Source: Methyloradius sp.
GTDB lineage: Bacteria; Pseudomonadota; Gammaproteobacteria; Burkholderiales; Methylophilaceae
NCBI GenBank assembly: GCA_035460505.1
Contig: DATHWP010000091.1
Span: 14,554 to 78,553, forward strand
Direction: 5' to 3'
Length of the DNA: 64,000 nt
Shown here: in pieces, positions 1 through 64,000 of the stretch
How the letters are laid out: each line of letters begins with the position of its first letter
Numbering within the stretch: the stretch's first letter is position 1
The notes under the pieces: model-generated
Seen by the model: only the letters and a program-made list of their open reading frames with translations
The model's database searches: none
What the model was told of the DNA's origin: nothing
Position numbers and translations under genes: made by a program

Positions 1-279
1 CTAAAGGCTCAATATTTGAATTCCCAACTTGGGAAATTTGCAGATATACCTATCAAGCACATGCGTCATCGCGGCATGATTTGGGCATTTGACACAGATT
101 ATGTGCCTGAAAAACAGGCGCTATTCAGGCAGCATTTTTATACACAGGCGCTGCAAAGCGGTCTGTTGCTGAGGCCGATTGGCAATACTGTTTACTGGAT
201 GCCGCCTTACACGATTAGCGAAGAAGAAATTGACTATATGCTGACCCACACACAGGCAGCGTTACAAAGTTTTGTTTAG
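1..279 (+). CDS. bioA: Adenosylmethionine-8-amino-7-oxononanoate aminotransferase, C-terminal fragment (truncated by window edge)
   Basis: Frame open from base 1; class-III aminotransferase C-terminal motifs RHRGMIWAFD and GLLLRPIGNTVYWMPPY typical of BioA. Confidence 0.8.
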   Translation, partial: LKAQYLNSQLGKFADIPIKHMRHRGMIWAFDTDYVPEKQALFRQHFYTQALQSGLLLRPIGNTVYWMPPYTISEEEIDYMLTHTQAALQSFV

Positions 280-304
280 TCACCAGATTTATCTAAAAGC
301 CATC

Positions 305-1711
305 ATGCGCATATTTATTTTATTTTTACTTTTTGCTGGAATGTCTGCCCAAACTGCACAGGCTGCCTTACCTGACAGTGTTGCAGATGCGCTGCAAAAA
401 GCGGGAATTCCACAAGATCACGTGTCCGTGATTGTTCAGCGCGTTGATACGACTGCACCACTTGTTAGTAACCAAGCTGACCAGCCACTGAACCCAGCTT
501 CCACAATGAAGTTGCTAACGACTTATGCCGGACTAAGCTTGCTCGGACCTGCATATCGCTGGCATACCGATGTTTATATGGATGGCACTCTTACTAATGG
601 TGTTTTGCAGGGCAACCTTATCCTTAAAGGTTATGGCGACCCAGCTTTTATGGCGGAGGATTTGTGGCGTTTGCTCAATAATTTGCGCCAGATGGGCATT
701 AAAGATATCCACGGTGATTTGTTACTGGATGCCTCTTATTTCTCGCCCAATATTGCCAATAGTGCAGACTTTGATGGTGAAGCATACCGTGCCTATAACG
801 CATTACCCAATGGACTGTTACTTAACTTAAAAGCCAGTAGTTTTAAATTCCAGGCGATAAGTTTCGGTGGTAGCCCGCAAGTATTGATTACGGCGGAACC
901 CAATTTGCCAGAGATCAAAGTAATTAATCGTGTGCAATTGAAATCAGGCGACTGCGGCGAATGGAAAAATAAAGTCAGTTACCAGATAGAGAAAACCACA
1001 GTGACTTTCAGTGGTAGCTATGCCAGCAGTTGTGCCGAGAAATATATGGAATTGAGTTTTCTGGATGATGCCCACTATACATTTAGCCTGTTTCGTGCCA
1101 TATGGCAGCAGCTTGGTGGAAGGGTTCAAGGTGATGTCAAACAGATTACTGTGCCAGTCAATGCAACTAAAATCGCACAGGCAGATTCGCCCGCACTGGC
1201 TGATGTGATACGGCGCATCAACAAATACAGCAATAACCTGATGGCGCGTCAATTATTCCTGACGTTAGGTGCAGAGCAACTGGGCACGCCAGCAGAGCCG
1301 GCAAAGAGTGATAAGGCCATTCGTGACTGGCTGGCTAGCAAAAGCCTGATATTTAATGAGCTGGTGTTAGAGAACGGTGCAGGATTGTCACGCAATGAGC
1401 ATATTACGGCGCGACACATGGCGGCTTTGCTGCTGGATGCATATACCAGTCCAGTGATGCCAGAGTTGATGTCGTCATTACCTATATTGTCGGTGGATGG
1501 CACAGTGGCAAAGCGGCTGAAAGATAGCCCGGCAGTTGGTCGTGCGCATCTTAAAACGGGATCGCTCAATGGTGTGAGCGCGATTTCAGGCTATGTACTG
1601 GATGGCAAAGGTCGCTACTGGGTGCTGGTATTCATGGCAAACGATGCGCAAGCTGCTGCCAGTAAAGCTGCGCAGGATGCCTTGATCGACTGGGTGTATC
1701 AACAGCAATAA
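305..1711 (+). CDS. dacB: D-alanyl-D-alanine carboxypeptidase/endopeptidase (PBP4, peptidase S13)
   Basis: PASTMK (SxxK), SNN and KTG motifs, GYGDP and ENGAGLSR; signal peptide follows ATG 305 (track start 272). Confidence 0.92.
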   Translation: MRIFILFLLFAGMSAQTAQAALPDSVADALQKAGIPQDHVSVIVQRVDTTAPLVSNQADQPLNPASTMKLLTTYAGLSLLGPAYRWHTDVYMDGTLTNGVLQGNLILKGYGDPAFMAEDLWRLLNNLRQMGIKDIHGDLLLDASYFSPNIANSADFDGEAYRAYNALPNGLLLNLKASSFKFQAISFGGSPQVLITAEPNLPEIKVINRVQLKSGDCGEWKNKVSYQIEKTTVTFSGSYASSCAEKYMELSFLDDAHYTFSLFRAIWQQLGGRVQGDVKQITVPVNATKIAQADSPALADVIRRINKYSNNLMARQLFLTLGAEQLGTPAEPAKSDKAIRDWLASKSLIFNELVLENGAGLSRNEHITARHMAALLLDAYTSPVMPELMSSLPILSVDGTVAKRLKDSPAVGRAHLKTGSLNGVSAISGYVLDGKGRYWVLVFMANDAQAAASKAAQDALIDWVYQQQ

Positions 1712-1796
1712 TCAACTAATATCTTAAGCATCATTCGCAGATATAACGCTTGAGGATTATAATCTTGGGCTTGATTCAATCATTTAACCCCCTTAG

Positions 1797-2285
1797 TTGG
1801 AGCACGCATTGAAACACCTTACGCTGATTACCAGTGCGTTGCTGATGGCAGTTTTTGCCGCCAGTGGATGCAGCGCAGACTCTAAAACCAGTAATTCTTC
1901 ATCATCTCATCAGGAAAAAATCGCAATGAGCACTAACATCACAGAATTGACAAAAATCGATCAAGTCGTTGGCGAAGGTCGGGAAGCCGAAGCTGGCCTT
2001 AACGTGACCGTGCATTACACCGGTTGGCTTTACGACCCAGCACAGCCAGAAGGCAAGGGCAAAAAGTTTGATAGTTCGGTGGATCGCGGCGATCCGTTCA
2101 ACTTCTTTTTAGGCGGTGGCCAGGTCATTCGAGGTTGGGATGAAGGCGTAGTCGGCATGAAAATCGGTGGTAAGCGCACGCTGCTCATTCCCTCAGAATA
2201 TGGTTATGGTGCCCGTGGTGCTGGCGGCGTGATTCCGCCAAATGCTACATTGGTATTTGATGTTGAATTACTTGGTGTGAAGTAA
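1797..2285 (+). CDS. FKBP-type peptidyl-prolyl cis-trans isomerase, probable lipoprotein
   Basis: VHYTGWL, FDSS, VIRGWDEG, IPPNATLVFDVEL; lipobox-like ASGC; exact start uncertain. Confidence 0.92.
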   Translation: MEHALKHLTLITSALLMAVFAASGCSADSKTSNSSSSHQEKIAMSTNITELTKIDQVVGEGREAEAGLNVTVHYTGWLYDPAQPEGKGKKFDSSVDRGDPFNFFLGGGQVIRGWDEGVVGMKIGGKRTLLIPSEYGYGARGAGGVIPPNATLVFDVELLGVK

Positions 2286-2405
2286 AAATTCAATTTACGT
2301 CGTCATACGGCGTTACTCACTAAAAATGATGTCTTGTATATACAACATATGCGGCGACCTCATTTTTAGTTCGCGCCTTGTCTGACTTAGTAACTTGATT
2401 TTTTA
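2283..2405. repeat. About 123-bp imperfect inverted-repeat element (ERIC/MITE-like)
   Basis: Termini TAAAAATTCAA / TTGATTTTTTA; inner arms ACTAAAAATGATGTC / GACCTCATTTTTAGT; central palindrome TTGTATATACAA (2334-2345); GGCGTT...CGCCTTG core. Confidence 0.6.
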
Positions 2406-2442
2406 GCAGCTTGAATTTTAAGAAAACGAAAGTGTTGATAGC

Positions 2443-2868
2443 ATGAAAGCACGTATCAAATGGGTTGAAAATGTTTGCTTTGTAGGCGAATCAGAAACTG
2501 GCCATGCGGTCGTGTTGGATGGCGCACCTGATGCAGGCGGTCGTAATCTGGGCATGCGCCCGATGGAAATGCTGTTGATCGGCATGGGTGCTTGTACCTC
2601 GTTTGATGTGGTCACGATTCTTAAAAAGTCACGTCAGCCAATCACCGATTGCGTGGCTGAGATGCACGCTGATCGTGCTGATGAGATTCCCAAGGTATTC
2701 ACCAATATCCATGTGCATTTTATTGTGACTGGCAACGGCCTCAATCCAGCGCAGGTGGAGCGCGCAGTGAAGTTGTCCGCAGAAAAATATTGTTCGGCTT
2801 CTATTATGTTGAGCAAGTCAGTCAACATCACTCACGATTTTGAAATCGTTGAAACGAACGTTGCATAA
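2443..2868 (+). CDS. OsmC family protein (YhfA-like)
   Basis: RPMEMLLIGMGACT and AEKYCSAS two-Cys motifs. Confidence 0.9.
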   Translation: MKARIKWVENVCFVGESETGHAVVLDGAPDAGGRNLGMRPMEMLLIGMGACTSFDVVTILKKSRQPITDCVAEMHADRADEIPKVFTNIHVHFIVTGNGLNPAQVERAVKLSAEKYCSASIMLSKSVNITHDFEIVETNVA

Positions 2869-3284
2869 TGGCTGACCAAATAATGACCAATCGACCCAAA
2901 GGCATGATAGGCATACGCCATGTGGCTTTGTTTATCAAAGAGTTAGAAGTTGCGGTGGATTTTTATGTCAATGTGATGGGCATGCAGATTGAATGGCAGC
3001 CCGACCCAGATAATGTGTATCTGACTAACCATGGCGATGTGTTTGCATTACACCGCGTTGATTATGTAGCGTCGGGCATGCAACGCTTAGACCATATCGG
3101 TTTTGTGCTCAAAACGCTTGAGGATGTAGATAGCTGGTATGCATACTTTGTGGAACATGGCATTAAAATCACCGAAAGCCCCAAGACGCATAGAGACGGC
3201 TCGCGCGGTTTTTACTGCCTAGACCCAGTTGGTCACCTATTGGAACTGATTTACCACCCGCCAATTTCAGGCCTGTTAGCCTGA
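2868..3284 (+). CDS. VOC/glyoxalase family protein
   Basis: IRHVAL, LDHIGF, FYCLDPVGHLLELI motifs. Confidence 0.85.
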   Translation: MADQIMTNRPKGMIGIRHVALFIKELEVAVDFYVNVMGMQIEWQPDPDNVYLTNHGDVFALHRVDYVASGMQRLDHIGFVLKTLEDVDSWYAYFVEHGIKITESPKTHRDGSRGFYCLDPVGHLLELIYHPPISGLLA

Positions 3285-3289
3285 AATAC

Positions 3290-3643
3290 TCAGGCTTTGA
3301 GCAAGCCTGTGTGATCATAGAGCTTAACTGCTAAAGCATTTTTACTTTCAATCAGCGCTAGCAAGCGGTCGATGTTTGGGTGCTTGCCAGCATTGAGTTT
3401 TGCATCTTCTGTATGTTCCGCGTAAATCTCCAAGCCTTCATTTGCGGCCTCAAAGCTGATTTCGCCATATTTCTTGTATAGATGGTGATACACCTTGATG
3501 GAGCCTTGGCTGCCAGGCTTATTTTCAATCACTGCGGTCGTTTCACCATCTAGTGCTAAAAGCTCTATTTTTTGTACATGGTCGGCGGCAGGCAGGCTTG
3601 CCAACTGCTCACTAAATGGTTTGATGCTAGGTTCGTTACTCAT
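3290..3643 (-). CDS. DUF2322-like conserved protein
   Basis: IENKPGSQGS, AEHTEDA, GKHPNIDRL motifs recalled for this family. Confidence 0.7.
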   Translation of the reverse strand: MSNEPSIKPFSEQLASLPAADHVQKIELLALDGETTAVIENKPGSQGSIKVYHHLYKKYGEISFEAANEGLEIYAEHTEDAKLNAGKHPNIDRLLALIESKNALAVKLYDHTGLLKA

Positions 3644-4260
3644 AAGTAGTAGCTAGTTCTGGTCATTAGTTTTGAAATCAATTGCATGCCTGATTTGATG
3701 GGCTTAGGTAACTCTGCTGCGCCGTGCTCATAGGCTGTTGCTGCGTGCTTGGCTTCATCAGTTTGCATTTGTTCGACAATCACGCGGCTTTTGGTGTCTT
3801 GTGCTGGCAGGCTGTCTAAATGGCTCTTCAAGTGCTTTTCAACTTGTAGCTCGGTTTCTGCCAAAAAACCAAGATTCCATTTATCGCCCAGTGCCCCAGC
3901 AATCGCGCCCATGGTAAATGAACCTGCATACCATAATGGGTTGAGCGCACTGGTTCTGCCGCCTAGCGATTTAATGCGCTCTTCACACCAAGCGAGATGC
4001 TCAGTTTCTTCTTTTGCTGCCTCTTTCAGTGCTTCTACAGTAGCTGGGTTCTTGGCCGTAAGCGATTGCCCGCTATACAAAGCCTGAGCACAGACTTCGC
4101 CACTATGGTTAACGCGCATCAATGCTGCAGCATGCTTCTTCTCCGCCCTTTCAAGCGGTACTTCAGCGAAGTCACGATCAGGATGCTGGCGTGTGCTATG
4201 GGCTTCCGCTAATAGCGTACGCAGTCCCTTATCAAGCTCTATGATCAGGCGATCTAGCAT
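3640..4260 (-). CDS. coq7: Demethoxyubiquinone hydroxylase (di-iron, Coq7 type)
   Basis: LMRVNHSGEVCAQALY, EETEHLAWC, ETELQVEKHL, DEAKH di-iron motifs. Confidence 0.93.
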   Translation of the reverse strand: MLDRLIIELDKGLRTLLAEAHSTRQHPDRDFAEVPLERAEKKHAAALMRVNHSGEVCAQALYSGQSLTAKNPATVEALKEAAKEETEHLAWCEERIKSLGGRTSALNPLWYAGSFTMGAIAGALGDKWNLGFLAETELQVEKHLKSHLDSLPAQDTKSRVIVEQMQTDEAKHAATAYEHGAAELPKPIKSGMQLISKLMTRTSYYL

Positions 4261-4264
4261 CTTG

Positions 4265-5689
4265 CTATTTGCGTTGCAAAATCTGCACGCCCTTGAGCAG
4301 ATTCAAGGCCTGGCTGAACTGGTAGTCAGATTTGCTGCCAGGCTCTGGTGGAGCCTTATCGCTGGTTTTGTCAGCAGGTGCTTTGTCTTTATCCGCTGGC
4401 GCAGGTGTCGCAGCATCTGGCGTTTTTACAGACGTGGCTGGCGTGTTTGCGCTTGCATCTTTCGGGTTTGATAAATGATTCGATAAATCAGCTTCGCGTA
4501 GATTAAGCCCAGATGAATCAGCACTGCTCAGCGTGGCATCTTCAACAATAATGTCGGGCACAATGCCCTTGGCCTGGATTGAGCGACCGTTAGGGGTGAA
4601 GTAACGTGCTGTTGTGAGCTTGATTGCTGTGCCGTTATTCATTGGTAATATGGTTTGCACAGAGCCCTTACCAAAGCTTTGCGTACCCATGATAACTGCG
4701 CGTTTCTGATCTTGCAGAGCGCCAGCAACAATTTCGGATGCTGAAGCTGAACCACCGTTGACAATCACAGCCATCGGTACTGTTTTGAGTTCTGGCGATG
4801 CATTTTTCAAATAATCAGCGCTGCCTCTAACGTAGTTCTCAGGGTTGGCAGTGAGGTTCATTTTTGCATCTTCAGTACGGCCCTCGGTGTACACGACTAA
4901 ATCACCCTTAGGAATGAAAGCTGCAACAACACCTACCGCCGCATTCAGCAAGCCGCCAGGGTTATTCCGTAAATCGAGAATCAAGCCCTTGAACGGTTCT
5001 TTATTTTGATCGCGTAGTGTTTGTAACGCTTTTGCTAAATCTTCGCCAGTGTGTTCCTGGAATTGTGTTATGCGAACATAGGCATAGCCAGGTTCGACTA
5101 GTTTGTATTTAACGCTTTGGGTTTTAATAGCCGCGCGTTTTAGGGTGATGACTAATGGTTTAGGCTCGCCTTTGCGCAATATGGTAAGCGTGATTGGAGT
5201 GTCTGGCTTGCCGCGCATCATTTTTACTGCGTCACTCAGGGTCAGACCTTTCACTGCTGTGTCATCAAGTTTTATAATCAGGTCGCCACTTTTAATGCCT
5301 GCTTTGTATGCGGGTGTATCTTCAATCGGTGAAACAACTTTCACAAATCCATCTTCCATACCCACTTCAATACCCAAGCCACCAAATTCACCTTGGGTAC
5401 CCGCTTGCAGGTCTTTGAAACCATCAGCATCGAGATAATCTGAATGAGGATCTAAGCCTGATACCATGCCCTTGATTGCTTCAGTAATGAGTTTTTTGTC
5501 CTCGACTGGTTCTACATAATCTGTCTTGATTTTGCCGAACACTTCAGCAAATGTGCGCAGTTCGTCCAAGGGTAATTGTGCTTGTGGTTTGGCATCTTTA
5601 TCAGCAATAGCAGAATATGTCAGGCTGAGCATGAAGCCCATGGCAATACTGACAACGATTAAGCCAAATTTATTGAGTTGTGCACGCAT
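4265..5689 (-). CDS. ctpA: Carboxyl-terminal processing protease (S41, PDZ domain)
   Basis: LDPHS, GLGIEV PDZ, DLRNNPGG, SASASEIV, GKGSVQ. Confidence 0.92.
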   Translation of the reverse strand: MRAQLNKFGLIVVSIAMGFMLSLTYSAIADKDAKPQAQLPLDELRTFAEVFGKIKTDYVEPVEDKKLITEAIKGMVSGLDPHSDYLDADGFKDLQAGTQGEFGGLGIEVGMEDGFVKVVSPIEDTPAYKAGIKSGDLIIKLDDTAVKGLTLSDAVKMMRGKPDTPITLTILRKGEPKPLVITLKRAAIKTQSVKYKLVEPGYAYVRITQFQEHTGEDLAKALQTLRDQNKEPFKGLILDLRNNPGGLLNAAVGVVAAFIPKGDLVVYTEGRTEDAKMNLTANPENYVRGSADYLKNASPELKTVPMAVIVNGGSASASEIVAGALQDQKRAVIMGTQSFGKGSVQTILPMNNGTAIKLTTARYFTPNGRSIQAKGIVPDIIVEDATLSSADSSGLNLREADLSNHLSNPKDASANTPATSVKTPDAATPAPADKDKAPADKTSDKAPPEPGSKSDYQFSQALNLLKGVQILQRK

Positions 5690-5850
5690 GTGGAAACTGT
5701 TCCTTAATGGAAGGTAAAGTATTAGATTGAGGTAGAGTTAAATATTGAGTAATGCAAATATAAATCGAACAATAGCTTATTTTCCGCTATTTACCATGTA
5801 TTTGCATAGTAGCCAGCTATTTTGTGGCATAAATTAAAAGGTTTTCCCCA

Positions 5851-6141
5851 ATGAACCAAAAAAATCTAACGGATATTGAAATCGAGTATTGCACCCAATG
5901 TCGCTGGTTATTGCGCGCTGCATGGATGGCACAGGAGCTACTTATTACCTTCGAATACGACATTGCCCGCGTGAGCCTAGTTCCGGGGACTGGTGGCATT
6001 TTTGAAGTGCGCCTGAATGGGCAGGTGCTATTTTCACGCAAAGAAAAAGGTCGTTTTCCAGAATCTAAAGAACTGAAGCAATTGATTCGTGATGTTATTG
6101 ATCCAGACCGCCCCTTGGGACATAGCGATAAAGTCGAATAG
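5851..6141 (+). CDS. SelT/SelW/SelH (Rdx) family protein, Cys form
   Basis: IEYCTQCRW CxxC, GGIFEV and FPE motifs. Confidence 0.9.
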   Translation: MNQKNLTDIEIEYCTQCRWLLRAAWMAQELLITFEYDIARVSLVPGTGGIFEVRLNGQVLFSRKEKGRFPESKELKQLIRDVIDPDRPLGHSDKVE

Positions 6142-6270
6142 TAGTCGGGCGAAGACTAAACCCATTTGAGATTCAAAATGTGAACTATTCGCAGTTCTGC
6201 AAGATTTTTTTAAAGCGATTAGACTCGGGTTTTCAATCAAAGCTTTTAAACAAAACTACTGAGGTGACAC

Positions 6271-6741
6271 ATGGCTAAAAAACCAAAACACGATGAACAC
6301 AATTCCCCCGTCATCAAGGCGCTCAACCTGATTCTTGAGATGGAGTTGGCTGGTGTGGTGCGCTATACGCACTATGCGCTGATGGTCTATGGATATACAC
6401 GCATACCGATTGTTTCATGGCTACGTGGGCAAGCCACGGAATCTCTCGACCACGCTAACAAAGCTGGTGAATTGATTACCCATCTTGGGGGACATCCTTC
6501 ATTGTCTATAGGTCCATTGCTTGAAACGCATAATCACGATATCGGTGATATTTTGCGTGAATCACTCGAGCATGAAAATGCCTCACTCAATTGTTATCGT
6601 AAACTGCTGAAGTTAGTAGAAGGTGATTCAGTGATGCTGGAAGAATATGCGCGCGAAATGATTTATGCGGAAGAGTTACATATCGGCGAAGTTGATAAAA
6701 TGTTGCGCAAACCTGGCGATGTAGGTGTGTTCTACAAGTAA
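6271..6741 (+). CDS. Ferritin-like/bacterioferritin-family di-iron protein
   Basis: E (MELAG), ExxH (ESLDHA), E (EHE), ExxH (EELH) pattern of a four-helix di-iron bundle. Confidence 0.8.
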   Translation: MAKKPKHDEHNSPVIKALNLILEMELAGVVRYTHYALMVYGYTRIPIVSWLRGQATESLDHANKAGELITHLGGHPSLSIGPLLETHNHDIGDILRESLEHENASLNCYRKLLKLVEGDSVMLEEYAREMIYAEELHIGEVDKMLRKPGDVGVFYK

Positions 6742-6760
6742 TAAACAACCAAGTCTGAAT

Positions 6761-6797
6761 AAACTAAAAAGCGGCCATTTAAGCCGCTTTTTAGTTT
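6761..6797. terminator. Bidirectional intrinsic terminator
   Basis: AAACTAAAAAGCGGC-CATTTAA-GCCGCTTTTTAGTTT between convergent genes. Confidence 0.85.
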
Positions 6798-6814
6798 AAT
6801 TTGGATCGTGCGAC

Positions 6815-7438
6815 TTACTCACTCATTTGATTGCTGGCAGCGCTAATTGCTGCTGCATCTTTAGGCTCTAGTCGTTTTGCACCATTAAACCGTTTTACCC
6901 AGTAGCTGTCATCCATATCCACCACACTAATGCCGCCGCCTGTGCTGGGTGCATGAATAAATCGATGCCCGCCAATATAAATGCCAACGTGAGAAAAAGC
7001 TGATTTTAGCGTGTTAAAAAATACTAAGTCACCTGGCTGCAGCTCATCTATTGAGACAGATTGCCCCAATTGGCTAATGGCGCGTGCGCTGTGAGGTAAA
7101 GTCAGGCTGGCTGCCTGCTGAAATACATAGCGCACAAAGCCGCTGCAATCAAAGCCTGTATCTGGGTTTTTGCCGCCATAGGTATAACGTATGCCAGTCA
7201 GGCTTAGAGCATTCATCATGACTTCTTGCACAGTGTCAGACCAACTGGTTTTGCTGTTGTATTCATTGTTGGCTGAATCAACATTATTGGCAGCCAACGT
7301 ATTGGAAACCATAGCGTTGCCTGCAGCATGAGCTTGCAAACTCAGGCTGAGTAATATGGCCAATAGAGTAGGTCGTATTAACATGAAATGCATTCTAAAA
7401 GCGTTGAGTGCTATTTGTAAACCCTTATTTCTGTTCAT
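6815..7438 (-). CDS. NlpC/P60 (C40) cell-wall peptidase
   Basis: GFDCSGFV, PGDLVFF, SHVGIY, FIHA; true start probably a later Met. Confidence 0.92.
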   Translation of the reverse strand: MNRNKGLQIALNAFRMHFMLIRPTLLAILLSLSLQAHAAGNAMVSNTLAANNVDSANNEYNSKTSWSDTVQEVMMNALSLTGIRYTYGGKNPDTGFDCSGFVRYVFQQAASLTLPHSARAISQLGQSVSIDELQPGDLVFFNTLKSAFSHVGIYIGGHRFIHAPSTGGGISVVDMDDSYWVKRFNGAKRLEPKDAAAISAASNQMSE

Positions 7439-7540
7439 AAATTCTAGGTGTGTCTTAATTCAACGCCCAAGGCAACAACAAGTGCAACAATCTATGGTGT
7501 AGAATCAAACCAGATAAATTCTGAACCATGAGGTCAATCG

Positions 7541-7909
7541 ATGCGCAAACATCCTTCTCTGACGGGGCTAAATTTGAGAGCAAACGCAAGTAAAGCAGTG
7601 CATGCCGTGCTGAATAAAGTGATCCACCAGGCTGATCATAGTCACGAAACATTAGCCGAGCATGCCCAGCAGATAGGGACTTCAGCCAAGCACAGGATGA
7701 GACTGGTTGCCAAAGGGTTCGCTCAGGAAATACAAAATTCCATCATGCATGTGCGAGATACAAGTAAACAAATGACTGGCCAAATGACAAGTAAGGCAAA
7801 GCGCAAAATTGCATTGCTGGCCAGCCGCAAACTGAATGAAATAGCCAACAGAATTGAACAAAAAGCCAATGCCATTCATATCAGCGCCACTAAATCTGCC
7901 AGTCGTTAA
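7541..7909 (+). CDS. Hypothetical basic helical protein (possibly phasin-like) upstream of the ABC1 kinase
   Basis: 122-aa Ala/Lys/His-rich ORF ending 33 bp before the kinase gene on the same strand. Confidence 0.5.
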   Translation: MRKHPSLTGLNLRANASKAVHAVLNKVIHQADHSHETLAEHAQQIGTSAKHRMRLVAKGFAQEIQNSIMHVRDTSKQMTGQMTSKAKRKIALLASRKLNEIANRIEQKANAIHISATKSASR

Positions 7910-7942
7910 TAGCGCAGATAACCCCAAAAGCAACGCATACTG

Positions 7943-9622
7943 ATGATCCGTCAAACCATTTCTGTCTTTCGTGACTTAGGCCGCATACGCGAGATTACTG
8001 GCGTGCTCATGCGCTATGGTTGGGATGATATTGCCAAGCGTCTGGGCAAGCGCAGCTTTATTGGCTGGGCTGGCAAAGCACTAAGCGCCGATGTACCGCC
8101 AGAGATCATGAATCTGCCGCCAGAGGTGAGAGTACGTTTGGCGATTCAAGATTTAGGGCCCACTTTCGTAAAACTTGGACAAGTGCTTGCGACCAGGCCA
8201 GATATTTTCCCGCCGCACTGGATTACTGAGTTCTCTAAGCTACAAGATCAAGTACCACCTGTACCTTTTGAAGAGTTATTGCCCGAACTTGAAAAAGCGC
8301 TGGGTAAATCGCCTTTTGAAGTATTCAAGGATTTCCAGGAAGTACCAATCGCTGGTGCTTCAATTGCCCAAGTGCACCGTGCGAAATTGCAAGATGGCAC
8401 GGATGTCGTGGTTAAAATTCGTCGTCCAAATGTGCAAGAAAGTATCGATGCCGATTTACGCCTGTTGTCTCATTTAGGTCGGTTGATTGAATCTGAAGTC
8501 GAGGAAGTCAGGCGTTTTCAACCAGGCAAGATCATTGCCCAATTTTCAAAATCGCTCAAACGTGAGTTGGATTTAGGGCTTGAAGGCAGAAGCACCGAAC
8601 GCTTTTCCAGAAATTTTGCAACCGATGAAAATGTAAAGTTTGCCCAAATCTATTGGGATTACTGTGCAGATGGCGTGCTGGTGATGGAGCACATTGATGG
8701 CATTTCTGGCCATGCGATTGAAGAAGCAAGAATGGCTGGTCTGGATTTAAAACTGCTGGCAGAGCTCGGTGCAAAAACTGTATTGAAAATGGTGCTGATC
8801 GATGGGTTCTTTCATGCAGACCCACACCCAGGCAACCTTTTCTATCTGCCTGGAAACCGTATTGCGATTATTGACTGCGGCATGGTGGGGCGCATTACGC
8901 TCGATAGACGCGGTGAAATTGCAGATTTGTTGGCGGCACTGGTTTCACGAGATATCGATGCCTTACGCGATATTCTGATTGTGTGGTCGGGTGATGCCAA
9001 TGTGGACGAAGCTAAGCTGGGCGCAGATGTGGATGAATTCATCTGCAACTACGATAATGCACCACTCAAGCATGTGCGCTTTAGTGCTTTGCTGAACGAC
9101 CTCACAACCATTATGCGCGAGAATCATCTTGCTGTTCCGCCAGATTTAACCATGTTGTTCAAGGCCTTAATTACCTTAGAAGGGCTTGGTCGCCAGCTAG
9201 ATCCAGACTTTCAGATCGTTAGTTTTTTAACCCCGTTCGTTAAAAAAATCATTATTGATCGCTATATGCCAAGCGCCTTGTTTAAGCGCGGTAAGCGCGG
9301 TGCAAACAGCCTGTTTGATTCGATCACTGGTTTGCCTGGCGATGTATCCATGTTGCTGCGAGAGGCAGGCCGTGGCAGGCTTAAAATCAATCTTGATCTC
9401 AAGCGGCTCGATCACTTTGGGCACCAACTTGATCACAGCACCAATAGACTCACCATGGCCATGATAGTGGCCGCCCTGATTATCGGTTCTTCTATTGTTA
9501 TGACAGTGAAAGGTGGGCCTACTATACTTGGATTGCCAGCGTTTGGTTTTATCGGATTTTTCTTTGCATTTTGTATTGGGTTTTTGCTGGTGATCTCGAT
9601 TTGGCGATCAGGTCGAGACTGA
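7943..9622 (+). CDS. AarF/ABC1/UbiB atypical kinase family protein with C-terminal membrane helices
   Basis: LGPTFVKLGQ, ASIAQVHRA, VVVK, FFHADPHPGN, IDCGMVG. Confidence 0.92.
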   Translation: MIRQTISVFRDLGRIREITGVLMRYGWDDIAKRLGKRSFIGWAGKALSADVPPEIMNLPPEVRVRLAIQDLGPTFVKLGQVLATRPDIFPPHWITEFSKLQDQVPPVPFEELLPELEKALGKSPFEVFKDFQEVPIAGASIAQVHRAKLQDGTDVVVKIRRPNVQESIDADLRLLSHLGRLIESEVEEVRRFQPGKIIAQFSKSLKRELDLGLEGRSTERFSRNFATDENVKFAQIYWDYCADGVLVMEHIDGISGHAIEEARMAGLDLKLLAELGAKTVLKMVLIDGFFHADPHPGNLFYLPGNRIAIIDCGMVGRITLDRRGEIADLLAALVSRDIDALRDILIVWSGDANVDEAKLGADVDEFICNYDNAPLKHVRFSALLNDLTTIMRENHLAVPPDLTMLFKALITLEGLGRQLDPDFQIVSFLTPFVKKIIIDRYMPSALFKRGKRGANSLFDSITGLPGDVSMLLREAGRGRLKINLDLKRLDHFGHQLDHSTNRLTMAMIVAALIIGSSIVMTVKGGPTILGLPAFGFIGFFFAFCIGFLLVISIWRSGRD

Positions 9623-9642
9623 TTTAGAAGCTATACATGTTA

Positions 9643-9691
9643 GGGATTGTTTTGGGGCAGACCAATAATTAACCCGCACCAAATGAGTGCG
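9643..9691 (+). promoter_or_regulatory. Tandem NtrC-type enhancer boxes; the strong box lies inside a 15-bp inverted repeat (9665-9701) that may also terminate the kinase gene
   Basis: CGCAC-CAAATGA-GTGCG (9675-9691) fits GCAC-N7-GTGC; weaker site ending TGGGGCA (9643-9659) starts 32 bp upstream. Confidence 0.65.
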
Positions 9692-9753
9692 GGTTAATTA
9701 TATGGCAAACTTGTTTTTGCCTAAGATGATGATTAATTTTGATATTTAACTAC

Positions 9754-9768
9754 TGGCATGCGCTTTGC
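9754..9768 (+). promoter_or_regulatory. Sigma54 (-24/-12) promoter of the ATP-grasp/alpha-E/Anbu operon
   Basis: TGGCATGCGCTTTGC = GG-N10-GC, close to consensus TGGCACG-N4-TTGC. Confidence 0.8.
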
Positions 9769-9781
9769 GTGGAACTAGGCT

Positions 9782-11206
9782 ATGGATACTGCAAATAAAC
9801 GCCCTTTTGATGAAATGCAGCTAGCCAACGATACGGTGCGTGACATTTACGCGCTCTATGCTGAATGGCTGCGCGATGTTCCACTTGCTCAACTTGAGAG
9901 CAAACGGTTAGAAGCCGAACTCCTGTTCCGTCGAGTTGGTATTACCTTCAACGTGTATGGTGAAACCGCAGGTGCCGAGCGCCTAATTCCATTTGATGTG
10001 GTGCCGCGAATACTGGCAGCCGATGAATGGAGCAAGCTTTCTGATGGCGCCATCCAGCGCGTCAAAGCGCTCAATATGTTCCTGCATGATATTTATCATG
10101 ATCAGGAAATCATCAAGGCTGGCATTGTGCCCGCTTCAGTATTGACCAATTCGCAGTACCGCCCCGAGATGCAAGGCATTGACGTGCCAAACAATATTTA
10201 CGCGCATATCGCGGGTATTGATATTGTACGCACTGGCGAGAATGATTTTTACGTGCTGGAAGACAATCTACGTACACCTTCAGGTGTTTCGTACATGCTT
10301 GAAGACCGCAAGATGATGATGCGGCTTTTCCCTGATTTGTTCAGACGCTATTCCATCGCCCCAGTTGAGCATTATCCACAAGTGCTGCTGAATAACCTGC
10401 GTGCTGTGGCTCAACCTGGCGTAACAGACCCCGTGGTTGCGCTGATGACCCCAGGCGCCTATAACAGCGCCTATTTTGAGCATGCTTTCTTAGCCCAGCA
10501 AATGGGCATTGAACTGGTTGAAGGGCAAGATCTATTCGTCCGTGATAATGCCGTGTATATGCGCACGACTGAAGGCCCTAAAAAAGTCGATGTCATCTAT
10601 CGTCGTATTGATGATGATTTCATTGATCCGCTGGCGTTTAAAGCAGACTCTATGCTGGGCGTTCCAGGCTTGTTATCTGTCTATCAAAATGGTGGCGTCA
10701 CGCTTGCTAACGCTGTTGGTACAGGGGTGGCAGATGACAAGGCTATCTACATTTATGTGCCAGAGATGATTCGTTATTACTTGGGTGAAGAACCGATACT
10801 AGCTAATGTGCCGACTTATCAGTTGAGCAAAGAAGACGATTTGAAGTATGTGTTGGCGCACTTGCCTGAACTGGTCGTGAAAGAAGTGCAAGGCTCAGGC
10901 GGTTACGGCATGCTGGTTGGTCCTGCAGCCACCAAAGCTGAGATTAAAGAATTTACCTTGCGTATAGTTTCCAACCCGTCCAACTATATTGCCCAACCTA
11001 CATTGGCTCTATCTACCTGCCCTACCTTGGTCGAGCAGGGACTTGCGCCACGCCATGTTGATCTGCGTCCGTTTGTGTTGTCTGGCAAGGCCGTCACCCT
11101 TGTGCCTGGCGCGCTGTGCCGTGTGGCCTTGCGTGATGGTTCGCTGGTGGTTAATTCATCACAGGGTGGTGGTACTAAAGATACATGGGTGCTTAACCAT
11201 GCCTAA
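9782..11206 (+). CDS. Circularly permuted type 2 ATP-grasp protein
   Basis: GITFNVY, ERLIPFD, VLEDNLRTPSGVSY, SAYFEH, DVIYRRIDD, GSGGYG, RHVDLRPF, VVNSSQGGGTKDTWV. Confidence 0.93.
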   Translation: MDTANKRPFDEMQLANDTVRDIYALYAEWLRDVPLAQLESKRLEAELLFRRVGITFNVYGETAGAERLIPFDVVPRILAADEWSKLSDGAIQRVKALNMFLHDIYHDQEIIKAGIVPASVLTNSQYRPEMQGIDVPNNIYAHIAGIDIVRTGENDFYVLEDNLRTPSGVSYMLEDRKMMMRLFPDLFRRYSIAPVEHYPQVLLNNLRAVAQPGVTDPVVALMTPGAYNSAYFEHAFLAQQMGIELVEGQDLFVRDNAVYMRTTEGPKKVDVIYRRIDDDFIDPLAFKADSMLGVPGLLSVYQNGGVTLANAVGTGVADDKAIYIYVPEMIRYYLGEEPILANVPTYQLSKEDDLKYVLAHLPELVVKEVQGSGGYGMLVGPAATKAEIKEFTLRIVSNPSNYIAQPTLALSTCPTLVEQGLAPRHVDLRPFVLSGKAVTLVPGALCRVALRDGSLVVNSSQGGGTKDTWVLNHA

Positions 11207-11235
11207 ATGCTTATGTATGTGTAGAGGTTTTAATA

Positions 11236-12183
11236 ATGTTAAGTAGAACCGCTGATCACCTGTACTGGATGGCGCGCTATATTGAGCGCGCTGAGAATAT
11301 GGCGCGCGTGCTTGATGTCACAGCGAATATGTCACTGATTACCAACCCTGCAGATCAGACTGAAGCTGCTTTGTGGCGCCCAGCTTTGCAGATTTGTGGC
11401 GATGTTGTCGCATATGAAGAAGCTTATGGCGAATGCACTGCTGCTAATGTCATCAAGTTTCTGACCATGGATGACAATAACCCATCAAGCATCTACAGCA
11501 CACTTCGCAGCGCACGTGAGAATGCGCGTGCGGTGCGTGTTGCCATGACCTCTGAAACTTGGGAAAGCATCAACACGCTTTGGTTGGAATTCAGTCAATT
11601 TATAGGTGCGGACTTTTCAAAAAATGGCCTTCATGAGTTCTGTGAATGGGTGAAAGCACGCTCTCATCTGTTCCGTGGCGTTTCTTTCGGTACGATGTTG
11701 CGCGATGATTCTTTCCGCTTTTTGCGTTTGGGCTCGTTCATTGAACGTGCTGACAACACTGCCAGAATCCTGGATGTGAAATACCATATTTTGCAGCCGA
11801 TAGATGAAGAAACTGGTGGCGTGGATTACTACGCCTGGAGTGCGGTGTTGCGCTCTGTCTCTTCGTTCCAGGCCTATCAAAAAGTGTTCAGAGATACCAT
11901 TGACCCACAAAAAGTAGCTGAGATGATGGTATTGAGAAGTGATATGCCACGCTCTTTGCATGCTTGCTATGAGGAGATAGTGTCTATCGTCCAACAGCTT
12001 TCGGATCGTCGTCCAACAGAATGTAAGCGACTCTCAGGCCAGCTACTTTCATCATTGCGCTACGGCAAAATGGAAACCATTTTCGAGCAGGGTCTGCATG
12101 AGTTTCTGGCTGATTTTCTGAGAAGTAACAATAGGCTCGGTGGCGAGATTCAACGTACTTTTTTCAACGCTGCTGAAGTTTAG
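11236..12183 (+). CDS. Alpha-E domain protein
   Basis: MLSRTADHLYWMARYIERAENMAR, ARENAR, IERADNTARILDVKY, PRS. Confidence 0.93.
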   Translation: MLSRTADHLYWMARYIERAENMARVLDVTANMSLITNPADQTEAALWRPALQICGDVVAYEEAYGECTAANVIKFLTMDDNNPSSIYSTLRSARENARAVRVAMTSETWESINTLWLEFSQFIGADFSKNGLHEFCEWVKARSHLFRGVSFGTMLRDDSFRFLRLGSFIERADNTARILDVKYHILQPIDEETGGVDYYAWSAVLRSVSSFQAYQKVFRDTIDPQKVAEMMVLRSDMPRSLHACYEEIVSIVQQLSDRRPTECKRLSGQLLSSLRYGKMETIFEQGLHEFLADFLRSNNRLGGEIQRTFFNAAEV

Positions 12184-12198
12184 AGGCTCGATTTTCGC
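12184..12198 (+). promoter_or_regulatory. Possible internal sigma54 promoter upstream of the small QQQ ORF
   Basis: AGGCTCGATTTTCGC = GG-N10-GC, starting immediately after the alpha-E stop codon. Confidence 0.35.
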
Positions 12199-12262
12199 GA
12201 TTGAGTCATCAAGCAGTATTCACTGCCATTTGCTAAAAAATAGGCTCAGCTAATTCAAAGTA

Positions 12263-12430
12263 ATGACCATCAAACCTGAAATCCTGTCTAATCCAATTCC
12301 AAAAAAGACTGTGCAGCAGCCTGATACTAGGGATACACTGCCAGAAAAGCAAATACAAACACGCGATCAGCCTGCGTATCCAAACAGCAAAGTCAAAATA
12401 CGTCAGGCAGAAGAAGCGCAACAGCAGTAA
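12263..12430 (+). CDS. Small 55-aa Gln/Lys/Pro-rich peptide ending in QQQ (absent from the ORF track)
   Basis: Manual translation MTIKPEILSNPIPKKTVQQPDTRDTLPEKQIQTRDQPAYPNSKVKIRQAEEAQQQ*; fills most of a 290-bp gap on the operon strand; Shine-Dalgarno weak. Confidence 0.55.
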   Translation: MTIKPEILSNPIPKKTVQQPDTRDTLPEKQIQTRDQPAYPNSKVKIRQAEEAQQQ

Positions 12431-12473
12431 ACATACATTCACAAGTTATTCACGCATTTAAAAGTTACCCAAT

Positions 12474-13706
12474 ATGAACGCAACTACTATTGATTCATTA
12501 CGCTTTACCCGTCACGGTGATAAACAAAACTCGGCTTTTTTTGAAGAATATCTAGTCCGTCTTCTCGAAGAGCGCGACCAACTCGGCCTCACCGCGCTGA
12601 TACACGAGATTGACGCCTTGATGATCACGGTGGACCCCGGGCATTCAATCCAGTACATCGCCGAACTGTCATTGATGACTTCATACCATTATCTGGTGAC
12701 CCTAGAGAGTGAGTCACACTGGACGCATATCTTGCGCATTGATCTTAATTCACCAGACATTTTGTTGCGTGAGGTGAAAGACCCGAATTTGCGTGGTATT
12801 TTCCGTTCATTGAACGAGGTTTATCCAGTTGGCGCCAAGAAACCTAATAGCCGCTACATGGGTGAAATCATCCGCGTGAGTAATTTGCACGATGTGGTCA
12901 AGCTTCAGCAAGCGCGTGAATTCCGTTTTTTCTCACAAGATGAAGTACGTAAAATGGAATTTCCTGGCAACATTGCGGTGAGTAAGCCTTCACCTTATAC
13001 CCATAATGTCGTTGGTTATCTTGAACGTAAACCTAGTGAGCTTCGTGTCTACGCACTTGGTATGAGCGTGATTAATCCAGAGGTACAAGCTGCCTACGAA
13101 GCTTCGAAAACGCTGCAGAAAAAGCTGAATTTTGATGAATTGTTGTTGCCGATCGATCACTTGGCAACGCGTGTCTATAGCCAAAATCGTGAAGTGGCAA
13201 TCTTGGAGTATTTGTCATTGACCAGTTACCACTTCTGGGGCGCCTACAATATTTTTGACCAGAACTCTTCGACTAACGTGACCAAGAGCGTGCATGATTT
13301 ACCGGAATCAAAAAGCCCAGCCAAGGTATTTACCGCCAACAACACGCCATATTTCGTCAGCCATTTAGAACATCTACCTTCGCCTACGGAAACATTCGTC
13401 CGTAACTATGGGCCACGCTTGCACCACATGGCGATTGCGGTGAAAGATGGCGAGACCGCAGGGCAGGAGAATATCGAATTCGTGGTCAAGGCCATTGCTG
13501 ACCAAGGTAAAGGTTTCTTGCTTGATGTGATTGGTTCTAAAGAAGAAGGCTTGAAACAGATATTCTCAAATGCTTCGGAACACTCATCACTGATTATTGA
13601 ATACGTGCAACGCTTTGGCGATTTTGACGGTTTCTTTACTCAAGATAACGTGGCTAAGCTGACTGAAGCTGCAGGCCATGAAGAATCACTCAATTACGCT
13701 GTGTAG
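12474..13706 (+). CDS. Divergent HPPD-like (two-domain VOC) putative Fe(II) enzyme of unknown function
   Basis: IDHLA (H229), SPTETFVRNYGPRLHHMAI (H318), LKQIFS, IIEYVQR (E376), then GF..N: same order as the motifs of 4-hydroxyphenylpyruvate dioxygenase. Confidence 0.65.
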   Translation: MNATTIDSLRFTRHGDKQNSAFFEEYLVRLLEERDQLGLTALIHEIDALMITVDPGHSIQYIAELSLMTSYHYLVTLESESHWTHILRIDLNSPDILLREVKDPNLRGIFRSLNEVYPVGAKKPNSRYMGEIIRVSNLHDVVKLQQAREFRFFSQDEVRKMEFPGNIAVSKPSPYTHNVVGYLERKPSELRVYALGMSVINPEVQAAYEASKTLQKKLNFDELLLPIDHLATRVYSQNREVAILEYLSLTSYHFWGAYNIFDQNSSTNVTKSVHDLPESKSPAKVFTANNTPYFVSHLEHLPSPTETFVRNYGPRLHHMAIAVKDGETAGQENIEFVVKAIADQGKGFLLDVIGSKEEGLKQIFSNASEHSSLIIEYVQRFGDFDGFFTQDNVAKLTEAAGHEESLNYAV

Positions 13707-13729
13707 ACTAAACAAAAAGTAAAAATATC

Positions 13730-14467
13730 ATGACGTATTGTGTCGCTGTTTTATTACCTGAAGGCCTAGTGCTTGCCTCTGATACCCGCACCAATGCTGG
13801 TGTTGATCAGGTTGCCGTATTTCCAAAAATGCATGTGTTTGAAGTGCGCGGCGAAAGAGTGATTACACTGCTCACATCAGGCAATCTCGCTATCACCCAA
13901 TCGGTAGTTAACCGCTTACGTGAGGCAGTGCGGACGGGCGCTGATAAAACCCTGGAAACAGCCGCTAGCATGTTTGAGGCCGCCACACTGGTGGGTGATG
14001 AAATTCGTGCTGCATTTGAGCGCGATGCATCACACCTTAAAAACCAGAATTCAGAATTTAGTGCCAATATCCTGCTCTCAGGCCAAATCAAAGGCGAAGC
14101 GCCGCGTCTGTTTCATATTTACTCAGCAGGCAATTTTATTGAGAGTAGCGATGAGACTCCGTATTTTCAGATTGGTGAAACCAAGTACGGTAAACCGATT
14201 ATTGATCGCGTAGTGAACCACAAAAGCGACATGATGGATGCAGTGAAATGTGTATTGATTTCGTTTGATTCAACTATCCGCAGTAACTTGTCGGTCGCTG
14301 CGCCTATAGACCTTATGCTGTACCACACTGATAGTTTCAATGCTGATTCACGTCAACGCATTACAGAAAAAGACGAGTATTACACCACTATCCGCCAAGG
14401 TTGGTCTGATGGTTTGAAGAAGGTCTTTAGTGCTTTGCCAAACCCAACTTGGACATTTGGTAAGTAA
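13730..14467 (+). CDS. Anbu proteasome-type (Ntn-hydrolase) peptidase
   Basis: N-terminal MTYC (Thr nucleophile), ASDTRTNAGVD, SGNLAITQ, QIGETKYGKPIIDR, DSTIRSNLSV. Confidence 0.93.
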   Translation: MTYCVAVLLPEGLVLASDTRTNAGVDQVAVFPKMHVFEVRGERVITLLTSGNLAITQSVVNRLREAVRTGADKTLETAASMFEAATLVGDEIRAAFERDASHLKNQNSEFSANILLSGQIKGEAPRLFHIYSAGNFIESSDETPYFQIGETKYGKPIIDRVVNHKSDMMDAVKCVLISFDSTIRSNLSVAAPIDLMLYHTDSFNADSRQRITEKDEYYTTIRQGWSDGLKKVFSALPNPTWTFGK

Positions 14468-14482
14468 GTTTGGCCTTAATGC

Positions 14483-14516
14483 ATGTGCGATAAGCGTGTG
14501 ATGACTTATCGCACAT
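14483..14516. terminator. Hairpin between convergent genes, probable terminator
   Basis: ATGTGCGATAAG-N10-CTTATCGCACAT. Confidence 0.6.
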
Positions 14517-14524
14517 CACATTAT

Positions 14525-15382
14525 TTATTTCTTGAGTGGCAACCAGACAAGCTCACCAGCTTTCATATCAGGCACCAATAGAGATTTCTCATCCACTGTC
14601 AGGCCTATATCCGCTGAGGCTTTAAAGCCAGACTTGATCAAAGTTGTCTTGCCATGATGCACTTCAAATACCTTGCCGTTCTTCCAGTCACTCACGTAAA
14701 TAACACCAGACTTGGTGCGTACTAGACCGTCGCCACCGCCAAAACCTTCAGCTTGTTCGGTCAGCGCTTTGGTGTTCAAGTCTAGGCTATATAAGACACC
14801 TGAGAAAAAATCCACATACAGCAAACTTTTGCGGTCATCGTTCACGATGATGCCGTTAGGGCCTAGTACACGTGGGTCATCACTCGCATTGAGCGTGAAT
14901 GTCACCTTACCCTGAGGGTTGATGCGGTAAATTGCACCACCACTGCCTTTATCAAGGTCGCCTGTTTCGCTGACGTAAAGATTACCTTCGTCATCTGATG
15001 CAAGGTCATTCAGAAAAAGTGGTTTTGCAGGGAATTCTTCGGCAGCAGTGAATACTGACCATTTGCCGTCTGGCGTGATTTTCAAGATGCGAGTTTTGTC
15101 AGCAACGTAAATATCCTTGCCAATTACAGCTAGGCCTTTAGGGTCGTCCAGACCAGTGGCGAATGCTTTCACTTTGCCATCCTTGGTGATTTCGCTGATC
15201 TGACCATCACCATCTTTGCCAAAGCCATTGATCTCAGATACAAACATGCGTCCATCTTTGAATACGAGTACCGATTCAGGTGTCTTGAAACCATCAATTT
15301 TTTTCACCGCTGTATCGGCTGCAAATGCAGAGCTGATAACAGGGGCTAAGGTTGCTGCCAGTAATAGGTTTTTCCAGTTCAT
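14525..15382 (-). CDS. Secreted SMP-30/gluconolactonase-like beta-propeller protein
   Basis: Signal peptide; TPES, FLND, GPNG, GDG and SADI propeller motifs. Confidence 0.78.
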   Translation of the reverse strand: MNWKNLLLAATLAPVISSAFAADTAVKKIDGFKTPESVLVFKDGRMFVSEINGFGKDGDGQISEITKDGKVKAFATGLDDPKGLAVIGKDIYVADKTRILKITPDGKWSVFTAAEEFPAKPLFLNDLASDDEGNLYVSETGDLDKGSGGAIYRINPQGKVTFTLNASDDPRVLGPNGIIVNDDRKSLLYVDFFSGVLYSLDLNTKALTEQAEGFGGGDGLVRTKSGVIYVSDWKNGKVFEVHHGKTTLIKSGFKASADIGLTVDEKSLLVPDMKAGELVWLPLKK

Positions 15383-15474
15383 ATAACCTCCAAAGTTCGT
15401 TTATTTTGTTTTACTGTCTCGATTAAAAAAATCATTTAAGCCAGTTAGTCTAAGCTTATCTGTTTTATCGCCAA

Positions 15475-16848
15475 TTAGTTACTTTTCACAACTGGTTTCT
15501 CAGCAGTCACGCGCCAGATTTTATTGCCGACATCATCTGCAACTAGCAACGCACCTTGTTTATCAATCATGACGCCAACAGGCCGACCTTGCGCTTCACC
15601 TTTACTATTCAGGAAGTCTGTTAAGACATCCACAGGCTGACCTGCTGCTTTGTCGCCATTAAATGGCACGAAAATCACTTTATAACCACTACGCGGGTTG
15701 CGATTCCAAGATCCATGCTGCCCTACAAACATGCCAGTTTTATATGCCTCTGGCAGCGTATTGCCTTTGGATGATGCTAACCCCAAGGATGCTGTGTGTG
15801 GCCCAAGCGCGTAGTCAGGGGCAATTGCACTGGCGACTAAATCAGGGTTTTGTGGCTCTACGCGCTGATCTACATGTTGGCCGTAATAGCTATATGGCCA
15901 GCCATAGAATGCGCCGTCTTTTACCGAGGTGATGTAGTCGGGCACTAAATCACTGCCAATTTCATCTCTTTCGTTCACTGCCGTCCAGAGCGCGCCGCTA
16001 GATGGCTCCCACGCCAATCCATTTGGGTTACGCAAGCCAGCAGCAAAAATTCTGTGTTCTCCAGTTTGTGGATTCACTTCCCAAATCGCAGCACGGCCTG
16101 CCTCGTTATCCATGCCTCGTTCTGCAACATTACTATTAGAGCCTACGGTGACATAAAGCTTGCTACCATCTTCACTGGCGATAATATTTTTAGTCCAGTG
16201 ATGATTGATTGCACCGCCTGGTAAATCGACTACGTTAGTGCCAACTCCAGTAATCTCAGTTTGACCAGTCTCATAATGAAAGCGTACAACGGCATCGGTA
16301 TTCGCCACATAAAAATCATGGCCAATCAGCGCCATGCCAAACGGTGAGTTCAGTCCTTGCAAAAATACTTTACGTTCATCGGCTACGCCATCGCCATTGG
16401 TGTCGCGTAATAGTGTGATGCGATTGGGCGTAGGGACACCAGCGCCCGCATGTGCCATCACCTTACCCATAATCCAGCCGCGGATTCCCTTGCCGTCGTC
16501 TGGTTTGGGCGGGGAATTGGTCTCCGCGACTAATACATCCCCATTCGGTAATTCATACAACCATCGTGGGTGATCCAGCCCCTCAGCAAATGCATTGACT
16601 GCCAAACCTTTCGCAACGGTGGGTTTGGCGTCGGCTGGCCAACCGACAGCTTTGGCTGTGTTCACAGTGGTGATCAGTGATTTATTAGGAGGCGGCAGAT
16701 TGGGATTTGTACCAATGCCATCAGACACCTGCAAGGTGGCTTTATCGCCACAGGCGGCAAGCGTCATTGCAATTAAACCAGGTAATACGTAACGAGATAA
16801 GCGCATAAGTTTCCTTTGTTGGTGGTTGATAGACATGTATACAACCAT
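15475..16848 (-). CDS. Sorbosone dehydrogenase family (PQQ-dependent sugar dehydrogenase) lipoprotein
   Basis: Lipobox LAAC; HPRWLY, NHHWTKN, VGSNSN, GLRNPNG, VNERD, HGSWNR, GRPVGV; start probably a later Met. Confidence 0.88.
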
Positions 16849-16962
16849 GATAATTCAAGAAAATTATGCTGATGTGTTCAGAGGCTGTATGTAAGTCAAT
16901 GAGTGATTGTCGTGTAGGTCAAAGCGAGATGAGAGGAAATTGAATATCTAATAGGAGAAGTG

Positions 16963-18810
16963 CTATTTTTTTTGAGACACTTCAAACTCATCTAAAGGCA
17001 TGGGTTTTCCAAATAAATACCCTTGAAAAAGAGAGCAGCCATTTGCTTTCAGGAAATTGTACTGCTCTTCGGTTTCTACCCCCTCTGCAATCACTTCCAT
17101 TCCCAAGTTTCTGGCCATGCCGATAATGGTTTGTACGATGACTCCATCCCCATGTTTAACGCCGATATTGCGCACAAACGATTGGTCAATCTTTAATTGG
17201 CTGAGTGGTAATTGCGTGAGATACGAGAGTGATGAATAGCCAGTGCCAAAATCATCCATTGAGAAGCGCACGCCAGCATCTCTTAGGGCATGCATTTTTG
17301 TGATGACCGCCTCAATATCTTCTAGCACCATGCTTTCGGTTAACTCGAGTTTGAGCAGGTTGGGATTGATGTTTTTATTAATCAGCGTTTCAAGAACGTG
17401 CTCGATAAACTTATCTTGATGCAATTGGCATGCGCTGACATTCACTGCTAGCTGAAGTTTAGCGGTAACAGGGTCTTGCTCCCAGGCCTTAAGCTGGTCG
17501 CAGGCAGTTTCCAGTACCCATTTACCCATCGGCAGTATGAGCCCTGTTTCTTCGGCTAGTGGGATGAAGTGCAAGGGAGCAACCAGCCCTTTTTCGGGGG
17601 ATAGCCATCGAATCAGGACCTCTGATCCAATAATCTCACCAGCTTGGTTGACCTGCGGCTGGTAATAAAGCCTGAACTGATGATTGGCTAATCCATGCCG
17701 TAGATCATTTTCCAGATCCATCTTGGCTTCAAGCGATGCCTGCATGGCGGGGTCATAAAAGCGCAGGGTGTTGCGGCCAGTATTTTTTGCCTGATACATG
17801 GCAGCGTCCGCTCTTCTTAGCAGTTCTTCAGCACTTAATTCCTGGTTTTTGAAAAGACTGACGCCAATACTGGCTGAGCCTATGTATTCCTGTTTAAGTA
17901 ATAAGTATGGCTGGTTTAAAGCAAGCAGGCATTTCTCTCCAATTGCCTCAGCCATGGTGGCGGCGTGTTCAGCATGTGTATTTAAGTTTTCTAGAATAAT
18001 GACAAATTCATCACCACCTAATCTGGCGACGGTATCACCCTCTCTCACAGAGCAACGCAGACGATCAGCCACCATAATGAGCAACTGGTCGCCCACATTG
18101 TGGCCTTTGGTGTCATTCAGTATCTTGAAGTTATCAAGATCAATAAAAAGAAGCGCACCGTATTTTTGCTCACGCGAGCCAGATGCAAAGCAATGCTTAA
18201 GTCTATCGTTCATCAATCGACGATTAGGCAAGCCAGTCAACGGGTCATAAAAAGCAAGTTGCTCAATTTTATCTTCTGCTTCTTTTCTTCTAGCGATATC
18301 CAGTTGTAGTTCACGGTTGGCTTCTTCAAGCTGAATCGTCTTTTCTTCAAGCTTGCGAATGAGCGTTTCGCTATAAAGCTTGAGCAGTTGTTTTTCGCCG
18401 GCTACAGGAGAGGTCTCCTGTAGCGGCGTACCTGCAGCCACCTTGGTCATGACTTCAGTGACTCTGGCAATAAAGTCTTCAGGTTCGGCTGGTTTGAGTA
18501 TGAAAGCATCTGCCCCAAGGCTTAGTGCAAGCCGCTCGTCTTCAGCCTCGGTGTAGGTTGCCGTGTAAACAAGAAATGGAATTTTTCTTAAATTAGGGTC
18601 AACCTTCCAGTGCCTGAGCAGTGTGTAGCCATCCATCACGGGCATCAGCAGGTCTGAAATTACAATATCGGGGGGTGATTGCCTGGCTTTCACTAGAGCT
18701 TCTGCACCATGCTTTGCTGTTTGCACCTGATAACCATTGCCTGACATCAGCGCTTGCAGGTAATAGAGATTTTCTTCTTTATCATCAACAATCAGCGCGG
18801 TAGTCATCAT
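16963..18810 (-). CDS. REC-GGDEF-EAL response regulator (diguanylate cyclase/phosphodiesterase)
   Basis: N-terminal REC (VDD, SDLLMP, KP), YDPLTGLPNR, RLGGDEF, EVL, ELTES, DDFGTGYSS, AEGVE. Confidence 0.93.
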   Translation of the reverse strand: MMTTALIVDDKEENLYYLQALMSGNGYQVQTAKHGAEALVKARQSPPDIVISDLLMPVMDGYTLLRHWKVDPNLRKIPFLVYTATYTEAEDERLALSLGADAFILKPAEPEDFIARVTEVMTKVAAGTPLQETSPVAGEKQLLKLYSETLIRKLEEKTIQLEEANRELQLDIARRKEAEDKIEQLAFYDPLTGLPNRRLMNDRLKHCFASGSREQKYGALLFIDLDNFKILNDTKGHNVGDQLLIMVADRLRCSVREGDTVARLGGDEFVIILENLNTHAEHAATMAEAIGEKCLLALNQPYLLLKQEYIGSASIGVSLFKNQELSAEELLRRADAAMYQAKNTGRNTLRFYDPAMQASLEAKMDLENDLRHGLANHQFRLYYQPQVNQAGEIIGSEVLIRWLSPEKGLVAPLHFIPLAEETGLILPMGKWVLETACDQLKAWEQDPVTAKLQLAVNVSACQLHQDKFIEHVLETLINKNINPNLLKLELTESMVLEDIEAVITKMHALRDAGVRFSMDDFGTGYSSLSYLTQLPLSQLKIDQSFVRNIGVKHGDGVIVQTIIGMARNLGMEVIAEGVETEEQYNFLKANGCSLFQGYLFGKPMPLDEFEVSQKK

Positions 18811-18827
18811 GGGTCTCTATTTTGGTT

Positions 18828-19196
18828 TTATTGTTTGAAAAAACGACTAATCTCTGCCACAAATGTCTCTGGATTGATCGGCTTTTCAATGTAGCCGTTG
18901 CAACCCGCAGCTAATGATTTTTCGCGATCACCGACCATGGCATATGAAGTCACGGCAATAATCGGGATGTTACGTAAAGCCTCTATGCTTCTGAGCGTCT
19001 GGGCGACCATATAGCCATCCATGCCTGGTAACTGAATATCCAGCAGAATCAGATCTGGCATTAAGCTTTGAGCAAGTGCAATACCTTGAGGGCCATCAAA
19101 TGCAGCCACGATTTTGTGGCCATGCTGCTCGAGCAAAAAGGTCGCGAGGTATCGATTTTGTTCATTGTCTTCAATTAGTAGAATCGTCTGGCTCAT
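18828..19196 (-). CDS. Single-domain response regulator (DivK-like)
   Basis: IEDN, LLDIQLP, VTS, EKP; ATG 19196 overlaps the kinase stop (ATGA); track start 19256 judged too long. Confidence 0.9.
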   Translation of the reverse strand: MSQTILLIEDNEQNRYLATFLLEQHGHKIVAAFDGPQGIALAQSLMPDLILLDIQLPGMDGYMVAQTLRSIEALRNIPIIAVTSYAMVGDREKSLAAGCNGYIEKPINPETFVAEISRFFKQ

Positions 19197-21733
19197 AGTT
19201 GCCCTCCCGAAATGTCCATAGGGAGTATCAGCGTGAACTCGCTGCCCCTTAACCATTCGCTACGCACCGAAATATCACCACCCATCAATGCACTTAATTT
19301 TCGGCAAATGGCTAAACCCAGTCCTGTGCCTTCATGCTGGCGAGATAGGCCTGTATCGATTTGATGAAATGCTTGGAACAACAATTGAATATCATGGGGC
19401 TTGATGCCAATACCCGTGTCTTTTATCCGAAAACACACAACGGTCTGTGGGCGGGAGGTATCAGGAAAACTGAAGTCATGAATCAACTCTACTGCTAGTG
19501 AAACATGGCCTTGCTCAGTAAACTTGATGGCATTATTCAGCAGGTTAATCAATACTTGCTCGAGGCGACGGCGGTCATTCACCATCTCGCCAAGGTCATG
19601 AGGAATATTGCTTTCAAGCACTAGACCTTTCTTGTCTGCCATGGGTTTCACCAAGCTGATGGCGCGCTCAATAGACTCAGTTAAGTTAAAGCGTTCGGGT
19701 TTTACTTCTAACTGCCCGGCTTCAATTTTTGAAATGTCCAGCACGTCATTAATCAATTCAAGCAAGTGGCGTGCGCTGCCGCGTACCATACCCAGCTGTT
19801 TCGATTGCTCTGGATTCAATGGCCCTGCCAGCCCTTGTAATATGATGCCAGTGAAGCCAATGATGGAGTTCAATGGCGTTCTCAGTTCGTGAGACATGGT
19901 GGCGAGAAACGCTGATTTAATACGGTCAGCTGCTTCAGCGCGCACCAATGCAGTATTTAATTCTTCGGTGCGTTCTACAACTCGGCGCTCCAGATTGGTG
20001 TTTAATTCACGGATGGTATCTTCAGCCTGACGTTGTTCGGTGATGTCAGAACCAATACTGAGAATTTCTACTATTTTGCCTAGCTCATCACAGACAAATT
20101 TGTTGGTCCAAACAATCCATACTAATTCGCCATTTTTACGAATATTCTGGTTAATGTTTTGCTCATAAGCCATGGGGTTGATGCGAATATTGTCCATCAG
20201 GGTCTGCATATCGCGACCATCTTGGTCGGCCGATGGCACAATCGTGCCTACTAAAGGCAGCCCAATAATTTCTTCTTGTGCATAGCCAAAGTAGCGCTGA
20301 CCAAATTCATTGAGGAAAGTAATTTTCCCTTCGGAATCCCAACGCAAAATAATACTGTTGGCATGTTCTACCAGTTCACGGTATTTATGTTCACTCTCGA
20401 CTAATTTTAATTCCGCTTGCTCATGTTCACTGACATCCAGACCCATCCCAACCAAGCAATCTACGCCGTTGAAAATCACTTTTCTGCCAGTAAAAAAGTA
20501 GGTAGTGGTTTTGCCATCTTTAGACAAAAAAGAAGCTTTTACCGAAGACTCTCCTTTTTCAAACACTTCTGCAATTTTCTCTCTCAGTAGCTGTTGTTCT
20601 TCTTTAGCAAAGAAATCCAGCGGGTGCATCTGGGCGATTTCATCTGCGCTGTAGCCTGAAGCCGTTTCGAAATTTCTATTCCAGCGTAAAAACTTACCTT
20701 TCAGGTCATAAAAATAAAGTATGCCTGGCATACTTTCAATCATCTGGTCTGAGAATAGCTTTTCATTTTTTGCAATACGGTCTGCTTGCACCCGAGCCTC
20801 TTCGCGCATCAGGTTATCCAGGGCGAATGAAATATTGGCTGCTGATTCTTCTAGTAGTGCGATTTCTTTATTCTTGAAAAAGTATGCCGCGGTCGAATAC
20901 ACGGTCAAAGTGCCACATACTTGGCCATTTTGTCTGATAGGGAATGCGGCAGAAGAGTGAAAATTACGCCTTTTGATTTCATCTAGCCAAGGCAATAATA
21001 TGGGGTCGTTCTGCATGTTATTGCAGATATAAGACTTCCCAGTACGAAACGCTGAGCCTATTGGCCCTCTGCCTTCTGGTCTGTCATCACCATAAATCTT
21101 AATGTTGGTAGTGAAGTAATTATCGTCTCCAGAAGCCGCTACGGGCATAATTTGCTGTGTATCTGGATTATGCCAGCCTATCCAGACCATATCGAAACCA
21201 CCAAATTCAAACAGTGCATGACATATTTTGTCAAAGAGTTCTGCTTGTGTTGGCATGCGAGCAATGGCTTGGTTCACTTGGCTTAATGCAGCATACAGGT
21301 TAGATAAGCGCGTAATTTCACGCTCATTTTCTTTGATTGCAGTCAAATCACGCACTATGCCGAACAAATTACCATCGGGCATCTCAGTAGCAATCACCTC
21401 GGCGGTGAAAAAAGAGCCATCCTTACGTTTGAATTGCCATTCTCTGTTGTGATTGTTTTGGCTGTTGATTTCATCCAGCGCAAGTTGAATATGTGGTGTC
21501 TCGCTCGCTGAGACAATTTGAGATGCATGCATGCCAATGAGCTCGGTTCGGCTGTAACCCAGCATTTTGCATATGCTGGGATTCGCATCCAAATAATAGC
21601 TGTTGCGGTCTGCAATCAGGATGCCATTGGGGGCATAGTCAAAGAGTGAACGGTAACGTGCATCTACTGCCTGTGATTGAATACCATCACTGAGTTCAGT
21701 ATTAGATGAATGTTTGACGTGTTGATTTTTCAC
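19193..21733 (-). CDS. Cytoplasmic PAS-GAF-PAS-PAS sensor histidine kinase
   Basis: MSHELRTPLN H-box, NLLNNAIKF, DTGIG, GTGLGL; three PAS repeats and a GAF; no transmembrane segment seen. Confidence 0.92.
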   Translation of the reverse strand: MKNQHVKHSSNTELSDGIQSQAVDARYRSLFDYAPNGILIADRNSYYLDANPSICKMLGYSRTELIGMHASQIVSASETPHIQLALDEINSQNNHNREWQFKRKDGSFFTAEVIATEMPDGNLFGIVRDLTAIKENEREITRLSNLYAALSQVNQAIARMPTQAELFDKICHALFEFGGFDMVWIGWHNPDTQQIMPVAASGDDNYFTTNIKIYGDDRPEGRGPIGSAFRTGKSYICNNMQNDPILLPWLDEIKRRNFHSSAAFPIRQNGQVCGTLTVYSTAAYFFKNKEIALLEESAANISFALDNLMREEARVQADRIAKNEKLFSDQMIESMPGILYFYDLKGKFLRWNRNFETASGYSADEIAQMHPLDFFAKEEQQLLREKIAEVFEKGESSVKASFLSKDGKTTTYFFTGRKVIFNGVDCLVGMGLDVSEHEQAELKLVESEHKYRELVEHANSIILRWDSEGKITFLNEFGQRYFGYAQEEIIGLPLVGTIVPSADQDGRDMQTLMDNIRINPMAYEQNINQNIRKNGELVWIVWTNKFVCDELGKIVEILSIGSDITEQRQAEDTIRELNTNLERRVVERTEELNTALVRAEAADRIKSAFLATMSHELRTPLNSIIGFTGIILQGLAGPLNPEQSKQLGMVRGSARHLLELINDVLDISKIEAGQLEVKPERFNLTESIERAISLVKPMADKKGLVLESNIPHDLGEMVNDRRRLEQVLINLLNNAIKFTEQGHVSLAVELIHDFSFPDTSRPQTVVCFRIKDTGIGIKPHDIQLLFQAFHQIDTGLSRQHEGTGLGLAICRKLSALMGGDISVRSEWLRGSEFTLILPMDISGGQL

Positions 21734-21839
21734 GCTTATTAGCCTCTTAGGTAACGAAATCCTAACAGCTTTAGAGGCTAATGTGTTTTCTTAATAGTTC
21801 TGAGATTTGTGCTTTGATTAACAGGTTGATGCAGGTGTT

Positions 21840-22718
21840 TTAACTATTGATCAGCTTTACCGAGACCTCAACATCCAGCGTATGCGAGCCACCACCCAGC
21901 ACAATACCGTGCATGGGTGATACATCACTGAAATCACGGCCCCAGGCTACGGTGATATGTTCGTTTTGCACGAGGCAATTATTGGTGGGGTCAAAATCTA
22001 TCCAGCCATAAACTGGGCAATAAACTGATACCCAGGCGTGCGATGCATCAGCACCCACCATGTCTTCCTGGCCTGGTGCGCGATGTGTGAGTATGTAGCC
22101 GCTGATATAGCGGCAAGATAATCCAAGGCTACGTAGGCAGCCTATCATCAGGTGTGAAAAGTCTTGGCACACACCGTGTTTGTTTTCTAACACTTCGCTT
22201 AACGGGGTGTCGATATGCGTGGCATCTGGGTCAAAATCGAACTCATTGTAGATGCGTTGCGTGAGGTCAAACGCCGCTTGTAGGAGTGATTTGTTGGGGC
22301 TGAAACTTAAGCGTGCGTAGTCAGCAAGTGCATCGCTGCAAGCCACATAAGGCGAGCCAAATAAAAAGGCCTGCGCATCCTGGTTTTGTCCATTCAGCAT
22401 ACGCAGATTGTCTCTGACTGTTTCCCAAGCTGGGCTTTGATACAGATCACCAAGTTTAAGCCGTGGCATCAGCTGCACTTCAAAACTTGAATTAACAGCA
22501 AGCTCGCGATGTGGCGTGACCATGGCGAAATAATCAGTGATATTGCCAAAGTAATCGTGTTTTTTTAATGATTCATTGGGTGGTGGTGTGATCTCAAGCG
22601 TATGGGTCAGGCAGGTCTGCGCATAAAAATCACGCGGTGACATGTGCAGCAATTGCTGCGAGAGCATTACTGGACCTTCATAGTAGTAGTGGGTGTTGTG
22701 TAAAACGCGATAACGCAT
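21840..22718 (-). CDS. Transglutaminase family protein (Bact_transglu_N plus core)
   Basis: Cys-His-Asp triad motifs GVCQDFSH, ASHAW, FDPTN; GRDFSDV. Confidence 0.93.
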   Translation of the reverse strand: MRYRVLHNTHYYYEGPVMLSQQLLHMSPRDFYAQTCLTHTLEITPPPNESLKKHDYFGNITDYFAMVTPHRELAVNSSFEVQLMPRLKLGDLYQSPAWETVRDNLRMLNGQNQDAQAFLFGSPYVACSDALADYARLSFSPNKSLLQAAFDLTQRIYNEFDFDPDATHIDTPLSEVLENKHGVCQDFSHLMIGCLRSLGLSCRYISGYILTHRAPGQEDMVGADASHAWVSVYCPVYGWIDFDPTNNCLVQNEHITVAWGRDFSDVSPMHGIVLGGGSHTLDVEVSVKLINS

Positions 22719-22733
22719 GGGTATTATTTGAGC

Positions 22734-25343
22734 CTAAAAATTGAATATCTCTTGCTGCGATATTTCTTGGGCAGAGAGTTCTTGAAGTTGCCCAGAGTAA
22801 CTGAAAAAACGGTGACTGAGGCTGTCAGACAGGGCAATGCTGGCATTGTAGGTTTCATCCAGCCAAGCAATCAACTCTGTATTGCCTTGGCGGAACACCA
22901 CGTCAGGGTCAAATAGGCGCAATGCGGCTAAACGGCCAATAAACTGGCCTTCGCCGCCGCTGCCGTAGGTGGCCGTGATTTGGGCGAGATATTTAATCAG
23001 GCCTTTGAGCTGGAACACCATGGCGTTTGGGTTGTTCTCATCCATCAGGATTAAGTCTAACATCGGCAGCCACTCGGCTTGCGAGGAATATCGATAGCGG
23101 TAGGTGACAATGCTATCAGTTAGTTCTAGCACCCAATCCAAATTGCTCTCTGCGGGCATTTTCAATGCACGGCTTAATAGGGTACACAAAAACTGCAAGC
23201 GCTCGATACGACGGCCAATCGACATGAAGCGCCAGCCTTGGTCACGCGTCATGCCATCCAGCGTGAAGCCTGATAATGTGACTAGGGATGCCGTGGTTTC
23301 ATCTAGTATCAATAAGCCCTCGCTGAGTGTGGCTGATTCAGGGCTGTCGGTAAAACGCTGCGCCATCTGGTTAATGTTGCGCCAGTTGTCGCTGGAAAGT
23401 CGTTCGCGCAGGTTAAATGCGAGGGTCTGGAAACCTTGGATATGGCTGGCCAAGCTTGGCGAATCAGATGAAAAAATGCCCGAAACCAGCAGTGACTCGA
23501 TTAACTCATCACTCAGTTCGGGTTCTGCCAAAGAGCCTAATGCTTCACTAGATTTAATCCGTGGATTTTCTTCGTTATCCGCAGACATCAGCCCATACCA
23601 GTTGCACAGCCCTTGTATGGTTGGCCATTCCATTGCGCGATGCTCGGTGGTGAATTCCATGAAACAGTGGATCGCTGTGCGTAGCAATCTCGAAAAATGG
23701 TGATTGCGTACCGCATAGCGACCAAACCAGAACAGGTTTTCTACCATGCGGCTAGAAAGATTGGCATTGCCTTTAACCAAGTCGCGGCTAGATGATGTCT
23801 TGCGCAACAGGCTGCGGTAGCTAGTCACATAAGGCGCTGTTACCCAGGTATCTTTGCTGGTGCCACCATTTTGCATGGTGATCACACGTTCGTCTTGACC
23901 GCTAGCGACACGCGTTAACCCACCCGGCATGACCACGTAACCTTGTGGTGTGGCGCAGGCGTAAAGGCGTAGACCTACAGCGAGTGAGCCAAGTGCTGGT
24001 TCATCTTTGCCAGTCTCTGCATTCCAAACGGGGGCTTGCGAAATCTTTACCTGCTCTTGCGCCACATAGTTTTGTGGATTGGCACAGAGTTTGGCAATTA
24101 GCGCGTCACGCTCAGCGTGGTTCAGGTCTTCACCAAAAATTGGTTGCTCGTTGATTTGTGGGAATGCTGGTTTTATGACTAAGGTATGCAGATTTTCAAT
24201 CACCGTTTCAAGCGCATGCGGCTCACCACACCACCATGTGGCGACGGATGGCATCAATAGTGATTCGCCAAGCAAACGGCGGCAGAGGCTAGGTAAAAAT
24301 CCGAGCAAAGCACCAGTTTGCAGCAAATTAGAACCTAAGCTATTAGCAATCAGTACATTACCGCGGCGTGCTACTTCAGTAAGGCCTGCGATACCGAGTA
24401 CGGAAATGGAATTGAGTTCCAGCGGGTCGCAGAAGTCATCATCCAGACGCCGCAATATGGTGTGTACTGGTTTAAGGCCAGACAGTGTTTTTAGCCAGAC
24501 TACACCATTGCGCACGGTGAGGTCATTACCCTGTACCAGTGGAAAGCCCAGATAGCCTGCGAGATAAGATTGCTCGTGGTAGGTTTCGTTGTAAGGGCCT
24601 GGGGTGAGCAGTACTGTGAGTGGTTGCTCACCATCGCCCAACGCTTTTATTTTTGGGTTACTGCGAGACTGATTAGCCGCACAGACTCTACCCCAATAGG
24701 CAAGGCTGTCGCGCATAGTGGCAAAAAATCCACTCAGGCGCTGTACGTTCAGATCACGAAATAACTCGGGGAATGCGCTGGAGATAATCAGGCGGTTTTC
24801 CAGCGCATAACCTGCGCCAGAGGGCGCTTGTGTACGATCTGCCACTACCCACCAGCGGCCATCGGGCGAGCGTGCCAAATCAACTGCATAAGTGTGTAGA
24901 GAGTAATTATCTGGGTACTTAATGCCATGACAAGGCCGCAAAAATCCAGCATGGCCATGTATTAGGGCTGGCGGAAGAATGCCTTCTTTTAGCAGGTTTT
25001 GGTCACCATACACATCGTTAAGTATGGCGTTAAGTAAGGTCGCTCGTTGGATAACGGCGGCTTCTATCCCTGCCCATTCTTCATGCGGTAGGATAAATGG
25101 AAGTACATCAAGTCCCCAAGGCCGCTGCAAGCCTTTTGTATCTGCATACACATTGTAGGTGACACCATTTTCACGGACTTGGCGTTGGATAGATTCTACG
25201 CGCTCACGCATTTGCGCAGGACTCACTTGCTCAAGCGTGCTAATCAGCTCTTGCCAGTGCGGGCGAGGTTTGCCTGATGACTCAAGCAACTCATCGTGGC
25301 GGTCTTGATGGCCAGGATAACTATTCAAAATCGATTCCAACAT
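22734..25343 (-). CDS. Circularly permuted type 2 ATP-grasp / alpha-E fusion protein
   Basis: GVTYNVY, ADRTQAPSGAGYALENR, ILRRLDDDFCDPLEL, MPGGLTRV, SKDTWV, then SRMVENLFWFGRY and GRRIERL; start at ATG 25343 inferred (track start 25370). Confidence 0.9.
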   Translation of the reverse strand: MLESILNSYPGHQDRHDELLESSGKPRPHWQELISTLEQVSPAQMRERVESIQRQVRENGVTYNVYADTKGLQRPWGLDVLPFILPHEEWAGIEAAVIQRATLLNAILNDVYGDQNLLKEGILPPALIHGHAGFLRPCHGIKYPDNYSLHTYAVDLARSPDGRWWVVADRTQAPSGAGYALENRLIISSAFPELFRDLNVQRLSGFFATMRDSLAYWGRVCAANQSRSNPKIKALGDGEQPLTVLLTPGPYNETYHEQSYLAGYLGFPLVQGNDLTVRNGVVWLKTLSGLKPVHTILRRLDDDFCDPLELNSISVLGIAGLTEVARRGNVLIANSLGSNLLQTGALLGFLPSLCRRLLGESLLMPSVATWWCGEPHALETVIENLHTLVIKPAFPQINEQPIFGEDLNHAERDALIAKLCANPQNYVAQEQVKISQAPVWNAETGKDEPALGSLAVGLRLYACATPQGYVVMPGGLTRVASGQDERVITMQNGGTSKDTWVTAPYVTSYRSLLRKTSSSRDLVKGNANLSSRMVENLFWFGRYAVRNHHFSRLLRTAIHCFMEFTTEHRAMEWPTIQGLCNWYGLMSADNEENPRIKSSEALGSLAEPELSDELIESLLVSGIFSSDSPSLASHIQGFQTLAFNLRERLSSDNWRNINQMAQRFTDSPESATLSEGLLILDETTASLVTLSGFTLDGMTRDQGWRFMSIGRRIERLQFLCTLLSRALKMPAESNLDWVLELTDSIVTYRYRYSSQAEWLPMLDLILMDENNPNAMVFQLKGLIKYLAQITATYGSGGEGQFIGRLAALRLFDPDVVFRQGNTELIAWLDETYNASIALSDSLSHRFFSYSGQLQELSAQEISQQEIFNF

Positions 25344-25465
25344 TCCTCCGACCACCTTTACTACCCTCAATGCTCAGTCCATGAACTCTTTAGAATTCTG
25401 GCTATATTGATAGAAGAGCTTTTATATTTGTTTTATCCGTCAGACAAGCGCCTGAAAGTATTAAA

Positions 25466-25498
25466 TGCATATAGGTTAAAAAAGTTAACCTATATGCA
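25466..25498. repeat. Perfect 14-bp inverted repeat inside the operon
   Basis: TGCATATAGGTTAA-AAAAG-TTAACCTATATGCA. Confidence 0.7.
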
Positions 25499-25514
25499 AC
25501 TTTAATTACCTATA

Positions 25515-28500
25515 TTAAACATCTTGCCAGCGCAGGTCTAGCGTAAAAGGAAAGCGGGGATTCCGTTGTTCTTCTTCAATTTGCCTTGCGCCTGGCGTGT
25601 GACCATGCCCCCAGAAGCGTGTAAAGCGACGTGCTTCTGCCTCTAGCGCATTGACGGGGAAGGTCGCGTAATTGCGGCCACCAGGATGCGAGACATGATA
25701 AGTACAGCCACCAATTGCGCGGCCACTCCAGGTGTCGACCAAGTCAAATACGAGAGGGGCATGCGGTTTGATGGTTGGGTGTAGGGCAGACCAAGGATCC
25801 CATGCGCGGAATCTCACGCCAGCCACATATTCACCAGCAACGCCTGTTGGTTGTAGCGGCAACGGACGGCCATTACAGGTGACGATGTGGCGCGAGTCAG
25901 TCAGGCCGCGCACTCGCAATTGCATGCGTTCGACGGACGAATCTACATAGCGTGCAGTACCACCGCCTGCCATTTCTTCGCCCAGCACATTCCATGGCTC
26001 AATCGCCTGCCTGAGTTCAAGCTCCACGCCTTCATAAGCCACTGTGCCATACCGAGGAAAGCGGAATTCGATGAATGGGTCAAACCAGCGCTTTTCAAAT
26101 TTGTAGCCAGCGCGATTTAAATCCTTCACTACATCGGCCATATCTTGTGCAATGAAGTGGGGCAGCATCCAGCGGTCATGTAGCTCAGTACCCCAATGGA
26201 TGAGCTTGCCTTGATATGGCTCGCGCCAGAAACGTGCAACGAGTGCACGCAGTAGCAGCATCTGCAGCAAGCTCATGCGTGCATGCGGTGGCATTTCGAA
26301 GGCGCGGAATTCAACCAGGCCAAGACGGCCAGTCGGGCCATCTGGCGAATAAAGCTTATCAATCGAGAATTCAGCGCGGTGGGTGTTGCCAGTCAGGTCA
26401 ACGAGTAGGTTACGTAGCAACCTATCAACCAGCCACGGCCGTTCGCTTTCTGCGGTATCTGGCAGTACTTTATCCATTTGCTGAAAAGCAATCGCCAGTT
26501 CGTAAAGATTGTCATCACGTGCCTCATCTACCCGTGGTGATTGGCTGGTAGGTCCGATGAACGTGCCTGAAAACAGGTAAGACAGTGCAGGGTGATTTTG
26601 CCAATAACTGATCAGGCTTTTTAGCACATCAGGGCGGCGTAGCATCGGGCTATCTGCAGCAGTTGCGCCACCTAGGGTGGCATGATTGCCGCCACCAGTC
26701 CCAGTATGGCGACCATCCAGCATGAACTTTTCTGTACCGAGCCGCGTTTGGCGGGCTTCTTCATAGAGGATGGTCATCTTATCGACCAGTTCACGCCAGG
26801 TACTGGATGGATGAATGTTCACTTCAATCACGCCAGGGTCAGGTGTGACACTCAGCACCTTGATGCGCGCATCGCGCGGCGGGGTGTAGCCTTCAATCCA
26901 TAATTTAAGCTTGAGTTCAGCAGCGGTTTGTTCAACCGTGGCAATCAGCGCTAGATAATCTTCAATGCGCACAACGGGTGGCATAAACACATGCAGGCGA
27001 CCATCGCGCACTTGCACACACAGTGCTGTAAACACAACTTCGCGCGGCAGCGGTTTTTCCTTGAGTATTCTTTTGGCAACTATGCCTGGCGTAGTGGCAT
27101 CTGGTAATTCAGCCAGTTTTGCAAACGGGTCAACAGGAAACGCAGGGTCCACATCTTCAGGTAGCAGCTCTGGGAGCGAGGCCAGCGGTAGTCGCAACCC
27201 CATAGGTGAGTCCCCAGCCAGCAAATACAGGTGTTCGCGCTTAAGTGGCCACTTACTTGTGAGCCAGTTGCTGACATTCTTTTTGCGAGTTTCCTCGGGT
27301 TTGATCGGCATGACATAGCCAACAGTTTCATTCAGGCCAGTCTCCAGAAGCTTTGCCAGCCTGCGGCGTTCTTCGCTATCTTTTAAATTCGCTTTGAGCG
27401 GATCCACATTTTCTGGCAGGCGTAATTCCATCACCGATTGCTGCAGCACATCCTCATAAGCAGGAATCAGGCAGGCAGTTGGCAGCCCTAAATTAGTCGC
27501 GAGTTTTGCCGAGAATTGCTCGGCATGCGCTGCAGTATATTGATCTGATATTTTTTCATCGGAAAAAAGTGATGCGTCTTGCCATATTGGCTTACCGTCT
27601 ACTCTCCAGTAGATATTGATTGCCCAGCGCGGCAATGGCTCGCCTGGGTACCATTTACCTTGCCCATAATGCAGTAAACCGCCAGGCGCAAAATGTTGCT
27701 TAAGCTTGAGTGAAAGCTCGCCTGCCATCTCGCGTTTTTTAGCACCGTGGGCGGCTACATTCCACTCGGCACCTTCCATATCGTCAATCGAGACAAAAGT
27801 CGGCTCACCGCCTTGCGTCAGCCGTACATCTTGTTTCTTGAGATCAGCATCTACTTTCTGGCCAAGCTTATCGATTCTCAGCCAGTCAGCTTCGCTGTAA
27901 GGCTTGGTGACGCGTGGGTCTTCGTGAATCCGAGTGACTGACATCTCATGGGTGAAAATCACCTCGGCTCTATCTGACATGCCTGTCACAGGCGCAGCAG
28001 AAGATGGGGTTGCAGTGCAGGCCAGCGGAATATGGCCTTCGCCTGCCATCAGGCCAGAGGTTGCATCCAGACCAATCCAGCCTGCACCTGGAATATAAAC
28101 TTCAGCCCAGGCATGCAAATCAGTGAAATCTACTGCTGTGCCGCTTGGACCATCCAAAGATTTGATGTCAGCCGCTAATTGGATTAAATAGCCAGACACG
28201 AAGCGCGCGGCCAGCCCAAAGTGGCGCATGATCTGCACCAACAGCCATGCGCTGTCACGGCAAGAGCCGGTGCGGTTGGTCAGGGTTTCTTCCGGCGTTT
28301 GCACACCTGGCTCCATGCGTACCAGATAGCCGATATCACCCTGTACCATCTGGTTAAGTGCGACCAGAAAATCACCAATACCAAGGTTTTGGCTAGAAAA
28401 TTTCTGCTCTGCCGCATTCAGCCAGTTCTGTAGTAAGGGGCCAATCGGGTCAGCCTTTAAATATGGGCTGAGTTCATGTTCGAGTTGTTCTGTGTACTTG

Positions 28501-28811
28501 AATGGATAAGTCTCGGCATATTTTTCAACGAAGAAATCAAACGGGTTGATGACTGTCATGTCTGCAACCAGATCGACCGTGAATTCAAGCTCACGCACCT
28601 TTTCAGGGAATACAAAGCGCGCGATGTAATTGCCGTAAGGGTCTTGCTGCCAGTTAATAAAATGCTTTTCGGGAATGACTGAAAGTGAATACGACAATAT
28701 GGGCGTGCGCGCATGCGCTGCGGGCTTTAACCTGACTTCATGCGGTGAGAGGCTGACTAGGCGATCAAACTGGTAACTGGTTTTATGGTGCAACGCGACA
28801 CGAATCGCCAT
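25515..28811 (-). CDS. Large transglutaminase / DUF2126 (putative amidoligase) fusion protein
   Basis: WQQDPYGN, GSCRDSAW, DLHAW, LDATSG; LTQGGEPTFVS, TPDPGVIEVN, GTGGGNH, GNTHRAEF, VEFRAFEMPPH. Confidence 0.92.
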   Translation of the reverse strand: MAIRVALHHKTSYQFDRLVSLSPHEVRLKPAAHARTPILSYSLSVIPEKHFINWQQDPYGNYIARFVFPEKVRELEFTVDLVADMTVINPFDFFVEKYAETYPFKYTEQLEHELSPYLKADPIGPLLQNWLNAAEQKFSSQNLGIGDFLVALNQMVQGDIGYLVRMEPGVQTPEETLTNRTGSCRDSAWLLVQIMRHFGLAARFVSGYLIQLAADIKSLDGPSGTAVDFTDLHAWAEVYIPGAGWIGLDATSGLMAGEGHIPLACTATPSSAAPVTGMSDRAEVIFTHEMSVTRIHEDPRVTKPYSEADWLRIDKLGQKVDADLKKQDVRLTQGGEPTFVSIDDMEGAEWNVAAHGAKKREMAGELSLKLKQHFAPGGLLHYGQGKWYPGEPLPRWAINIYWRVDGKPIWQDASLFSDEKISDQYTAAHAEQFSAKLATNLGLPTACLIPAYEDVLQQSVMELRLPENVDPLKANLKDSEERRRLAKLLETGLNETVGYVMPIKPEETRKKNVSNWLTSKWPLKREHLYLLAGDSPMGLRLPLASLPELLPEDVDPAFPVDPFAKLAELPDATTPGIVAKRILKEKPLPREVVFTALCVQVRDGRLHVFMPPVVRIEDYLALIATVEQTAAELKLKLWIEGYTPPRDARIKVLSVTPDPGVIEVNIHPSSTWRELVDKMTILYEEARQTRLGTEKFMLDGRHTGTGGGNHATLGGATAADSPMLRRPDVLKSLISYWQNHPALSYLFSGTFIGPTSQSPRVDEARDDNLYELAIAFQQMDKVLPDTAESERPWLVDRLLRNLLVDLTGNTHRAEFSIDKLYSPDGPTGRLGLVEFRAFEMPPHARMSLLQMLLLRALVARFWREPYQGKLIHWGTELHDRWMLPHFIAQDMADVVKDLNRAGYKFEKRWFDPFIEFRFPRYGTVAYEGVELELRQAIEPWNVLGEEMAGGGTARYVDSSVERMQLRVRGLTDSRHIVTCNGRPLPLQPTGVAGEYVAGVRFRAWDPWSALHPTIKPHAPLVFDLVDTWSGRAIGGCTYHVSHPGGRNYATFPVNALEAEARRFTRFWGHGHTPGARQIEEEQRNPRFPFTLDLRWQDV

Positions 28812-28890
28812 AACATTCCTTCAGTATTTTGCTTTATTGCTCAAGGTTTTTTGCGGGCTTGCTGCTGTATTTGCTTGCCTGTTGTAGTAC

Positions 28891-28906
28891 AGCAAGTTTT
28901 ATTCCG
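28891..28906 (-). promoter_or_regulatory. Probable sigma54 promoter of the DUF2126 operon
   Basis: Minus strand CGGAATAAAACTTGCT = GG-N10-GC with a TTGCT -12 element, about 80 bp upstream of the ATG. Confidence 0.5.
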
Positions 28907-28975
28907 AACTTGCGCATCTATCTGCCTGAATTATGCCCGTATCATGGGATAATTGATGAAATAATTGCAAATCTC

Positions 28976-30919
28976 ATGAATTCATCCAATCTCGATCATA
29001 TTTTCTCTGAGCAAGGCCCGCTAGCGGAGACCATTCCTGGTTACCGCATTCGTCGCCAGCAGCTTGAAATGGCGCAGGCGATAGAAGCGGCCATCAAGGG
29101 CAATCAGCAATTGGTGGCCGAGGCGGGTACAGGCACAGGCAAAACTTTTGCCTACCTCATACCTGCCTTACTCTCTGGCGGCAAAGTGATTATTTCCACT
29201 GGCACAAAGACGCTGCAAGACCAGCTATTCAATCGAGATTTACCCGCCGTGCGCGATGCACTCAAGGTGCCAATTACTGTTGCCATGCTCAAGGGGCGCG
29301 CCAATTACGTCTGCCATTTTCACCTTGAACGCGCAATGAACGAAGGCCGTTTTATCTCGCGTGAAGATGCCAACTACGTGCACAAGATCAAGGCCTTTGC
29401 CGAAAACAGCGGAACGGGTGACAAAAGCGAGCTGACCGATGTGCCTGAGAACGCCACCATCTGGCCAGCCGTCACCTCAACGCGCGATAACTGCATGGGG
29501 CAAGATTGCGCCTACTACAAAGACTGCTTTGTGATGGACGCCCGTAAGCGAGCGCTTGCTGCCGATGTCATCGTGGTCAATCACCACCTGTTTTTTGCCG
29601 ATGTCATGCTGCGCGATGAAGGTGTGGCAGAATTGCTGCCCTCTGCCAATACCGTGATTTTCGATGAAGCGCATCAGCTACCGGAAGTCGCAGGCCTGTT
29701 CTTTGGTGATGATGTTTCAACGAGCCAATTAATGGAGCTGGCGCGCGATGCCCATGCTGAATTCATCACCACCGCCAAAGATTGCCTTGCGCTGCCTGAA
29801 GCTACTGCTGGGCTCGAGAAAGCCGTGCGTGATTTCAGGTTGATATTCACCTACGAAGGCTCGCGCATGCCAGTGCAAAAAGCCTTGGGCCTAACCAATT
29901 TTTTGCCGGCGTATGCGCTGATGCAAGAAAAACTTAAAACATTGAGTGATGTGCTTGAGAGTCAGGCAGAGCGCGATCCTGCCATCGAAAACTGCTGGCA
30001 GCGCGGTTTGGCGCTGCAACAGAAACTCAATACATGGAAAGCCGCAGACAACACTAACCTGGTGCGCTGGGTAGAAGTTTTTACGCAATCCGTGCAGCTA
30101 CATGCCACGCCACTCTCTGTGGCGGAAGGCTTTGGTAAACAGCTCAACGCACAACCCAGATCGTGGATATTTACCTCTGCTACGTTGGCTGTTAAAAGTG
30201 ATTTCAGTCATTACCTTAGCCAAATGGGCTTGGAGCAAGCCACCACAGGCTACTGGAATAGCCCGTTTGATTACGATCAACAGGCGCTGCTCTATGTGCC
30301 GCAAGGCATGCCTGAGCCCAGCAGCAGCATTTACACTGCATCTGTTGCTGCTGCTGCTCTACCCGTGATTCAAGCCAGTGGCGGCCGTGCGTTTGTCTTA
30401 TGTACCTCGTTGCGCGCCATGCGAGAAGTGCACAGCCTGCTCAAAGACGCCTTTGAAACCAATGGCCTTGAATACCCGCTACTCATGCAAGGCGATAGTT
30501 CACGCACTGAATTGCTGGAACGTTTCCGCAAACTGGGCAATGCCGTACTGGTGGGTTCACAAAGCTTTTGGGAGGGCGTGGATGTGCGCGGCGAAGCTCT
30601 GTCTGCTGTCATCATTGATAAACTACCATTCGCACCACCAGATGACCCAGTACTTGCTGCCCGCATTGATAAAATGAACAGCGAAGGCAAAAATGCGTTC
30701 ATGGAATACCAGTTACCTTATGCCGTGATCACCCTAAAACAAGGCGCTGGCCGACTGATTCGCGACGAAGCCGACCGCGGCGTACTCATGATTTGCGATC
30801 CACGACTCATCAGCAAGCATTACGGTAAGCGCATCTGGCAAAGTCTGCCGCCATTCAAGCGCACCCGGGAATTAGCGGATGTTGAGGCTTTTTTTGAGCA
30901 GAACGTTCTGGTCGAGTAG
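28976..30919 (+). CDS. yoaA: ATP-dependent DNA helicase, DinG/YoaA family (Fe-S)
   Basis: EAGTGTGKT, KGRANYVC, Cys cluster, FDEAH, TSATL, FWEGVDV, QGAGRLIR; ATG 28976 preferred over track start 28829. Confidence 0.88.
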   Translation: MNSSNLDHIFSEQGPLAETIPGYRIRRQQLEMAQAIEAAIKGNQQLVAEAGTGTGKTFAYLIPALLSGGKVIISTGTKTLQDQLFNRDLPAVRDALKVPITVAMLKGRANYVCHFHLERAMNEGRFISREDANYVHKIKAFAENSGTGDKSELTDVPENATIWPAVTSTRDNCMGQDCAYYKDCFVMDARKRALAADVIVVNHHLFFADVMLRDEGVAELLPSANTVIFDEAHQLPEVAGLFFGDDVSTSQLMELARDAHAEFITTAKDCLALPEATAGLEKAVRDFRLIFTYEGSRMPVQKALGLTNFLPAYALMQEKLKTLSDVLESQAERDPAIENCWQRGLALQQKLNTWKAADNTNLVRWVEVFTQSVQLHATPLSVAEGFGKQLNAQPRSWIFTSATLAVKSDFSHYLSQMGLEQATTGYWNSPFDYDQQALLYVPQGMPEPSSSIYTASVAAAALPVIQASGGRAFVLCTSLRAMREVHSLLKDAFETNGLEYPLLMQGDSSRTELLERFRKLGNAVLVGSQSFWEGVDVRGEALSAVIIDKLPFAPPDDPVLAARIDKMNSEGKNAFMEYQLPYAVITLKQGAGRLIRDEADRGVLMICDPRLISKHYGKRIWQSLPPFKRTRELADVEAFFEQNVLVE

Positions 30920-30961
30920 TATTCAAACAATGGTAACGAACTGAATAATTGAAGGAGAAAT

Positions 30962-31861
30962 TTGATGGCAACGATAGGGTTTATAGGCCTGGGTGCAATG
31001 GGCGAGGGCATGGCGAGCAATCTGCTTGCGGCTGGCTATGCGGTGCAGGTGTATAACCGCAGCGCCGAAAAAATCGCGCCTTTATTGAACAAAGGCGCTA
31101 CCGCAGGCGCTACCCCAAAACTGGCAGCGACGGGCGCAGATTTTGTGATCACCATGCTTTCAAATGATGCAGTGCTGGAAAGCGTGACATTGGGCGATGA
31201 TGGCCTGCTTGCTGGCATGAAAGAAGGCGCGATTCATTTATCAATGAGTACCGTTTCACCAGATATTTCGCGTAGATTGAGTGAAATTCACACACAACAT
31301 AAAACCCATTATGTGACGTCCCCTGTCTTTGGTCGCCCAGAAATGGCCGCTACGAAAAAGCTGTGGATTTGTACTTCGGGTAATCCTTCGGCCGTTGCAA
31401 AAGCCAAACCTGTACAAGAGGCGATGAGTCAGGGCATATTTGAATTCGGAGAGGATGCTGGTGCGGCCAATATCGTGAAGCTCAGTGGCAACTTCATGAT
31501 TGCCTCCTGTATGGAGGTATTAGGCGAAGTTGCTACGCTGGCTGAGAAAAATGGCATATCGCCAGAAGCGGTTTTGGGTATGCTGAGCTCCACTATTTTT
31601 GCCTGCCCTATGTACCAACGTTACAGCGATATTGTGCTGAAGCAGGATTTTGAACCTGGTTTCAAGATGGAACTGGCATTCAAAGATATGAATTTGGCAC
31701 AAACCGTAGCGCTTAAAAGTGCCACACCTATGCCATTCCTCAGCATTGTGCAGCAGCGCATGTTGAGTGGCATTGCTGAAGGCCGGGCACAAAACGATTG
31801 GTCAGCGCTTTCACTTTCGGCAAGGCGCGATGCTGGTTTGCCGCTTTCACGATTTGCTTAA
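30962..31861 (+). CDS. NAD(P)-dependent beta-hydroxyacid dehydrogenase family protein
   Basis: FIGLGAMG, MSTVSP, SPVFG, VKLSGN, KD. Confidence 0.88.
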   Translation: MMATIGFIGLGAMGEGMASNLLAAGYAVQVYNRSAEKIAPLLNKGATAGATPKLAATGADFVITMLSNDAVLESVTLGDDGLLAGMKEGAIHLSMSTVSPDISRRLSEIHTQHKTHYVTSPVFGRPEMAATKKLWICTSGNPSAVAKAKPVQEAMSQGIFEFGEDAGAANIVKLSGNFMIASCMEVLGEVATLAEKNGISPEAVLGMLSSTIFACPMYQRYSDIVLKQDFEPGFKMELAFKDMNLAQTVALKSATPMPFLSIVQQRMLSGIAEGRAQNDWSALSLSARRDAGLPLSRFA

Positions 31862-31867
31862 TCAAGC

Positions 31868-32557
31868 ATGAAAATACTGGCACTCGATACCTCCACTGAA
31901 TACCTGTCGCTTGCGTTATCGCTAGATGACAAAGTATTTATGCGTGAATTGCTCGCGGGGCAAAGCCATTCGCAACGCATATTGCCGCTGCTGCGTGAGT
32001 TGCTGGATGAAGCGGGTGTTGAGTTAACTGATTTAGATGGCATCGCTTTTGGAGCAGGGCCAGGCTCATTTACGGGCTTGCGCATAGGCTGTGGCGTTGC
32101 GCAGGGCTTGGCTTTTGGCGCGAATTTGCCTGTGGTTGGCGTCAGTACATTGTTGGCGCTTGCCCAAGCCAGTGGGGCTGACCATGTGATTGCCTGCCTC
32201 GATGCACGTATGGGCGAGGTTTATCATGCCGTGTATGTGAGAGAGAGTGATGGCTGGCAAACCTTGAATGAGCCTGGTCTATACAAACCAGAGGCCGTGC
32301 CTGATGTAGAAGGGGCTGGCTGGCTGGGCGTCGGCAGCGGTTGGGCAGTCTATCAGCCAGCATTGACGCAGTGTTACGCCTACCAGTTCAGCGATATTTC
32401 TGGTGATGTGTTCCCACATGCCAAAGCCATCGCCGAGCTTGCAATTCCCATGTTCGCTGCAGGGCTAGGTTTGCCAGCGGCAGAAGCTGCCCCTGTGTAT
32501 ATCCGCAATAAAGTCGCGCTGAAAACAGCTGAACGACTCGCTGCTAAAAGTCAGTAA
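31868..32557 (+). CDS. tsaB: tRNA threonylcarbamoyladenosine biosynthesis protein TsaB
   Basis: LALDTST, HS, GPGSFTGLRIG, DARMGEVY, PVYIR. Confidence 0.95.
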   Translation: MKILALDTSTEYLSLALSLDDKVFMRELLAGQSHSQRILPLLRELLDEAGVELTDLDGIAFGAGPGSFTGLRIGCGVAQGLAFGANLPVVGVSTLLALAQASGADHVIACLDARMGEVYHAVYVRESDGWQTLNEPGLYKPEAVPDVEGAGWLGVGSGWAVYQPALTQCYAYQFSDISGDVFPHAKAIAELAIPMFAAGLGLPAAEAAPVYIRNKVALKTAERLAAKSQ

Positions 32558-32558
32558 A

Positions 32559-33032
32559 ATGGCAGTCATGACCAAATCGGATATTTTAGCTAATCTGGCA
32601 TTTCGCCCCATGCAGTTGGCGGATGTGGATGCCGTCATGGTGATCGAGCCGACGATTTTCCCGTATCCATGGTCACGCGGCAATTTCACTGATTCGCTGA
32701 ATTCTGGCTATAGCTGTTGGGTGACTGAACATGATGGACAAATCATGGGCTATGCCGTGTTGATGATGGTGCTGGATGAAGCACATATACTCAATATCAG
32801 TATCGCCAAGCCTCATCAGGGGCGTGGATTCGGACGGGATTTAATCATGCATATGATAGACATCGCGCGCCAGCGTAATGCGCTCAATATGTTCCTCGAA
32901 GTGCGGCCATCAAACCAGTCGGCCATTGGTTTGTATGAAAGCATAGGTTTTAACGAAATGGCGATACGCCGTAACTATTATCCTGCCGCAAATGGTCGTG
33001 AAGATGCAGTGCTGATGGGCTTGGCGTTATGA
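32559..33032 (+). CDS. rimI: Ribosomal protein S18 alanine N-acetyltransferase
   Basis: PWS, EAHILNI, QGRGFG, LEVRPSN, RRNYY, EDAVLM; follows tsaB. Confidence 0.93.
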   Translation: MAVMTKSDILANLAFRPMQLADVDAVMVIEPTIFPYPWSRGNFTDSLNSGYSCWVTEHDGQIMGYAVLMMVLDEAHILNISIAKPHQGRGFGRDLIMHMIDIARQRNALNMFLEVRPSNQSAIGLYESIGFNEMAIRRNYYPAANGREDAVLMGLAL

Positions 33033-33877
33033 GTTTGACGCGTGATGATATGTTGCGGGAGCTTGAGCTACTACCTGCTTGGCAGTTGCGTCAACCCGTG
33101 GCTAAGCCTGTTGTAGCAATATCGCCTGAAGTTATAGAACTGCCAACAATGGCTGAACCAGAAGTTAAAGCTGCTACTGCGCAGTTTGAGGAATTACCAG
33201 CTACAGAGCTAATCGAAGCCGAGGCTATTGCAGAAGTAGTAGAAACCAGTCTGCCTGCTTTGGACGTCACGCTGGGCCAAGGCCGTCGCGAAGCTATCAT
33301 GCAGCTTGACTGGCAAGGCGTGCAAGATTGTGTGGCCAATTGTCAGGCGTGTGATCTGGCCAAGACACGTACGCAAACCGTCTTTGGCGTAGGTGACCCG
33401 AATGCAGAATGGTTGATTGTGGGCGAAGCACCAGGGTCAGAAGAAGACCGCAAGGGCGAACCTTTTGTCGGTCAGGCAGGCAAGTTGCTCGATAACATGC
33501 TGGCAGCTATCAAACTTAAACGCGGACAGAATGTATTTATCGCAAATGTGCTGAAATGTCGCCCGCCAGAAAACCGTAATCCACATGCGGATGAAGTTGC
33601 AATGTGCGATCCATTTTTAAAACGCCAAGTCGAACTGATCAAGCCCAAGCTGATTATCGCACTGGGCAAGTTTGCTGCGCAGTCACTGCTGGGTTCGGAA
33701 GATACGATCTCATCCATGCGTGGCAAGCTGCATGATTTTCATGGCGTGCCTGTTGTGGTGACGTATCACCCTGCCTATTTATTGCGTAGCTTGCCTGAGA
33801 AGGCCAAAGCGTGGGAAGACCTTTGCTTTGCCAATAAAACCATGGCTGGCTTGGTGGCGTCCGCTGACCCATCTTAA
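33029..33877 (+). CDS. Family-4 uracil-DNA glycosylase (Fe-S)
   Basis: Cxx[29 protein letters not shown]. Confidence 0.92.
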
Positions 33878-33962
33878 GCCTTTGGGCCATAACGGCTGAC
33901 TTAGTCCGTTTTTCTCTATAAAATCCAACCCTTAACTTTTCTGACAGATTAAAAGAGCACTC

Positions 33963-35669
33963 ATGCGCGCATCCCGATTTTTTCTCAATACACAAAAAGA
34001 AGCACCACAAGAAGCTGAACTGATCAGCCATAGACTGATGCTGCGTGCAGGCTTGATCAAGCGCTTGGGTTCAGGTTTATACACTTGGATGCCGCTAGGT
34101 TTGCGTGTGTTGCGCAAAGTTGAAGCGATAGTGCGTGAGGAAATGAATAATGCTGGTGCGCTTGAGCTCTTGATGCCTGCCGTGCAGCCAAAAGAGCTAT
34201 GGGAAGAGACTGGTCGCTGGGCCGTATTCGGCCCACAAATGCTCAAGATCAAAGATAGACACGATAGGGATTTTTGCTTTGGGCCTACGCATGAAGAAGT
34301 GATTACCGATCTGGCGCGCCGTGAGATCAAAAGCTACAAGCAGCTACCGCTGAATTTTTACCAGGTACAGACCAAGTTCCGCGACGAGATACGCCCACGT
34401 TTCGGCGTGATGCGCGCGCGCGAGTTTTTGATGAAAGATGCTTACTCATTCCACACCGACTTAACCTCTCTCGAACAAACCTATGAAACCATGTATCAGG
34501 CCTATAGCAATGTATTTACGCGCTTAGGCTTGAAATTCCGCGCTGTGCGTGCCGATACAGGCGCGATTGGTGGCGATGGTTCGCATGAGTTTCATGTGCT
34601 GGCAGACTCAGGTGAGGATGCGCTCGCGTATTGCCCAACATCAGATTACGCAGCCAATGTGGAATTAGCTGAAGGCTTGCCAACTGTTAGCGTGCGTCCA
34701 GCAGCTACTGAAGCCATGCATGAAGTTGAAACCCCTAAGCAAACCACTTGTGAGCAAGTGGCAGCTTTGTTGGGCATTGATGTCACCCGCACAGTGAAAT
34801 CAATCGCGCTGGTGGCTAATGGTAAATTCTATTTATTGCTGCTGCGTGGCGATCACAGTCTGAATGAGATCAAGGTTGGCAAGATTGATGGTCTGCAAGA
34901 TTTCAGGTTTGCTTCTGAAGAAGAAATCCGCACTCACCTGAATTGCCCACCAGGCTTTATCGGCCCAGTAGCTGTTTCGCAAAATGTCATTATCGTTGCC
35001 GATAAAACTGTGGCGGTAATGAGTGATTTTGTTTGCGGTGCAAACAAGCCTAAATACCATTTGGCGGGCGTTAATTTTGGCCGCGATCTGCCAGAAGCTT
35101 TGGTTGTGGCTGATATTCGTAATGTAGTCACAGGCGACCCTAGCCCAGATGGCAAGGGTACGCTGGAGCTTTGCCGTGGTATTGAAGTCGGTCATATATT
35201 CCAGCTGCGTACTAAATACGCACAAGCGATGGAGGCGACCTACCTTGATGAAAATGGCCAGAAGCAGATCATGGAAATGGGTTGTTATGGCATTGGCGTC
35301 TCCCGTATTGTCGGCGCTGCAATTGAGCAAGGTAACGATGAGCGTGGCATTATCTTCCCTGCCAGTATGGCGCCATTCCAAGTGGCGATTGCACCTATTG
35401 GCTTTGATAAGAGCGAGGAAGTAAAAGCCGAAGCTCTTCATCTCTACAAGCAACTGCAGGAGCTGGGCGTGGATGTGTTGCTGGATGACCGAGGTGAACG
35501 CCCAGGTGTCATGTTTGCAGAGATGGAGTTGATGGGCATTCCGCATCGAGTGGTGATTGGTGAGCGTGGCCTGAAAGAAAGTACTGTGGAATATCAGGGG
35601 CGGACTGATGCATCTGCACAAACTGTTGGCCTCAAAGATATTGTCAGCAAGCTCCAATCTGTTTTGTGA
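33963..35669 (+). CDS. proS: Proline--tRNA ligase
   Basis: [38 protein letters not shown]; INS editing domain (GANK). Confidence 0.98.
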
Positions 35670-36274
35670 TGCACAAACGGCTTAGCTTCTATCTGGTTCT
35701 AGTTGCTGTATTGTTTAGCACAGCCGCTATTGCTGGTGGGCAAAAAGAAGAACCCTTGTCCAACAGCGTAAAAGCGCTGATGCAAAAATCAATCAGTGAC
35801 CAAGCCACGCCCAAGACCATATTTGCCAGTGAAGTAGAAGGGCAGATATGGTTGAAAGAGATGTCCAATCGTCTCAAAGCGCGCATGCCAGACCAGGATA
35901 TGCGCGAAGATTTTTTGCGTACGGTCTATTATGAAGCCACGCGCGCAGGTCTGGATCCACAGCTTGTCTTAGGTCTGATTCAGGTGGAAAGCGGCTTCAA
36001 GAAATATGCAGTATCTTCAGTCGGCGCGCGTGGCTATATGCAGGTGATGCCGTTCTGGGTGAATAGCATCGGCGCGCCTGACCATAACCTGTTTCATTTA
36101 AAGCTCAACCTGCGTTATGGATGCACCATTTTGCGGCACTATATTGATATGGAAAATGGTGATCTGTATCGCGCCTTAGGCCGCTACAACGGCAGCCTTG
36201 GGCAGCCTGAATACCCGACGATGGTGGTCGGGGCCTGGAAGAAAAACTGGAGTTACGGCTCCCTGACGTTCTAA
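35666..36274 (+). CDS. Lytic transglycosylase (SLT domain)
   Basis: [20 protein letters not shown]. Confidence 0.9.
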
Positions 36275-36289
36275 TCCGCTTTTCCGCTT

Positions 36290-36337
36290 TGCACTTTGGT
36301 GGTGCATGGCTATTCCATTCTGCACCATTCCATACTA
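36290..36337 (+). promoter_or_regulatory. Tandem NtrC-type boxes upstream of the DUF1097-like gene
   Basis: TGCAC-TTTGGTG-GTGCA (36290-36306) is a perfect TGCAC-N7-GTGCA; half-site TGCACCA at 36321, 31 bp later. Confidence 0.7.
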
Positions 36338-36395
36338 GTATCTCCCTGTAGCCTGATTCAAGTTGGGTATTCTAATAATCTTTACCATCTTGGTC

Positions 36396-36410
36396 TGGTT
36401 ATAGTTGTGC
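36396..36410 (+). promoter_or_regulatory. Possible sigma54 promoter
   Basis: TGGTTATAGTTGTGC = GG-N10-GC about 90 bp downstream of the NtrC box; weak match otherwise. Confidence 0.45.
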
Positions 36411-36446
36411 CATAAAACTTCAAAAAACTTGAATGAGGAGCTATGT

Positions 36447-36968
36447 ATGTCAAAATTATCCGCACTATCTCTCAGTATTGCTTTGCTTGGTGGAGTCTGG
36501 GCCTATCTTGCGCTTGGGCCGCTCTCTGGTTTTGTATTGGTATGGGCTGGTTTTATCGCTTGGGGATGTTACTTTCATACAGGCGCTGATAATGCTGCTT
36601 TACAAAAAACCATTGCGGGTACTATCTATGGTGCCGTGCTTGCCTGGGTAGCATTACTGTTGGTTGTGCATAATCCAACTGGATTGCCAGCACCATTGTG
36701 GCCAGCTATCGTTGTTGCCGTGACCGTATTCTTCCTGGTCATTATGGCAGGCTGCAATCTGTTATCCGTGGTTCCAGCCAATGTATATGGCTATGCAGCG
36801 ACTGTTGCATATTCACTGCAAACGCCGACAGCCGATGGTGTAGGTCCATTAGCTAGTTTGACCTTAGTGAATTTTGCTAACCCACTCATCCTGCTTTCTG
36901 TTTCATTCGTGGTAGGAGCGATATTTGGTTTGGCGTCAGGTAAGCTTTCGGGCGTGCTGGCAAAATAA
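36447..36968 (+). CDS. DUF1097-like multi-pass membrane protein
   Basis: Very hydrophobic; WAGFIAWGCYF and PANVYGYA; GAGGAG Shine-Dalgarno before ATG 36447. Confidence 0.75.
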   Translation: MSKLSALSLSIALLGGVWAYLALGPLSGFVLVWAGFIAWGCYFHTGADNAALQKTIAGTIYGAVLAWVALLLVVHNPTGLPAPLWPAIVVAVTVFFLVIMAGCNLLSVVPANVYGYAATVAYSLQTPTADGVGPLASLTLVNFANPLILLSVSFVVGAIFGLASGKLSGVLAK

Positions 36969-36981
36969 GCTAGGCTGAATA

Positions 36982-37013
36982 AATAAAAAACCGCCAGAAG
37001 GCGGTTTTTTATT
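36982..37013. terminator. Bidirectional intrinsic terminator
   Basis: AATAAAAAACCGCC-AGAA-GGCGGTTTTTTATT. Confidence 0.9.
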
Positions 37014-37031
37014 GGTGCTAATTACTTGGAG

Positions 37032-37916
37032 TTATTTGACCTGATCAGAAAACTTAAAGCCGTAGTAAGTACCAAATTCGCCCAAGGTTTCGTAATACAC
37101 AAACATCAATCCATTAGCATAGCCCAAACCATTGTAGTGGTTCTTGGCACGCAATTTGAGGTCTGTCGGTAATGCACTCTTGCTGACAAACTGTCCATTT
37201 TTATCAAATACCAGAATGGCCTTATGGTCGATATCAAGCACTGCAAGTTCTTCTCCAGCAAGCCCTGTATAGGCAACATAATGGTCGCTGATGTCATCAG
37301 GTTTAGCGCCTGCAGCACTTAAATCAAGTTTCAGTTCACCGACTTTTTCTCGGCTTTTTAAATCCACTATTCGTACGACATTGCCGCGTTCCTGTTTGGC
37401 GTAGTACAGCTTGTCTGTGGCATCGTAAGTCGGCATGGTGGCAGCATCGCCAAAGGCGGGGTTATAGGCAAACACGTCTTTAGAGCTACCAAGCAGGTTG
37501 CCTTTGTCATCGAGATCCAAGCTAAAAATGCCTGTGTTAGGTGCAAAACCCGCGTCGCTTGAGATGTTGTAAGTGATGGTTTCCAGTTGTTTTGAGTTTG
37601 GGTTGAAATATAGTGAACGGTTGTTATAGCCGGGGCTGGAAGTCTGCAGATGCACACCATCCGCACTATACACATGGACTTGTGATTTGGAGTTGGTGTC
37701 GTCCTCCCCCGGCACTGGGCCGAGGCCGCCATCTGCAACGTAATAGCGATTGTATTGTGCGATATAGGCAACCGTCATTGGTCTGGAGGTAGGCTCGCTC
37801 ACCAGTGGCATTTTGATAACCAATAAGGCTTCTGCCAATACTTGAGCATTGGCGAGTGGTATGTGCAATAGCCATACCGACATAGTCGCACTGGCAATGA
37901 TATTGGTGAATCGCAT
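37032..37916 (-). CDS. Hypothetical secreted protein, probably beta-propeller
   Basis: Signal peptide (ANA|Q); repeated beta-strand patterns (YYVADG, VHVYSADG, ILVFDKNG). Confidence 0.6.
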   Translation of the reverse strand: MRFTNIIASATMSVWLLHIPLANAQVLAEALLVIKMPLVSEPTSRPMTVAYIAQYNRYYVADGGLGPVPGEDDTNSKSQVHVYSADGVHLQTSSPGYNNRSLYFNPNSKQLETITYNISSDAGFAPNTGIFSLDLDDKGNLLGSSKDVFAYNPAFGDAATMPTYDATDKLYYAKQERGNVVRIVDLKSREKVGELKLDLSAAGAKPDDISDHYVAYTGLAGEELAVLDIDHKAILVFDKNGQFVSKSALPTDLKLRAKNHYNGLGYANGLMFVYYETLGEFGTYYGFKFSDQVK

Positions 37917-37993
37917 GGCTTAAGCCTCTTTAGTTGTTATGTGGTTGAGTGGTGCTGTATTCGTGCTGTTTTGTACAACAGAGTTCCCACGCA

Positions 37994-39025
37994 TTATTCA
38001 TCTAATCTGTTCAGCAACATGGCATCACCATAGCTGAAGAAGCGGTATTTCTCTGAAATTGCATGGGCGTAAGCTTGCTTGATATTGTTAAAGCCAGCAA
38101 AAGCCGAAACTAGCATAAGCAACGTGCTTTTTGGTAAATGGAAGTTGGTAAGCAATTGCTCTACTACTTTAAATTTGTAACCTGGCGTGATGAAAATATC
38201 AGTTTCGCCCAACCCTGCTACAAGTTCACCTGAGCGTGCGGCGCTCTCAAGTGCGCGCATGGCCGTGGTACCGATGGCTGTTACCTTGCGGCCTGCGGCC
38301 TGCGTTTGCTTAATCAGTTTTACAGTTTCTTGAGGAACTGAGTACAACTCGCTATGCATTTTATGCTCGGCAATATTTTCTACTCGTACAGGCTGAAAAG
38401 TGCCAGCCCCTACGTGCAGGGTGACGTAGGCGAATTGAATGCCTTGAGATTTTAATTGTTGCAACATCGCATCATCGAAATGCAAACCTGCAGTCGGTGC
38501 AGCAACGGCGCCCAGATGTTTTGCGTAAACTGTTTGGTATCGCTCTTCATCGGTATTGTCGGCATCATGGCTGATATAAGGTGGCAAGGGCAGGGCGCCG
38601 TACTGCTCCAGCAAATCTAGCAAAGGTGTTTCAGCCAAGAACTTCAGCAGGAACAAATCATCCTGGCGCTCAATGACTTCTACTTCGATTTTCTCTGCTA
38701 GTAACAATCTGCTGCCAGACTTGGGCGAACGAGAAGCGCGAACATGGGCTAGGGCGTGATGTTGGTCAATGACACGTTCTATCATGGCTTCAACCGCGCC
38801 ACCAGATTGTTTATGGCCATGCAATCGTGCCTTAATCACGCGCGTATCGTTGAAAACCAATAAATCGCCAGCCTGCAAAAAGGTTGGCAGGTCTCGAAAT
38901 AGCTGGTCATGAATGTTGCCATTAGACGAATCTAGCCTCAACAAGCGGCTACCGCTGCGTTCTTGCGTGGGAAATTGTGCAATTAATGCATCAGGTAAAT
39001 CAAAATCAAAATCAGTGGTTCGCAT
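37994..39025 (-). CDS. queA: S-adenosylmethionine:tRNA ribosyltransferase-isomerase
   Basis: [62 protein letters not shown]. Confidence 0.98.
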
Positions 39026-39038
39026 AAATGCCAGTGTT

Positions 39039-39047
39039 TGTTATAAT
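39039..39047 (+). promoter_or_regulatory. Extended -10 sigma70 promoter element of the tRNA
   Basis: TGTTATAAT ending 12 nt before the tRNA. Confidence 0.7.
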
Positions 39048-39059
39048 CTCGCCTCTGCA

Positions 39060-39146
39060 GCCGGGGTGGCGGAATTGGTAGACGCACTGGACTCAAAATC
39101 CAGCGAGGGCAACTTCATGGGGGTTCGATTCCCCCCCCCGGCACCA
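39060..39146 (+). tRNA. tRNA-Leu(CAA)
   Basis: Acceptor stem GCCGGGG/CCCCGGC, anticodon arm CTGGA-CTCAAAA-TCCAG, long variable arm, T arm GGGGG-TTCGATT-CCCCC, encoded CCA. Confidence 0.96.
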
Positions 39147-39374
39147 GATTGCTTTATTTCAATTATCCAGATGTAACATCTGGTTCTACTTTCAGTTCTA
39201 ATTCTCTTTAAATTTGCATAGCTTCAAAATTATATCGAAGCACATTTTATCCAGAGCTGGATTATAAATTCTTCTAGGGAATTAAGCTCCAACATCTGAG
39301 TTTTATTCATTTATTTTGATTAGAACATAGGTATATTGATACGCTAAATCTTGTAAAGACTGATTGTTGAAGTC

Positions 39375-39737
39375 ATGGATAATCTTACACCTCATACAGA
39401 TGGCGTTATCTGGCCCGCCATCATTCATTATCACGGGCAAGCTGAGCTAGGTTTTGTGTTGGATCAGCAGTCTTGGTCAAATGCTCAATATATACAAACC
39501 GCCCGATACCATATCTATGATGAATTGATCGACTCAATTGGGAGAACATATAGATTAGTTAATCAGGTAAATGCACCCGTAAGTATTGAGCCGATAGGCA
39601 AAATTACATCATTGCAGGATGTGATTGAGATGATTAGGATGCATGCCTCTGTGTCAGGCACATGTTGTGTAGCAAAATTCTCTGCAACATCCATTCAAGA
39701 AGCCATTGGCAGTTTAGCTATACAGGGTGATAGTTAA
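39375..39737 (+). CDS. DUF4144-like protein
   Basis: WPAII...EL, LIDSIG, H.....CCVAK pattern. Confidence 0.6.
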   Translation: MDNLTPHTDGVIWPAIIHYHGQAELGFVLDQQSWSNAQYIQTARYHIYDELIDSIGRTYRLVNQVNAPVSIEPIGKITSLQDVIEMIRMHASVSGTCCVAKFSATSIQEAIGSLAIQGDS

Positions 39738-39740
39738 ATA

Positions 39741-39983
39741 ATGGATTGGTGTTTATATTTACTCGAGTGCAAAAACGGTAGCTATTACAGCGGAATTACC
39801 AATAATCTTGAAGCACGCTATGCAGCGCATTTGGCAGGTAAGGGCGCCAAATATACGCGTGCAAACCCGCCAGTGAGAGTGCTTGCGAGCAAGGCTTATC
39901 CTGATCGTTCCAGAGCATCTGTAGCAGAAGCAATTCTTAAAAAGCTGCCAAGAACAGAAAAATTGGGATTTTTTACTGAGTAG
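39741..39983 (+). CDS. Small GIY-YIG nuclease family protein (UPF0213/YhbQ-like)
   Basis: [28 protein letters not shown]. Confidence 0.88.
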
Positions 39984-40009
39984 TTTTACTTAGCATGGAT
40001 TGGTTAATG

Positions 40010-40510
40010 TCAGTCTTTAATCTTGCCGATGCTATCAATTTCTTCCTTGATTTTCATGTTATCCAACTTCTCAATAGGTAGCGCCGCAAAGAGCTTGATG
40101 CGATTTTCAAGATAGCCCGCAATCTTGCGGAATGCCGCTAATTTCTCCTCATCCGTACCTTCTACAGCCGCTGGGTCTTCAACGCCCCAATGTGCTGTCA
40201 TCGGTTGTCCAGGCCAGTATGGACAAACTTCACCAGCGGCGTTATCGCATACGGTAAATACAAAATCGAGAAAAGGTGCACCTTCAACCGTAAACTCATC
40301 CCAGCTTTTGCTGCGTAGGCCATTGGTAGATAAGCCTCTGGCTTCAAGCAATTTAAGTGCAAATGGATTGACTGTCCCATTTGGGTGGCTACCAGCGCTG
40401 TAGGTTTTGAATTTGCCTTTACCCCAGTGTTCCATGAGTTTTTCAGCCAGAATACTGCGCGCAGAGTTGCCTGTGCAGAGAAAAAGTACGTTATAGATTT
40501 TTTGATCCAT
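40010..40510 (-). CDS. arsC: Arsenate reductase, LMW-PTP fold
   Basis: LFLCTGNSARS, SAGS, TVCDNA, CP, HWGVEDPA; next to arsR and acr3. Confidence 0.88.
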   Translation of the reverse strand: MDQKIYNVLFLCTGNSARSILAEKLMEHWGKGKFKTYSAGSHPNGTVNPFALKLLEARGLSTNGLRSKSWDEFTVEGAPFLDFVFTVCDNAAGEVCPYWPGQPMTAHWGVEDPAAVEGTDEEKLAAFRKIAGYLENRIKLFAALPIEKLDNMKIKEEIDSIGKIKD

Positions 40511-40864
40511 TTATGCGGATTCCTTGGTTTGATTTGCTGCGGCAGGACAGCAGAGGTTTTGAGTGACGCAATCATCGCTTGGGTTTTGGCAGCAGTTCTC
40601 AGTCAGGTAAGCAATTAAGCCATTCATCATGCTGTAATTGGCTTTGTATAAGATGGTGGTGCCTTTACGCTCAGTAGATGCTAAATCTGCATGCCGTAAC
40701 TGCTGTAGATGAAATGACAGGGTGGCATTGGGTACCCCAAGTTTTTCACCAATAGCCCCAGCAGCCATGCCTGCCGCCCCTGCTTGTACTAGCAGGCGAA
40801 ATATATCCAAGCGTGTTTCTTGTGCAAGTGCATCGAGTGCAGCAACAGCAATTAACTTTTCCAA
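40511..40864 (-). CDS. arsR: ArsR family repressor with C-terminal Cys pairs
   Basis: ALAQETRLDIF, ATLSFHL, YLTENCC. Confidence 0.9.
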   Translation of the reverse strand: MEKLIAVAALDALAQETRLDIFRLLVQAGAAGMAAGAIGEKLGVPNATLSFHLQQLRHADLASTERKGTTILYKANYSMMNGLIAYLTENCCQNPSDDCVTQNLCCPAAANQTKESA

Positions 40865-40902
40865 TTCAGCTCCTTTTTGCCTGTATCAATCATTTGTCTT
40901 TC

Positions 40903-40928
40903 TATATTTCCATATTTATGGAAATATA
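40903..40928. promoter_or_regulatory. ArsR operator (12-2-12 inverted repeat) between divergent arsR and acr3
   Basis: TATATTTCCATA-TT-TATGGAAATATA perfect dyad. Confidence 0.8.
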
Positions 40929-40964
40929 TGCGCTTGTCAAATTAAATTTTGTTGAAGGTGGCTC

Positions 40965-42035
40965 ATGAGTGCGCAATGTGAAGTGATTGTAAAAGAGGCA
41001 AGTAATCAAAAAATTGGCTTTTTTGAGCGCTATCTCACGGTTTGGGTATTTGTTTGTATTGCAGTTGGTATTGGCTTAGGTCATTACATGCCAAGAACTT
41101 TTGTTGCCTTGGGGGAAATGAAAATCGCTGAGGTTAATCTGCCAGTAGCAGTTTTAATCTGGCTGATGATTATCCCCATGCTGCTTAAAATTGATTTTCA
41201 CGCGCTTTCAGGCGTAAAGCAGCATTGGAAGGGTATAGGGGTCACCTTGTTTATCAACTGGGCAGTCAAGCCTTTCTCAATGGCGTTCTTGGGTTGGCTA
41301 TTTATTCGTGTGGTATTTCATGATTGGTTGCCAGTCGAGCAGATTGATTCATACATTGCAGGTTTAATATTGTTGGCTGCCGCACCTTGCACTGCCATGG
41401 TATTCGTCTGGAGTAACTTGACTGACGGCGAGCCGCATTTCACCCTTAGCCAGGTGGCGCTCAATGATTTGATTATGGTATTTGCATTTGCGCCGATTGT
41501 CGCTTTGCTGCTCGGTTTGTCATCAATCACAGTGCCGTGGGGAACACTGCTTTTATCGGTACTGCTTTACATCGTAATCCCTGTTGTCATTAGCCAGCTT
41601 ATGCGTATGCTACTGATCTCTCAAGGCAGTGAGGTTACCCTTAATGGCCTGCTTAAAGTACTGCAACCGTTGTCACTGAGTGCATTGCTAGCTACTTTGG
41701 TTTTACTTTTTGGCTTTCAAGGGAGACAAATTATTAATCAGTCTGCAGTCATTGCAATGCTAGCCGTGCCGATTTTGATACAGGTTTATTTCAACTCTGG
41801 CCTGGCTTATTGGCTAAATCGAAAGTTTGGCGTGGCGCATTGTGTCGCAGGCCCATCCGCATTGATAGGTGCCAGTAATTTCTTTGAGCTGGCCGTGGCC
41901 GCGGCTGTTAGTCTGTTTGGTCTGAATTCAGGTGCAGCTTTAGCAACGGTGGTGGGAGTTTTGATTGAGGTGCCAGTCATGCTATCGGTCGTTAAAATAG
42001 TCAACCAATCCAAAGGATGGTATGAAAAGGCATGA
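40965..42035 (+). CDS. acr3: ACR3 family arsenite efflux transporter
   Basis: FERYL, NWAVKPF, APCTAMV, GASNFFELAVA, VGVLIEVPVML. Confidence 0.95.
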   Translation: MSAQCEVIVKEASNQKIGFFERYLTVWVFVCIAVGIGLGHYMPRTFVALGEMKIAEVNLPVAVLIWLMIIPMLLKIDFHALSGVKQHWKGIGVTLFINWAVKPFSMAFLGWLFIRVVFHDWLPVEQIDSYIAGLILLAAAPCTAMVFVWSNLTDGEPHFTLSQVALNDLIMVFAFAPIVALLLGLSSITVPWGTLLLSVLLYIVIPVVISQLMRMLLISQGSEVTLNGLLKVLQPLSLSALLATLVLLFGFQGRQIINQSAVIAMLAVPILIQVYFNSGLAYWLNRKFGVAHCVAGPSALIGASNFFELAVAAAVSLFGLNSGAALATVVGVLIEVPVMLSVVKIVNQSKGWYEKA

Positions 42036-42067
42036 TGGAGTTGAGGCGGTAACTGAATATAAAATAA

Positions 42068-42099
42068 AAAAGGCCATCACAAATCTGTGATGGCCTTTT
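42068..42099. terminator. Bidirectional intrinsic terminator
   Basis: AAAAGGCCATCACA-AATC-TGTGATGGCCTTTT. Confidence 0.88.
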
Positions 42100-42111
42100 A
42101 TGCGGCTAAGT

Positions 42112-42474
42112 CTAAGTTTTAGCTTTTGCTGTTTTTGGCTTGGCCTTTGTGGCTGATACCACTTCAACTTTTACTTCTGCAGTTTTCTTCGCGGCAGGAG
42201 GGTTAACGGCGGCAGGTTTCTCATCTGCCTTTTTGCTCTTGGCTTTTTTACCAGAAGCACTATCTTTTTCTTTGATGGCATGCATTTTTTTGCGCCATTC
42301 TTGCAAATGTTCATCTTCAATCTCTAGCTGTATGGCTAAGGCAAAATCAACACTTACTTTGTCTTTCTCAAGCCTGCGTGGCAATTTCCCACCCATTCTT
42401 GATAACAGACGCTCTTTTTCTTCTTCAGATAGACTTTTTATCTTCTCTAAATATTCTGGATTGCTTAGTTTCAT
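42112..42474 (-). CDS. Hypothetical protein with Lys/Ala/Pro-rich (histone H1-like) tail
   Basis: Helical N-domain (ERLLSRM, ALAIQLEIEDEHLQEWR) followed by KKAKSKK...KAKPKTAKAKT; ATG 42474 chosen. Confidence 0.65.
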   Translation of the reverse strand: MKLSNPEYLEKIKSLSEEEKERLLSRMGGKLPRRLEKDKVSVDFALAIQLEIEDEHLQEWRKKMHAIKEKDSASGKKAKSKKADEKPAAVNPPAAKKTAEVKVEVVSATKAKPKTAKAKT

Positions 42475-42616
42475 TCTCAAACCCCGAAACACAATGTTGT
42501 GAACACGTGAGTTTATAGGAATATGATTTTCTTATGCATGACCTTTTTGTGACAAAAAGAATTTTCGTGATTACTTCGGTAGATTTGAGTCATGTAAAGC
42601 TCACGATTGATTAGGT

Positions 42617-43156
42617 TTATTCCTTGATAACCGCATTGCCGTGCTTGGTAAACTTTAGCTGCTTAAGATCGTAACCCTGACTCTTTGCAACTGCCATGGC
42701 ACGTTCTAATTCAGTTTTATTCAAATCTAGTGTTTTTGAAAGTATCCACAGATATTTGCGGTTGGGGTTAGCCACCACCGCCCATTGATAATCTTCATCT
42801 AAGCCGATGACCCAATAGTCTGCGCGAAAAGGCCAGAAGAAAGATACCTTGAGTTGCGATGTGCTAGTTGGACTAGCTTGCCAAGCTTTGCCTTTGGCTT
42901 GGTCAAATCCATCTTTGGTTCGGCAGCGATTCGTGACGTCAATTTCACCCTTAGTATCTAGCGAATATTCTGCCGTGGTATCTCCAATACAATTTCGCTG
43001 GAAAAACATCGGGAATGCAGCGATCTCATACCACTTGCCTACGTAGCGTTTAATATCAAGCGTGCTTACGCTGGTGACATCTGGCTGATCTGCCCGCGCT
43101 AAACAGCAGCACAAAAGAATGGCAAAAAAACTGAGCAGAGCTGGAATGCGTTTCAT
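42617..43156 (-). CDS. blc: Lipocalin (Blc-like)
   Basis: RYVGKWYEIA, LKVSFFWPF, DYWV, YLWILSK; ATG 43156 gives a signal peptide. Confidence 0.88.
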   Translation of the reverse strand: MKRIPALLSFFAILLCCCLARADQPDVTSVSTLDIKRYVGKWYEIAAFPMFFQRNCIGDTTAEYSLDTKGEIDVTNRCRTKDGFDQAKGKAWQASPTSTSQLKVSFFWPFRADYWVIGLDEDYQWAVVANPNRKYLWILSKTLDLNKTELERAMAVAKSQGYDLKQLKFTKHGNAVIKE

Positions 43157-43216
43157 ACGAAATGGATGCCTGATCAAGCTGGTTGATTTTTTAATTGCTA
43201 AGGGATCGCCCAAATA

Positions 43217-43242
43217 AAAATGGCCCAATTAAGGGCCATTTT
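43217..43242 (-). terminator. Intrinsic terminator after the cold-shock gene
   Basis: AAAATGGCCC-AATTAA-GGGCCATTTT. Confidence 0.75.
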
Positions 43243-43288
43243 ATGGGATTCTGTTAGTTGCTAAGCTACAGCAATATCAGATAAGCAA

Positions 43289-43492
43289 TTAAGCCTTCTG
43301 GATATTAGAAGCTTGTTTACCTTTAGCACCCTCTGTCACGTCAAAAGTAACGCGTTCATTTTCTTTCAAACTCTTGTAACCGCTATCAACGATTGCAGAG
43401 AAATGTGCGAATAAATCGTCACCACCACCATCAGGAGTAATGAAACCAAAACCTTTAGAATCATTAAACCATTTAACTATACCTGTTGCCAT
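43289..43492 (-). CDS. Cold-shock protein (CspA family)
   Basis: [18 protein letters not shown]1 and [11 protein letters not shown]2. Confidence 0.97.
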
Positions 43493-43829
43493 TATATTAC
43501 TTTCATACTTTTAAAAGGGAGGCACCCTGAAAGTCTGCTTACCAAATTCATAAGCCCATAGACTTAAAAACTGAAATAACCAAACGCCTTATTGGCTTTG
43601 TACGTACAAATTAAGACAAAGTCAAGCAATATTATGATGATTGCTTAATTAATCTTGCGCGCCTATACTGCGCGGACGTCTAAATTGCATTGGTCTAGTT
43701 CAAATAATGCAAAGCATGTACTACTAGTCTCATGTATTCCGCACTGAATTCCCTCTGATTTACTACACCTCAAAACTCTATGAGATTGTTGCTTCATCAT
43801 GGTAACAAAAACTTATTGGAGAAATATTC

Positions 43830-44087
43830 TTGGCAAAAGAAGAGCTTATAGAAATGAATGGTGTAGTGATGGAAGTGCTGCCTGATTCGCGCTTCCGAGT
43901 GACCTTGGATAACGGCCACAATCTGGTTGCCTACACGGGCGGAAAAATGCGTAAAAACCATATCCGAATTTTAGCGGGTGATAAGGTTACTTTAGAGTTG
44001 TCACCTTATGACATCAATAATGGCCGTATTACTTTCAGGCACATTGAAGCAAAAGCCGCGTTTACTCCGAGACGTCGAACTTATTGA
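43830..44087 (+). CDS. infA: Translation initiation factor IF-1 with C-terminal extension
   Basis: [36 protein letters not shown]; TTG start with GGAG Shine-Dalgarno. Confidence 0.93.
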
Positions 44088-44127
44088 TTCTGAATACTTG
44101 TATTTAAATCAACGCTTTTAAATGACA

Positions 44128-44165
44128 AAAAAGGGCTCACTAAATATATTTAGTGAGCCCTTTTT
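44128..44165. terminator. Bidirectional terminator, perfect 38-bp palindrome
   Basis: AAAAAGGGCTCACTAAATATATTTAGTGAGCCCTTTTT equals its own reverse complement. Confidence 0.88.
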
Positions 44166-44196
44166 GATTTATAGCTAAATTATTTCTGCACTGATT

Positions 44197-44709
44197 TTAA
44201 TCTAGACCGATCTGGTAAACCTCTTCCTGATTTCCAACTACTTTACCTGTGACAGCATCTACTTCTACCTCCCACTCTTTGCCATCTTTAGTCTTGATGT
44301 CGAATTCGTAAGAAGGATCGCCATCAGCTTCTATCTTGAATTCACTTTCTACAACTTCACCAGCGTGTAATGCCAGTGCAATCTTTTTTGCCTCATCAAC
44401 AGTGATTTTTGCTTTGGCTTTAAATGCAGGGTCGCTGGCATCGACAACTTCAAGATTTACTTCTAGTATTTTGCCTGTTTTGGCATTTACTTCTACTTCC
44501 CATTCTTTGCCATCAGCACCTTTGATGTCGAACTCATAAATAGCCTTGCCATTATCCAGCTCGGCCTCAAGTGAGATTACGTCACCTGGGTATTTCGCCA
44601 AAGCAGCTTTCATGGCGGTTTCTAATTTCCCTGTGAATTTTTCAGCTGCAAATGCTGGGGTAATCACAAATAAAGCGGCAATAACTGCTGCGACTGATGT
44701 TTTATACAT
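44197..44709 (-). CDS. Secreted protein with two PepSY domains
   Basis: Signal peptide (AFA|A); two repeats of YEFDIK..DGKEWEVEV.A.TGK. Confidence 0.88.
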   Translation of the reverse strand: MYKTSVAAVIAALFVITPAFAAEKFTGKLETAMKAALAKYPGDVISLEAELDNGKAIYEFDIKGADGKEWEVEVNAKTGKILEVNLEVVDASDPAFKAKAKITVDEAKKIALALHAGEVVESEFKIEADGDPSYEFDIKTKDGKEWEVEVDAVTGKVVGNQEEVYQIGLD

Positions 44710-45080
44710 GGCAATATCCTATCTGGTGGTTTAAAAATTGGCGGGCATTGTGTAAAAAGCCCAATGAAACCATTCTAGGTTTTGCGGCGTAAATTGTAAA
44801 TAAAGTATTGATTATTATAGATAATTACTTTTAATTTTGGCTGCATGTAACCAGTATTGGTTGACGGTAGCCAATGCTGTGTGAAAAATGCAACAGATAT
44901 CGGCGTTAGAAATAACTTATCGATATATCAAATACTCATGACCTGAATAGGTGAAGTGTCAAAAATGGTGCGCGTGCACCACAAGTAAGTGCGGAGAGGT
45001 GTTTTTTTATGATGAGGAATAGAAATGATTTTTGGATTTAATTTAATTATTTCATGGTATTAACGAATTTAATTGCTCAA

Positions 45081-45096
45081 TGGCATAGCTATTGCT
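45081..45096 (+). promoter_or_regulatory. Sigma54 promoter of the nasT / nitrate assimilation region
   Basis: TGGCATAGCTATTGCT near-consensus; NtrC-like half sites TGGTGCG and TGCACCA around 44966-44981. Confidence 0.85.
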
Positions 45097-45132
45097 TTTA
45101 AAATAACTGCGTAATGTTAACTTGAGTCAATT

Positions 45133-45708
45133 ATGCTCCGAGTTTTACTGGTAGATAACCATGCGGAGCGAGCAGCTCCACTCACGCAATTGTTATCAGA
45201 TGCAGGGTATAACGTGATTGGGCGATTGTCTGATACGGCAAACTTACATGATGCAGTGAGTGCGTTGCAGCCCGATGTAGTGATTATAGATACAGAGTCG
45301 CCCAGCAGAGATACGTTGGAACACTTGATTGTGATGAATTCGAATGCACCGCGGCCGATTGTGATGTTTACGCATGATGGTGATAGAGCCAAAATTCGAG
45401 AGGCCACAAAAGCAGGTGTAAGTGCTTATGTGGTCGGTGGTTTAGCTGGTGATCGGTTACGGCCGATTATGGATGCAGCGATAGCAAGATTTGAAGAATT
45501 TAAAAGTTTGCGTCTTGAATTAAATGAGGCAAACAGCAAGCTGAGTGAGCGCAAGGTGGTAGAAAAAGCCAAAGGCTTACTCATGAAACAGCGTGGCATT
45601 AGCGAAGATGAAGCTTATGGCATGTTGCGAAATATGGCGATGAAACAGAACATACGCTTGGCAACGTTAGCCGAGCAAGTGGTACAAGCAGCAAAGTTGC
45701 TGTTTTAA
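45133..45708 (+). CDS. nasT: REC-ANTAR transcription antiterminator NasT
   Basis: IDTESPSRDTLE, RPIVMF, AGVSAYVV, ERKVVEKAKGLLM...EDEAY. Confidence 0.9.
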   Translation: MLRVLLVDNHAERAAPLTQLLSDAGYNVIGRLSDTANLHDAVSALQPDVVIIDTESPSRDTLEHLIVMNSNAPRPIVMFTHDGDRAKIREATKAGVSAYVVGGLAGDRLRPIMDAAIARFEEFKSLRLELNEANSKLSERKVVEKAKGLLMKQRGISEDEAYGMLRNMAMKQNIRLATLAEQVVQAAKLLF

Positions 45709-45730
45709 GAATTAGAAATTTGGATTAAAT

Positions 45731-45881
45731 GGTTACATCTACCCAACGGCGGGAGATGAAGTAACCAAAAGTTTAGTAATAAATAACTAGTAGTACACAA
45801 GCAATAACGAGCCAGTGCTGGCTCACCGGACAAAGGCGTCCTTGCTGCGAAATTTATTTCGTAAGCAGGACGCCTTTTTTT
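45731..45881 (+). promoter_or_regulatory. ANTAR-binding RNA leader with overlapping intrinsic terminator
   Basis: Hexaloop hairpins CCC-AACGGC-GGG, GAGCC-AGTGCT-GGCTC and GGAC-AAAGGC-GTCC (all A1/G4); the last overlaps terminator AGGCGTCCTTGCT...AGCAGGACGCCT plus T-run. Confidence 0.85.
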
Positions 45882-45911
45882 ATTTTGTGTTTTGAGACTT
45901 AGGAGTAATAC

Positions 45912-47213
45912 ATGAGTGCCAATGAAAAAGATGTAGCGCAAAAAAGCCTTGTTACCGAAAAAGTGGTCACACCTGATAACAGCCGCCGCAATTTTTTCCG
46001 CGCAAGTGCTGGCGCATTGGGCGCGTCTGTTTTGATGGGTATGGTGCCTGAACAGGTCCGCAATAATGCCTGGGCCGCGGGGACTGATGCCCCTGAAATC
46101 AAAGAAGTAAAGATTGGCTTTATCCCACTGACTGACTGTGCGCCAATTGTTGTCGCTGCCGAAATGGGCTTCGACCAGAAATACGGCATCAAGATTGTGC
46201 CTTCAAAAGAAGCCTCGTGGGCTGGTGTACGTGACAAAGTAGTCAACGGTGAATTGCACGCAGCGCACGTTTTATATGGGTTGGTGTACGGCGTACAAAT
46301 GGGCATTGGTGGCATGCAAAAAGACATGGCAGTGCTCATGAGCCTGAATAATAACGGCCAGGGCATTACGCTAGCCAATCAGATCAAAGACAAGGGCGTG
46401 GTCGATGGCCCAACGCTTAAACGTCTGCTGGATAACGAGAACCGCGACTTTACTTTTGCGCAGACTTTCCCTACTGGCACACACGCAATGTGGCTTTATT
46501 ACTGGCTGGCCGCGAATGGCATTAACGCCATTAAAGACGTAAAAACCATCGTAGTGCCACCACCACAGATGGTTGCCAATATGCGCATCGGCAATATGGA
46601 TGGTTATTGCGTGGGCGAACCATGGGGTGCGCGTGCGATTTACGACAAAGTGGGCTTCACTGTCGCAACTTCACAAGATATTTGGATCGATCACCCAGAA
46701 AAAGTATTGGGTACAACAGCAGAGTTCGTTGCAAAAAATCCGAATACTACCCGTGCAATGATGCTGGCCGTACTTGAAGCTTGTCGTTACATCGAAGCGA
46801 CTGCCAACCGCCCTAGCGTTGCCAAGTTGATTGCAGGTAAATCCTACGTTAATGCGCCTGAAGAAGTCATTGAAGGCCGCTTCCTTGGCCATTATGACAA
46901 TGGCAACGGTAAAAAATGGGAAGACCCTAACTTCATGAAGTTCTTCAATGATGGCAAGGTGAATTTCCCTTACCTGTCAGATGGTATGTGGTTCCTGACC
47001 CAACACAAACGCTGGGGTCTGTTGAAAGATGATCCAGATTATCTGGCGATTGCTAAAAAAGTAAACCAGATCGACCTTTACACCCAAGTTGCTAGCCAAC
47101 TTGGTATCAGCGTGCCCAAAGACCCAATGCGTAGCAGTAAGCTGATGGATGGCGTGGTCTGGGACGGCAAGAATCCAAAAGCTTACGCGGCTGGATTCAA
47201 GATCAAAGCCTAA
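45912..47213 (+). CDS. nrtA: Nitrate/nitrite ABC transporter substrate-binding protein (NrtA/NasF), Tat-exported
   Basis: SRRNFF Tat motif, IGFIPLTDCAP, TFPTGTH, PPPQMV, CVGEPW, HPEK. Confidence 0.9.
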   Translation: MSANEKDVAQKSLVTEKVVTPDNSRRNFFRASAGALGASVLMGMVPEQVRNNAWAAGTDAPEIKEVKIGFIPLTDCAPIVVAAEMGFDQKYGIKIVPSKEASWAGVRDKVVNGELHAAHVLYGLVYGVQMGIGGMQKDMAVLMSLNNNGQGITLANQIKDKGVVDGPTLKRLLDNENRDFTFAQTFPTGTHAMWLYYWLAANGINAIKDVKTIVVPPPQMVANMRIGNMDGYCVGEPWGARAIYDKVGFTVATSQDIWIDHPEKVLGTTAEFVAKNPNTTRAMMLAVLEACRYIEATANRPSVAKLIAGKSYVNAPEEVIEGRFLGHYDNGNGKKWEDPNFMKFFNDGKVNFPYLSDGMWFLTQHKRWGLLKDDPDYLAIAKKVNQIDLYTQVASQLGISVPKDPMRSSKLMDGVVWDGKNPKAYAAGFKIKA

Positions 47214-47239
47214 GCTTCAAATTACAAGGAAATTAAACG

Positions 47240-48157
47240 ATGACTACTATTTTACTCAATCAAGAAAGTGTGGCAACGCTGATGCAAGCGGACGATACAA
47301 AGCCCGAATCTGTGGTGCCTACCTCACCTAAAACTGAGATCAAGAGCCCAGTACCAACAACGCCTAAAAAACCAGGCCTGCTAGCAGTAAAAAGCCGGGA
47401 GTTTTTTCAGTGGATTATTCCACCTATGTTTGGTATCGGGCTGTTACTGGTTGTTTGGACGGTGATTGCGCATCAGTCGCCCAATCTACCTGGTCCAGTG
47501 TCTACATGGCACTCAGCTGTTCAATTGTTCAGCCATCCATTTTATGACAATGGTCCCAATGACAAAGGCATAGGCTGGAATATCGTGGCTTCACTGGAGC
47601 GCGTTGGCCTGGGTTTTGGCTTGGCAGCATTAGTGGGAATACCAATGGGTTTTATTCTTGGCCGCTTTGAATTCATGTCTCGCATGGCAGCGCCGATTAT
47701 TGGCCTGCTACGTCCAGTCTCACCTTTAGCGTGGTTGCCGATTGGCCTGCTGGTATTCAAAATGGCTAACCCTGCAGCAATCTGGGTAATTTTCATCTCT
47801 GCCATCTGGCCGATGATCATCAATACCGCAGTCGGTGTGAGCAAAGTGCCGCAAGACTATATGAACGTGGCCAAGGTACTCAATCTCTCAGAATGGAAGA
47901 TTGTGACCAAGATTCTGTTCCCCTTCGTATTACCTTACATGATGACTGGTGTACGTCTTTCCATCGGTGTGGCATGGCTGGTGATCGTGGCTGCCGAAAT
48001 GCTCACAGGCGGCGTGGGCATTGGCTTCTGGGTATGGGATGAATGGAACAACTTGAATGTTGAGCACATCATCATCGCCATTTTTGTAGTGGGTATCGTC
48101 GGCTTCATGCTTGAGTTCCTGCTGCTATCAATCGCTAAACGCTTTAGTTACGAATAA
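47240..48157 (+). CDS. nrtB: Nitrate ABC transporter permease
   Basis: PFYDNGPNDKGIG, LRPVSPLAWLP, WLVIVAAEM, WDEWN. Confidence 0.92.
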   Translation: MTTILLNQESVATLMQADDTKPESVVPTSPKTEIKSPVPTTPKKPGLLAVKSREFFQWIIPPMFGIGLLLVVWTVIAHQSPNLPGPVSTWHSAVQLFSHPFYDNGPNDKGIGWNIVASLERVGLGFGLAALVGIPMGFILGRFEFMSRMAAPIIGLLRPVSPLAWLPIGLLVFKMANPAAIWVIFISAIWPMIINTAVGVSKVPQDYMNVAKVLNLSEWKIVTKILFPFVLPYMMTGVRLSIGVAWLVIVAAEMLTGGVGIGFWVWDEWNNLNVEHIIIAIFVVGIVGFMLEFLLLSIAKRFSYE

Positions 48158-48167
48158 GGGGCACACC

Positions 48168-49016
48168 GTGGAAAACATGACACAAGACACAATCCAAAAC
48201 GCTACTACAACTGTAAAACCAGTGGCTGAAAGATATGTCCAGCTTGAAAATGTCAACATGACTTTCGTCACTAAAAAAGGCACGTTTGAAGCGCTGCGCA
48301 ATGTCGATTTCAGCATTCAGGAAGGCGAATTCATCTCGATTATTGGCCATTCTGGTTGTGGTAAATCTACCGTGCTGAACCTGATTGCAGGCTTACTCAA
48401 CCCAACCGATGGCAATATTTTCTGTGCAGGTCGTGAGGTTGCAGGCCCAGGCCCAGAGCGCGCTGTGGTGTTTCAGAACCACTCTTTGCTGCCATGGTTA
48501 AGCTGCTTTGAGAATGTCTATCTTGCCGTTGAGCGTGTATTTGGCGCGACTGAGAAGAAAGAGGCTTTGACCGCAAGAACCAAAGCCGTACTTGAGTTGG
48601 TCGGTTTAACGCACGCCATGGACAAACGCCCTAATGAAATCTCAGGTGGCATGAAGCAGCGTGTGGGTATTGCCCGCGCCTTGGCGATGGAACCTAAAGT
48701 ACTGCTGCTGGATGAGCCATTTGGCGCGCTGGATGCCTTGACTCGCGCTCATCTGCAAGATGAGTTGATGGGCATTATGGCCAAATCTGGTTGTACCGCA
48801 GTAATGGTGACACACGATGTGGATGAGGCGGTTTTACTCTCAGATCGTATTGTGATGATGACCAATGGCCCAGCCGCCACAGTCGGTGAAATTCTCAGTG
48901 TTGATCTGGCGCGTCCAAGAAAACGTTTGGAGCTGGCTGAAGATCGCGATTACAACCATTTACGCAGTGAAGTGCTCAAGTTCCTCTATGAACGCCATGC
49001 AAAAAAGGCAGCATAA
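48168..49016 (+). CDS. Nitrate ABC transporter ATP-binding protein (NrtD/NasD)
   Basis: GHSGCGKST, ISGGMKQR, LLLDEPFGALD, VTHD; GTG 48168 after AAGGGG chosen as start. Confidence 0.92.
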   Translation: MENMTQDTIQNATTTVKPVAERYVQLENVNMTFVTKKGTFEALRNVDFSIQEGEFISIIGHSGCGKSTVLNLIAGLLNPTDGNIFCAGREVAGPGPERAVVFQNHSLLPWLSCFENVYLAVERVFGATEKKEALTARTKAVLELVGLTHAMDKRPNEISGGMKQRVGIARALAMEPKVLLLDEPFGALDALTRAHLQDELMGIMAKSGCTAVMVTHDVDEAVLLSDRIVMMTNGPAATVGEILSVDLARPRKRLELAEDRDYNHLRSEVLKFLYERHAKKAA

Positions 49017-49121
49017 GAAGTAAAAAAGCCCGTCGGTCAGGACGGGCCCCGCAACTCAATGTAGCAAAAAGATACACCAAATTACTAGTCACCCTTAATC
49101 GCTAAAAAAAGGAGTAACACC

Positions 49122-50510
49122 GTGCAAGCTAATATGAGATTTACCCTGCGTCAAGTGACATTGTCTTTGCTGATCGCCACCGCATCTGTGAGCGCTAGCG
49201 TTCATGCAGAAGATAGTGCCCCATTACCTGAGTACACATTTATGGATGCTATCAAAACTGGAAAGAATCTAACCAGCTTCAGGCTGCGTTATGAGAATGT
49301 GCAGCAAGATGGCAATAGTCCAGCAGGTAAACCCCTAGAAGATGCCAACGCATTTACCTTGCGTAGCCTGATTGGCTGGCAGACTGCGCCATATCATAAC
49401 TTCAGTTTTGCTGCGCAAATCATCAACGTATCCAAACTGGATGATGATTTCAACGACAGCACCAACGGCACGTTGATCAACGCTGCATCTAACCAGCCTA
49501 ACAAGGCACAGTACGCCAAAGTGGTAGATCCAGACATCACCGACATCAACCAGCTTTATGTCGACTGGACAGGCATTAGAAACAACCGTGTGCGTGCAGG
49601 TCGCCAACAGATTATTTTGGATAACTCACGCTTTATTGGCGATATTGGATTCCGTCAGGACATGCAGGTATTCGACGGCGTATCTGTGCTCAGCAAATCG
49701 ATACCAGATACTGAAGTGTATGTAGCCCATCTTGAGTCAGTACGGCAAATCAGTACCAAAACTCGTACTGATGGCGCACTCGAAGTTACCAATGTTCGCT
49801 ATCGCATTTCCCCTACTGAGTTCTTGATTGGCTACGGCTACTTTTCAAGTTTTGATGATCTAGGTCTGGGCAATGCATGGTTTGGCGCAGGCACTTTGAA
49901 CAATGCAGGCAAGCCCAATATCTCGGCAAATCAGTCCAACAAAGTATTGGGTGTGCGCCTGGATGGTATTCACCCATTCAACCCTAATCTCAGGGCGCTC
50001 TATACCGCCGAATATGCCAAGCAGACTGATTACTCAGGTGGCGATTCGCGTATTGATGCGGATTACTACAAGCTAGGCGGCGGCGTAGGCATTGATAACT
50101 TTTCGATTCGTCTGGATCAAGAGTTACTCTCTAGCAACAACGGCCTTTACGCATTCCAAACCCCTTTTGGTACCAACCATTTATTCCAAGGCTGGGTAGA
50201 TAAATTCCTGGCAACACCTAAAGAAGGTATTAAAGACAGCTTTATCACTGGCACTTACAAATATGGTGACTTCCTGTTTTTTGCTGATTACCACATCTTC
50301 AATTCTGATGTCGATTTCGTCAAAGCCACTGGTGGCAAGGGCGACCGCTACGGTACCGAATGGAATGCTGCTGCGACTTATAACTACAGCAAAAACATCA
50401 TGACCAAGCTGGAATATGGCGAATATTCAGAAGATGACCAATATCTGGCGACCGCCAACCGTATTCGCGATACCAAGAAGCTTTGGTTAACCGCGATGTA
50501 CACATTCTAA
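49122..50510 (+). CDS. Alginate-export-family outer-membrane beta-barrel protein
   Basis: Signal peptide, RLRYE, GRQQI.LDNSRFIG...FRQ..Q.FD, FQTP..T.H.FQGW.DKF, C-terminal YTF. Confidence 0.75.
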   Translation: MQANMRFTLRQVTLSLLIATASVSASVHAEDSAPLPEYTFMDAIKTGKNLTSFRLRYENVQQDGNSPAGKPLEDANAFTLRSLIGWQTAPYHNFSFAAQIINVSKLDDDFNDSTNGTLINAASNQPNKAQYAKVVDPDITDINQLYVDWTGIRNNRVRAGRQQIILDNSRFIGDIGFRQDMQVFDGVSVLSKSIPDTEVYVAHLESVRQISTKTRTDGALEVTNVRYRISPTEFLIGYGYFSSFDDLGLGNAWFGAGTLNNAGKPNISANQSNKVLGVRLDGIHPFNPNLRALYTAEYAKQTDYSGGDSRIDADYYKLGGGVGIDNFSIRLDQELLSSNNGLYAFQTPFGTNHLFQGWVDKFLATPKEGIKDSFITGTYKYGDFLFFADYHIFNSDVDFVKATGGKGDRYGTEWNAAATYNYSKNIMTKLEYGEYSEDDQYLATANRIRDTKKLWLTAMYTF

Positions 50511-50541
50511 GCAACGCGCAGAAGATTAACGGAGCTCCCTC

Positions 50542-51306
50542 ATGAACAAAGGTAAGGTTTATTTAATAGGCGCAGGCCCTGGTGACCCAGAGTTGATCAC
50601 CATCAAAGCGGTGAATGCGCTGGCACTGGCGCAAGTGGTGCTGATTGATGATCTGGTCAATCGGGCATTACTCGCTTATGCGCCAAATGCCCGCGTGATT
50701 GAGGTGGGCAAGCGCGGCGGCTGTAAATCCACGCCGCAGCACTTTATCAATCGCATGATGATTGCGCTGGCAGAACAAGGCCAGATTGTCGCAAGGCTTA
50801 AAGGTGGCGATCCGTTTCTGTTTGGCCGTGGTGGTGAAGAGATGCTGGCACTGCAAGGCACTGGTATAGCTGTTGAGGTTGTGCCTGGCATCACCAGTGG
50901 TATCGCTGTGCCAGCCAGTATCGGCATCCCTGTCACCCACCGTGAATACACGCACGGTGTGTCTTTCGTCACTGGCCATACACAAGATGAAGAAAGCCCG
51001 AATTGGTCTGCATTGGCGGCTACAGGCACAACGCTAGTGATTTACATGGGCATCAAGCATTTGCCAGAAATCGTGAGCGATTTATTAAAAGCGGGAATGC
51101 CCGCCACTACCCCAGTCGCGGCGATTCAGCATGGCACGCTGCCTGAGCAGCAGCATATTGTCAGTACATTAGGCATGTTGCCGATGGCGGTGAAGCAAGC
51201 TGGTTTAGCTAGTCCCGCGATCATAGTAGTGGGCGATGTGGTCAGGTTGGCGAAGGCTAATAACCAAGCGCTAAACACGCTATTCACTGAGCATCTGGCG
51301 GCTTAG
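50542..51306 (+). CDS. cobA: Uroporphyrinogen-III C-methyltransferase (siroheme supply)
   Basis: GAGPGDPELIT, RLKGGDPFLFGRGGEE, VPGITS, VTGH, VIYMG. Confidence 0.93.
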   Translation: MNKGKVYLIGAGPGDPELITIKAVNALALAQVVLIDDLVNRALLAYAPNARVIEVGKRGGCKSTPQHFINRMMIALAEQGQIVARLKGGDPFLFGRGGEEMLALQGTGIAVEVVPGITSGIAVPASIGIPVTHREYTHGVSFVTGHTQDEESPNWSALAATGTTLVIYMGIKHLPEIVSDLLKAGMPATTPVAAIQHGTLPEQQHIVSTLGMLPMAVKQAGLASPAIIVVGDVVRLAKANNQALNTLFTEHLAA

Positions 51307-51372
51307 GTTTAACAAATATAGACCCCAACAAATAGTAAACAGATATTTCTGAAAGAAACGCTGGAGTAGAAC

Positions 51373-53820
51373 ATGCAAAAAATGAAATTAGTGGTGGTTG
51401 GCAATGGCATGGCGGGCATGCGAGTGGTTGAAGAGCTGCTCAAAATAGCACCTGACCTCTATGACATCACCGTCTTTGGTGATGAGCCGTACCCGAATTA
51501 CAACCGCATTATGCTGTCGCCCGTGTTGGCGAATGAACAGACGATAGACGACATTATCCTCAATACGCGCGAGTGGTATGCCGAGCACAATATCACCCTG
51601 CATACCAATGCCCGCGTAGATAGAATTTACCGTGAAAGCCGCGTGGTCTATGCCGAAGATGGTACCAGCGCACCATATGATCGCCTGCTCATTGCCACTG
51701 GCTCCAAGCCATTTATGCTGCCTATACCGGGTGCTGAGCTAAAAGGTGTGATCGGCTATCGCGATATTAAAGATACCAACGATATGATCGCCGCAGCTAA
51801 AACCCACAAACATGCGGTAGTGATTGGCGGTGGCCTGCTAGGGCTTGAAGCGGCCAATGGGCTCAAGATTCAGGGCATGGATGTCACTGTCATTCACAAA
51901 AATGACTGGCTGCTGGAACGCCAACTCGACAAAACCGCAGGCAAGATGCTGCAACTGTCCTTAGAAGCCAAAGGCCTTAATTTTATGCTGAATGCCAATA
52001 CCCAGCAGCTGATTGGGCATGAGTCTGGTGAATATCAGGGATGTGTGAAAGCGGTTCAGCTAGATGATGGTACCGAGCTATCAGCAGATTTAGTAGTGAT
52101 GGCTGTTGGTATTCGGCCTAACTATGCACTGGCTGAATCAGCAGGCATTTATTGCAATCGTGGCATCGTGGTGAATGACACCATGCAGACGTATGACCCG
52201 AGAGTTTATGCGGTGGGCGAATGTGTTTCGCATCGCGGCACTTCATATGGCTTGGTCGCGCCATTATTCGAGATGGCCAAGGTCTGCGCGACCCATCTGG
52301 CGAACTTTGGCATCGGCCTTTATAAAGGCTCTGTGACTTCAACCAAGCTCAAAGTCACGGGCATAGACCTTTTCTCTGCAGGCGATTTCAGCGGTGGTGA
52401 AGATACGGAAGAAATCGTATTGCACGATGCCGTTGGTGGCGTTTACAAAAAACTCATCATCAAAGACGACAAAATCATCGGTAGCGTGCTCTATGGCGAT
52501 ACAGCTGATGGTGCCTGGTATTTTCAGATGTTGCGTGACCGTAAACCTATCCATGAAATACGCGACATGCTGATGTTCGGTGAAGATAGCCTAGGTAATA
52601 CGGGGCACTCAGGACAAGACAAAGCCGCCGCAATGACCGATGAAATGGAAGTTTGCGGTTGTAACGGCGTATGCAAAGGCACAATCGTCAAAGCCATTAA
52701 AGAAAAAGGCTTATTCACGATTGATGATGTGAAAAAACAGACCAAAGCGGCCTCAAGCTGCGGCTCTTGTACTGGCTTGGTTGAGCAGATTCTGGCTTCT
52801 GCGCTGGGAGGTGGTTATGCGCCTCCATCTACCGCCAAATCGGTCTGTGGTTGCACGGATAAAAATCACGAAGAAGTGCGTGAAGAAATCCGCAGGCACA
52901 AATACCTGAATATTCCGGATGCGATGAAAGGCATGAACTGGCGTACACCTAATGGCTGTGCAACTTGCCGACCAGCTCTCAATTACTATCTGCTTTCTAC
53001 TTGGCCGCACGAAGCGGTGGATGATCCGCAATCACGGTTCATCAATGAGCGCGTGCATGCAAACATCCAGAAAGACGGCACTTATTCGGTGATTCCCCGC
53101 ATGTATGGCGGCGTTACCACGCCAGACCAGTTGCGCAAAATCGCTGATGTTGCAGACAAATATGCCGTGCCGATGGTGAAAGTCACTGGTGGCCAACGTA
53201 TTGACTTGCTTGGGGTAAAAAAGGAAGACCTCACCAATATGTGGGCTGACCTGGATATGCCATCTGGCTATGCCTACGCCAAGGGTTTGCGCACCGTAAA
53301 AACCTGTGTTGGCTCTGAATTCTGCCGCTTCGGTACGCAGGATTCAACCAAGCTGGGTATCGATATCGAAAAAGCCTTTGACCATATGTGGGCACCGCAC
53401 AAGGTTAAATTCGCCGTCTCTGGCTGCCCACGTAATTGTGCTGAATCGGGCATCAAGGATGTTGGCATCATCGGCGTTGATTCAGGCTGGGAGCTTTATG
53501 TAGGGGGCAATGGAGGTATCAAAACTGAAGTGGCGCAATTTCTCTGCAAAGTAAAAACGGCGGAAGAGGTCATTGAGTATTCTGGCGCGTTTATCCAGAT
53601 ATATCGTGAAGAAGCACGCTATCTGGATCGCACCGTGCACTGGATACATCGCGTTGGCCTCGATTACGTCAAGCAACGTGTACTGGACGATGCGGAAGGT
53701 CGTAAAGCTGCATTTGAGCGCTTGTTGTATGCACTACAAGGCGCTACCAACCCTTGGGCTGAGCGCGTGGAAAAACGCAGCGAGCACAAAGAGTTCGACA
53801 TCATATCCATACCGGCTTAA
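51373..53820 (+). CDS. nirB: Assimilatory nitrite reductase [NAD(P)H] large subunit
   Basis: GNGMAG, GGGLLGLEAA, two BFD-like Cys clusters, ANIQKDGTYS, KTCVG..FC, SGCPRNCAE. Confidence 0.96.
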   Translation: MQKMKLVVVGNGMAGMRVVEELLKIAPDLYDITVFGDEPYPNYNRIMLSPVLANEQTIDDIILNTREWYAEHNITLHTNARVDRIYRESRVVYAEDGTSAPYDRLLIATGSKPFMLPIPGAELKGVIGYRDIKDTNDMIAAAKTHKHAVVIGGGLLGLEAANGLKIQGMDVTVIHKNDWLLERQLDKTAGKMLQLSLEAKGLNFMLNANTQQLIGHESGEYQGCVKAVQLDDGTELSADLVVMAVGIRPNYALAESAGIYCNRGIVVNDTMQTYDPRVYAVGECVSHRGTSYGLVAPLFEMAKVCATHLANFGIGLYKGSVTSTKLKVTGIDLFSAGDFSGGEDTEEIVLHDAVGGVYKKLIIKDDKIIGSVLYGDTADGAWYFQMLRDRKPIHEIRDMLMFGEDSLGNTGHSGQDKAAAMTDEMEVCGCNGVCKGTIVKAIKEKGLFTIDDVKKQTKAASSCGSCTGLVEQILASALGGGYAPPSTAKSVCGCTDKNHEEVREEIRRHKYLNIPDAMKGMNWRTPNGCATCRPALNYYLLSTWPHEAVDDPQSRFINERVHANIQKDGTYSVIPRMYGGVTTPDQLRKIADVADKYAVPMVKVTGGQRIDLLGVKKEDLTNMWADLDMPSGYAYAKGLRTVKTCVGSEFCRFGTQDSTKLGIDIEKAFDHMWAPHKVKFAVSGCPRNCAESGIKDVGIIGVDSGWELYVGGNGGIKTEVAQFLCKVKTAEEVIEYSGAFIQIYREEARYLDRTVHWIHRVGLDYVKQRVLDDAEGRKAAFERLLYALQGATNPWAERVEKRSEHKEFDIISIPA

Positions 53821-53845
53821 CGAGAAAAATGTAATAAGGATCACT

Positions 53846-54154
53846 ATGAGTAGCTGGATAAAAATTGTTCCACTTGGCGACATTCCCAAACTGGGTTCAC
53901 GCGTTGTGCGCAGCAGCAAAGGCGATATCGCCGTATTCCGCACAGAAGACGACAAGGTGTTCGCCTTGCACGACAAATGCCCGCACAAAGGCGGCCCGCT
54001 TTCACAGGGTATTGTCTATGGCGATAAAGTTGCCTGCCCGCTGCATTCTTGGCAAATTCACTTGGCTGATGGGCATGCCGTTGAACCTGACGAAGGCCAA
54101 ACCGCCTGCTTTGCCGTGAAGGTAGAAGATGGCAGTGTGTACCTTGAGATTTAA
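53846..54154 (+). CDS. nirD: Nitrite reductase small subunit (Rieske type)
   Basis: CPHKGGPLSQG and CPLH; ATG 53846 after AAGGA. Confidence 0.93.
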   Translation: MSSWIKIVPLGDIPKLGSRVVRSSKGDIAVFRTEDDKVFALHDKCPHKGGPLSQGIVYGDKVACPLHSWQIHLADGHAVEPDEGQTACFAVKVEDGSVYLEI

Positions 54155-54170
54155 GAGCTGGGAATATTAA

Positions 54171-56900
54171 GTGTCTGTAATACCAATTCAAGCAAAAGAA
54201 GTTAAATCCACCTGCTGCTACTGCGGCGTTGGTTGTGGCGTGCTGATTCAAACCGAACAGGGGAAAATCACTGGGGTGCGCGGCGACCCCGACCATCCAG
54301 CCAACTTTGGGCGCTTGTGTACCAAGGGTTCAACACTACACTTATCTACCAGACCTGAAGCACGCTTGCTTTATCCTGAATTGCGGCGTAACCGTAGTGA
54401 TGTGAGGCAACGTGCAAGCTGGGATGAATCGCTGGATTACGTCGCTGAACGCTTTGCGGCGATTATTCGCGAGCATGGCCCAGATGCTGTGGCTTTCTAC
54501 ATTTCAGGCCAGTTGCTGACCGAGGATTACTATGTGTTTAATAAGCTGGCTAAAGGTTTGATTGGCACGAATAACGTCGATACCAATTCCCGCCTTTGCA
54601 TGTCATCCGCGGTCAGTGGTTACAAGGCCACCCTAGGTGCAGATGCGCCACCTGCCTGTTATGAAGATATCGACCATGCAGCGTGCCTGTTTATCGCTGG
54701 CTCAAACACAGCCTATGCACACCCGATTTTGTATCGCAGGATTGAAGACGCCAAAGCCAAAAACCCAGAGATGAAAATCATCGTGGTTGATCCACGTTTG
54801 ACCGACACGGCGCAATCTGCGGATTTACACCTGGCCATTTTGCCCGGTACCGATGTCGCGCTGTTCAACGGCATGCTCCATGTCATGCTGTGGGAAGGCC
54901 TGCTGGATATGGCCTACATCAATGCCTATACAGAAGGCTTTGAAGCACTGAAAAATACAGTGCGCGAATATACACCGAAGATGGTGGCCGATATTTGTGG
55001 CATTAAAGAAGCCGACATTATCACGGCTGCCAAATGGTTTGGCGCTGGGCCTACGCTCTCTATGTACTGCCAGGGTTTGAATCAATCTACCAGCGGCACT
55101 GATAAAAATGCTGCGCTCATCAACCTGCATCTGGCGACAGGCCAGATTGGCAAACCAGGTGCGGGACCGTTTTCTTTGACTGGTCAGCCTAATGCCATGG
55201 GCGGGCGCGAAGTTGGGGGCATGGCTAATTTGCTCTCAGGCCATCGCGATTTAGCTAATCCCGAGCACCGCGCCGAGGTGGCGAAGTTGTGGGGGATAGA
55301 AAGCGTGCCCGAGCAGCCAGGCAAAACCGCAGTAGAAATGTTCAAGGCTATTGGCGAAGGCAACATTAAAGCAATCTGGATTGCTTGTACCAACCCAGCG
55401 CAATCGATGCCAGATTTAAGTAGTGTTTTAGCCGCGCTGGATAAAGCGGAGTTAGTCGTGCTGCAAGAAGCTTTCCAGGGCACAGAGACTACAGGCTATG
55501 CTGATGTGATATTGCCTGCAAGTAGCTGGGGCGAAAAAGAAGGCACGGTGACTAATTCCGAGCGTCGTATTACCCACCTCAACCCCGCAGTAACGCCGCC
55601 TGCTGACGCACGTCATGATTGGGAAATTGCTACAGATTTTGCACTCAGGCTAGGCCGCTTGCTCGACAATAATAATGATGCAGCCAAGCTATTCCCATAT
55701 ACCCACCCAGAACATATTTTTAACGAACACCGCGAAACCACGCGTGGTCGTGACCTTGATATTACGGGCATCAGCTATGGCTTGTTAGACCAATCTGGCC
55801 CACAACTATGGCCGTTTCCCGAAGGTGGTGATGCTGGTGTTAAACGCCTTTATGCCGATGGAATATTCCAGAAAGAAAACGGTAAAGCGCAGTTTGCCAA
55901 CACTATCTATAAAGCCACTGCTGAGAAAACCGATGCGCGCCATCCTTTGCATTTGACCACTGGCAGGCTGCGCGACCAGTGGCATGGCATGAGCCGTACT
56001 GGCACAGTCGCACAACTTTTCAACCATGCGGAAGAACCCATAATCTCGATGAATCTGGGCGACATGAAACGTCGCTCGATTGAAGCTGGCAGCCTGGTAA
56101 AAGTCAGCAGTAAACGGGGTAGTTTGATATTGCGAGCGCAGCCATCAGATGAGATGATGCCCGCGCAAACCTTTATCCCCATGCACTGGGGCAGCCAGTT
56201 TATGAATGGCCTCGGCAGTAATGCGCTTATGCCTAGTGCCTTTGATAAAACATCGAAACAGCCAGAGCTAAAACATGCGGCCATCAAGATTGAAAAGGTG
56301 GAGCTACCGTGGCAAATGACGGTGATGCGCGTTTGCCATGATCTGCATCTGCTGCAAAATATCCGCACCATGCTCAAATACTTTGACTACGCCAGTTGTG
56401 GTCTCTATGGCCGTGGCGATGGCATGGTGATACTGCGCGCTAGCCACAATGCCACCCCAGATGACAGCATTATTCAGCAGCTGGATGAAATGCTGGGCAT
56501 GACAGAAGGCATGCCCATGCTCAATTACAACGATGCAAAACGCGGAATTTCCAAACGTATTCTAGTGGAAAACAAGCAGGTGACAGGGGTGCGGCTGATT
56601 GGTGAAATCCTCGCCGCCGAATGGCTACGCGAAGTCATGACTCAAGGTGAGTTTACAGAGCAGTTACGCCGCTGGGCACTTGCGCCACTCAGTGCTCCAC
56701 CAACTGGCAATGGGAGTCGAGGCAAGATTATCTGTAACTGTGTGGATGTTGCGGAAAATACAATTATCGACAATATTGCCCGCGGCGCTGATTTGATTAC
56801 ATTGAAAAACAAGCTCAAATGCGGCACAGAATGCGGCTCATGTGTGCCCGAATTAAATCGGCTGATTAAAATACACGCGCCAGCAGTATCAAAAGTTTAA
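54171..56900 (+). CDS. nasA: Assimilatory nitrate reductase catalytic subunit (Mo-bisPGD)
   Basis: TCCYCGVGCG, LCTKG, DTNSRLCM, GQPNAMGGRE, TNSERR, TTGRLRDQWH, C-terminal BFD Cys cluster. Confidence 0.95.
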   Translation: MSVIPIQAKEVKSTCCYCGVGCGVLIQTEQGKITGVRGDPDHPANFGRLCTKGSTLHLSTRPEARLLYPELRRNRSDVRQRASWDESLDYVAERFAAIIREHGPDAVAFYISGQLLTEDYYVFNKLAKGLIGTNNVDTNSRLCMSSAVSGYKATLGADAPPACYEDIDHAACLFIAGSNTAYAHPILYRRIEDAKAKNPEMKIIVVDPRLTDTAQSADLHLAILPGTDVALFNGMLHVMLWEGLLDMAYINAYTEGFEALKNTVREYTPKMVADICGIKEADIITAAKWFGAGPTLSMYCQGLNQSTSGTDKNAALINLHLATGQIGKPGAGPFSLTGQPNAMGGREVGGMANLLSGHRDLANPEHRAEVAKLWGIESVPEQPGKTAVEMFKAIGEGNIKAIWIACTNPAQSMPDLSSVLAALDKAELVVLQEAFQGTETTGYADVILPASSWGEKEGTVTNSERRITHLNPAVTPPADARHDWEIATDFALRLGRLLDNNNDAAKLFPYTHPEHIFNEHRETTRGRDLDITGISYGLLDQSGPQLWPFPEGGDAGVKRLYADGIFQKENGKAQFANTIYKATAEKTDARHPLHLTTGRLRDQWHGMSRTGTVAQLFNHAEEPIISMNLGDMKRRSIEAGSLVKVSSKRGSLILRAQPSDEMMPAQTFIPMHWGSQFMNGLGSNALMPSAFDKTSKQPELKHAAIKIEKVELPWQMTVMRVCHDLHLLQNIRTMLKYFDYASCGLYGRGDGMVILRASHNATPDDSIIQQLDEMLGMTEGMPMLNYNDAKRGISKRILVENKQVTGVRLIGEILAAEWLREVMTQGEFTEQLRRWALAPLSAPPTGNGSRGKIICNCVDVAENTIIDNIARGADLITLKNKLKCGTECGSCVPELNRLIKIHAPAVSKV

Positions 56901-57814
56901 TGATTGAACAACTTGATTCCTGCCAATTTGGCTAAACAGGTTTCGCGGATAATCTTCACCAGGTCCTGCGCGTATGGCTGGGTGATGGTCTCTTGCTTGC
57001 CAACTGCGTAGAGCTTGGACCACAGGCCTTTTTTAGTGATGGCTTTTTCGATCACATACTCATGCTCCACATAACTTTGTATGCCCCAGCTCGGCAAGGC
57101 GGCGATGCCTCGGTGGCTGGCGACTAGCTGCATGATGGCCACAGTCAGTTCCGATGTGCGTCGTTTGAATACAATCTCCGCTGGCTTTAGCACATGGCGG
57201 ATGACATCAATACGCTCTTCTGGCACTGGGTAAGTAATCAAGGTCTCATTGGCAAAATCTTCAGCCTGCATATAGGGCTTGGCGTGTAGCGCATGATCTG
57301 GCGCTAGCACCGCCATAATCTCAAACTCGAACAGAGGCGCGTGATGCAGGCTCTGCATGTTTTGTGGCAAACCGCCAATGACAAAATCTGCCTTGGCCTC
57401 ATGTAATAAGCGCCATGGATCACTGTGAAAACCTGCCACTAGGTCAATCTCAATCTCGGGCCATGCTCGCCGAAAGCTATCCATCACTGGCGTCAGCCAA
57501 TCAAAACAAGTATGGCATTCCAATACGATACGCAGCTCGCCAGACTGGCTAGCTTTGAGACGCTCAAGATCGCGCTCGGCCTGCGCCGTGGCTTCCAGTA
57601 CCAGATCAGCCAGCTTAAGCAAACGTTCACCCGCTGGGGTGAAGCGCAGGCCATGCGCTGTGCGCTGGAACAGCTTGATCTGGTAATCATCCTCCACAGC
57701 CCTTATCTGGTGCGACAGTGCAGATTGTGTGAGATGCACGCGACTTGCGGCCGTGCCTAGCTTGCCAGTTTCAGCAATTGCCTTGAGAGATTTAAGTTGT
57801 CGTATATCGATCAT
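56897..57814 (-). CDS. metR: LysR family regulator MetR
   Basis: LTQSALSHQ helix-turn-helix, ECHTCFDWL signature; divergent from metE. Confidence 0.93.
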   Translation of the reverse strand: MIDIRQLKSLKAIAETGKLGTAASRVHLTQSALSHQIRAVEDDYQIKLFQRTAHGLRFTPAGERLLKLADLVLEATAQAERDLERLKASQSGELRIVLECHTCFDWLTPVMDSFRRAWPEIEIDLVAGFHSDPWRLLHEAKADFVIGGLPQNMQSLHHAPLFEFEIMAVLAPDHALHAKPYMQAEDFANETLITYPVPEERIDVIRHVLKPAEIVFKRRTSELTVAIMQLVASHRGIAALPSWGIQSYVEHEYVIEKAITKKGLWSKLYAVGKQETITQPYAQDLVKIIRETCLAKLAGIKLFNH

Positions 57815-57818
57815 GATA

Positions 57819-57831
57819 TTAATTTAATTCA
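57819..57831. promoter_or_regulatory. Possible MetR box
   Basis: TTAA-N5-TTCA, 7 of 8 matches to TGAA-N5-TTCA, between metR and metE. Confidence 0.4.
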
Positions 57832-57912
57832 AGTAAAATGTAAAAAAACTCGCTTTATTAATTAAAGCATAGCATGCAAACTGCGCCATCTTAATTTTAG
57901 ATGGACAGAATC

Positions 57913-60183
57913 ATGGCAATTACACACATATTGGGTTACCCACGCATCGGCGAAAAACGGGAATTAAAATTCGCGCTGGAATCTTTCTGGAAAAATGAAA
58001 GCAGCGAACTGGTATTGCATCAAACAGGCTGCGAGTTGCGCAAAAGCAACTGGCAAAAACAACAAGATGCAGGGTTGGAATTTATCAGCGCAGGCGACTT
58101 TTCTTACTACGACCATGTGCTGGACCATAGCGTTTTATTTAGCGCCACCCCAACTCGTTTTGGATTTAAAGGTAAAGCGTTAACGCAGCAGGATTATTTT
58201 GCATTAGCCCGCGGCAATGCGGACCAGCCAGCGCAGGAAATGACCAAATGGTTTGATACTAACTACCACTATCTGGTGCCTGAACTAGGCCCAGAAACCG
58301 AATTCTTGATCAACGCCCATGAGTTTCTCTCTCAGATTGACGAAGCCATTGCTACAGGGGCAAAAGTCAAACCTAACCTATTGGGGCCAGTCTCTTTTCT
58401 CTACCTTGGAAAAAGCCGTGTAGAAGACTTTGACCGCCTTAGCCTGTTGCCAGCCTTGTGTGCAGAGTATGCCGTGTTGCTCAACGAACTTACTTATCGC
58501 GGCATTGAATGGGTGCAAATTGATGAGCCTGCGCTGGGGCTTGATTTAGACCAAGAATGGCTAGATGCGTACAAAGATGCCTATGCCCGCATTCGCAACA
58601 ATCGCCCCAAGCTGTTGCTGACAACCTATTTTGAAAGCGTTGCGCGATACGCCCCTAATATTACCGCGCTGCCTGTGGATGGCATTCATATCGATCTGGT
58701 GCGTGCACCAGAACAACTTGGCATCTGGCTTGCAGTGCTGCCATCACACTGGGTGCTTTCAGCAGGTGTTATTGATGGGCGCAATATCTGGCGTAACGAT
58801 CTGGAAAATACGCTAGAGAGATTAATTCCCGTTGAAAAAAAGATAGGAGATCGGCTCTGGATCGCACCTTCATGTTCCCTCGTTCATGTGCCTGTCTCCT
58901 TAGTTCATGAGCAAAATCTGGATGCTGAGATTAAGTCATGGCTGGCATTTGCTGATGAAAAGCTGCAGGAGCTGAGTGTGTTGCAGCAAGCGTTAACGCA
59001 TGGAAAAGAGCATGTTAAAGATGCGCTTGCCGCATCAAGCAACGCAATTTTATCCAGACGACTTTCAAAGCGTGTACATGATGAGAACGTGAACGAACGA
59101 CTCAGCCAGATTGATGCAATATCGCCTGAAAGAACCAGCAATTTTGCGCAACGTAGCATTCTGCAAAAACAACGCCTCAATCTGCCTTTGCTACCGACCA
59201 CCACGATTGGCTCATTTCCGCAGACTACGGATATTCGTGCTTCACGCTCCGCATTCCGCCGTGGTGAAATCAGTGCCTCTGATTACCAAGCCATTATCCA
59301 GAAAAACATCCGCAATGCCATCGAGCAGCAATTGCAGCTGGATATTGATGTACTGGTGCATGGCGAGGCTGAGCGGAACGACATGGTAGAGTATTTCGGT
59401 GAGCAGCTTGCAGGCTACACATTCAGCCAAAATGGCTGGGTACAAAGCTATGGCTCGCGCTGTGTGAAACCGCCGATTATCTATGGCGATGTCTACCGCC
59501 CTGCTGCCATGACGGTTGAAGAAGCACGCTACGCACAATCTCTTACCACGCGCCCTGTGAAGGGCATGCTGACTGGGCCTGTGACTATGCTGCAATGGTC
59601 TTTTGTACGGGATGACCAGTCACGTGAGCAAACCGCATTGCAACTGGCTTTAGCTATTCGGGACGAAGTGGATGATCTGCAAAAAGCAGGTATTGCGATC
59701 ATTCAGATTGATGAGCCAGCTTTGCGAGAAGGTTTGCCTTTGCAAGCTGCAAAGTGGGCAGATTACTTGGCCTGGGCTGTGCGCGCCTTCAAATTGTCGG
59801 CCAGTGTGGCTGAAGACAGCACTCAGATACATACGCATATGTGCTATGCCGAGTTCAACGATATCTTGCCTTCTATTGCCGATATGGATGCAGATGTAAT
59901 TACGATTGAAACTTCGCGTTCAGCAATGGAACTACTCGATGGCTTTGGTGAGTTTGAATACCCGAATGAAATTGGCCCAGGCGTTTACGACATTCATTCA
60001 CCTAGAGTACCTTCAGTTGAAGCCATGGAGAAACTCATGGAGCGCGCTTTACAGGTGATTCCTGCGGATCGACTCTGGGTAAACCCCGATTGCGGACTGA
60101 AAACGCGCGGCTGGCCTGAAACGATAGAGGCTCTCAAAAACATGGTGCAAACGGCCAAAAATCTGAGGGAGAAGCTCGCATAA
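57913..60183 (+). CDS. metE: Cobalamin-independent methionine synthase
   Basis: GYPRIG..RELK, MTKWFDTNYHY, TTTIGSFPQT, HTHMCY, WVNPDCGLKTR. Confidence 0.98.
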   Translation: MAITHILGYPRIGEKRELKFALESFWKNESSELVLHQTGCELRKSNWQKQQDAGLEFISAGDFSYYDHVLDHSVLFSATPTRFGFKGKALTQQDYFALARGNADQPAQEMTKWFDTNYHYLVPELGPETEFLINAHEFLSQIDEAIATGAKVKPNLLGPVSFLYLGKSRVEDFDRLSLLPALCAEYAVLLNELTYRGIEWVQIDEPALGLDLDQEWLDAYKDAYARIRNNRPKLLLTTYFESVARYAPNITALPVDGIHIDLVRAPEQLGIWLAVLPSHWVLSAGVIDGRNIWRNDLENTLERLIPVEKKIGDRLWIAPSCSLVHVPVSLVHEQNLDAEIKSWLAFADEKLQELSVLQQALTHGKEHVKDALAASSNAILSRRLSKRVHDENVNERLSQIDAISPERTSNFAQRSILQKQRLNLPLLPTTTIGSFPQTTDIRASRSAFRRGEISASDYQAIIQKNIRNAIEQQLQLDIDVLVHGEAERNDMVEYFGEQLAGYTFSQNGWVQSYGSRCVKPPIIYGDVYRPAAMTVEEARYAQSLTTRPVKGMLTGPVTMLQWSFVRDDQSREQTALQLALAIRDEVDDLQKAGIAIIQIDEPALREGLPLQAAKWADYLAWAVRAFKLSASVAEDSTQIHTHMCYAEFNDILPSIADMDADVITIETSRSAMELLDGFGEFEYPNEIGPGVYDIHSPRVPSVEAMEKLMERALQVIPADRLWVNPDCGLKTRGWPETIEALKNMVQTAKNLREKLA

Positions 60184-60198
60184 ATTTAGCATGGTCTG

Positions 60199-60522
60199 CT
60201 AGGCATATACGTCTACATTGTTCCCTAGGTTTGAGTCCGAGTTGGATTTTGGGGTGGTTGGATTCGACTCAACGTTATCAGCGGCAGGTTTGGTGCTGGA
60301 TGAATTTTGAGGCTGACTCAACTGGGCAATTTGAGCTTCTAACGAGGCAATTCTGGCTTGAATGATCTGTGCCTGTGTAGTGGCGACCTTGGCATCTTGA
60401 GATTTTACGGCTGCCGCTAATTGTTTTTGTGCTTCAGCCAGTTGTTTTTGCAATTCTGCAATTTGAGACGCCGAGCCGCCACTGGAGGAGGAAGAGCTTG
60501 TATTGCTTACGGATGAAATCAT
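60199..60522 (-). CDS. FlxA-like small coiled-coil protein
   Basis: Ser-rich N-terminus, SQIAELQKQ, LEAQIAQL, C-terminal GNNVDVYA. Confidence 0.65.
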   Translation of the reverse strand: MISSVSNTSSSSSSGGSASQIAELQKQLAEAQKQLAAAVKSQDAKVATTQAQIIQARIASLEAQIAQLSQPQNSSSTKPAADNVESNPTTPKSNSDSNLGNNVDVYA

Positions 60523-60899
60523 GATATTTATCCTGCATTTAATCTTGTTTAATCTATATCGGCAATAGAAGCTCCTTTATTGAGTTCGGATAACTCATCT
60601 AATAAAAATATAAAAGATATATATGGTTTAAATATATATTATTCAACTAATTACTGATTAATTTCATACATTTTGTGCTCAGAGTCTTTACCTAGTTTTA
60701 CATTGGGTAAGTTAAATTTGATCCAAGTGATTACTTTTAAGCCTGAATTTAAAGTGAATGCCAAACTAATAATGCCGAGCATAAGAATTTAATTGCAATC
60801 TCTTTTGGGGAGCGATAGCAATGGGAATGACAACTTTAGTTGGTGCTATGCTAGGAGTTGTTGCTTGATAAAACCAATTACTTTTCTAAGGAGTTACGT

Positions 60900-61241
60900 A
60901 TGGCAACTGGACAATACGATCATTGTATCGACTTATGTAACAAATCCGCTCAAGCCTGTGATGCCTGCGTCGTAGCATGTCTGGGCGAAGAAAATGCGGC
61001 TTATCTGCGTGATGCCATTCTTGCAGCCACTGACTGTGCGGCGTTTTGTCGGCTAGCAGCTGGATTTATGGCACGGGATAGCCAGATGCTTCAATTGATC
61101 TGTGAGGATTGTGCTGAAATTTGCATGGCATGCGCAGAGGAATGTGGCCAGCACCCTGCAGAACATTGCCAAGTGTGTGCAACAGCTTGTCGGAAGTGTG
61201 CAGAAGAGTGCTTGAAAGTGGGTACAGCAAACCTCAGTTGA
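60900..61241 (+). CDS. Cys-rich four-helix-bundle copper storage protein (Csp3/DUF326-like)
   Basis: 17 Cys in CxxC/CxxxC periodicity, H...HC motif, no signal peptide; AGGAG Shine-Dalgarno before ATG 60900. Confidence 0.85.
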   Translation: MATGQYDHCIDLCNKSAQACDACVVACLGEENAAYLRDAILAATDCAAFCRLAAGFMARDSQMLQLICEDCAEICMACAEECGQHPAEHCQVCATACRKCAEECLKVGTANLS

Positions 61242-61334
61242 TGAGCGCGTTTGATTTTGCTTAATTGCCTGCTATAGGTCGGTGCAGGCTGCAAAAAAGG
61301 CTTTAATAAACTGGATATATAACAGGAGGTTAAT

Positions 61335-61598
61335 ATGAGCAGTTGTAACCATATCAATCAAATTGTGACGCGAACGCCCAATTCGGAGGGCTGCGAAGAG
61401 TGCACCAAGATAGGCGATACTTGGGTACATTTAAGAACTTGCCTGATCTGCGGGCATGTTGGGTGCTGTGACTCATCCAAAAATAAACATGCAACACGCC
61501 ACTTCTTGCAAACCCAGCATCCCATCATGGCATCAAAGGAGTCTGGAGAGACTTGGGGATGGTGTTATGTCGACCAGAAATTATTTGATCCAATCTAG
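61335..61598 (+). CDS. Stand-alone UBP-type zinc finger protein
   Basis: CNH, CEEC, WVHLRTCLICGHVGCCDSSKNKHATRH, WGWCYVD. Confidence 0.9.
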   Translation: MSSCNHINQIVTRTPNSEGCEECTKIGDTWVHLRTCLICGHVGCCDSSKNKHATRHFLQTQHPIMASKESGETWGWCYVDQKLFDPI

Positions 61599-61654
61599 TT
61601 TGATCACTGGATTTTTTCTATCGAAACAAATTCCATCAACAGCTAGTAAACACA

Positions 61655-62044
61655 CTAATCGTTAGCCGCTAGATGCACTGGCTGCCTCATGACGCTGACA
61701 TCATCCATGCCAGAGTTGTTACCTTTCACCGTCACAATGTATTGAATGTTCTGTTTTTCGCAATTGTGTACATTCCAACGCTCAACCACCTTGCCTGAAA
61801 CCAGGCGGCCATCCACCAGTTTGGCATCATAGGAGCGGGAGATTAAAGAAGTCTGAATGTTGGAGAGATCAATGCTGCACTGATTGACCGTATCTTCGCC
61901 CATTTGCATCATGACTTCTTCCGCATAGCCCCCGCGGATGTAAGATGCATTTTTCTGAATAAGTTGCTGTTGGGAGCATGCTGACAATAGGCTCGCAAGC
62001 AGTAACAGGCCCGTAGGTAATAGTGGAACAATTCTGTTTTTCAT
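61655..62044 (-). CDS. Hypothetical lipoprotein
   Basis: MKNRIV...LLSAC lipobox; ERWNVHNC motif. Confidence 0.6.
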   Translation of the reverse strand: MKNRIVPLLPTGLLLLASLLSACSQQQLIQKNASYIRGGYAEEVMMQMGEDTVNQCSIDLSNIQTSLISRSYDAKLVDGRLVSGKVVERWNVHNCEKQNIQYIVTVKGNNSGMDDVSVMRQPVHLAAND

Positions 62045-62227
62045 TTCTAAGCTTTTCCGCAATGGGTGATTCGTGAATAGTCCGTTATGCTGAACTATTG
62101 GGTTTCATAGAATTCACGCATCGTTCTCCCATGATTGAATAACGCAGGAACCCAGACACAGGTTTACTTCAGCAATGGATATATTACTGAACGCGATATG
62201 CGGAAGAAGGCTTAAAAACGGGCAAGA

Positions 62228-62277
62228 CCCACCTAAATCAAGACTCAGCTAAATATAAATGAGTTGGTTTAGGTGGG
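62228..62277 (-). terminator. Long imperfect hairpin, probable terminator of the 62330-62590 gene
   Basis: CCCACCTAAATCAAGACTCA ... TGAGTTGGTTTAGGTGGG. Confidence 0.45.
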
Positions 62278-62329
62278 CCAAAGTGCCTGCTAACGGCCGC
62301 GAGCAGACATCAAATGTGATGGCTTTGAG

Positions 62330-62590
62330 CTATGAACTTTCAGTAGCTGTTTCAGTTTTTGGTTTTCTTCCAGGGCTAGGCTGTGGGATAGAGCCAGATA
62401 CTCTGCTGCTAATCCCCTCAATTTTCACTCCCTCTACGAATCTCGTCACGTTGCAGCTAATGACTGCACCGCTTAATGAAAGGTCTCGAAGCTTGGACTT
62501 AACTGCAGCTAGAGAAAGTCCAGTTGCGGCAGCAATATCAATGTCCATCTTTTCGCCATTCTTGTTCAGGTATTCCAAGATTGTTTTCAT
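62330..62590 (-). CDS. Small winged-helix putative transcriptional regulator
   Basis: ILEYLNKNGE..D.DIAAATGLSL..V...L..L...G pattern, basic tail PGRKPK. Confidence 0.7.
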   Translation of the reverse strand: MKTILEYLNKNGEKMDIDIAAATGLSLAAVKSKLRDLSLSGAVISCNVTRFVEGVKIEGISSRVSGSIPQPSPGRKPKTETATESS

Positions 62591-62826
62591 GCAAGACTCC
62601 GTTATTTAATCAATAGACCTCTGTGTTGAAGTCTTAGGATTTATTAAATAGTGCTACTACTATATGAGGTTAGATATGATTTTAACAAGAAGCCTCTTAA
62701 TAAATTAGCGCCATCACCTGTTTATCTCTTGCAAATCGAAGGTCGATACTCCTTAATATGACTTTATGAAGGTCAGCAATTTGCGCTTGCGAATGAACTA
62801 GCGCTGAGTTTGTAGTCCAATCTATC

Positions 62827-63864
62827 ATGACAAATACAAAAAATAGCCTGGCTCCCCGTTTCTCGGTTCTCGATCTTTCACCAATTGCAGACGGTAGCTC
62901 CGCTGCACAGTCATTCAAGAATACCTTAGATCTTGCGCAGCATGCTGAACGTTGGGGCTATCATCGTTTCTGGCTTGCTGAGCATCATGGCATGCCAGGC
63001 ATTGCCAGCGCTGCCACATCCATCTTGGTCGGACATGTAGCCGCAGGTACTGCGACAATCCGAGTGGGTGCTGGTGGAATCATGTTGCCTAACCACTCTC
63101 CGCTGGTGATTGCAGAACAATTTGGCACCCTTGAATCTTTGTTTCCTGGGCGCATTGATCTGGGGCTTGGCCGTGCGCCAGGCTCAGACCAGATCACCGC
63201 ACAGGCCTTACGACGTAACTTGGCATCGGATGCAGATGCATTCCCTCACGATGTGATGGAGTTGCTGGACTACTTCTCACCTAATCCAAAGGGGCACGTT
63301 AAAGCTGTGCCTGGCACAGGCCTGAATGTTCCAATCTGGATACTTGGCTCTAGCCTTTACGGGGCTCAGCTGGCGGCGGCGATGGGTCTGCCTTATGCCT
63401 TCGCCTCACATTTTGCCCCAGCTCAGATGATGCAAGCAATCGAGGTCTATCGTGAGACATTCCGCCCATCACAATATTTAGCAAAGCCACATGTCATGCT
63501 GGGTTTCAATGTATTCGCTGCTGATACTGATGAAGAAGCAGAATTTCTGGCCTCATCAATGCAGCAGGCATTTATCAACCTACGCACTGGGCGCCCTTCA
63601 AAGCTACCACCACCCATATCAAATTTCTGGAACCAGATTGGTGGTGCGGAGCGTGCATTACTGAACCAGGTGCTGTCTTGCTCTGCTATAGGCGCTAAAG
63701 AAAAAGTATTGGATGAGATCACAGCATTTATTCACAAGACCCAAGCTGATGAATTGATGATTACATCGCAGATATTCGATCATCTAGCACGCTTGCATTC
63801 TTACGAGCTTACGGCGGAAGTCGCTACAGAAATGAGCGTGCAGGGCGGTTCTATTACAGTTTAA
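62827..63864 (+). CDS. LLM class flavin-dependent oxidoreductase (luciferase-like)
   Basis: [40 protein letters not shown]. Confidence 0.92.
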
Positions 63865-64000
63865 TCGCACTTGTAATGACATGAGTCCTATACAATTTGA
63901 ATAATGTTAGCTTGCTGAACAACTTAAAAATTCAGCATAATGACTAACGTTATGAACTCGATTAGATAGGGGCAAGGTCTCCATCCCGAGAGTATAAAGA

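What the first reader, a model, noticed from the sequence alone, without database searches (positions are those of the whole stretch)
9643..14467. Variant Anbu operon: the transglutaminase slot holds a small Gln-tailed peptide and an HPPD-like metalloenzyme
Established: Anbu usually sits in a four-gene operon of circularly permuted ATP-grasp, alpha-E, transglutaminase and Anbu, proposed to act in peptide tagging or peptide synthesis, with no known substrate. Seen: this operon has ATP-grasp, alpha-E and Anbu, but the third position holds a 55-aa ORF ending in QQQ and a 410-aa His-His-Glu VOC protein. A sigma54 promoter and tandem NtrC-type boxes precede it. Inference: a ligase, a small peptide, a tailoring oxygenase and a peptidase under nitrogen control resemble a RiPP-like or scaffold-peptide pathway, or a nitrogen storage/recycling system. 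This locus may reveal the missing substrate of the Anbu system.
Basis: partly seen in the sequence, partly recalled or inferred. Interest (0 to 1): 0.88.

Follow-up and report, generated by a model that had tools for sequence, protein, structure and literature searches.

The report
Anbu operon keeps only glutamine tail
In this methylotroph's copy of the still-unexplained Anbu gene cluster, the transglutaminase gene is gone and a conserved 55-residue reading frame ending in glutamines stands in its place, next to an added metalloenzyme predicted to oxidise a 2-oxo-diacid; the small peptide is likely the handle the cluster's ligase works on, which would make the system directly testable.

Summary
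Observation confirmed; interpretation half right. The operon is CP-ATP-grasp, alpha-E, 55-aa QQQ ORF, 410-aa protein (X410), Anbu, behind a conserved sigma54/NtrC-type promoter. X410 does not replace the transglutaminase (TGase): in 50 of 66 alpha-E/X410 loci both are present. X410 is an added family with an HPPD/HMS fold (Z 26.5), a His229/His318/Glu376 triad and an HglS-type Arg233. It lies near system genes in 42 of 53 genomes (background 2.9%). What stands in the TGase slot is the peptide. Family TGases end in QQ (84 of 86), the peptide's end scores like those tails (rank 1 of 8,964), it is under moderate purifying selection (dN/dS 0.26-0.48), and a QQ-ending peptide occurs in a second, separate lineage (AU p 7e-10). 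Against: several lineages lost the TGase with no tail, and outside Methylophilaceae only 3 of 34 TGases end QQ. Best reading: a nitrogen-starvation ligase/hydrolase system using a Gln-ended tail as carrier, plus an accessory 2-oxo-diacid oxygenase; no chemistry is shown. The scan noted X410 and Gln tails before on other DNA; none of the notes returned described a free-standing tail.

The parts
9643..9659 (+). degenerate upstream NtrC-type box (right half only), 32 bp before the good box
   Evidence: read by eye; fuller palindromes at this place in some relatives, e.g. L002 (listing)
9676..9690 (+). NtrC-type box GCACCA-N3-GAGTGC
   Evidence: same offset in 27 of 45 unique relatives; ntrC over cut-off in own genome
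9754..9769 (+). sigma54 -24/-12 promoter motif
   Evidence: conserved in 46 of 53 relatives against 0.11% in shuffles; rpoN present
9782..11206 (+). circularly permuted ATP-grasp ligase, 474 aa
   Evidence: PF14403 E 1.2e-164; dN/dS 0.011 vs G001
11236..12183 (+). alpha-E protein, 315 aa, no Gln tail
   Evidence: PF04168 E 4.8e-104
12263..12430 (+). 55-aa Pro/Gln/Lys-rich, predicted disordered ORF ending KIRQAEEAQQQ, in the slot where relatives have a QQ-ended TGase
   Evidence: 4 homologs, all 55 aa, 71-76%; dN/dS 0.26, 0.48, 0.37; tail PSSM rank 1 of 8,964
12474..13706 (+). X410: unannotated HPPD/HMS-fold VOC metalloenzyme; H229, H318, E376 triad, R233, Q362, F364, N392
   Evidence: linkage
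13730..14467 (+). Anbu (proteasome-beta-like Ntn hydrolase) with T1/D17/K32
   Evidence: PF00227, TIGR03634 E 3e-4; residues as listed in PMC6376114 abstract passage
14477..14523 (.). strong hairpin between Anbu and the convergent downstream gene, probable end of the unit
   Evidence: -20.3 kcal/mol, z -3.85, 0 of 200 shuffles

Best explanation
This is an Anbu-type operon with a conserved sigma54/NtrC-type promoter in which the slot transglutaminase gene is missing and a 55-residue frame with a transglutaminase-like Gln end stands in its place; that peptide is likely the retained tail and likely the carrier whose C-terminal Gln the ATP-grasp/alpha-E ligase acts on, while X410 is predicted to be an accessory Fe(II) enzyme for a 2-oxo-diacid. 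Steps. (1) Shown by sequence: gene set, promoter motifs, loss of the slot TGase in this genus. (2) Inferred, about 0.8: the peptide is translated. (3) Inferred, about 0.7: it descends from the TGase's 3' tail. (4) Inferred, about 0.45: under nitrogen starvation the ligase uses ATP to activate a carboxylate at the Gln end (alpha, or gamma after deamidation) and adds an amino acid, probably Glu or Gln; Anbu and the TGase-like thiol hydrolases encoded 7-14 kb away take it off again, giving a reversible nitrogen store or recycling loop. (5) Inferred, about 0.6: X410 binds Fe(II) by H229/H318/E376, holds a distal carboxylate with R233, and decarboxylates and hydroxylates a free 2-oxo-dicarboxylate, as HglS does. 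It would clear the carbon skeleton left when the system's product gives up its nitrogen, rather than modify the peptide; 2-oxoglutarate itself about 0.3.
For: Slot content: 50 of 66 alpha-E/X410 loci hold a TGase; 53 of 53 TGases just upstream of X410 end QQ. Family sample not chosen by X410: 86 of 90 scored loci have the TGase and 84 end QQ. No slot-type TGase found in complete G001 (best hit 40% over half the length); no small TGase paralog in G000 or G001 ends QQ, and the giant TGase of the window ends WQDV. Peptide: five alleles, all 55 aa, invariant KIRQ-EEAQQQ; dN/dS 0.26 (p 0.001), 0.48 (p 0.09), 0.37 (p 0.009), other frames 1.5 and 0.96; indels listed at 12235, 12240 and 12448 in the flanks, none inside the ORF; tail PSSM rank 1 of 8,964. 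Second lineage L030/L163 has a 57/66-aa ORF ending MQQSQQ in the same slot; a single clade of the two peptide groups is rejected on the alpha-E tree (p-AU 7e-10). X410: model pLDDT 94.7; HMS Z 26.5, HPPD Z 25.2, rice HglS Z 12.5; R233 in 78 of 79 rows; HglS 6w1g reads H70-G-A-I-R74, the same spacing, and Arg74 binds the distal carboxylate (bioRxiv 2020.01.30.927905, passages). Linkage in several gene orders; in-family co-occurrence 73 both, 4 X410 only, 24 alpha-E only, 50 neither of 151. Homologous clusters are NtrC/sigma54-dependent or nitrogen-induced elsewhere (PMC5491218, PMC3235984, PMC8050072 passages).
Against: No biochemistry and no expression data. The Gln tail is not obligatory: of 16 X410 loci without a slot TGase only 5 (two lineages) have the peptide; 3 have alpha-E ending QSQS/QSQN, 1 has Anbu in the slot, 1 a decayed TGase, 6 nothing; G574 has nothing either. 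In 85 Burkholderiales loci outside the family sample, 3 of 34 slot TGases end QQ, 14 of 31 complete ones end in Q, none of 51 TGase-less loci shows a QQ peptide, and only 25 of 85 have any part ending in Q within the fetched 2.7-3.9 kb. The peptide body without its last 6 residues has no detectable similarity to TGases; without the last two positions it ranks 63rd. Its dN/dS is over tenfold that of the enzymes. X410 is dispensable: 24 family genomes have alpha-E without it. HglS is inactive on 2-oxoglutarate, and X410 does not track lack of 2-oxoglutarate dehydrogenase (sucA in 26 of 55 X410 genomes). The profile match of X410 to a DUF1338 protein puts the His and Arg in register but is not significant (E 0.15).
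Confidence: 0.4

Rival explanations
1. The peptide is a vestige of the deleted TGase gene, kept only to carry ribosomes through to X410 or by recent descent; the tail is merely a docking end of the TGase, and the system's substrate is something else.
For: TGase lost without any tail in L050/L168, L052/L165, L196/L197 and G574, and visibly decaying in L053; first 14 codons near neutral (dN/dS 0.64); one of three pairwise tests not significant; no clear Shine-Dalgarno; QQ ends are rare outside the family.
Against: Frame, length and QQQ end kept across alleles at dS about 0.6 while the flanks take indels; same outcome in a second lineage with an in-frame length change.
Confidence: 0.22
2. The peptide is a Pup-like protein tag: a small disordered Gln-ended modifier that is deamidated and ligated to target lysines by the ATP-grasp or the DUF2126 amidoligase, and removed or read by Anbu.
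For: Size, predicted disorder (mean hydropathy 0.32-0.36, below the Uversky boundary 0.42-0.44) and terminal Gln resemble Pup (recalled); Anbu is a proteasome-beta homolog; protein tagging is a published hypothesis for the operon (PMC6376114 passage); a DUF2126 amidoligase lies at 25515-28811.
Against: No GGQ end; no Pup Pfam hit; no PafA found in G000 or G001; in 84 of 86 relatives the tail is fused to a 260-300-aa enzyme, an awkward tag.
Confidence: 0.15
3. RiPP-like or scaffold-peptide pathway: the ligase extends the peptide, X410 oxidises the added residue on the peptide, Anbu releases a small product.
For: Ligase, peptide, Fe enzyme and hydrolase in one unit; X410 directly follows the QQ-ended gene in most Methylophilaceae loci; very high X410 conservation (70-95%).
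Against: HPPD/HMS/HglS chemistry needs a free 2-oxo acid (passages), which a chain-terminal residue lacks; X410 also occurs in gene orders with no QQ-ended partner; no transporter or other tailoring gene recurs; many operons lack X410.
Confidence: 0.1
4. X410 is a metal-dependent non-oxygenase (epimerase, isomerase or lyase, like methylmalonyl-CoA epimerase) acting on a glutamyl-type product of the system.
For: Profile hits methylmalonyl-CoA epimerase as well as HPPD (E 6e-4 vs 2-7e-4); Atlas look-alike clusters at 0.92 are mostly Thermodesulfobacteriota, largely anaerobes (recalled); distant homologs keep the same motifs.
Against: Whole-chain fold, 2-His-1-Glu triad and C-terminal QIF / EY-QR / GF--N motifs are HPPD-type; MMCE matches only one domain (Z 9.6).
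Confidence: 0.1

Closest known systems
Canonical Anbu operon (COG2308 ATP-grasp, COG2307 alpha-E, COG1305 transglutaminase-like, Anbu; Valas and Bourne 2008; Y. bercovieri, P. aeruginosa, P. putida PP_2685-2688)
   Same: Same three genes in the same order, Anbu catalytic residues intact, nitrogen-type promoter.
   Different: No TGase in third place, a Gln-ended micro-ORF instead, and an added HPPD-fold gene. None of the passages read mentions either.
HPPD / hydroxymandelate synthase (HMS)
   Same: Two-domain VOC fold over the whole chain (Z 25-26.5), His-His-Glu triad, QIF and GF--N motifs.
   Different: 13-18% identity; far below the TIGR01263 cut-off (14 vs 277 bits); Arg at His+4 where HPPD has Asn and AcmP1 Cys; His at 317 where they have Gln; different gene context.
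Hydroxyglutarate synthase HglS (DUF1338, PF07063)
   Same: DH-A-R motif with the carboxylate-binding Arg four residues after the first metal His; related VOC core (Z 12.5).
   Different: No PF07063 hit; HPPD-type two-domain architecture; not in a lysine-catabolism context; HglS takes only 2-oxoadipate.
Pupylation (Pup, Dop, PafA, 20S proteasome)
   Same: Small disordered protein ending in Gln beside an amide ligase and a proteasome-beta homolog (Pup features recalled).
   Different: No GGQ, no PafA found, ligase is ATP-grasp, tail normally fused to a TGase.

Membership tests
Canonical Anbu operon | CP-ATP-grasp then alpha-E | tested here: met
Canonical Anbu operon | Transglutaminase-like gene in third place | tested here: not met
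   slot is 291 nt with the 55-aa ORF; slot-type TGase not found in G000 (88.6% complete) or complete G001; paralogs lie elsewhere
Canonical Anbu operon | Anbu with Thr1, Asp17, Lys32/33 | tested here: met
   sequence; residues named in PMC6376114
Canonical Anbu operon | Induced by nitrogen limitation | tested here: inconclusive
   motifs conserved, ntrC and rpoN present; no expression data
HPPD/HMS-type VOC oxygenases | Two-domain VOC fold | tested here: met
HPPD/HMS-type VOC oxygenases | 2-His-1-Glu triad | tested here: met
   (by alignment; metal binding itself not tested)
HPPD (equivalog TIGR01263) | Score over curated cut-off | tested here: not met
   14 bits vs 277
HPPD/HMS-type VOC oxygenases | Fe(II)/O2-dependent decarboxylation of a 2-oxo acid | not testable with these tools
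   needs assay
HglS / DUF1338 | PF07063 match | tested here: not met
   no Pfam hit for X410; none in own genome
HglS / DUF1338 | Arg four residues after the first metal His | tested here: met
   R233 78/79; 6w1g H70..R74; 3D position not checked
RiPP precursor | Ribosomal peptide, conserved and beside its enzymes | tested here: inconclusive
   coding signal moderate; free-standing in 5 of 66 loci only
RiPP precursor | Post-translational modification by the neighbouring enzymes | not testable with these tools
   needs co-expression and MS
Pupylation | Pup with GG[QE] end and PafA ligase | tested here: not met
   ends AQQQ; no Pfam hit; TIGR03686 not found in G000 or G001

The most novel reading that the evidence does not exclude
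Evolution has twice cut the Anbu system's built-in substrate free: the 55-aa Gln-ended peptide is the minimal natural substrate of the ATP-grasp/alpha-E ligase, defining an undescribed reversible peptide-carrier (or Pup-like tagging) chemistry for nitrogen starvation, and X410 founds a new family of 2-oxo-diacid oxygenases that finishes the pathway.
Probability: 0.35. Interest if true: 0.85.

Novelty: new variant of a known kind. Interest (0 to 1): 0.62.

Why it matters
The Anbu operon is widespread and strongly nitrogen-induced, yet the papers read report no substrate: no peptidase activity for Anbu and only phosphate release for the ATP-grasp (PMC6376114). A soluble 55-aa peptide that can be synthesised and followed by mass spectrometry turns a vague tail hypothesis into a one-week assay, without the TGase domain confounding it. 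X410 (2,895 homologs, no Pfam, mostly 'hypothetical', one labelled a Dot/Icm effector family) has a readable active site that narrows its substrate to a short list, and its product would point back to what the ligase makes.

Tried and rejected
First X410 model from the shallow alignment A1 was poor (pLDDT 56) and not used. Bypass of a missing 2-oxoglutarate dehydrogenase as the general reason for X410: not supported, sucA over cut-off in 26 of 55 X410 genomes. Complex prediction X410 + peptide + Fe: no answer, score 0.06. RNA: no RNA holder listed; 4 of 20 RNA runs laid, 0 reads, no test. Homology of the peptide body to TGases by local protein and DNA alignment with shuffles: none; a profile version failed on an option error. 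No X410 or P0160 match in plasmids; viral scan with A2 could not run, so the context of distant homologs (30-46% identity) is unseen. The careful 44-row alpha-E tree did not finish and the X410 tree timed out; the clade test used a 23-row quick tree. Hairpin after alpha-E: strong in G001 (z -3.9), weak here (z -1.5). lpg1639 label: two papers hold the term; the passage read lists it as hypothetical; the effector atlas text has no mention. bioRxiv 2026.04.15.718621 (parts 1-3 of 7 read) concerns Rv1722, not this system. Iyer 2009 not held. Paper searches found no description of the peptide, of X410 in this operon, or of a solved function; subscription journals and supplements were not covered.
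Full report
Observation. The five ORFs are as described. Gaps between them are 29, 79, 43 and 23 nt, all on +, ending at a strong hairpin before a convergent gene. Co-transcription is likely but untested. The nearest named homologs are Methyloradius and other Methylophilaceae. The sigma54 motif (9754-9769) recurs in 46 of 53 related loci, 0.11% in shuffles, and an NtrC-type box at the window's offset in 27 of 45 unique ones. The upstream tandem box is only a half site here. ntrC and rpoN are in the genome. Homologous clusters are sigma54/NtrC-dependent in B. cenocepacia (PMC5491218, passages) and nitrogen-induced in P. putida (PMC3235984 and PMC8050072, passages).

What normally fills the slot. 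Of 66 loci with alpha-E within 2 kb upstream of X410 (drawn from 160 fetched loci plus the window and G001), 50 hold an intact TGase between them and 20 have Anbu straight after X410. So the family norm is ATP-grasp, alpha-E, TGase, X410, with or without Anbu, and X410 is an addition. All 53 TGases just upstream of X410 end QQ. In a family sample not chosen by X410 I fetched 91 of 96 alpha-E-positive genomes. The five left out (G015, G513, G534, G567, G605) carry the more distant alpha-E type, and in the four of them seen as loci (L006, L008, L009, L079) the order is X410, ATP-grasp, alpha-E, two Anbu copies, with no slot TGase. Of 90 scored, 86 have the TGase, 84 end QQ, and 4 lack it. In the window's genome and in complete G001 no slot-type TGase was found and no small paralog ends QQ.

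The peptide. Four homologs were found, all 55 aa, 71-76% identical, invariant over KIRQ-EEAQQQ; two of them are the G001 and L119 alleles. dN/dS is 0.26, 0.48 and 0.37 (Fisher p 0.001, 0.09, 0.009), against 0.002-0.02 for the enzymes and 1.5 and 0.96 for the other frames. Listed strain indels fall in the flanks only. It is on the disordered side of the charge-hydropathy line. A 12-position matrix from 72 TGase tails ranks it first among 8,964 genome ORFs, but 63rd without the final QQ. Its body shows no similarity to TGases, so descent from the tail rests on position and on the end motif. A second lineage (L030, L163) has a 57/66-aa ORF ending MQQSQQ, starting 1 nt after the alpha-E stop. One clade for both groups is rejected (p-AU 7e-10, 23-row quick tree; the 44-row tree agrees).

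Evidence against an obligatory tail. Of the 16 TGase-less X410 loci, 5 have a peptide, 3 an alpha-E ending QSQS/QSQN, 1 Anbu in the slot with alpha-E ending AQVQ, 1 a decayed TGase, and 6 nothing. For Burkholderiales I took 90 regions from 129 positive genomes and dropped 5 Methylophilaceae. Of 85, 34 have a slot TGase; 3 end QQ and 14 of 31 complete ones end in Q (background 68 of 1,441). None of 51 without it has a QQ peptide, and 25 of 85 have any Q-ended part. Genes outside the 2.7-3.9 kb windows were not seen. A terminal Gln is enriched, but QQ is a family trait.

X410. 2,895 homologs, none of the 120 listed with a Pfam domain; 254 representatives at 50% clustering. It is patchy: 10 of 400 phylum genomes, all one family, 77 of 151 in the own family. 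A system gene lies within 5 kb in 42 of 53 genome loci and 28 of 33 metagenome loci with 3 kb on both sides (65 of 80 and 58 of 80 overall), against 2.9% of random places in the own genome, in at least four gene orders. Alpha-E is found in 54 of 55 X410 genomes, two of them duplicates. In the family the counts are 73 both, 4 X410 only (two of them fragments), 24 alpha-E only, 50 neither; kin are not independent. The model from 86 rows has pLDDT 94.7 and matches HMS (Z 26.5, rmsd 3.4, 294 aligned), HPPD (Z 25.2) and rice HglS (Z 12.5). The triad is near invariant, as are R233, Q362, Y377 and N392. At His+4, HPPD has Asn and AcmP1 Cys, while HglS has Arg74, which binds the distal carboxylate of 2-oxoadipate and is essential (bioRxiv 2020.01.30.927905, passages). 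Hence the prediction of a 2-oxo-diacid. HglS itself ignores 2-oxoglutarate, the profile match is weak (E 0.15), and X410 does not track loss of sucA (26 of 55 have it). O2 use is not shown: Atlas look-alikes at 0.92 are mostly Thermodesulfobacteriota.

Mechanism. ATP-grasp enzymes activate a carboxylate and make an amide; the Y. bercovieri enzyme releases phosphate from ATP, Anbu showed no peptidase activity, and the published hypotheses are unconfirmed (PMC6376114 and PMC5666114, passages). A flexible Gln end kept on the TGase, or alone when the TGase goes, fits a carrier for that ligase. I commit to reversible amino-acid addition on the tail for nitrogen storage or recycling, with X410 clearing a free 2-oxo-diacid, at 0.4 overall. 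Rivals: vestige 0.22, Pup-like tag 0.15, RiPP tailoring 0.1, non-oxygenase X410 0.1. Pup features, NtrC box spacing and the anaerobic habit of Thermodesulfobacteriota are recalled, not from a call.

Novelty. New variant of a known, unsolved system. Eight topic searches found no account of the peptide or of X410 in this operon; Iyer 2009 was not available and no supplements were read, so a mention there cannot be excluded. Earlier scan notes had the oxygenase family in Methylotenera and Gln tails on fused proteins; I had seen the QQ tails myself first and tested both points here. The free-standing, twice-arisen tail and the HglS-type Arg are what this locus adds.

Noticed in passing
window 21840-28811 (-): Second cluster of the same system 7-14 kb downstream: giant TGase-DUF2126 amidoligase (1098 aa), fused ATP-grasp-alpha-E (878 aa), intact TGase (292 aa, no Gln tail). 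Could supply the thiol hydrolase in trans.
   Followed up: partly
L006-L011, L054, L067, L079, L080: Other arrangement: X410, ATP-grasp, alpha-E, two Anbu copies, convergent giant TGase; the second Anbu often has a Gln-rich end (QQNFN, QQQVL).
   Followed up: partly
L019:8326-10506, L036:8326-10506: Glutamine synthetase type III convergent with X410, and an 1155-aa protein with no Pfam hit on the other side of the cluster in L019, L022, L036.
   Followed up: partly
L023, L024, L026, L050, L070: Glycogen phosphorylase-type gene within the X410 locus in five loci of different groups.
   Followed up: no
L028, L029, L031, L032, L034: A 231-237-aa MinD/ParA-like ATPase follows X410 directly in five gammaproteobacterial loci.
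   Followed up: no
L053:6752-7001: Decaying TGase in the slot, with remnants of both ends: a TGase loss in progress.
   Followed up: yes
P0063: A Methylobacillus X410 homolog is named 'lpg1639 family Dot/Icm T4SS effector' by NCBI; the family looks like a metabolic enzyme, so the label is probably misleading for these hosts. The Legionella protein itself was not examined.
   Followed up: partly
window 7541-9622 (+): A 122-aa helical ORF and an ABC1/UbiB-like kinase precede the operon and stay there in about 13 relatives; looks like synteny.
   Followed up: no
window 12184-12262 and L082:4182-4274: Hairpin after the alpha-E stop, strong in G001 (z -3.9), weak here (z -1.5); could tune downstream mRNA levels.
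   Followed up: partly

Follow-up and report, generated by a model that had tools for sequence, protein, structure and literature searches.

The Anbu operon, which was defined in Iyer et al. 2009 (PMC3268129, through the citing papers PMC6376114 and PMC5666114), encodes a circularly permuted (CP) ATP-grasp ligase (PF14403/PF04174), an alpha-E protein (PF04168), a transglutaminase-like protein (TGase; PF08379/PF01841) and Anbu (PMC6376114, PMC5666114). In the available text of PMC6376114 and PMC5666114 (structural) neither a substrate of the system nor an activity of Anbu is reported, and neither a Gln tail nor a small ORF is mentioned for the operon. Genes for DUF404/407, DUF403 and TGase-domain proteins have been described as NtrC-dependent in Burkholderia (PMC5491218), and in Pseudomonas putida Anbu is induced when nitrogen is limiting (as cited in PMC5666114). 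A search of the open-access literature, supplements aside, retrieved no paper describing a Gln tail or a small ORF in the Anbu operon.

LysX is an ATP-grasp enzyme, and the LysW-bound product is released by a peptidase; the C-terminal motif of Pup is GGQ or GGE. The LysW and ArgW carriers have ~54 residues and an invariant C-terminal residue that is loaded with a small amine by LysX or ArgX (PMC10433800). The 55-residue peptide described here, which occupies the TGase slot of an Anbu operon in Methyloradius sp. (Methylophilaceae), would resemble them in being small, in its invariant C-terminal residue and in its predicted loading by a neighbouring ligase. However, LysW ends in EDWGE, uses the gamma-carboxyl of Glu and holds zinc via Cys (PMC10433800), whereas the peptide ends in EAQQQ, has no conserved Cys and is probably derived from an enzyme. 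With Pup it shares the small disordered chain, the C-terminal Gln found in some Pup species, a helix on binding and a proteasome-family protein nearby (PMC8599861), but the ligase is of the ATP-grasp and not the glutamine-synthetase-like type, and neither sequence similarity to Pup nor a Pup Pfam match was observed. The analogy with Pup made in a first-pass annotation of this DNA holds only loosely, for a small disordered Gln-ended peptide, and fails in two respects: GGQ/GGE is absent, all six known homologues ending in EAQQQ, and Pup ligase/Dop (PF03136) was not found in the one genome searched, that to which the locus belongs (G000, 88.6% complete), with a control that matched in Corynebacterium. 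As for RimK and S6, an ATP-driven ligase acts on a protein C-terminus, there by adding amino acids, but S6 is a ribosomal protein extended with Glu (PMC10375531), and the peptide described here would be a dedicated carrier that ends in Gln-Gln. The peptide lacks the sequence features that define the TGase, Pup and LysW families and on that ground belongs to none of them; by analogy it would work like a LysW-type carrier and, less likely, like Pup.

The operon and the small gene in its third slot

The window, i.e. the whole stretch of 64,000 nucleotides that was analysed, carries the genes for the CP ATP-grasp ligase, the alpha-E protein and Anbu in their conserved order and in one operon (Table 1). 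The order ligase, alpha-E, TGase slot, Anbu, the nitrogen-type promoter and the Gln tail that ends the third gene are shared with Anbu operons elsewhere; in contrast, the third gene encodes 55 aa instead of about 270 and lacks the catalytic triad, and a 410-aa VOC-like gene precedes Anbu.

Table 1. Features of the Anbu operon, in positions of the window
Feature	Position	Strand	Remarks
Sigma-54-type (-24/-12) promoter motif	9754..9769	+	Upstream of the operon; one of three plus-strand matches in the window
CP ATP-grasp ligase, 474 aa	9782..11206	+	PF14403/PF04174; close to solved structure 3n6x
Alpha-E protein, 315 aa	11236..12183	+	PF04168; no solved relative by sequence
55-aa Gln-tail peptide gene (probable mini-transglutaminase relic)	12263..12430	+	ATG to TAA
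Peptide residues 1-19	12263..12319	+	Matches TGase N-terminus: M..EH.T, then TVQQ vs TIQQ; weak constraint now
Peptide residues 21-55	12323..12430	+	Ungapped match to the C-terminal 34-35 residues of TGase: D-x-R-D-x-x-P ... V-x-V/I-x-Q ... QQ
Peptide residues 25-33, with invariant block L-P-E-K-Q-x-Q-T	12335..12361	+	Predicted interface, probably facing alpha-E
E-A-Q-Q-Q-stop, invariant	12413..12430	+	Three DNA copies differ synonymously only; predicted entry into the ligase active site
410-aa protein, VOC/4-HPPD-like by language-model features	12474..13706	+	No Pfam match
Anbu, proteasome-beta-like Ntn hydrolase, 245 aa	13730..14467	+	PF00227

The sigma-54-type motif was found in 26/26 related loci and in 3/27 distant ones, the latter with short upstream cover, and scans for sigma-70 promoters (9 vs 8.3) and terminators (6 vs 5.1) remained at chance level. 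Upstream of the motif (window 9666-9700) the two 14-bp arms of a perfect inverted repeat enclose a loop of 7 nt; its core resembles an NtrC site, and the repeat could be such a site or the end of an upstream transcript. The 410-aa protein, 72-95% identical across 23 of the 36 family genomes tested, also occurs in Methylococcales, Gallionella and Thiobacillus-like genomes, has VOC/4-HPPD-like proteins as its language-model neighbours and travels with the ligase and alpha-E, the product of which it may modify. A second, related system is encoded on the minus strand of the window (21840-28811) and consists of a 292-aa TGase, an 878-aa protein that matches the ligase at 32% and is probably an alpha-E fusion, and a large TGase-containing protein of 1,098 aa, with the QQ end absent from all three. 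Of 401 genomes sampled across the phylum, 141 have the Anbu gene; at seven loci (L129, L138, L139, L143, L145, L154 and L189) it lacks the ligase operon and immediately follows a gene of ~870-940 aa that, by eye from its sequence, we take to be MutS-like.

The small gene is flanked by those of alpha-E and the 410-aa protein, upstream of Anbu. Its translation and composition were as first annotated: 55 aa, with 9 Gln, 6 Lys and 7 Pro, no Cys, Gly, His, Phe or Trp, and two occurrences of TRD (residues 22 and 33). The repetition of TRD and the absence of His, Cys and Gly are features of the window peptide that are not kept among its homologues, and the ORF is uncalled in the supplied track only: gene finders have predicted its homologues, which were deposited under the name 'hypothetical protein' for Methyloradius. 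The Shine-Dalgarno signal is weak, as had been noted (-1.5 kcal/mol; median of 830 long ORFs, -3.0 kcal/mol), but the two real genes downstream are no stronger (-0.6 each). The six frames of G000 contain 5,637 ORFs of 40-80 aa that start with ATG; 13 of these end in QQ and a single one, this ORF, in QQQ. No Pfam transglutaminase domain (PF01841/PF08379) was matched by the peptide at E 0.1. A DinI match (E 0.06) was below the cut-off and was discarded, as was the possibility that the ORF is an N-terminal extension of the 410-aa gene, the frames being different.

All five candidate proteins returned by a word search were homologues of 55 aa, 71-76% identical to the query, and one more, at 51% identity, came from a profile search against 1.84 billion representatives. 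The length of 55 aa and the EAQQQ end are common to the six, in which M1, K15-T16, R23, L26-P-E-K-Q30, Q32-T33, A38, I46-R47 and E51-A-Q-Q-Q55 are invariant. DNA context was obtained for three of the six, in G000, in a genome of the same genus (G001) and in a metagenome locus (L027) located via an alpha-E motif, independently of the ORF sequence, and the ORF was in the same slot in all three. Conservation of the QQQ-stop with dN/dS below 1 had been proposed as a check of the ORF: frame and QQQ end are kept in 6/6, and pairwise dN/dS over the whole ORF was 0.27, 0.49 and 0.38 for the three DNA copies, with lower values in codons 22-55 (0.15, 0.32 and 0.33) and near neutrality in codons 2-21 (0.46-0.90). 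Third positions accounted for 25 of the 51 variable sites, a Fisher test on rounded counts gave p 6e-4, and a synonymous excess was seen in the ORF frame and the in-register antisense frame and was absent in the other four. In a neutral simulation at d = 0.6, start, frame and stop survived in 1.2% of 20,000 runs, and the QQQ-stop as well in 0.035%. Six of the six indel places fell in the 122-nt spacer and none in the 168-nt ORF (p about 0.006; contigs of four runs from one study), one contig having a replaced stretch that spans the spacer and the ORF start and could not be resolved. Between G000 and G001 dS was 0.60 in the ORF and 0.59 in alpha-E, but in the pairs with L027 it was lower in the ORF (0.36 and 0.69) than in alpha-E (1.40 and 1.07), so that part of the conservation may be at the RNA level or, with three sequences only, noise. 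By these sequence comparisons the ORF is a conserved small gene under purifying selection.

A profile of the six sequences gave convincing matches in G000 and G001 only among 361 family genomes, with three further matches at E 0.003-0.009, two of them with internal stops, and a scan of genome contigs for the peptide pattern gave 149 matches, none of which was confirmed. A search of 50% representatives returned four matches, of which two are genuine 55-aa members and the other two, repeat proteins, were considered spurious; no fused form of the peptide was among them.

Loss of the transglutaminase and probable origin of the peptide

At most family loci alpha-E is separated from the next gene by about 850-1,050 nt, within which a TGase of ~270 aa is encoded; in the window the corresponding interval is 290 nt and contains no full TGase. 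Six TGase-like matches were found in each of G000 and the complete genome G001, the best with 39-40% identity over half of the query, to be compared with 45-65% over the full length for operon TGase orthologues elsewhere; going by these values they are paralogues, and the operon orthologue was not found in the genus (G000, 88.6% complete; complete G001). The 55-aa ORF takes the place of the operon TGase in the third gene slot. The Gln/Lys cross-linking considered in the first-pass annotation is left unsupported, because the cross-linker is the very gene lost here, of which the peptide is probably the relic.

An HMM of 84 distinct TGases gave about 0 bits for the peptide, yet the latter aligns without gaps to the C-terminus of TGase, its D-x-R-D-x-x-P lying on DYRDACP and its VKIRQ on the last strand. 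In anchored profile tests, which were designed after the alignment was seen and are not standard database matches, a 28-column C-terminal block excluding the last 7 residues scored 9.7 at offset 21 and <= -14.5 at all 22 other offsets, with shuffles at -23.9 +/- 6.2 (p 5e-5 over the best offset), and the N-terminal profile scored -3.6 vs -19.0 +/- 3.6 for shuffles (p 7e-4). The C-terminal profile was built from the 52 of 84 TGases that passed a motif filter; with a wider filter that retained 81/84, as high a score was reached by 100 of 4,646,690 six-frame windows of G000, and 6/6 homologues scored best at residue 21. The distance from the Asp of the motif to the end is 35 residues in the peptide and most commonly 33-35 in TGases. 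The DNA identity of the ORF to TGase is only 26-42%, and HMMER, nhmmer and blastn detected no link between the interval and TGase beyond the Gln codons, the recent TGase remnants of loci L022 and L252 being matched strongly in the same standard searches. Since both ends of the peptide match both ends of TGase, the ORF is most likely a TGase gene after an in-frame deletion of ~210 codons, and from this we infer that residues 1-19 descend from the first ~23 and residues 21-55 from the last ~35 residues of the enzyme. The catalytic Cys, His and Asp all lie within the part that would have been deleted, and the peptide has neither Cys nor His.

TGase pseudogenes at several stages of decay, with internal deletions, stops and frameshifts, were observed in the same slot at L022:1250-1477, at L015 (upstream of the VOC-like gene), L252, L206 and L063. 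To judge from such remnants, internal deletion of the operon TGase gene is recurrent.

Gln tails in other Anbu operons

The suggestion of the first-pass annotation that proteins of these operons often end in Gln was confirmed when tails were tallied: 82 of 84 distinct close TGases end in QQ (92 before duplicate removal; L029, cut by a contig end, and the frameshifted L063 were dropped). In the phylum, alpha-E and TGase were present together at 64 of the 90 Anbu loci read, and 47 of these 64 TGases end in Q and 25 in QQ, with Gln among the last two residues in 56 and not in 8. The distance from the DYRD motif to the end varies between 29 and 53 residues across TGases; the last two residues stay QQ. 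In 17 of the 84 close TGases the catalytic Cys is absent (Ser, Tyr, Gly, Trp or Asn instead), and 17/17 end in QQ, although many of them are kin and represent several events rather than 17. Cys-replaced full-length TGases with intact frames and QQ ends were seen at L003, L033, L061, L072, L094, L095, L204, L205, L208-L211, L213, L215, L225, L253 and L278. Such proteins are likely pseudo-enzymes kept as tail carriers.

Operons that lack the TGase frequently have the tail on another of their proteins. Defining a Gln tail as two Gln in the last 8 residues with one in the last 3, which applies to 48 of 1,387 background ORFs, alpha-E carries it in 20 of 42 TGase-less operons of the VOC type, compared with 2/56 TGase-bearing operons in the family and 5/63 in the phylum sample; it was also found in 5 of 12 TGase-bearing operons of the VOC type. 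The tail is not universal in TGase-less operons: in 22 of the 42 it is on neither alpha-E nor the ligase. These 22 include nine Methylomonas loci, as well as two from Gallionella in which TGase remnants have decayed without a tail. A TGase orthologue was absent in the two Methylomonas genomes tested, and in G702 both ligase and alpha-E lack the tail. In two other TGase-less Anbu operons the ligase has an extension ending in QKQTQTN (L289 of G164) and alpha-E an extension with an internal QQQ (L291 of G421). At L140 (G387), alpha-E and TGase form one open frame ending in VEQ, which looks like a fusion unless the sequence is in error.

A 57-aa ORF in the TGase slot of genome G027 (L075:2439-2612, minus strand) starts one base past the alpha-E stop and ends in MQQSQQ, and the alpha-E of this genome is sister (100/99) to one that precedes a Cys-less TGase with the same end. 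No homologue of this ORF (P0006) was found, and its body gave no significant match to close TGases (best p 0.046, 14 tests), for which reasons we regard it as a hint only. In G013 and G011, broken TGase remnants that still end in QQ-stop lie before the 410-aa gene, and alpha-E was not found in either genome; tail DNA can thus linger without the operon, and the G027 case alone proves nothing, but it may be an independent second instance of a stand-alone carrier.

Predicted complex, proposed function and alternatives

The AlphaFold model of the peptide alone shows coil and a single helix, at 42-54 (pLDDT 68, pTM 0.24); this model and that of a TGase (pLDDT 63) are of low confidence and were used for coarse shape only. 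Modelled together with the ligase, alpha-E and ATP, the peptide scored 0.77 (0.77/0.75/0.77), with 0.00 for the best of three controls, none of them a tail mutant, and 0.00 when the ligase was replaced. Of 157 solved complexes 116 reach the passing mark, as do 2 of 215 mismatched pairs; these counts hold only roughly here because an author-made alignment was used and the ligand was along. The runs agreed in at least 53% of contacts, with a partner pLDDT of at least 56. No solved structure of alpha-E was found by sequence, and 3n6x, a relative of the ligase whose entry names it a putative glutathionylspermidine synthase, contains a single chain, so that memory of a like complex is unlikely. In the predicted pose Gln55 touches ligase residues 162 and 164-167, on the EDN-R-T-P-S motif, peptide residues 48-54 touch ligase residues 224-230 and 290-292, and the contacts on alpha-E include R4, W11, R14, R18, N96, D173, R177 and D180. 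Contact positions and motif neighbours have a mean identity of 86% vs 62% overall in 104 ligases, with N162, R164, P166 and S167 conserved at 97-100%, and of 68% vs 51% overall in 130 alpha-E proteins. The earlier idea of a ligase acting on the C-terminus of the peptide has thereby gained a predicted reader. We take E160-x-N162 of the ligase to bind magnesium beside the carboxylate to be phosphorylated, as in glutathione-synthetase-type enzymes. For an Anbu-operon ligase, a two-step acyl-phosphate mechanism and ATP turnover are described in the available text of PMC6376114.

The conservation, selection and Gln tail documented above bear out the suggestion of a stand-alone Gln-tail carrier made in the first-pass annotation, which had missed its probable origin from the TGase gene. 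The reading that we prefer, and to which we give an even chance, is that the peptide is a stand-alone substrate whose C-terminal Gln is activated by the ligase and joined to a small amine. The operon would be switched on by sigma-54/NtrC under nitrogen shortage; the largely unfolded peptide is predicted to bind the ligase/alpha-E pair, its middle block lying on alpha-E and residues 48-55 reaching into the cleft of the ligase, where, on the grounds of ATP-grasp chemistry, the alpha-carboxylate of Gln55 would be converted into an acyl phosphate and then amidated. The acceptor, at a guess, would most likely be a small amine or amino acid, following the carrier or tail-extension logic of LysW/LysX or S6/RimK. 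The attached group may be altered by the VOC-fold enzyme and would be released again by Anbu. Where a TGase is still present, as in relatives, its C-terminus would do the job of the peptide, and this would explain why QQ is kept by catalytically dead TGases. More tentatively, the whole Anbu system could be a ligation/removal cycle on a portable C-terminal Gln-Gln, with TGase often a mere carrier that has here been pared to a freely diffusing 55-residue modifier, charged by ligase and alpha-E and discharged by Anbu; G027 may have done likewise independently.

A different use of the same terminus, its Gln being joined to a lysine or the N-terminus of target proteins in the manner of Pup or ubiquitin, with Anbu removing the tag or degrading the targets and so recycling nitrogen, has been anticipated by a published tagging hypothesis for the operon (PMC6376114), and would suit a peptide that is small and, but for one helix near its C-terminal end, mostly unfolded, and whose free C-terminus is invariant, as well as a proteasome-like Anbu within the operon and the predicted pose in the ligase. 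We nevertheless consider it unlikely, in view of the failure to find the Pup ligase family in G000 and of the fact that most species carry the tail on a 270-aa enzyme or on alpha-E, awkward as a tag. The deposition of 3n6x as a putative glutathionylspermidine synthase also speaks against it, the acceptors of that family being small amines. A binding model alone is equally compatible with a non-covalent plug; Anbu and QQ-ended TGases co-occur even where Anbu has been relocated (5/5 genomes), and a groove for such a tail has been noted on Anbu (PMC6376114). That the modelled terminus sits on a conserved catalytic motif, and that the QQ end is constant while the tail and its spacer differ greatly in length (29-53 residues from DYRD to the end), makes this improbable.

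The remaining explanations deny the peptide a function. The deletion could have left the ends of the TGase gene in frame, the ORF surviving as a decaying relic because it is short and lies beside the next start; the broken QQ-stop remnants of G013 and G011 and the nearly neutral codons 2-21 are in line with this, but dN/dS well below 1, the third-position excess in the ORF frame, the lack of indels in the ORF, the invariance of EAQQQ and LPEKQxQT down to 51% identity, and a body far from TGase and yet conserved within the family now leave it with little probability, and we regard it as largely refuted already. Slightly less credible still is a translational device, with Gln codons sensing charged Gln-tRNA or the ORF ferrying ribosomes to a weak next start and the peptide itself roleless. 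The ribosome-binding signals of the downstream genes are indeed weak, the Gln-tailed gene is usually immediately upstream of the VOC-like gene or Anbu, and the promoter is of the nitrogen type; over 70 loci, however, the distance from QQ-stop to the next recognised gene ranges from -9 to 632 nt with no coupling pattern, QQ is strictly terminal, and peptide residues other than Gln are invariant.

The published TGase pull-down used a C-terminal FLAG tag (PMC6376114), which would mask a free Gln end and could be a reason for its negative outcome. The locus can be viewed as a natural deletion experiment, in which the core of the TGase is gone and only the part still needed has been kept; with the core removed and the tail retained, it would be the Gln-ended tail that is named as the functional part. 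It also offers a candidate substrate of 55 residues, easily made and taken from the operon of its own ligase, a close relative of which has been crystallised (3n6x), so that the substrate question of the Anbu operon becomes directly testable with one short peptide. Besides providing what appears to be a clear case of a small protein born from an enzyme through internal deletion, the peptide, if the proposed function is true, would be a counterpart of Pup or LysW with a different chemistry and an enzymatic birth.

Follow-up and report, generated by a model that had tools for sequence, protein, structure and literature searches.

HPPD is the enzyme at which herbicides are targeted. It has a two-domain VOC fold, metal ligands in the order His-His-Glu and a C-terminal helix (TIGR01263; structures 3ISQ and 1CJX). 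Hydroxymandelate synthase (HmaS; 2R5V, and AcmP1, 7YVV) carries out a decarboxylation-hydroxylation, and HglS/FLO7 (DUF1338, PF07063; 6W1G, 6W1K) acts on an aliphatic 2-oxo-diacid in lysine catabolism. In bioRxiv 2020.01.30.927905 these three are given as the only established reactions of this oxygenase class. The same source describes Arg74 of HglS as forming a salt bridge with the far carboxylate of 2-oxoadipate, the R74A mutant as dead and 2-oxoglutarate as rejected by the enzyme.

The Anbu operon (PMC5666114, PMC6376114) comprises CP-ATP-grasp ligase, alpha-E, transglutaminase and Anbu genes and has a nitrogen-type promoter. According to these papers more Anbu is made when nitrogen is limiting, and what the operon does is unconfirmed; the word dioxygenase is absent from their main texts. 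Two other studies bear on the ligase cluster: in Burkholderia cenocepacia it requires NtrC (PMC5491218), and in P. putida nitrate induces it (PMC8050072).

Organization of the operon

The window, which is the whole 64,000-nt stretch of Methyloradius sp. DNA analysed, carries the ligase, alpha-E and Anbu genes in the usual order behind a promoter motif of the nitrogen type, with two differences from the described operon. Anbu is preceded by an additional gene, which codes for a predicted HPPD-fold protein, and a 55-aa ORF stands in for the transglutaminase gene in this genus. The order of the unit is CP-ATP-grasp, alpha-E, 55-aa ORF, HPPD-fold gene and Anbu, while a second cluster coding for a transglutaminase, a ligase-alpha-E fusion and a transglutaminase-DUF2126 fusion is found 8-15 kb away:

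9782..11206, + strand: circularly permuted (CP) ATP-grasp ligase (PF14403, E 1e-164)
11236..12183, + strand: alpha-E protein (PF04168, E 5e-104)
12263..12430, + strand: 55-aa ORF with a Gln-rich tail, at the site of the missing transglutaminase gene (conserved in G401, the one other genome of the genus)
12474..13706, + strand: predicted HPPD/HmaS-fold two-domain VOC protein, 410 aa (profile, profile-profile, AlphaFold2, Foldseek and VIA-align)
13730..14467, + strand: Anbu proteasome-like subunit starting with Met-Thr (PF00227, E 2.7e-6)
21840..22718, - strand: transglutaminase-like protein of the second cluster (PF08379 and PF01841)
22734..25370, - strand: CP-ATP-grasp fused to alpha-E, second cluster (domain scan)
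25515..28811, - strand: transglutaminase-DUF2126 amidoligase fusion, second cluster (PF09899, 1332 bits)

A transglutaminase gene between alpha-E and Anbu is absent both here and in G401; the best match to the orthologues in the genome reaches ~29%. The HPPD-fold gene is an uninterrupted ORF.

Fold of the 410-aa protein and its family

The 410-aa protein alone has no Pfam match above noise and belongs to no NCBIfam family, and a PDB sequence search with it as single query gave no match. Its AlphaFold2 model, built from a 111-row alignment, has a pLDDT of 94.2 and a pTM of 0.92. Foldseek ranks human HPPD and HmaS on top (E 2e-17 to 5e-17). A first VIA-align comparison of the model with 48,161 representatives yields Z 26.2 for HmaS, 25.3 for HPPD, 16-18 for extradiol dioxygenases, 12.4 for rice HglS and 9.6 for methylmalonyl-CoA epimerase. 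In a second one, human HPPD reaches Z 28.2 (rmsd 3.5, 323 residues aligned) and HmaS 2r5v Z 27.9 (rmsd 3.4, 307 aligned), the HmaS entries 2R5V and 7YVV being tied best structural matches with Z 27.9 and 26.2. Structure prediction and Foldseek, the check proposed for an HPPD-type fold in the original prediction, thus lead to a two-domain VOC protein with HPPD and HmaS as first matches, and an HPPD/HmaS fold is predicted.

The 111-sequence profile matches rat HPPD at E 1.7e-4; chains of glyoxalase type and of methylmalonyl-CoA epimerase score about as well (E 3e-5 to 4e-4), the match to methylmalonyl-CoA epimerase and glyoxalase I covering the region of the second His. A profile-profile comparison against 11 bacterial members of the HPPD family, drawn from genomes, yields a probability of 91% and E 1.1e-6. 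The VOC isomerases differ in their single-domain size and in Z-scores of at most 9.6. A fourth protein metal ligand is a feature of methylmalonyl-CoA epimerase and glyoxalase I. At this position the HPPD-fold protein appears to have V285, which a low-posterior alignment pairs with the proline of P-I-N-E in HPPD, and no such ligand is apparent.

At least 2895 relatives match at E <=0.001 in a protein collection search, and 254 cluster representatives do so at E 0.001. The best 120 relatives are 81-100% identical; those with names are from Methylophilaceae and nearly all are labelled hypothetical. The label 'lpg1639 family Dot/Icm effector' of protein P0059 was discarded as a mislabel of the source that NCBIfam does not reproduce. 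The gene is highly conserved and is carried by methanol-, iron- and sulfur-eating bacteria, and no relatives were found in the plasmids and viral contigs searched. A literature search, whose coverage leaves out most subscription papers, found no paper on this family. With its at least 2895 sequences it is a fourth, unannotated family beside HPPD, HmaS and HglS.

Active site and substrate pocket

The HPPD-like motifs first read from the DNA are in place (I227-D-H229, R315-L-H-H318-M-A, L360-K-Q-I-F-S and I374-I-E376-Y-V-Q-R), and the triad residues sit on predicted strands equivalent to those of HPPD (E224-233, E315-323 and E374-380). The residues most relevant for function are encoded at:

13158..13160, + strand: H229, first predicted metal ligand (102/103 rows; counterpart of the His in the IDH motif of HPPD)
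13170..13172, + strand: R233, arginine at H+4, predicted anchor for the far carboxylate (99/102 rows; spaced like HglS Arg74)
13422..13427, + strand: H317, at the position of HPPD Gln307, and H318, second predicted metal ligand (alignments)
13599..13601, + strand: E376, third predicted metal ligand (89/92 rows)

The triad is conserved, as the original prediction would have it, among the rows of alignment A2 having a residue there (H229 in 102/103, H318 in 95/100, E376 in 89/92), and H317 is kept in 95 of 99; A2 has 111 rows, 46 of them at least 80% identical to the query. The C-terminal HPPD motif had been regarded as replaced. This is not the case: the region G386-F-F-T-Q-D-N-V-A-K-L-T is homologous to it, G-F-F-T-Q-D-N-V aligning to G-F-(gap)-G-E-G-N-F with G-F and Asn kept and the G-x-G hinge and Phe lost.

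Profile-profile alignment shows that the equivalents of HPPD Gln379, Phe381 and Asn423 are retained (Q362, F364 and N392), while Gln293, Gln307 and Phe424 are replaced by P304, H317 and V393, respectively, and a 30-residue HPPD stretch is deleted. T287 stands at HPPD Asn282 in an alignment of low posterior; in HPPD, Asn282 forms a network with Ser267, Gln307 and Gln293. Other differences from HPPD are the 14-17% identity and the Arg at H+4, while the C-terminal helix is a shared feature. In PMC6750108, AtHPPD mutants of Asn282, Gln307 and Gln293 lose 160-, 99- and 3722-fold of their efficiency, respectively, which renders HPPD activity of the 410-aa protein unlikely. Its score with the HPPD model TIGR01263 is 14 bits, the cut-off being 277. 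The ring network of HPPD is thus replaced, the score is below the family cut-off and no Pfam or NCBIfam family takes the protein in, in agreement with the distinct subfamily first proposed. No domain of the hmgA/fahA/maiA type occurs among the 55 window ORFs of at least 100 aa plus the small ORF, and the HPPD, HgmA and FahA models have no match in the source genome (88.6% complete; maiA was sought in the window). The homogentisate pathway was thus not found and the gene lies outside tyrosine catabolism, as noticed initially. Judged from its sequence, the 410-aa protein is not an HPPD.

HmaS and the HPPD-fold protein have in common an aliphatic residue after the C-terminal Asn, V393 resembling the Ile of HmaS-type enzymes, and are predicted to be alike in decarboxylation-hydroxylation. 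They differ in that no biosynthetic gene cluster surrounds the HPPD-fold gene and that its pocket is polar and contains an Arg. This arginine belongs to a H-x-A-x-R strand shared with HglS: the sequence is D228-H-L-A-T-R233 in the HPPD-fold protein, H70-G-A-I-R74 in HglS chain 6W1G and D-H-I-A-L-R in 3LHO. From its spacing on the same strand we infer that R233 plays the role of Arg74, which binds the far carboxylate in HglS. The HPPD-fold protein differs from HglS by its HPPD-type architecture (Z 12.4 to HglS) and its probably nitrogen-regulated context, as opposed to lysine catabolism. PF07063 has no match in the 410-aa protein at E 1 and in none of the 111 aligned relatives at E 0.01. The protein is predicted to work like HmaS and HglS, yet it fails membership of both HPPD and DUF1338. 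In its pocket the arginine of HglS is set into the frame of HPPD, and the likely ligand is a small diacid, for instance 2-oxoglutarate.

Linkage to the ligase system

Of 549 confirmed loci in genomes the best 80, a sample biased to close kin, were surveyed for linkage, taking CP-ATP-grasp, alpha-E, transglutaminase, Anbu and DUF2126 as system genes. At least one of them lies within 8 kb of the HPPD-fold gene in 65 of these 80 loci, in at least six gene orders (53/58 loci of the Methylophilaceae block and 12/22 of the Gamma- and Zetaproteobacteria). Among the best 80 of 549 loci no further neighbour is recurrent in both groups, and the HPPD-fold gene is the only recurring extra gene beside the Anbu/CP-ATP-grasp operon.

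Among 81 Methylophilaceae genomes, related and hence not independent, so that p-values from such counts come out too strong, 41 have both the gene and the ligase, 2 the gene only, 16 the ligase only and 22 neither. This tally scores as absent the decayed fragment of the HPPD-fold gene found in the complete genome G520, which has no ligase. The gene is present in 28 of the 29 DUF2126-positive Methylophilaceae genomes. In family f41 it occurs in 7/16 ligase-positive and 0/35 ligase-negative genomes, counts that come from non-independent kin and assume that the 51 ligase-surveyed genomes lie among those surveyed for the HPPD-fold gene. No compensating gene recurs in 20 regions from ligase-positive, gene-negative f41 genomes. 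A ligase is encoded somewhere in 23 of 24 genomes picked for a detached gene or for belonging to f41 (two of them duplicated), compared to 94/201 in the phylum Pseudomonadota, where the HPPD-fold gene is found in 11/401 genomes. The linkage in 65 of the best 80 of 549 loci and the co-occurrence across genomes support a real tie between enzyme gene and operon. The gene is an accessory of the ligase system, most ligase-positive Pseudomonadota being devoid of it, and genomes G411 and G413 keep it intact though the ligase is absent. It provides a new handle on the still-unexplained CP-ATP-grasp/alpha-E/transglutaminase/Anbu cluster, as its substrate would tell what chemistry the Anbu/CP-ATP-grasp operon serves.

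Probable nitrogen control

Two motifs resembling consensus sequences precede the operon:

9675..9691, + strand: NtrC-like palindrome, ~105 nt before the first codon of the operon
9754..9768, + strand: sigma-54 -24/-12-like promoter of the operon

The window has 4 sigma-54-like sites versus 0.96 expected; another of the four precedes the ANTAR regulator of a nitrate cluster. The strict sigma-54 pattern is found in 31/58 CP-ATP-grasp leaders versus 54/4000 random stretches, and NtrC-like palindromes in 24/28 orthologous leaders versus 303/2000 random stretches at 10 or more of 14 matches, or 13/28 versus 50/2000 at 11 or more. Many of the palindromes in the orthologous leaders are positioned at -93 to -126.

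Detached copies of the HPPD-fold gene were scored with a sigma-54 matrix trained on sites upstream of ligase genes. Among 25 Methylophilaceae copies at the head of a unit (one of them, L030, is actually operon-internal), 15 have a sigma-54-like site of their own scoring at least 10, compared to 1/34 operon-internal copies and 61/1600 random stretches; the sites of detached Methylophilaceae copies are mostly located 38-60 nt upstream. Outside Methylophilaceae 3/19 detached copies score at least 10 and 4/19 reach a score of 8. Scans for sigma-70 promoters and terminators gave chance level. These motifs suggest that the HPPD-fold gene and the ligase cluster are likely switched on by nitrogen limitation or starvation.

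The 55-aa ORF and Gln-rich tails

In relatives, a 260-300-aa transglutaminase is encoded at the position of the 55-aa ORF, which is found only in this genus (2 genomes). Its start, length and stop are unchanged in G401 and 39 of its 55 residues are identical; of the codon changes, 16 are nonsynonymous and 11 synonymous (22 and 161, respectively, in the HPPD-fold gene). A frameshifted transglutaminase remnant was considered and rejected: there is no tblastn match to 9 orthologues, and only the position and the Gln tail agree. All 31 transglutaminase orthologues examined have a tail with at least 4 Gln in the last 12 residues. Gln-rich tails are found in 33/77 transglutaminases, 14/68 alpha-E proteins, 4/47 Anbu subunits and 0/90 HPPD-fold proteins. 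Of 68 loci with both ligase and alpha-E, 49 have such a tail on some protein of the system, against a background of 6/1620 ORFs, so that glutamine chemistry is central to the ligase system. Their distribution indicates that the tails move between proteins of this system, and the 55-aa peptide is plausibly a tail kept for it.

The 55-aa peptide had also been put forward as a substrate of the enzyme. Being genus-specific and standing in for the transglutaminase, it cannot be the general substrate of a family whose pocket is conserved in thousands of homologues, in G411 and G413 and in an operon-less sister clade. A complex prediction for the HPPD-fold protein, the 55-aa peptide and Fe scored 0.10 relative to a mark of 0.32 and carries no weight here.

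The sister clade

A quick tree with long branches, taken only for its two-clade split, separates the family from a sister clade of at least 1401 proteins at ~33% identity. Sister-clade proteins often feature an N-terminal zinc-ribbon-like CxxC/CPxC motif, and the records with names come from Thermoplasmata, Zixibacteria, Phycisphaerae and Bacillota. The lineages concerned are mostly anaerobic. The clade keeps the triad, the arginine (invariant), H317, P304, T287, V285 and Q362. No ligase-system gene is present in 80 sister-clade metagenome loci, and conservation of the pocket without the operon argues for a free metabolite as substrate. The same pocket in lineages of anaerobes keeps an O2-independent reaction alive.

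Of 119 immediate neighbours of the sister-clade genes 92 were scanned, leaving out repeats of the same synteny, and rubrerythrin, ferritin-like or AhpD-like genes flank the gene in 8 loci. With respect to O2 the sister clade thus points in both directions. In single cases malic enzyme is encoded directly downstream (L183) and a Glu/Leu/Phe/Val dehydrogenase upstream (L139).

Candidate reactions

The preferred reading, held with slightly less than even confidence, is that of a decarboxylating hydroxylase which employs Fe(II) and O2 on a free 2-oxo-diacid and probably converts 2-oxoglutarate to malate under nitrogen limitation. Taken by itself the exact reaction, 2-oxoglutarate to malate and CO2, is a doubtful assignment. 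The aliphatic 2-oxo-diacid chemistry of HglS is the model adopted. According to structure prediction and alignment, the two-domain VOC fold would bring together the HPPD triad and the equivalents of Gln379, Phe381 and Asn423, and the His-His-Glu site probably holds Fe(II) and probably reacts with O2. By analogy with HPPD, HmaS and HglS, the 2-oxo acid would chelate Fe(II), O2 would attack and CO2 would leave, after which a ferryl species would hydroxylate the carbon beside the new carboxyl. R233 would hold the second carboxylate like Arg74 of HglS, in a pocket from which the aromatic-ring network of HPPD is gone. The original idea of a different 2-oxo acid stands, and R233 narrows it to acids whose far end is a carboxylate or an amide; its peptide-linked form, by way of the 55-aa peptide, does not. 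2-Oxoglutarate is the 2-oxo-diacid that accumulates in nitrogen-starved cells. A C5 chain is a guess made because of this accumulation and because the host family is devoid of 2-oxoglutarate dehydrogenase and can oxidise malate. DNA motifs and co-occurrence suggest that the enzyme would act under sigma-54/NtrC control and in linkage to the ligase operon.

A glutamine-derived keto acid provided by the operon, either 2-oxoglutaramate or a gamma-linked 2-oxoglutaryl on a peptide such as the Gln-rich tails, is an unlikely substrate for such an Fe(II)/O2 enzyme; this reading broadens the peptide-linked idea of the original prediction. It would account for the tight operon linkage, the gene in 28/29 DUF2126-positive family genomes and the Gln-rich tails (49/68 loci vs 6/1620 background ORFs), and the 30 missing residues might leave the pocket more open; however, the gene is intact without ligase in G411, G413 and the whole sister clade, the ligase system mostly lacks the gene and the 55-aa peptide is genus-specific. 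Equally hard to favour is a VOC metalloenzyme that needs no O2, whether epimerase, isomerase, hydratase or thiol transferase; its substrate would be a dicarboxylate and H317 its acid/base. A His-His-Glu site works without O2 in the VOC enzymes of fosfomycin resistance, and the identical pocket in lineages of anaerobes, the profile matches to methylmalonyl-CoA epimerase and glyoxalase (E 3e-5 to 4e-4) and the additional His317 conserved in 95/99 rows agree with such an enzyme. The whole-chain neighbours are nevertheless 2-oxo acid oxygenases followed by extradiol dioxygenases, epimerases staying at Z <=9.6; the Gln379/Phe381/Asn423 set of HPPD is kept and oxygen-defence genes often adjoin those of the sister clade.

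A second hydroxyglutarate synthase, derived from HPPD and converting 2-oxoadipate to 2-hydroxyglutarate, is improbable. The H-x-A-x-R motif is compatible with it, as is an HGLS cluster among Atlas look-alikes at 0.85, taken as a lead only, but neither the protein nor its 111 aligned relatives match the HGLS Pfam family, the HglS structure has Z 12.4 against 26 for HmaS and, in clusters of the best 80 of 549 loci read by eye, no lysine-degradation genes recur. The most improbable of these enzymes is a conventional HPPD or hydroxymandelate synthase with 4-hydroxyphenylpyruvate as substrate: HPPD and HmaS are the best structural matches and V393 is like the Ile of HmaS-type enzymes, but the 14-bit score against a cut-off of 277, the lost ring-binding network, the charged Arg in the pocket strand and a genome in which hmgA and fahA were not found speak against it.

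Metabolic context of the hosts

Hydroxylation of 2-oxoglutarate to malate, the reaction suggested within the preferred reading, was compared with the gene content of the hosts. sucA is found in 0/81 Methylophilaceae genomes. Mqo is present in 76/81, with none found in the source genome (G000), and being near-universal it does not discriminate. In five Methylophilaceae genomes tested, malic enzyme is found in 4, NAD-malate dehydrogenase in none and SdhA over the cut-off in 4. Malate would be usable by Methylophilaceae hosts. Of the 81 Methylophilaceae genomes, 37 lack the HPPD-fold gene, though all lack sucA. Over all carriers, sucA is present in 28/59 genomes (two counted twice), including all 10 of f41 and 18 of 22 non-Methylophilaceae locus genomes. 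A general bypass of 2-oxoglutarate dehydrogenase was for this reason rejected as family-wide explanation. Rejected too was mqo as conserved neighbour, as it is found in L233 only among the loci, in addition to a copy beside the ligase in the gene-less genome G528.

Should malate be the product, the map of central metabolism in Methylophilaceae would have to be redrawn. In its widest form, speculative and with a low probability as a whole, the proposal is that of the first direct O2-dependent enzyme from 2-oxoglutarate to malate. It would close the broken TCA cycle of dehydrogenase-less methylotrophs, drain the nitrogen-starvation signal and be co-regulated with a ligase-protease system working on movable Gln-rich tails, one of which is the free 55-aa peptide; the sister enzyme would burn off O2 in anaerobes.

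A proteome table of Methylobacillus flagellatus (PMC9988556) lists 7 peptides for the orthologue Mfla_0394 (Q1H4C2). Mfla_0391 and the alpha-E protein Mfla_0392 are, in the same table, likewise made as protein.

Natural variants of the operon

Two natural deletion states of the main gene and the ligase system are found. In genome G520 (locus L207:6397-6558) the ligase gene is gone and the gene of the HPPD-fold protein is reduced to a decayed fragment, while in G413 (L209:4416-5794) the latter gene is intact and the genes for the ligase and for alpha-E are missing, together with the greater part of the transglutaminase gene.

Comparison of the C-terminal Gln-rich tail across loci revealed that the protein carrying it differs within the CP-ATP-grasp system:

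window 12263-12430, free 55-aa ORF
loci L013-L064, on transglutaminases
loci L187-L204, on alpha-E
loci L029, L062, L069 and L079, on Anbu

The 55-aa ORF of the window is plausibly the surviving free form of this mobile tail, and the tail may be the substrate or docking signal of the system. A second operon type features a tandem pair of Anbu genes (L029, L037, L046, L057, L062, L069 and L079). Two more transglutaminase-like genes lie in tandem in the Methyloradius genome (contig C83:33827-35503), away from the window clusters.

Upstream of the operon the window codes for:

7943-9622, ABC1/UbiB-type kinase

Such a gene also precedes the operon in 11 of the best 80 of 549 loci, an arrangement that is probably lineage synteny.

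Relatives of the HPPD-fold protein

The sister clade (L107-L186; e.g. proteins P0156 and P0159) is large, lacks annotation and often has a zinc-ribbon-like motif at the amino terminus. Its hosts are both archaea and bacteria from sediment-type metagenomes, and the neighbour scan showed that rubrerythrin, ferritin-like or AhpD-like genes often adjoin its genes.

The Methylobacillus orthologue P0059 is labelled 'lpg1639-family Dot/Icm effector' at source, probably a mislabel since NCBIfam gives no match to that family.

Other clusters of the window

40010-42035, three genes of arsenic-resistance type, for an LMW phosphatase-like reductase, a small regulator and an SBF-family transporter
45081-45095, sigma-54-like site ahead of the ANTAR regulator gene
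45133-56900, complete nitrate/nitrite assimilation cluster with ANTAR regulator

GC content is lower across the arsenic-resistance-type trio.
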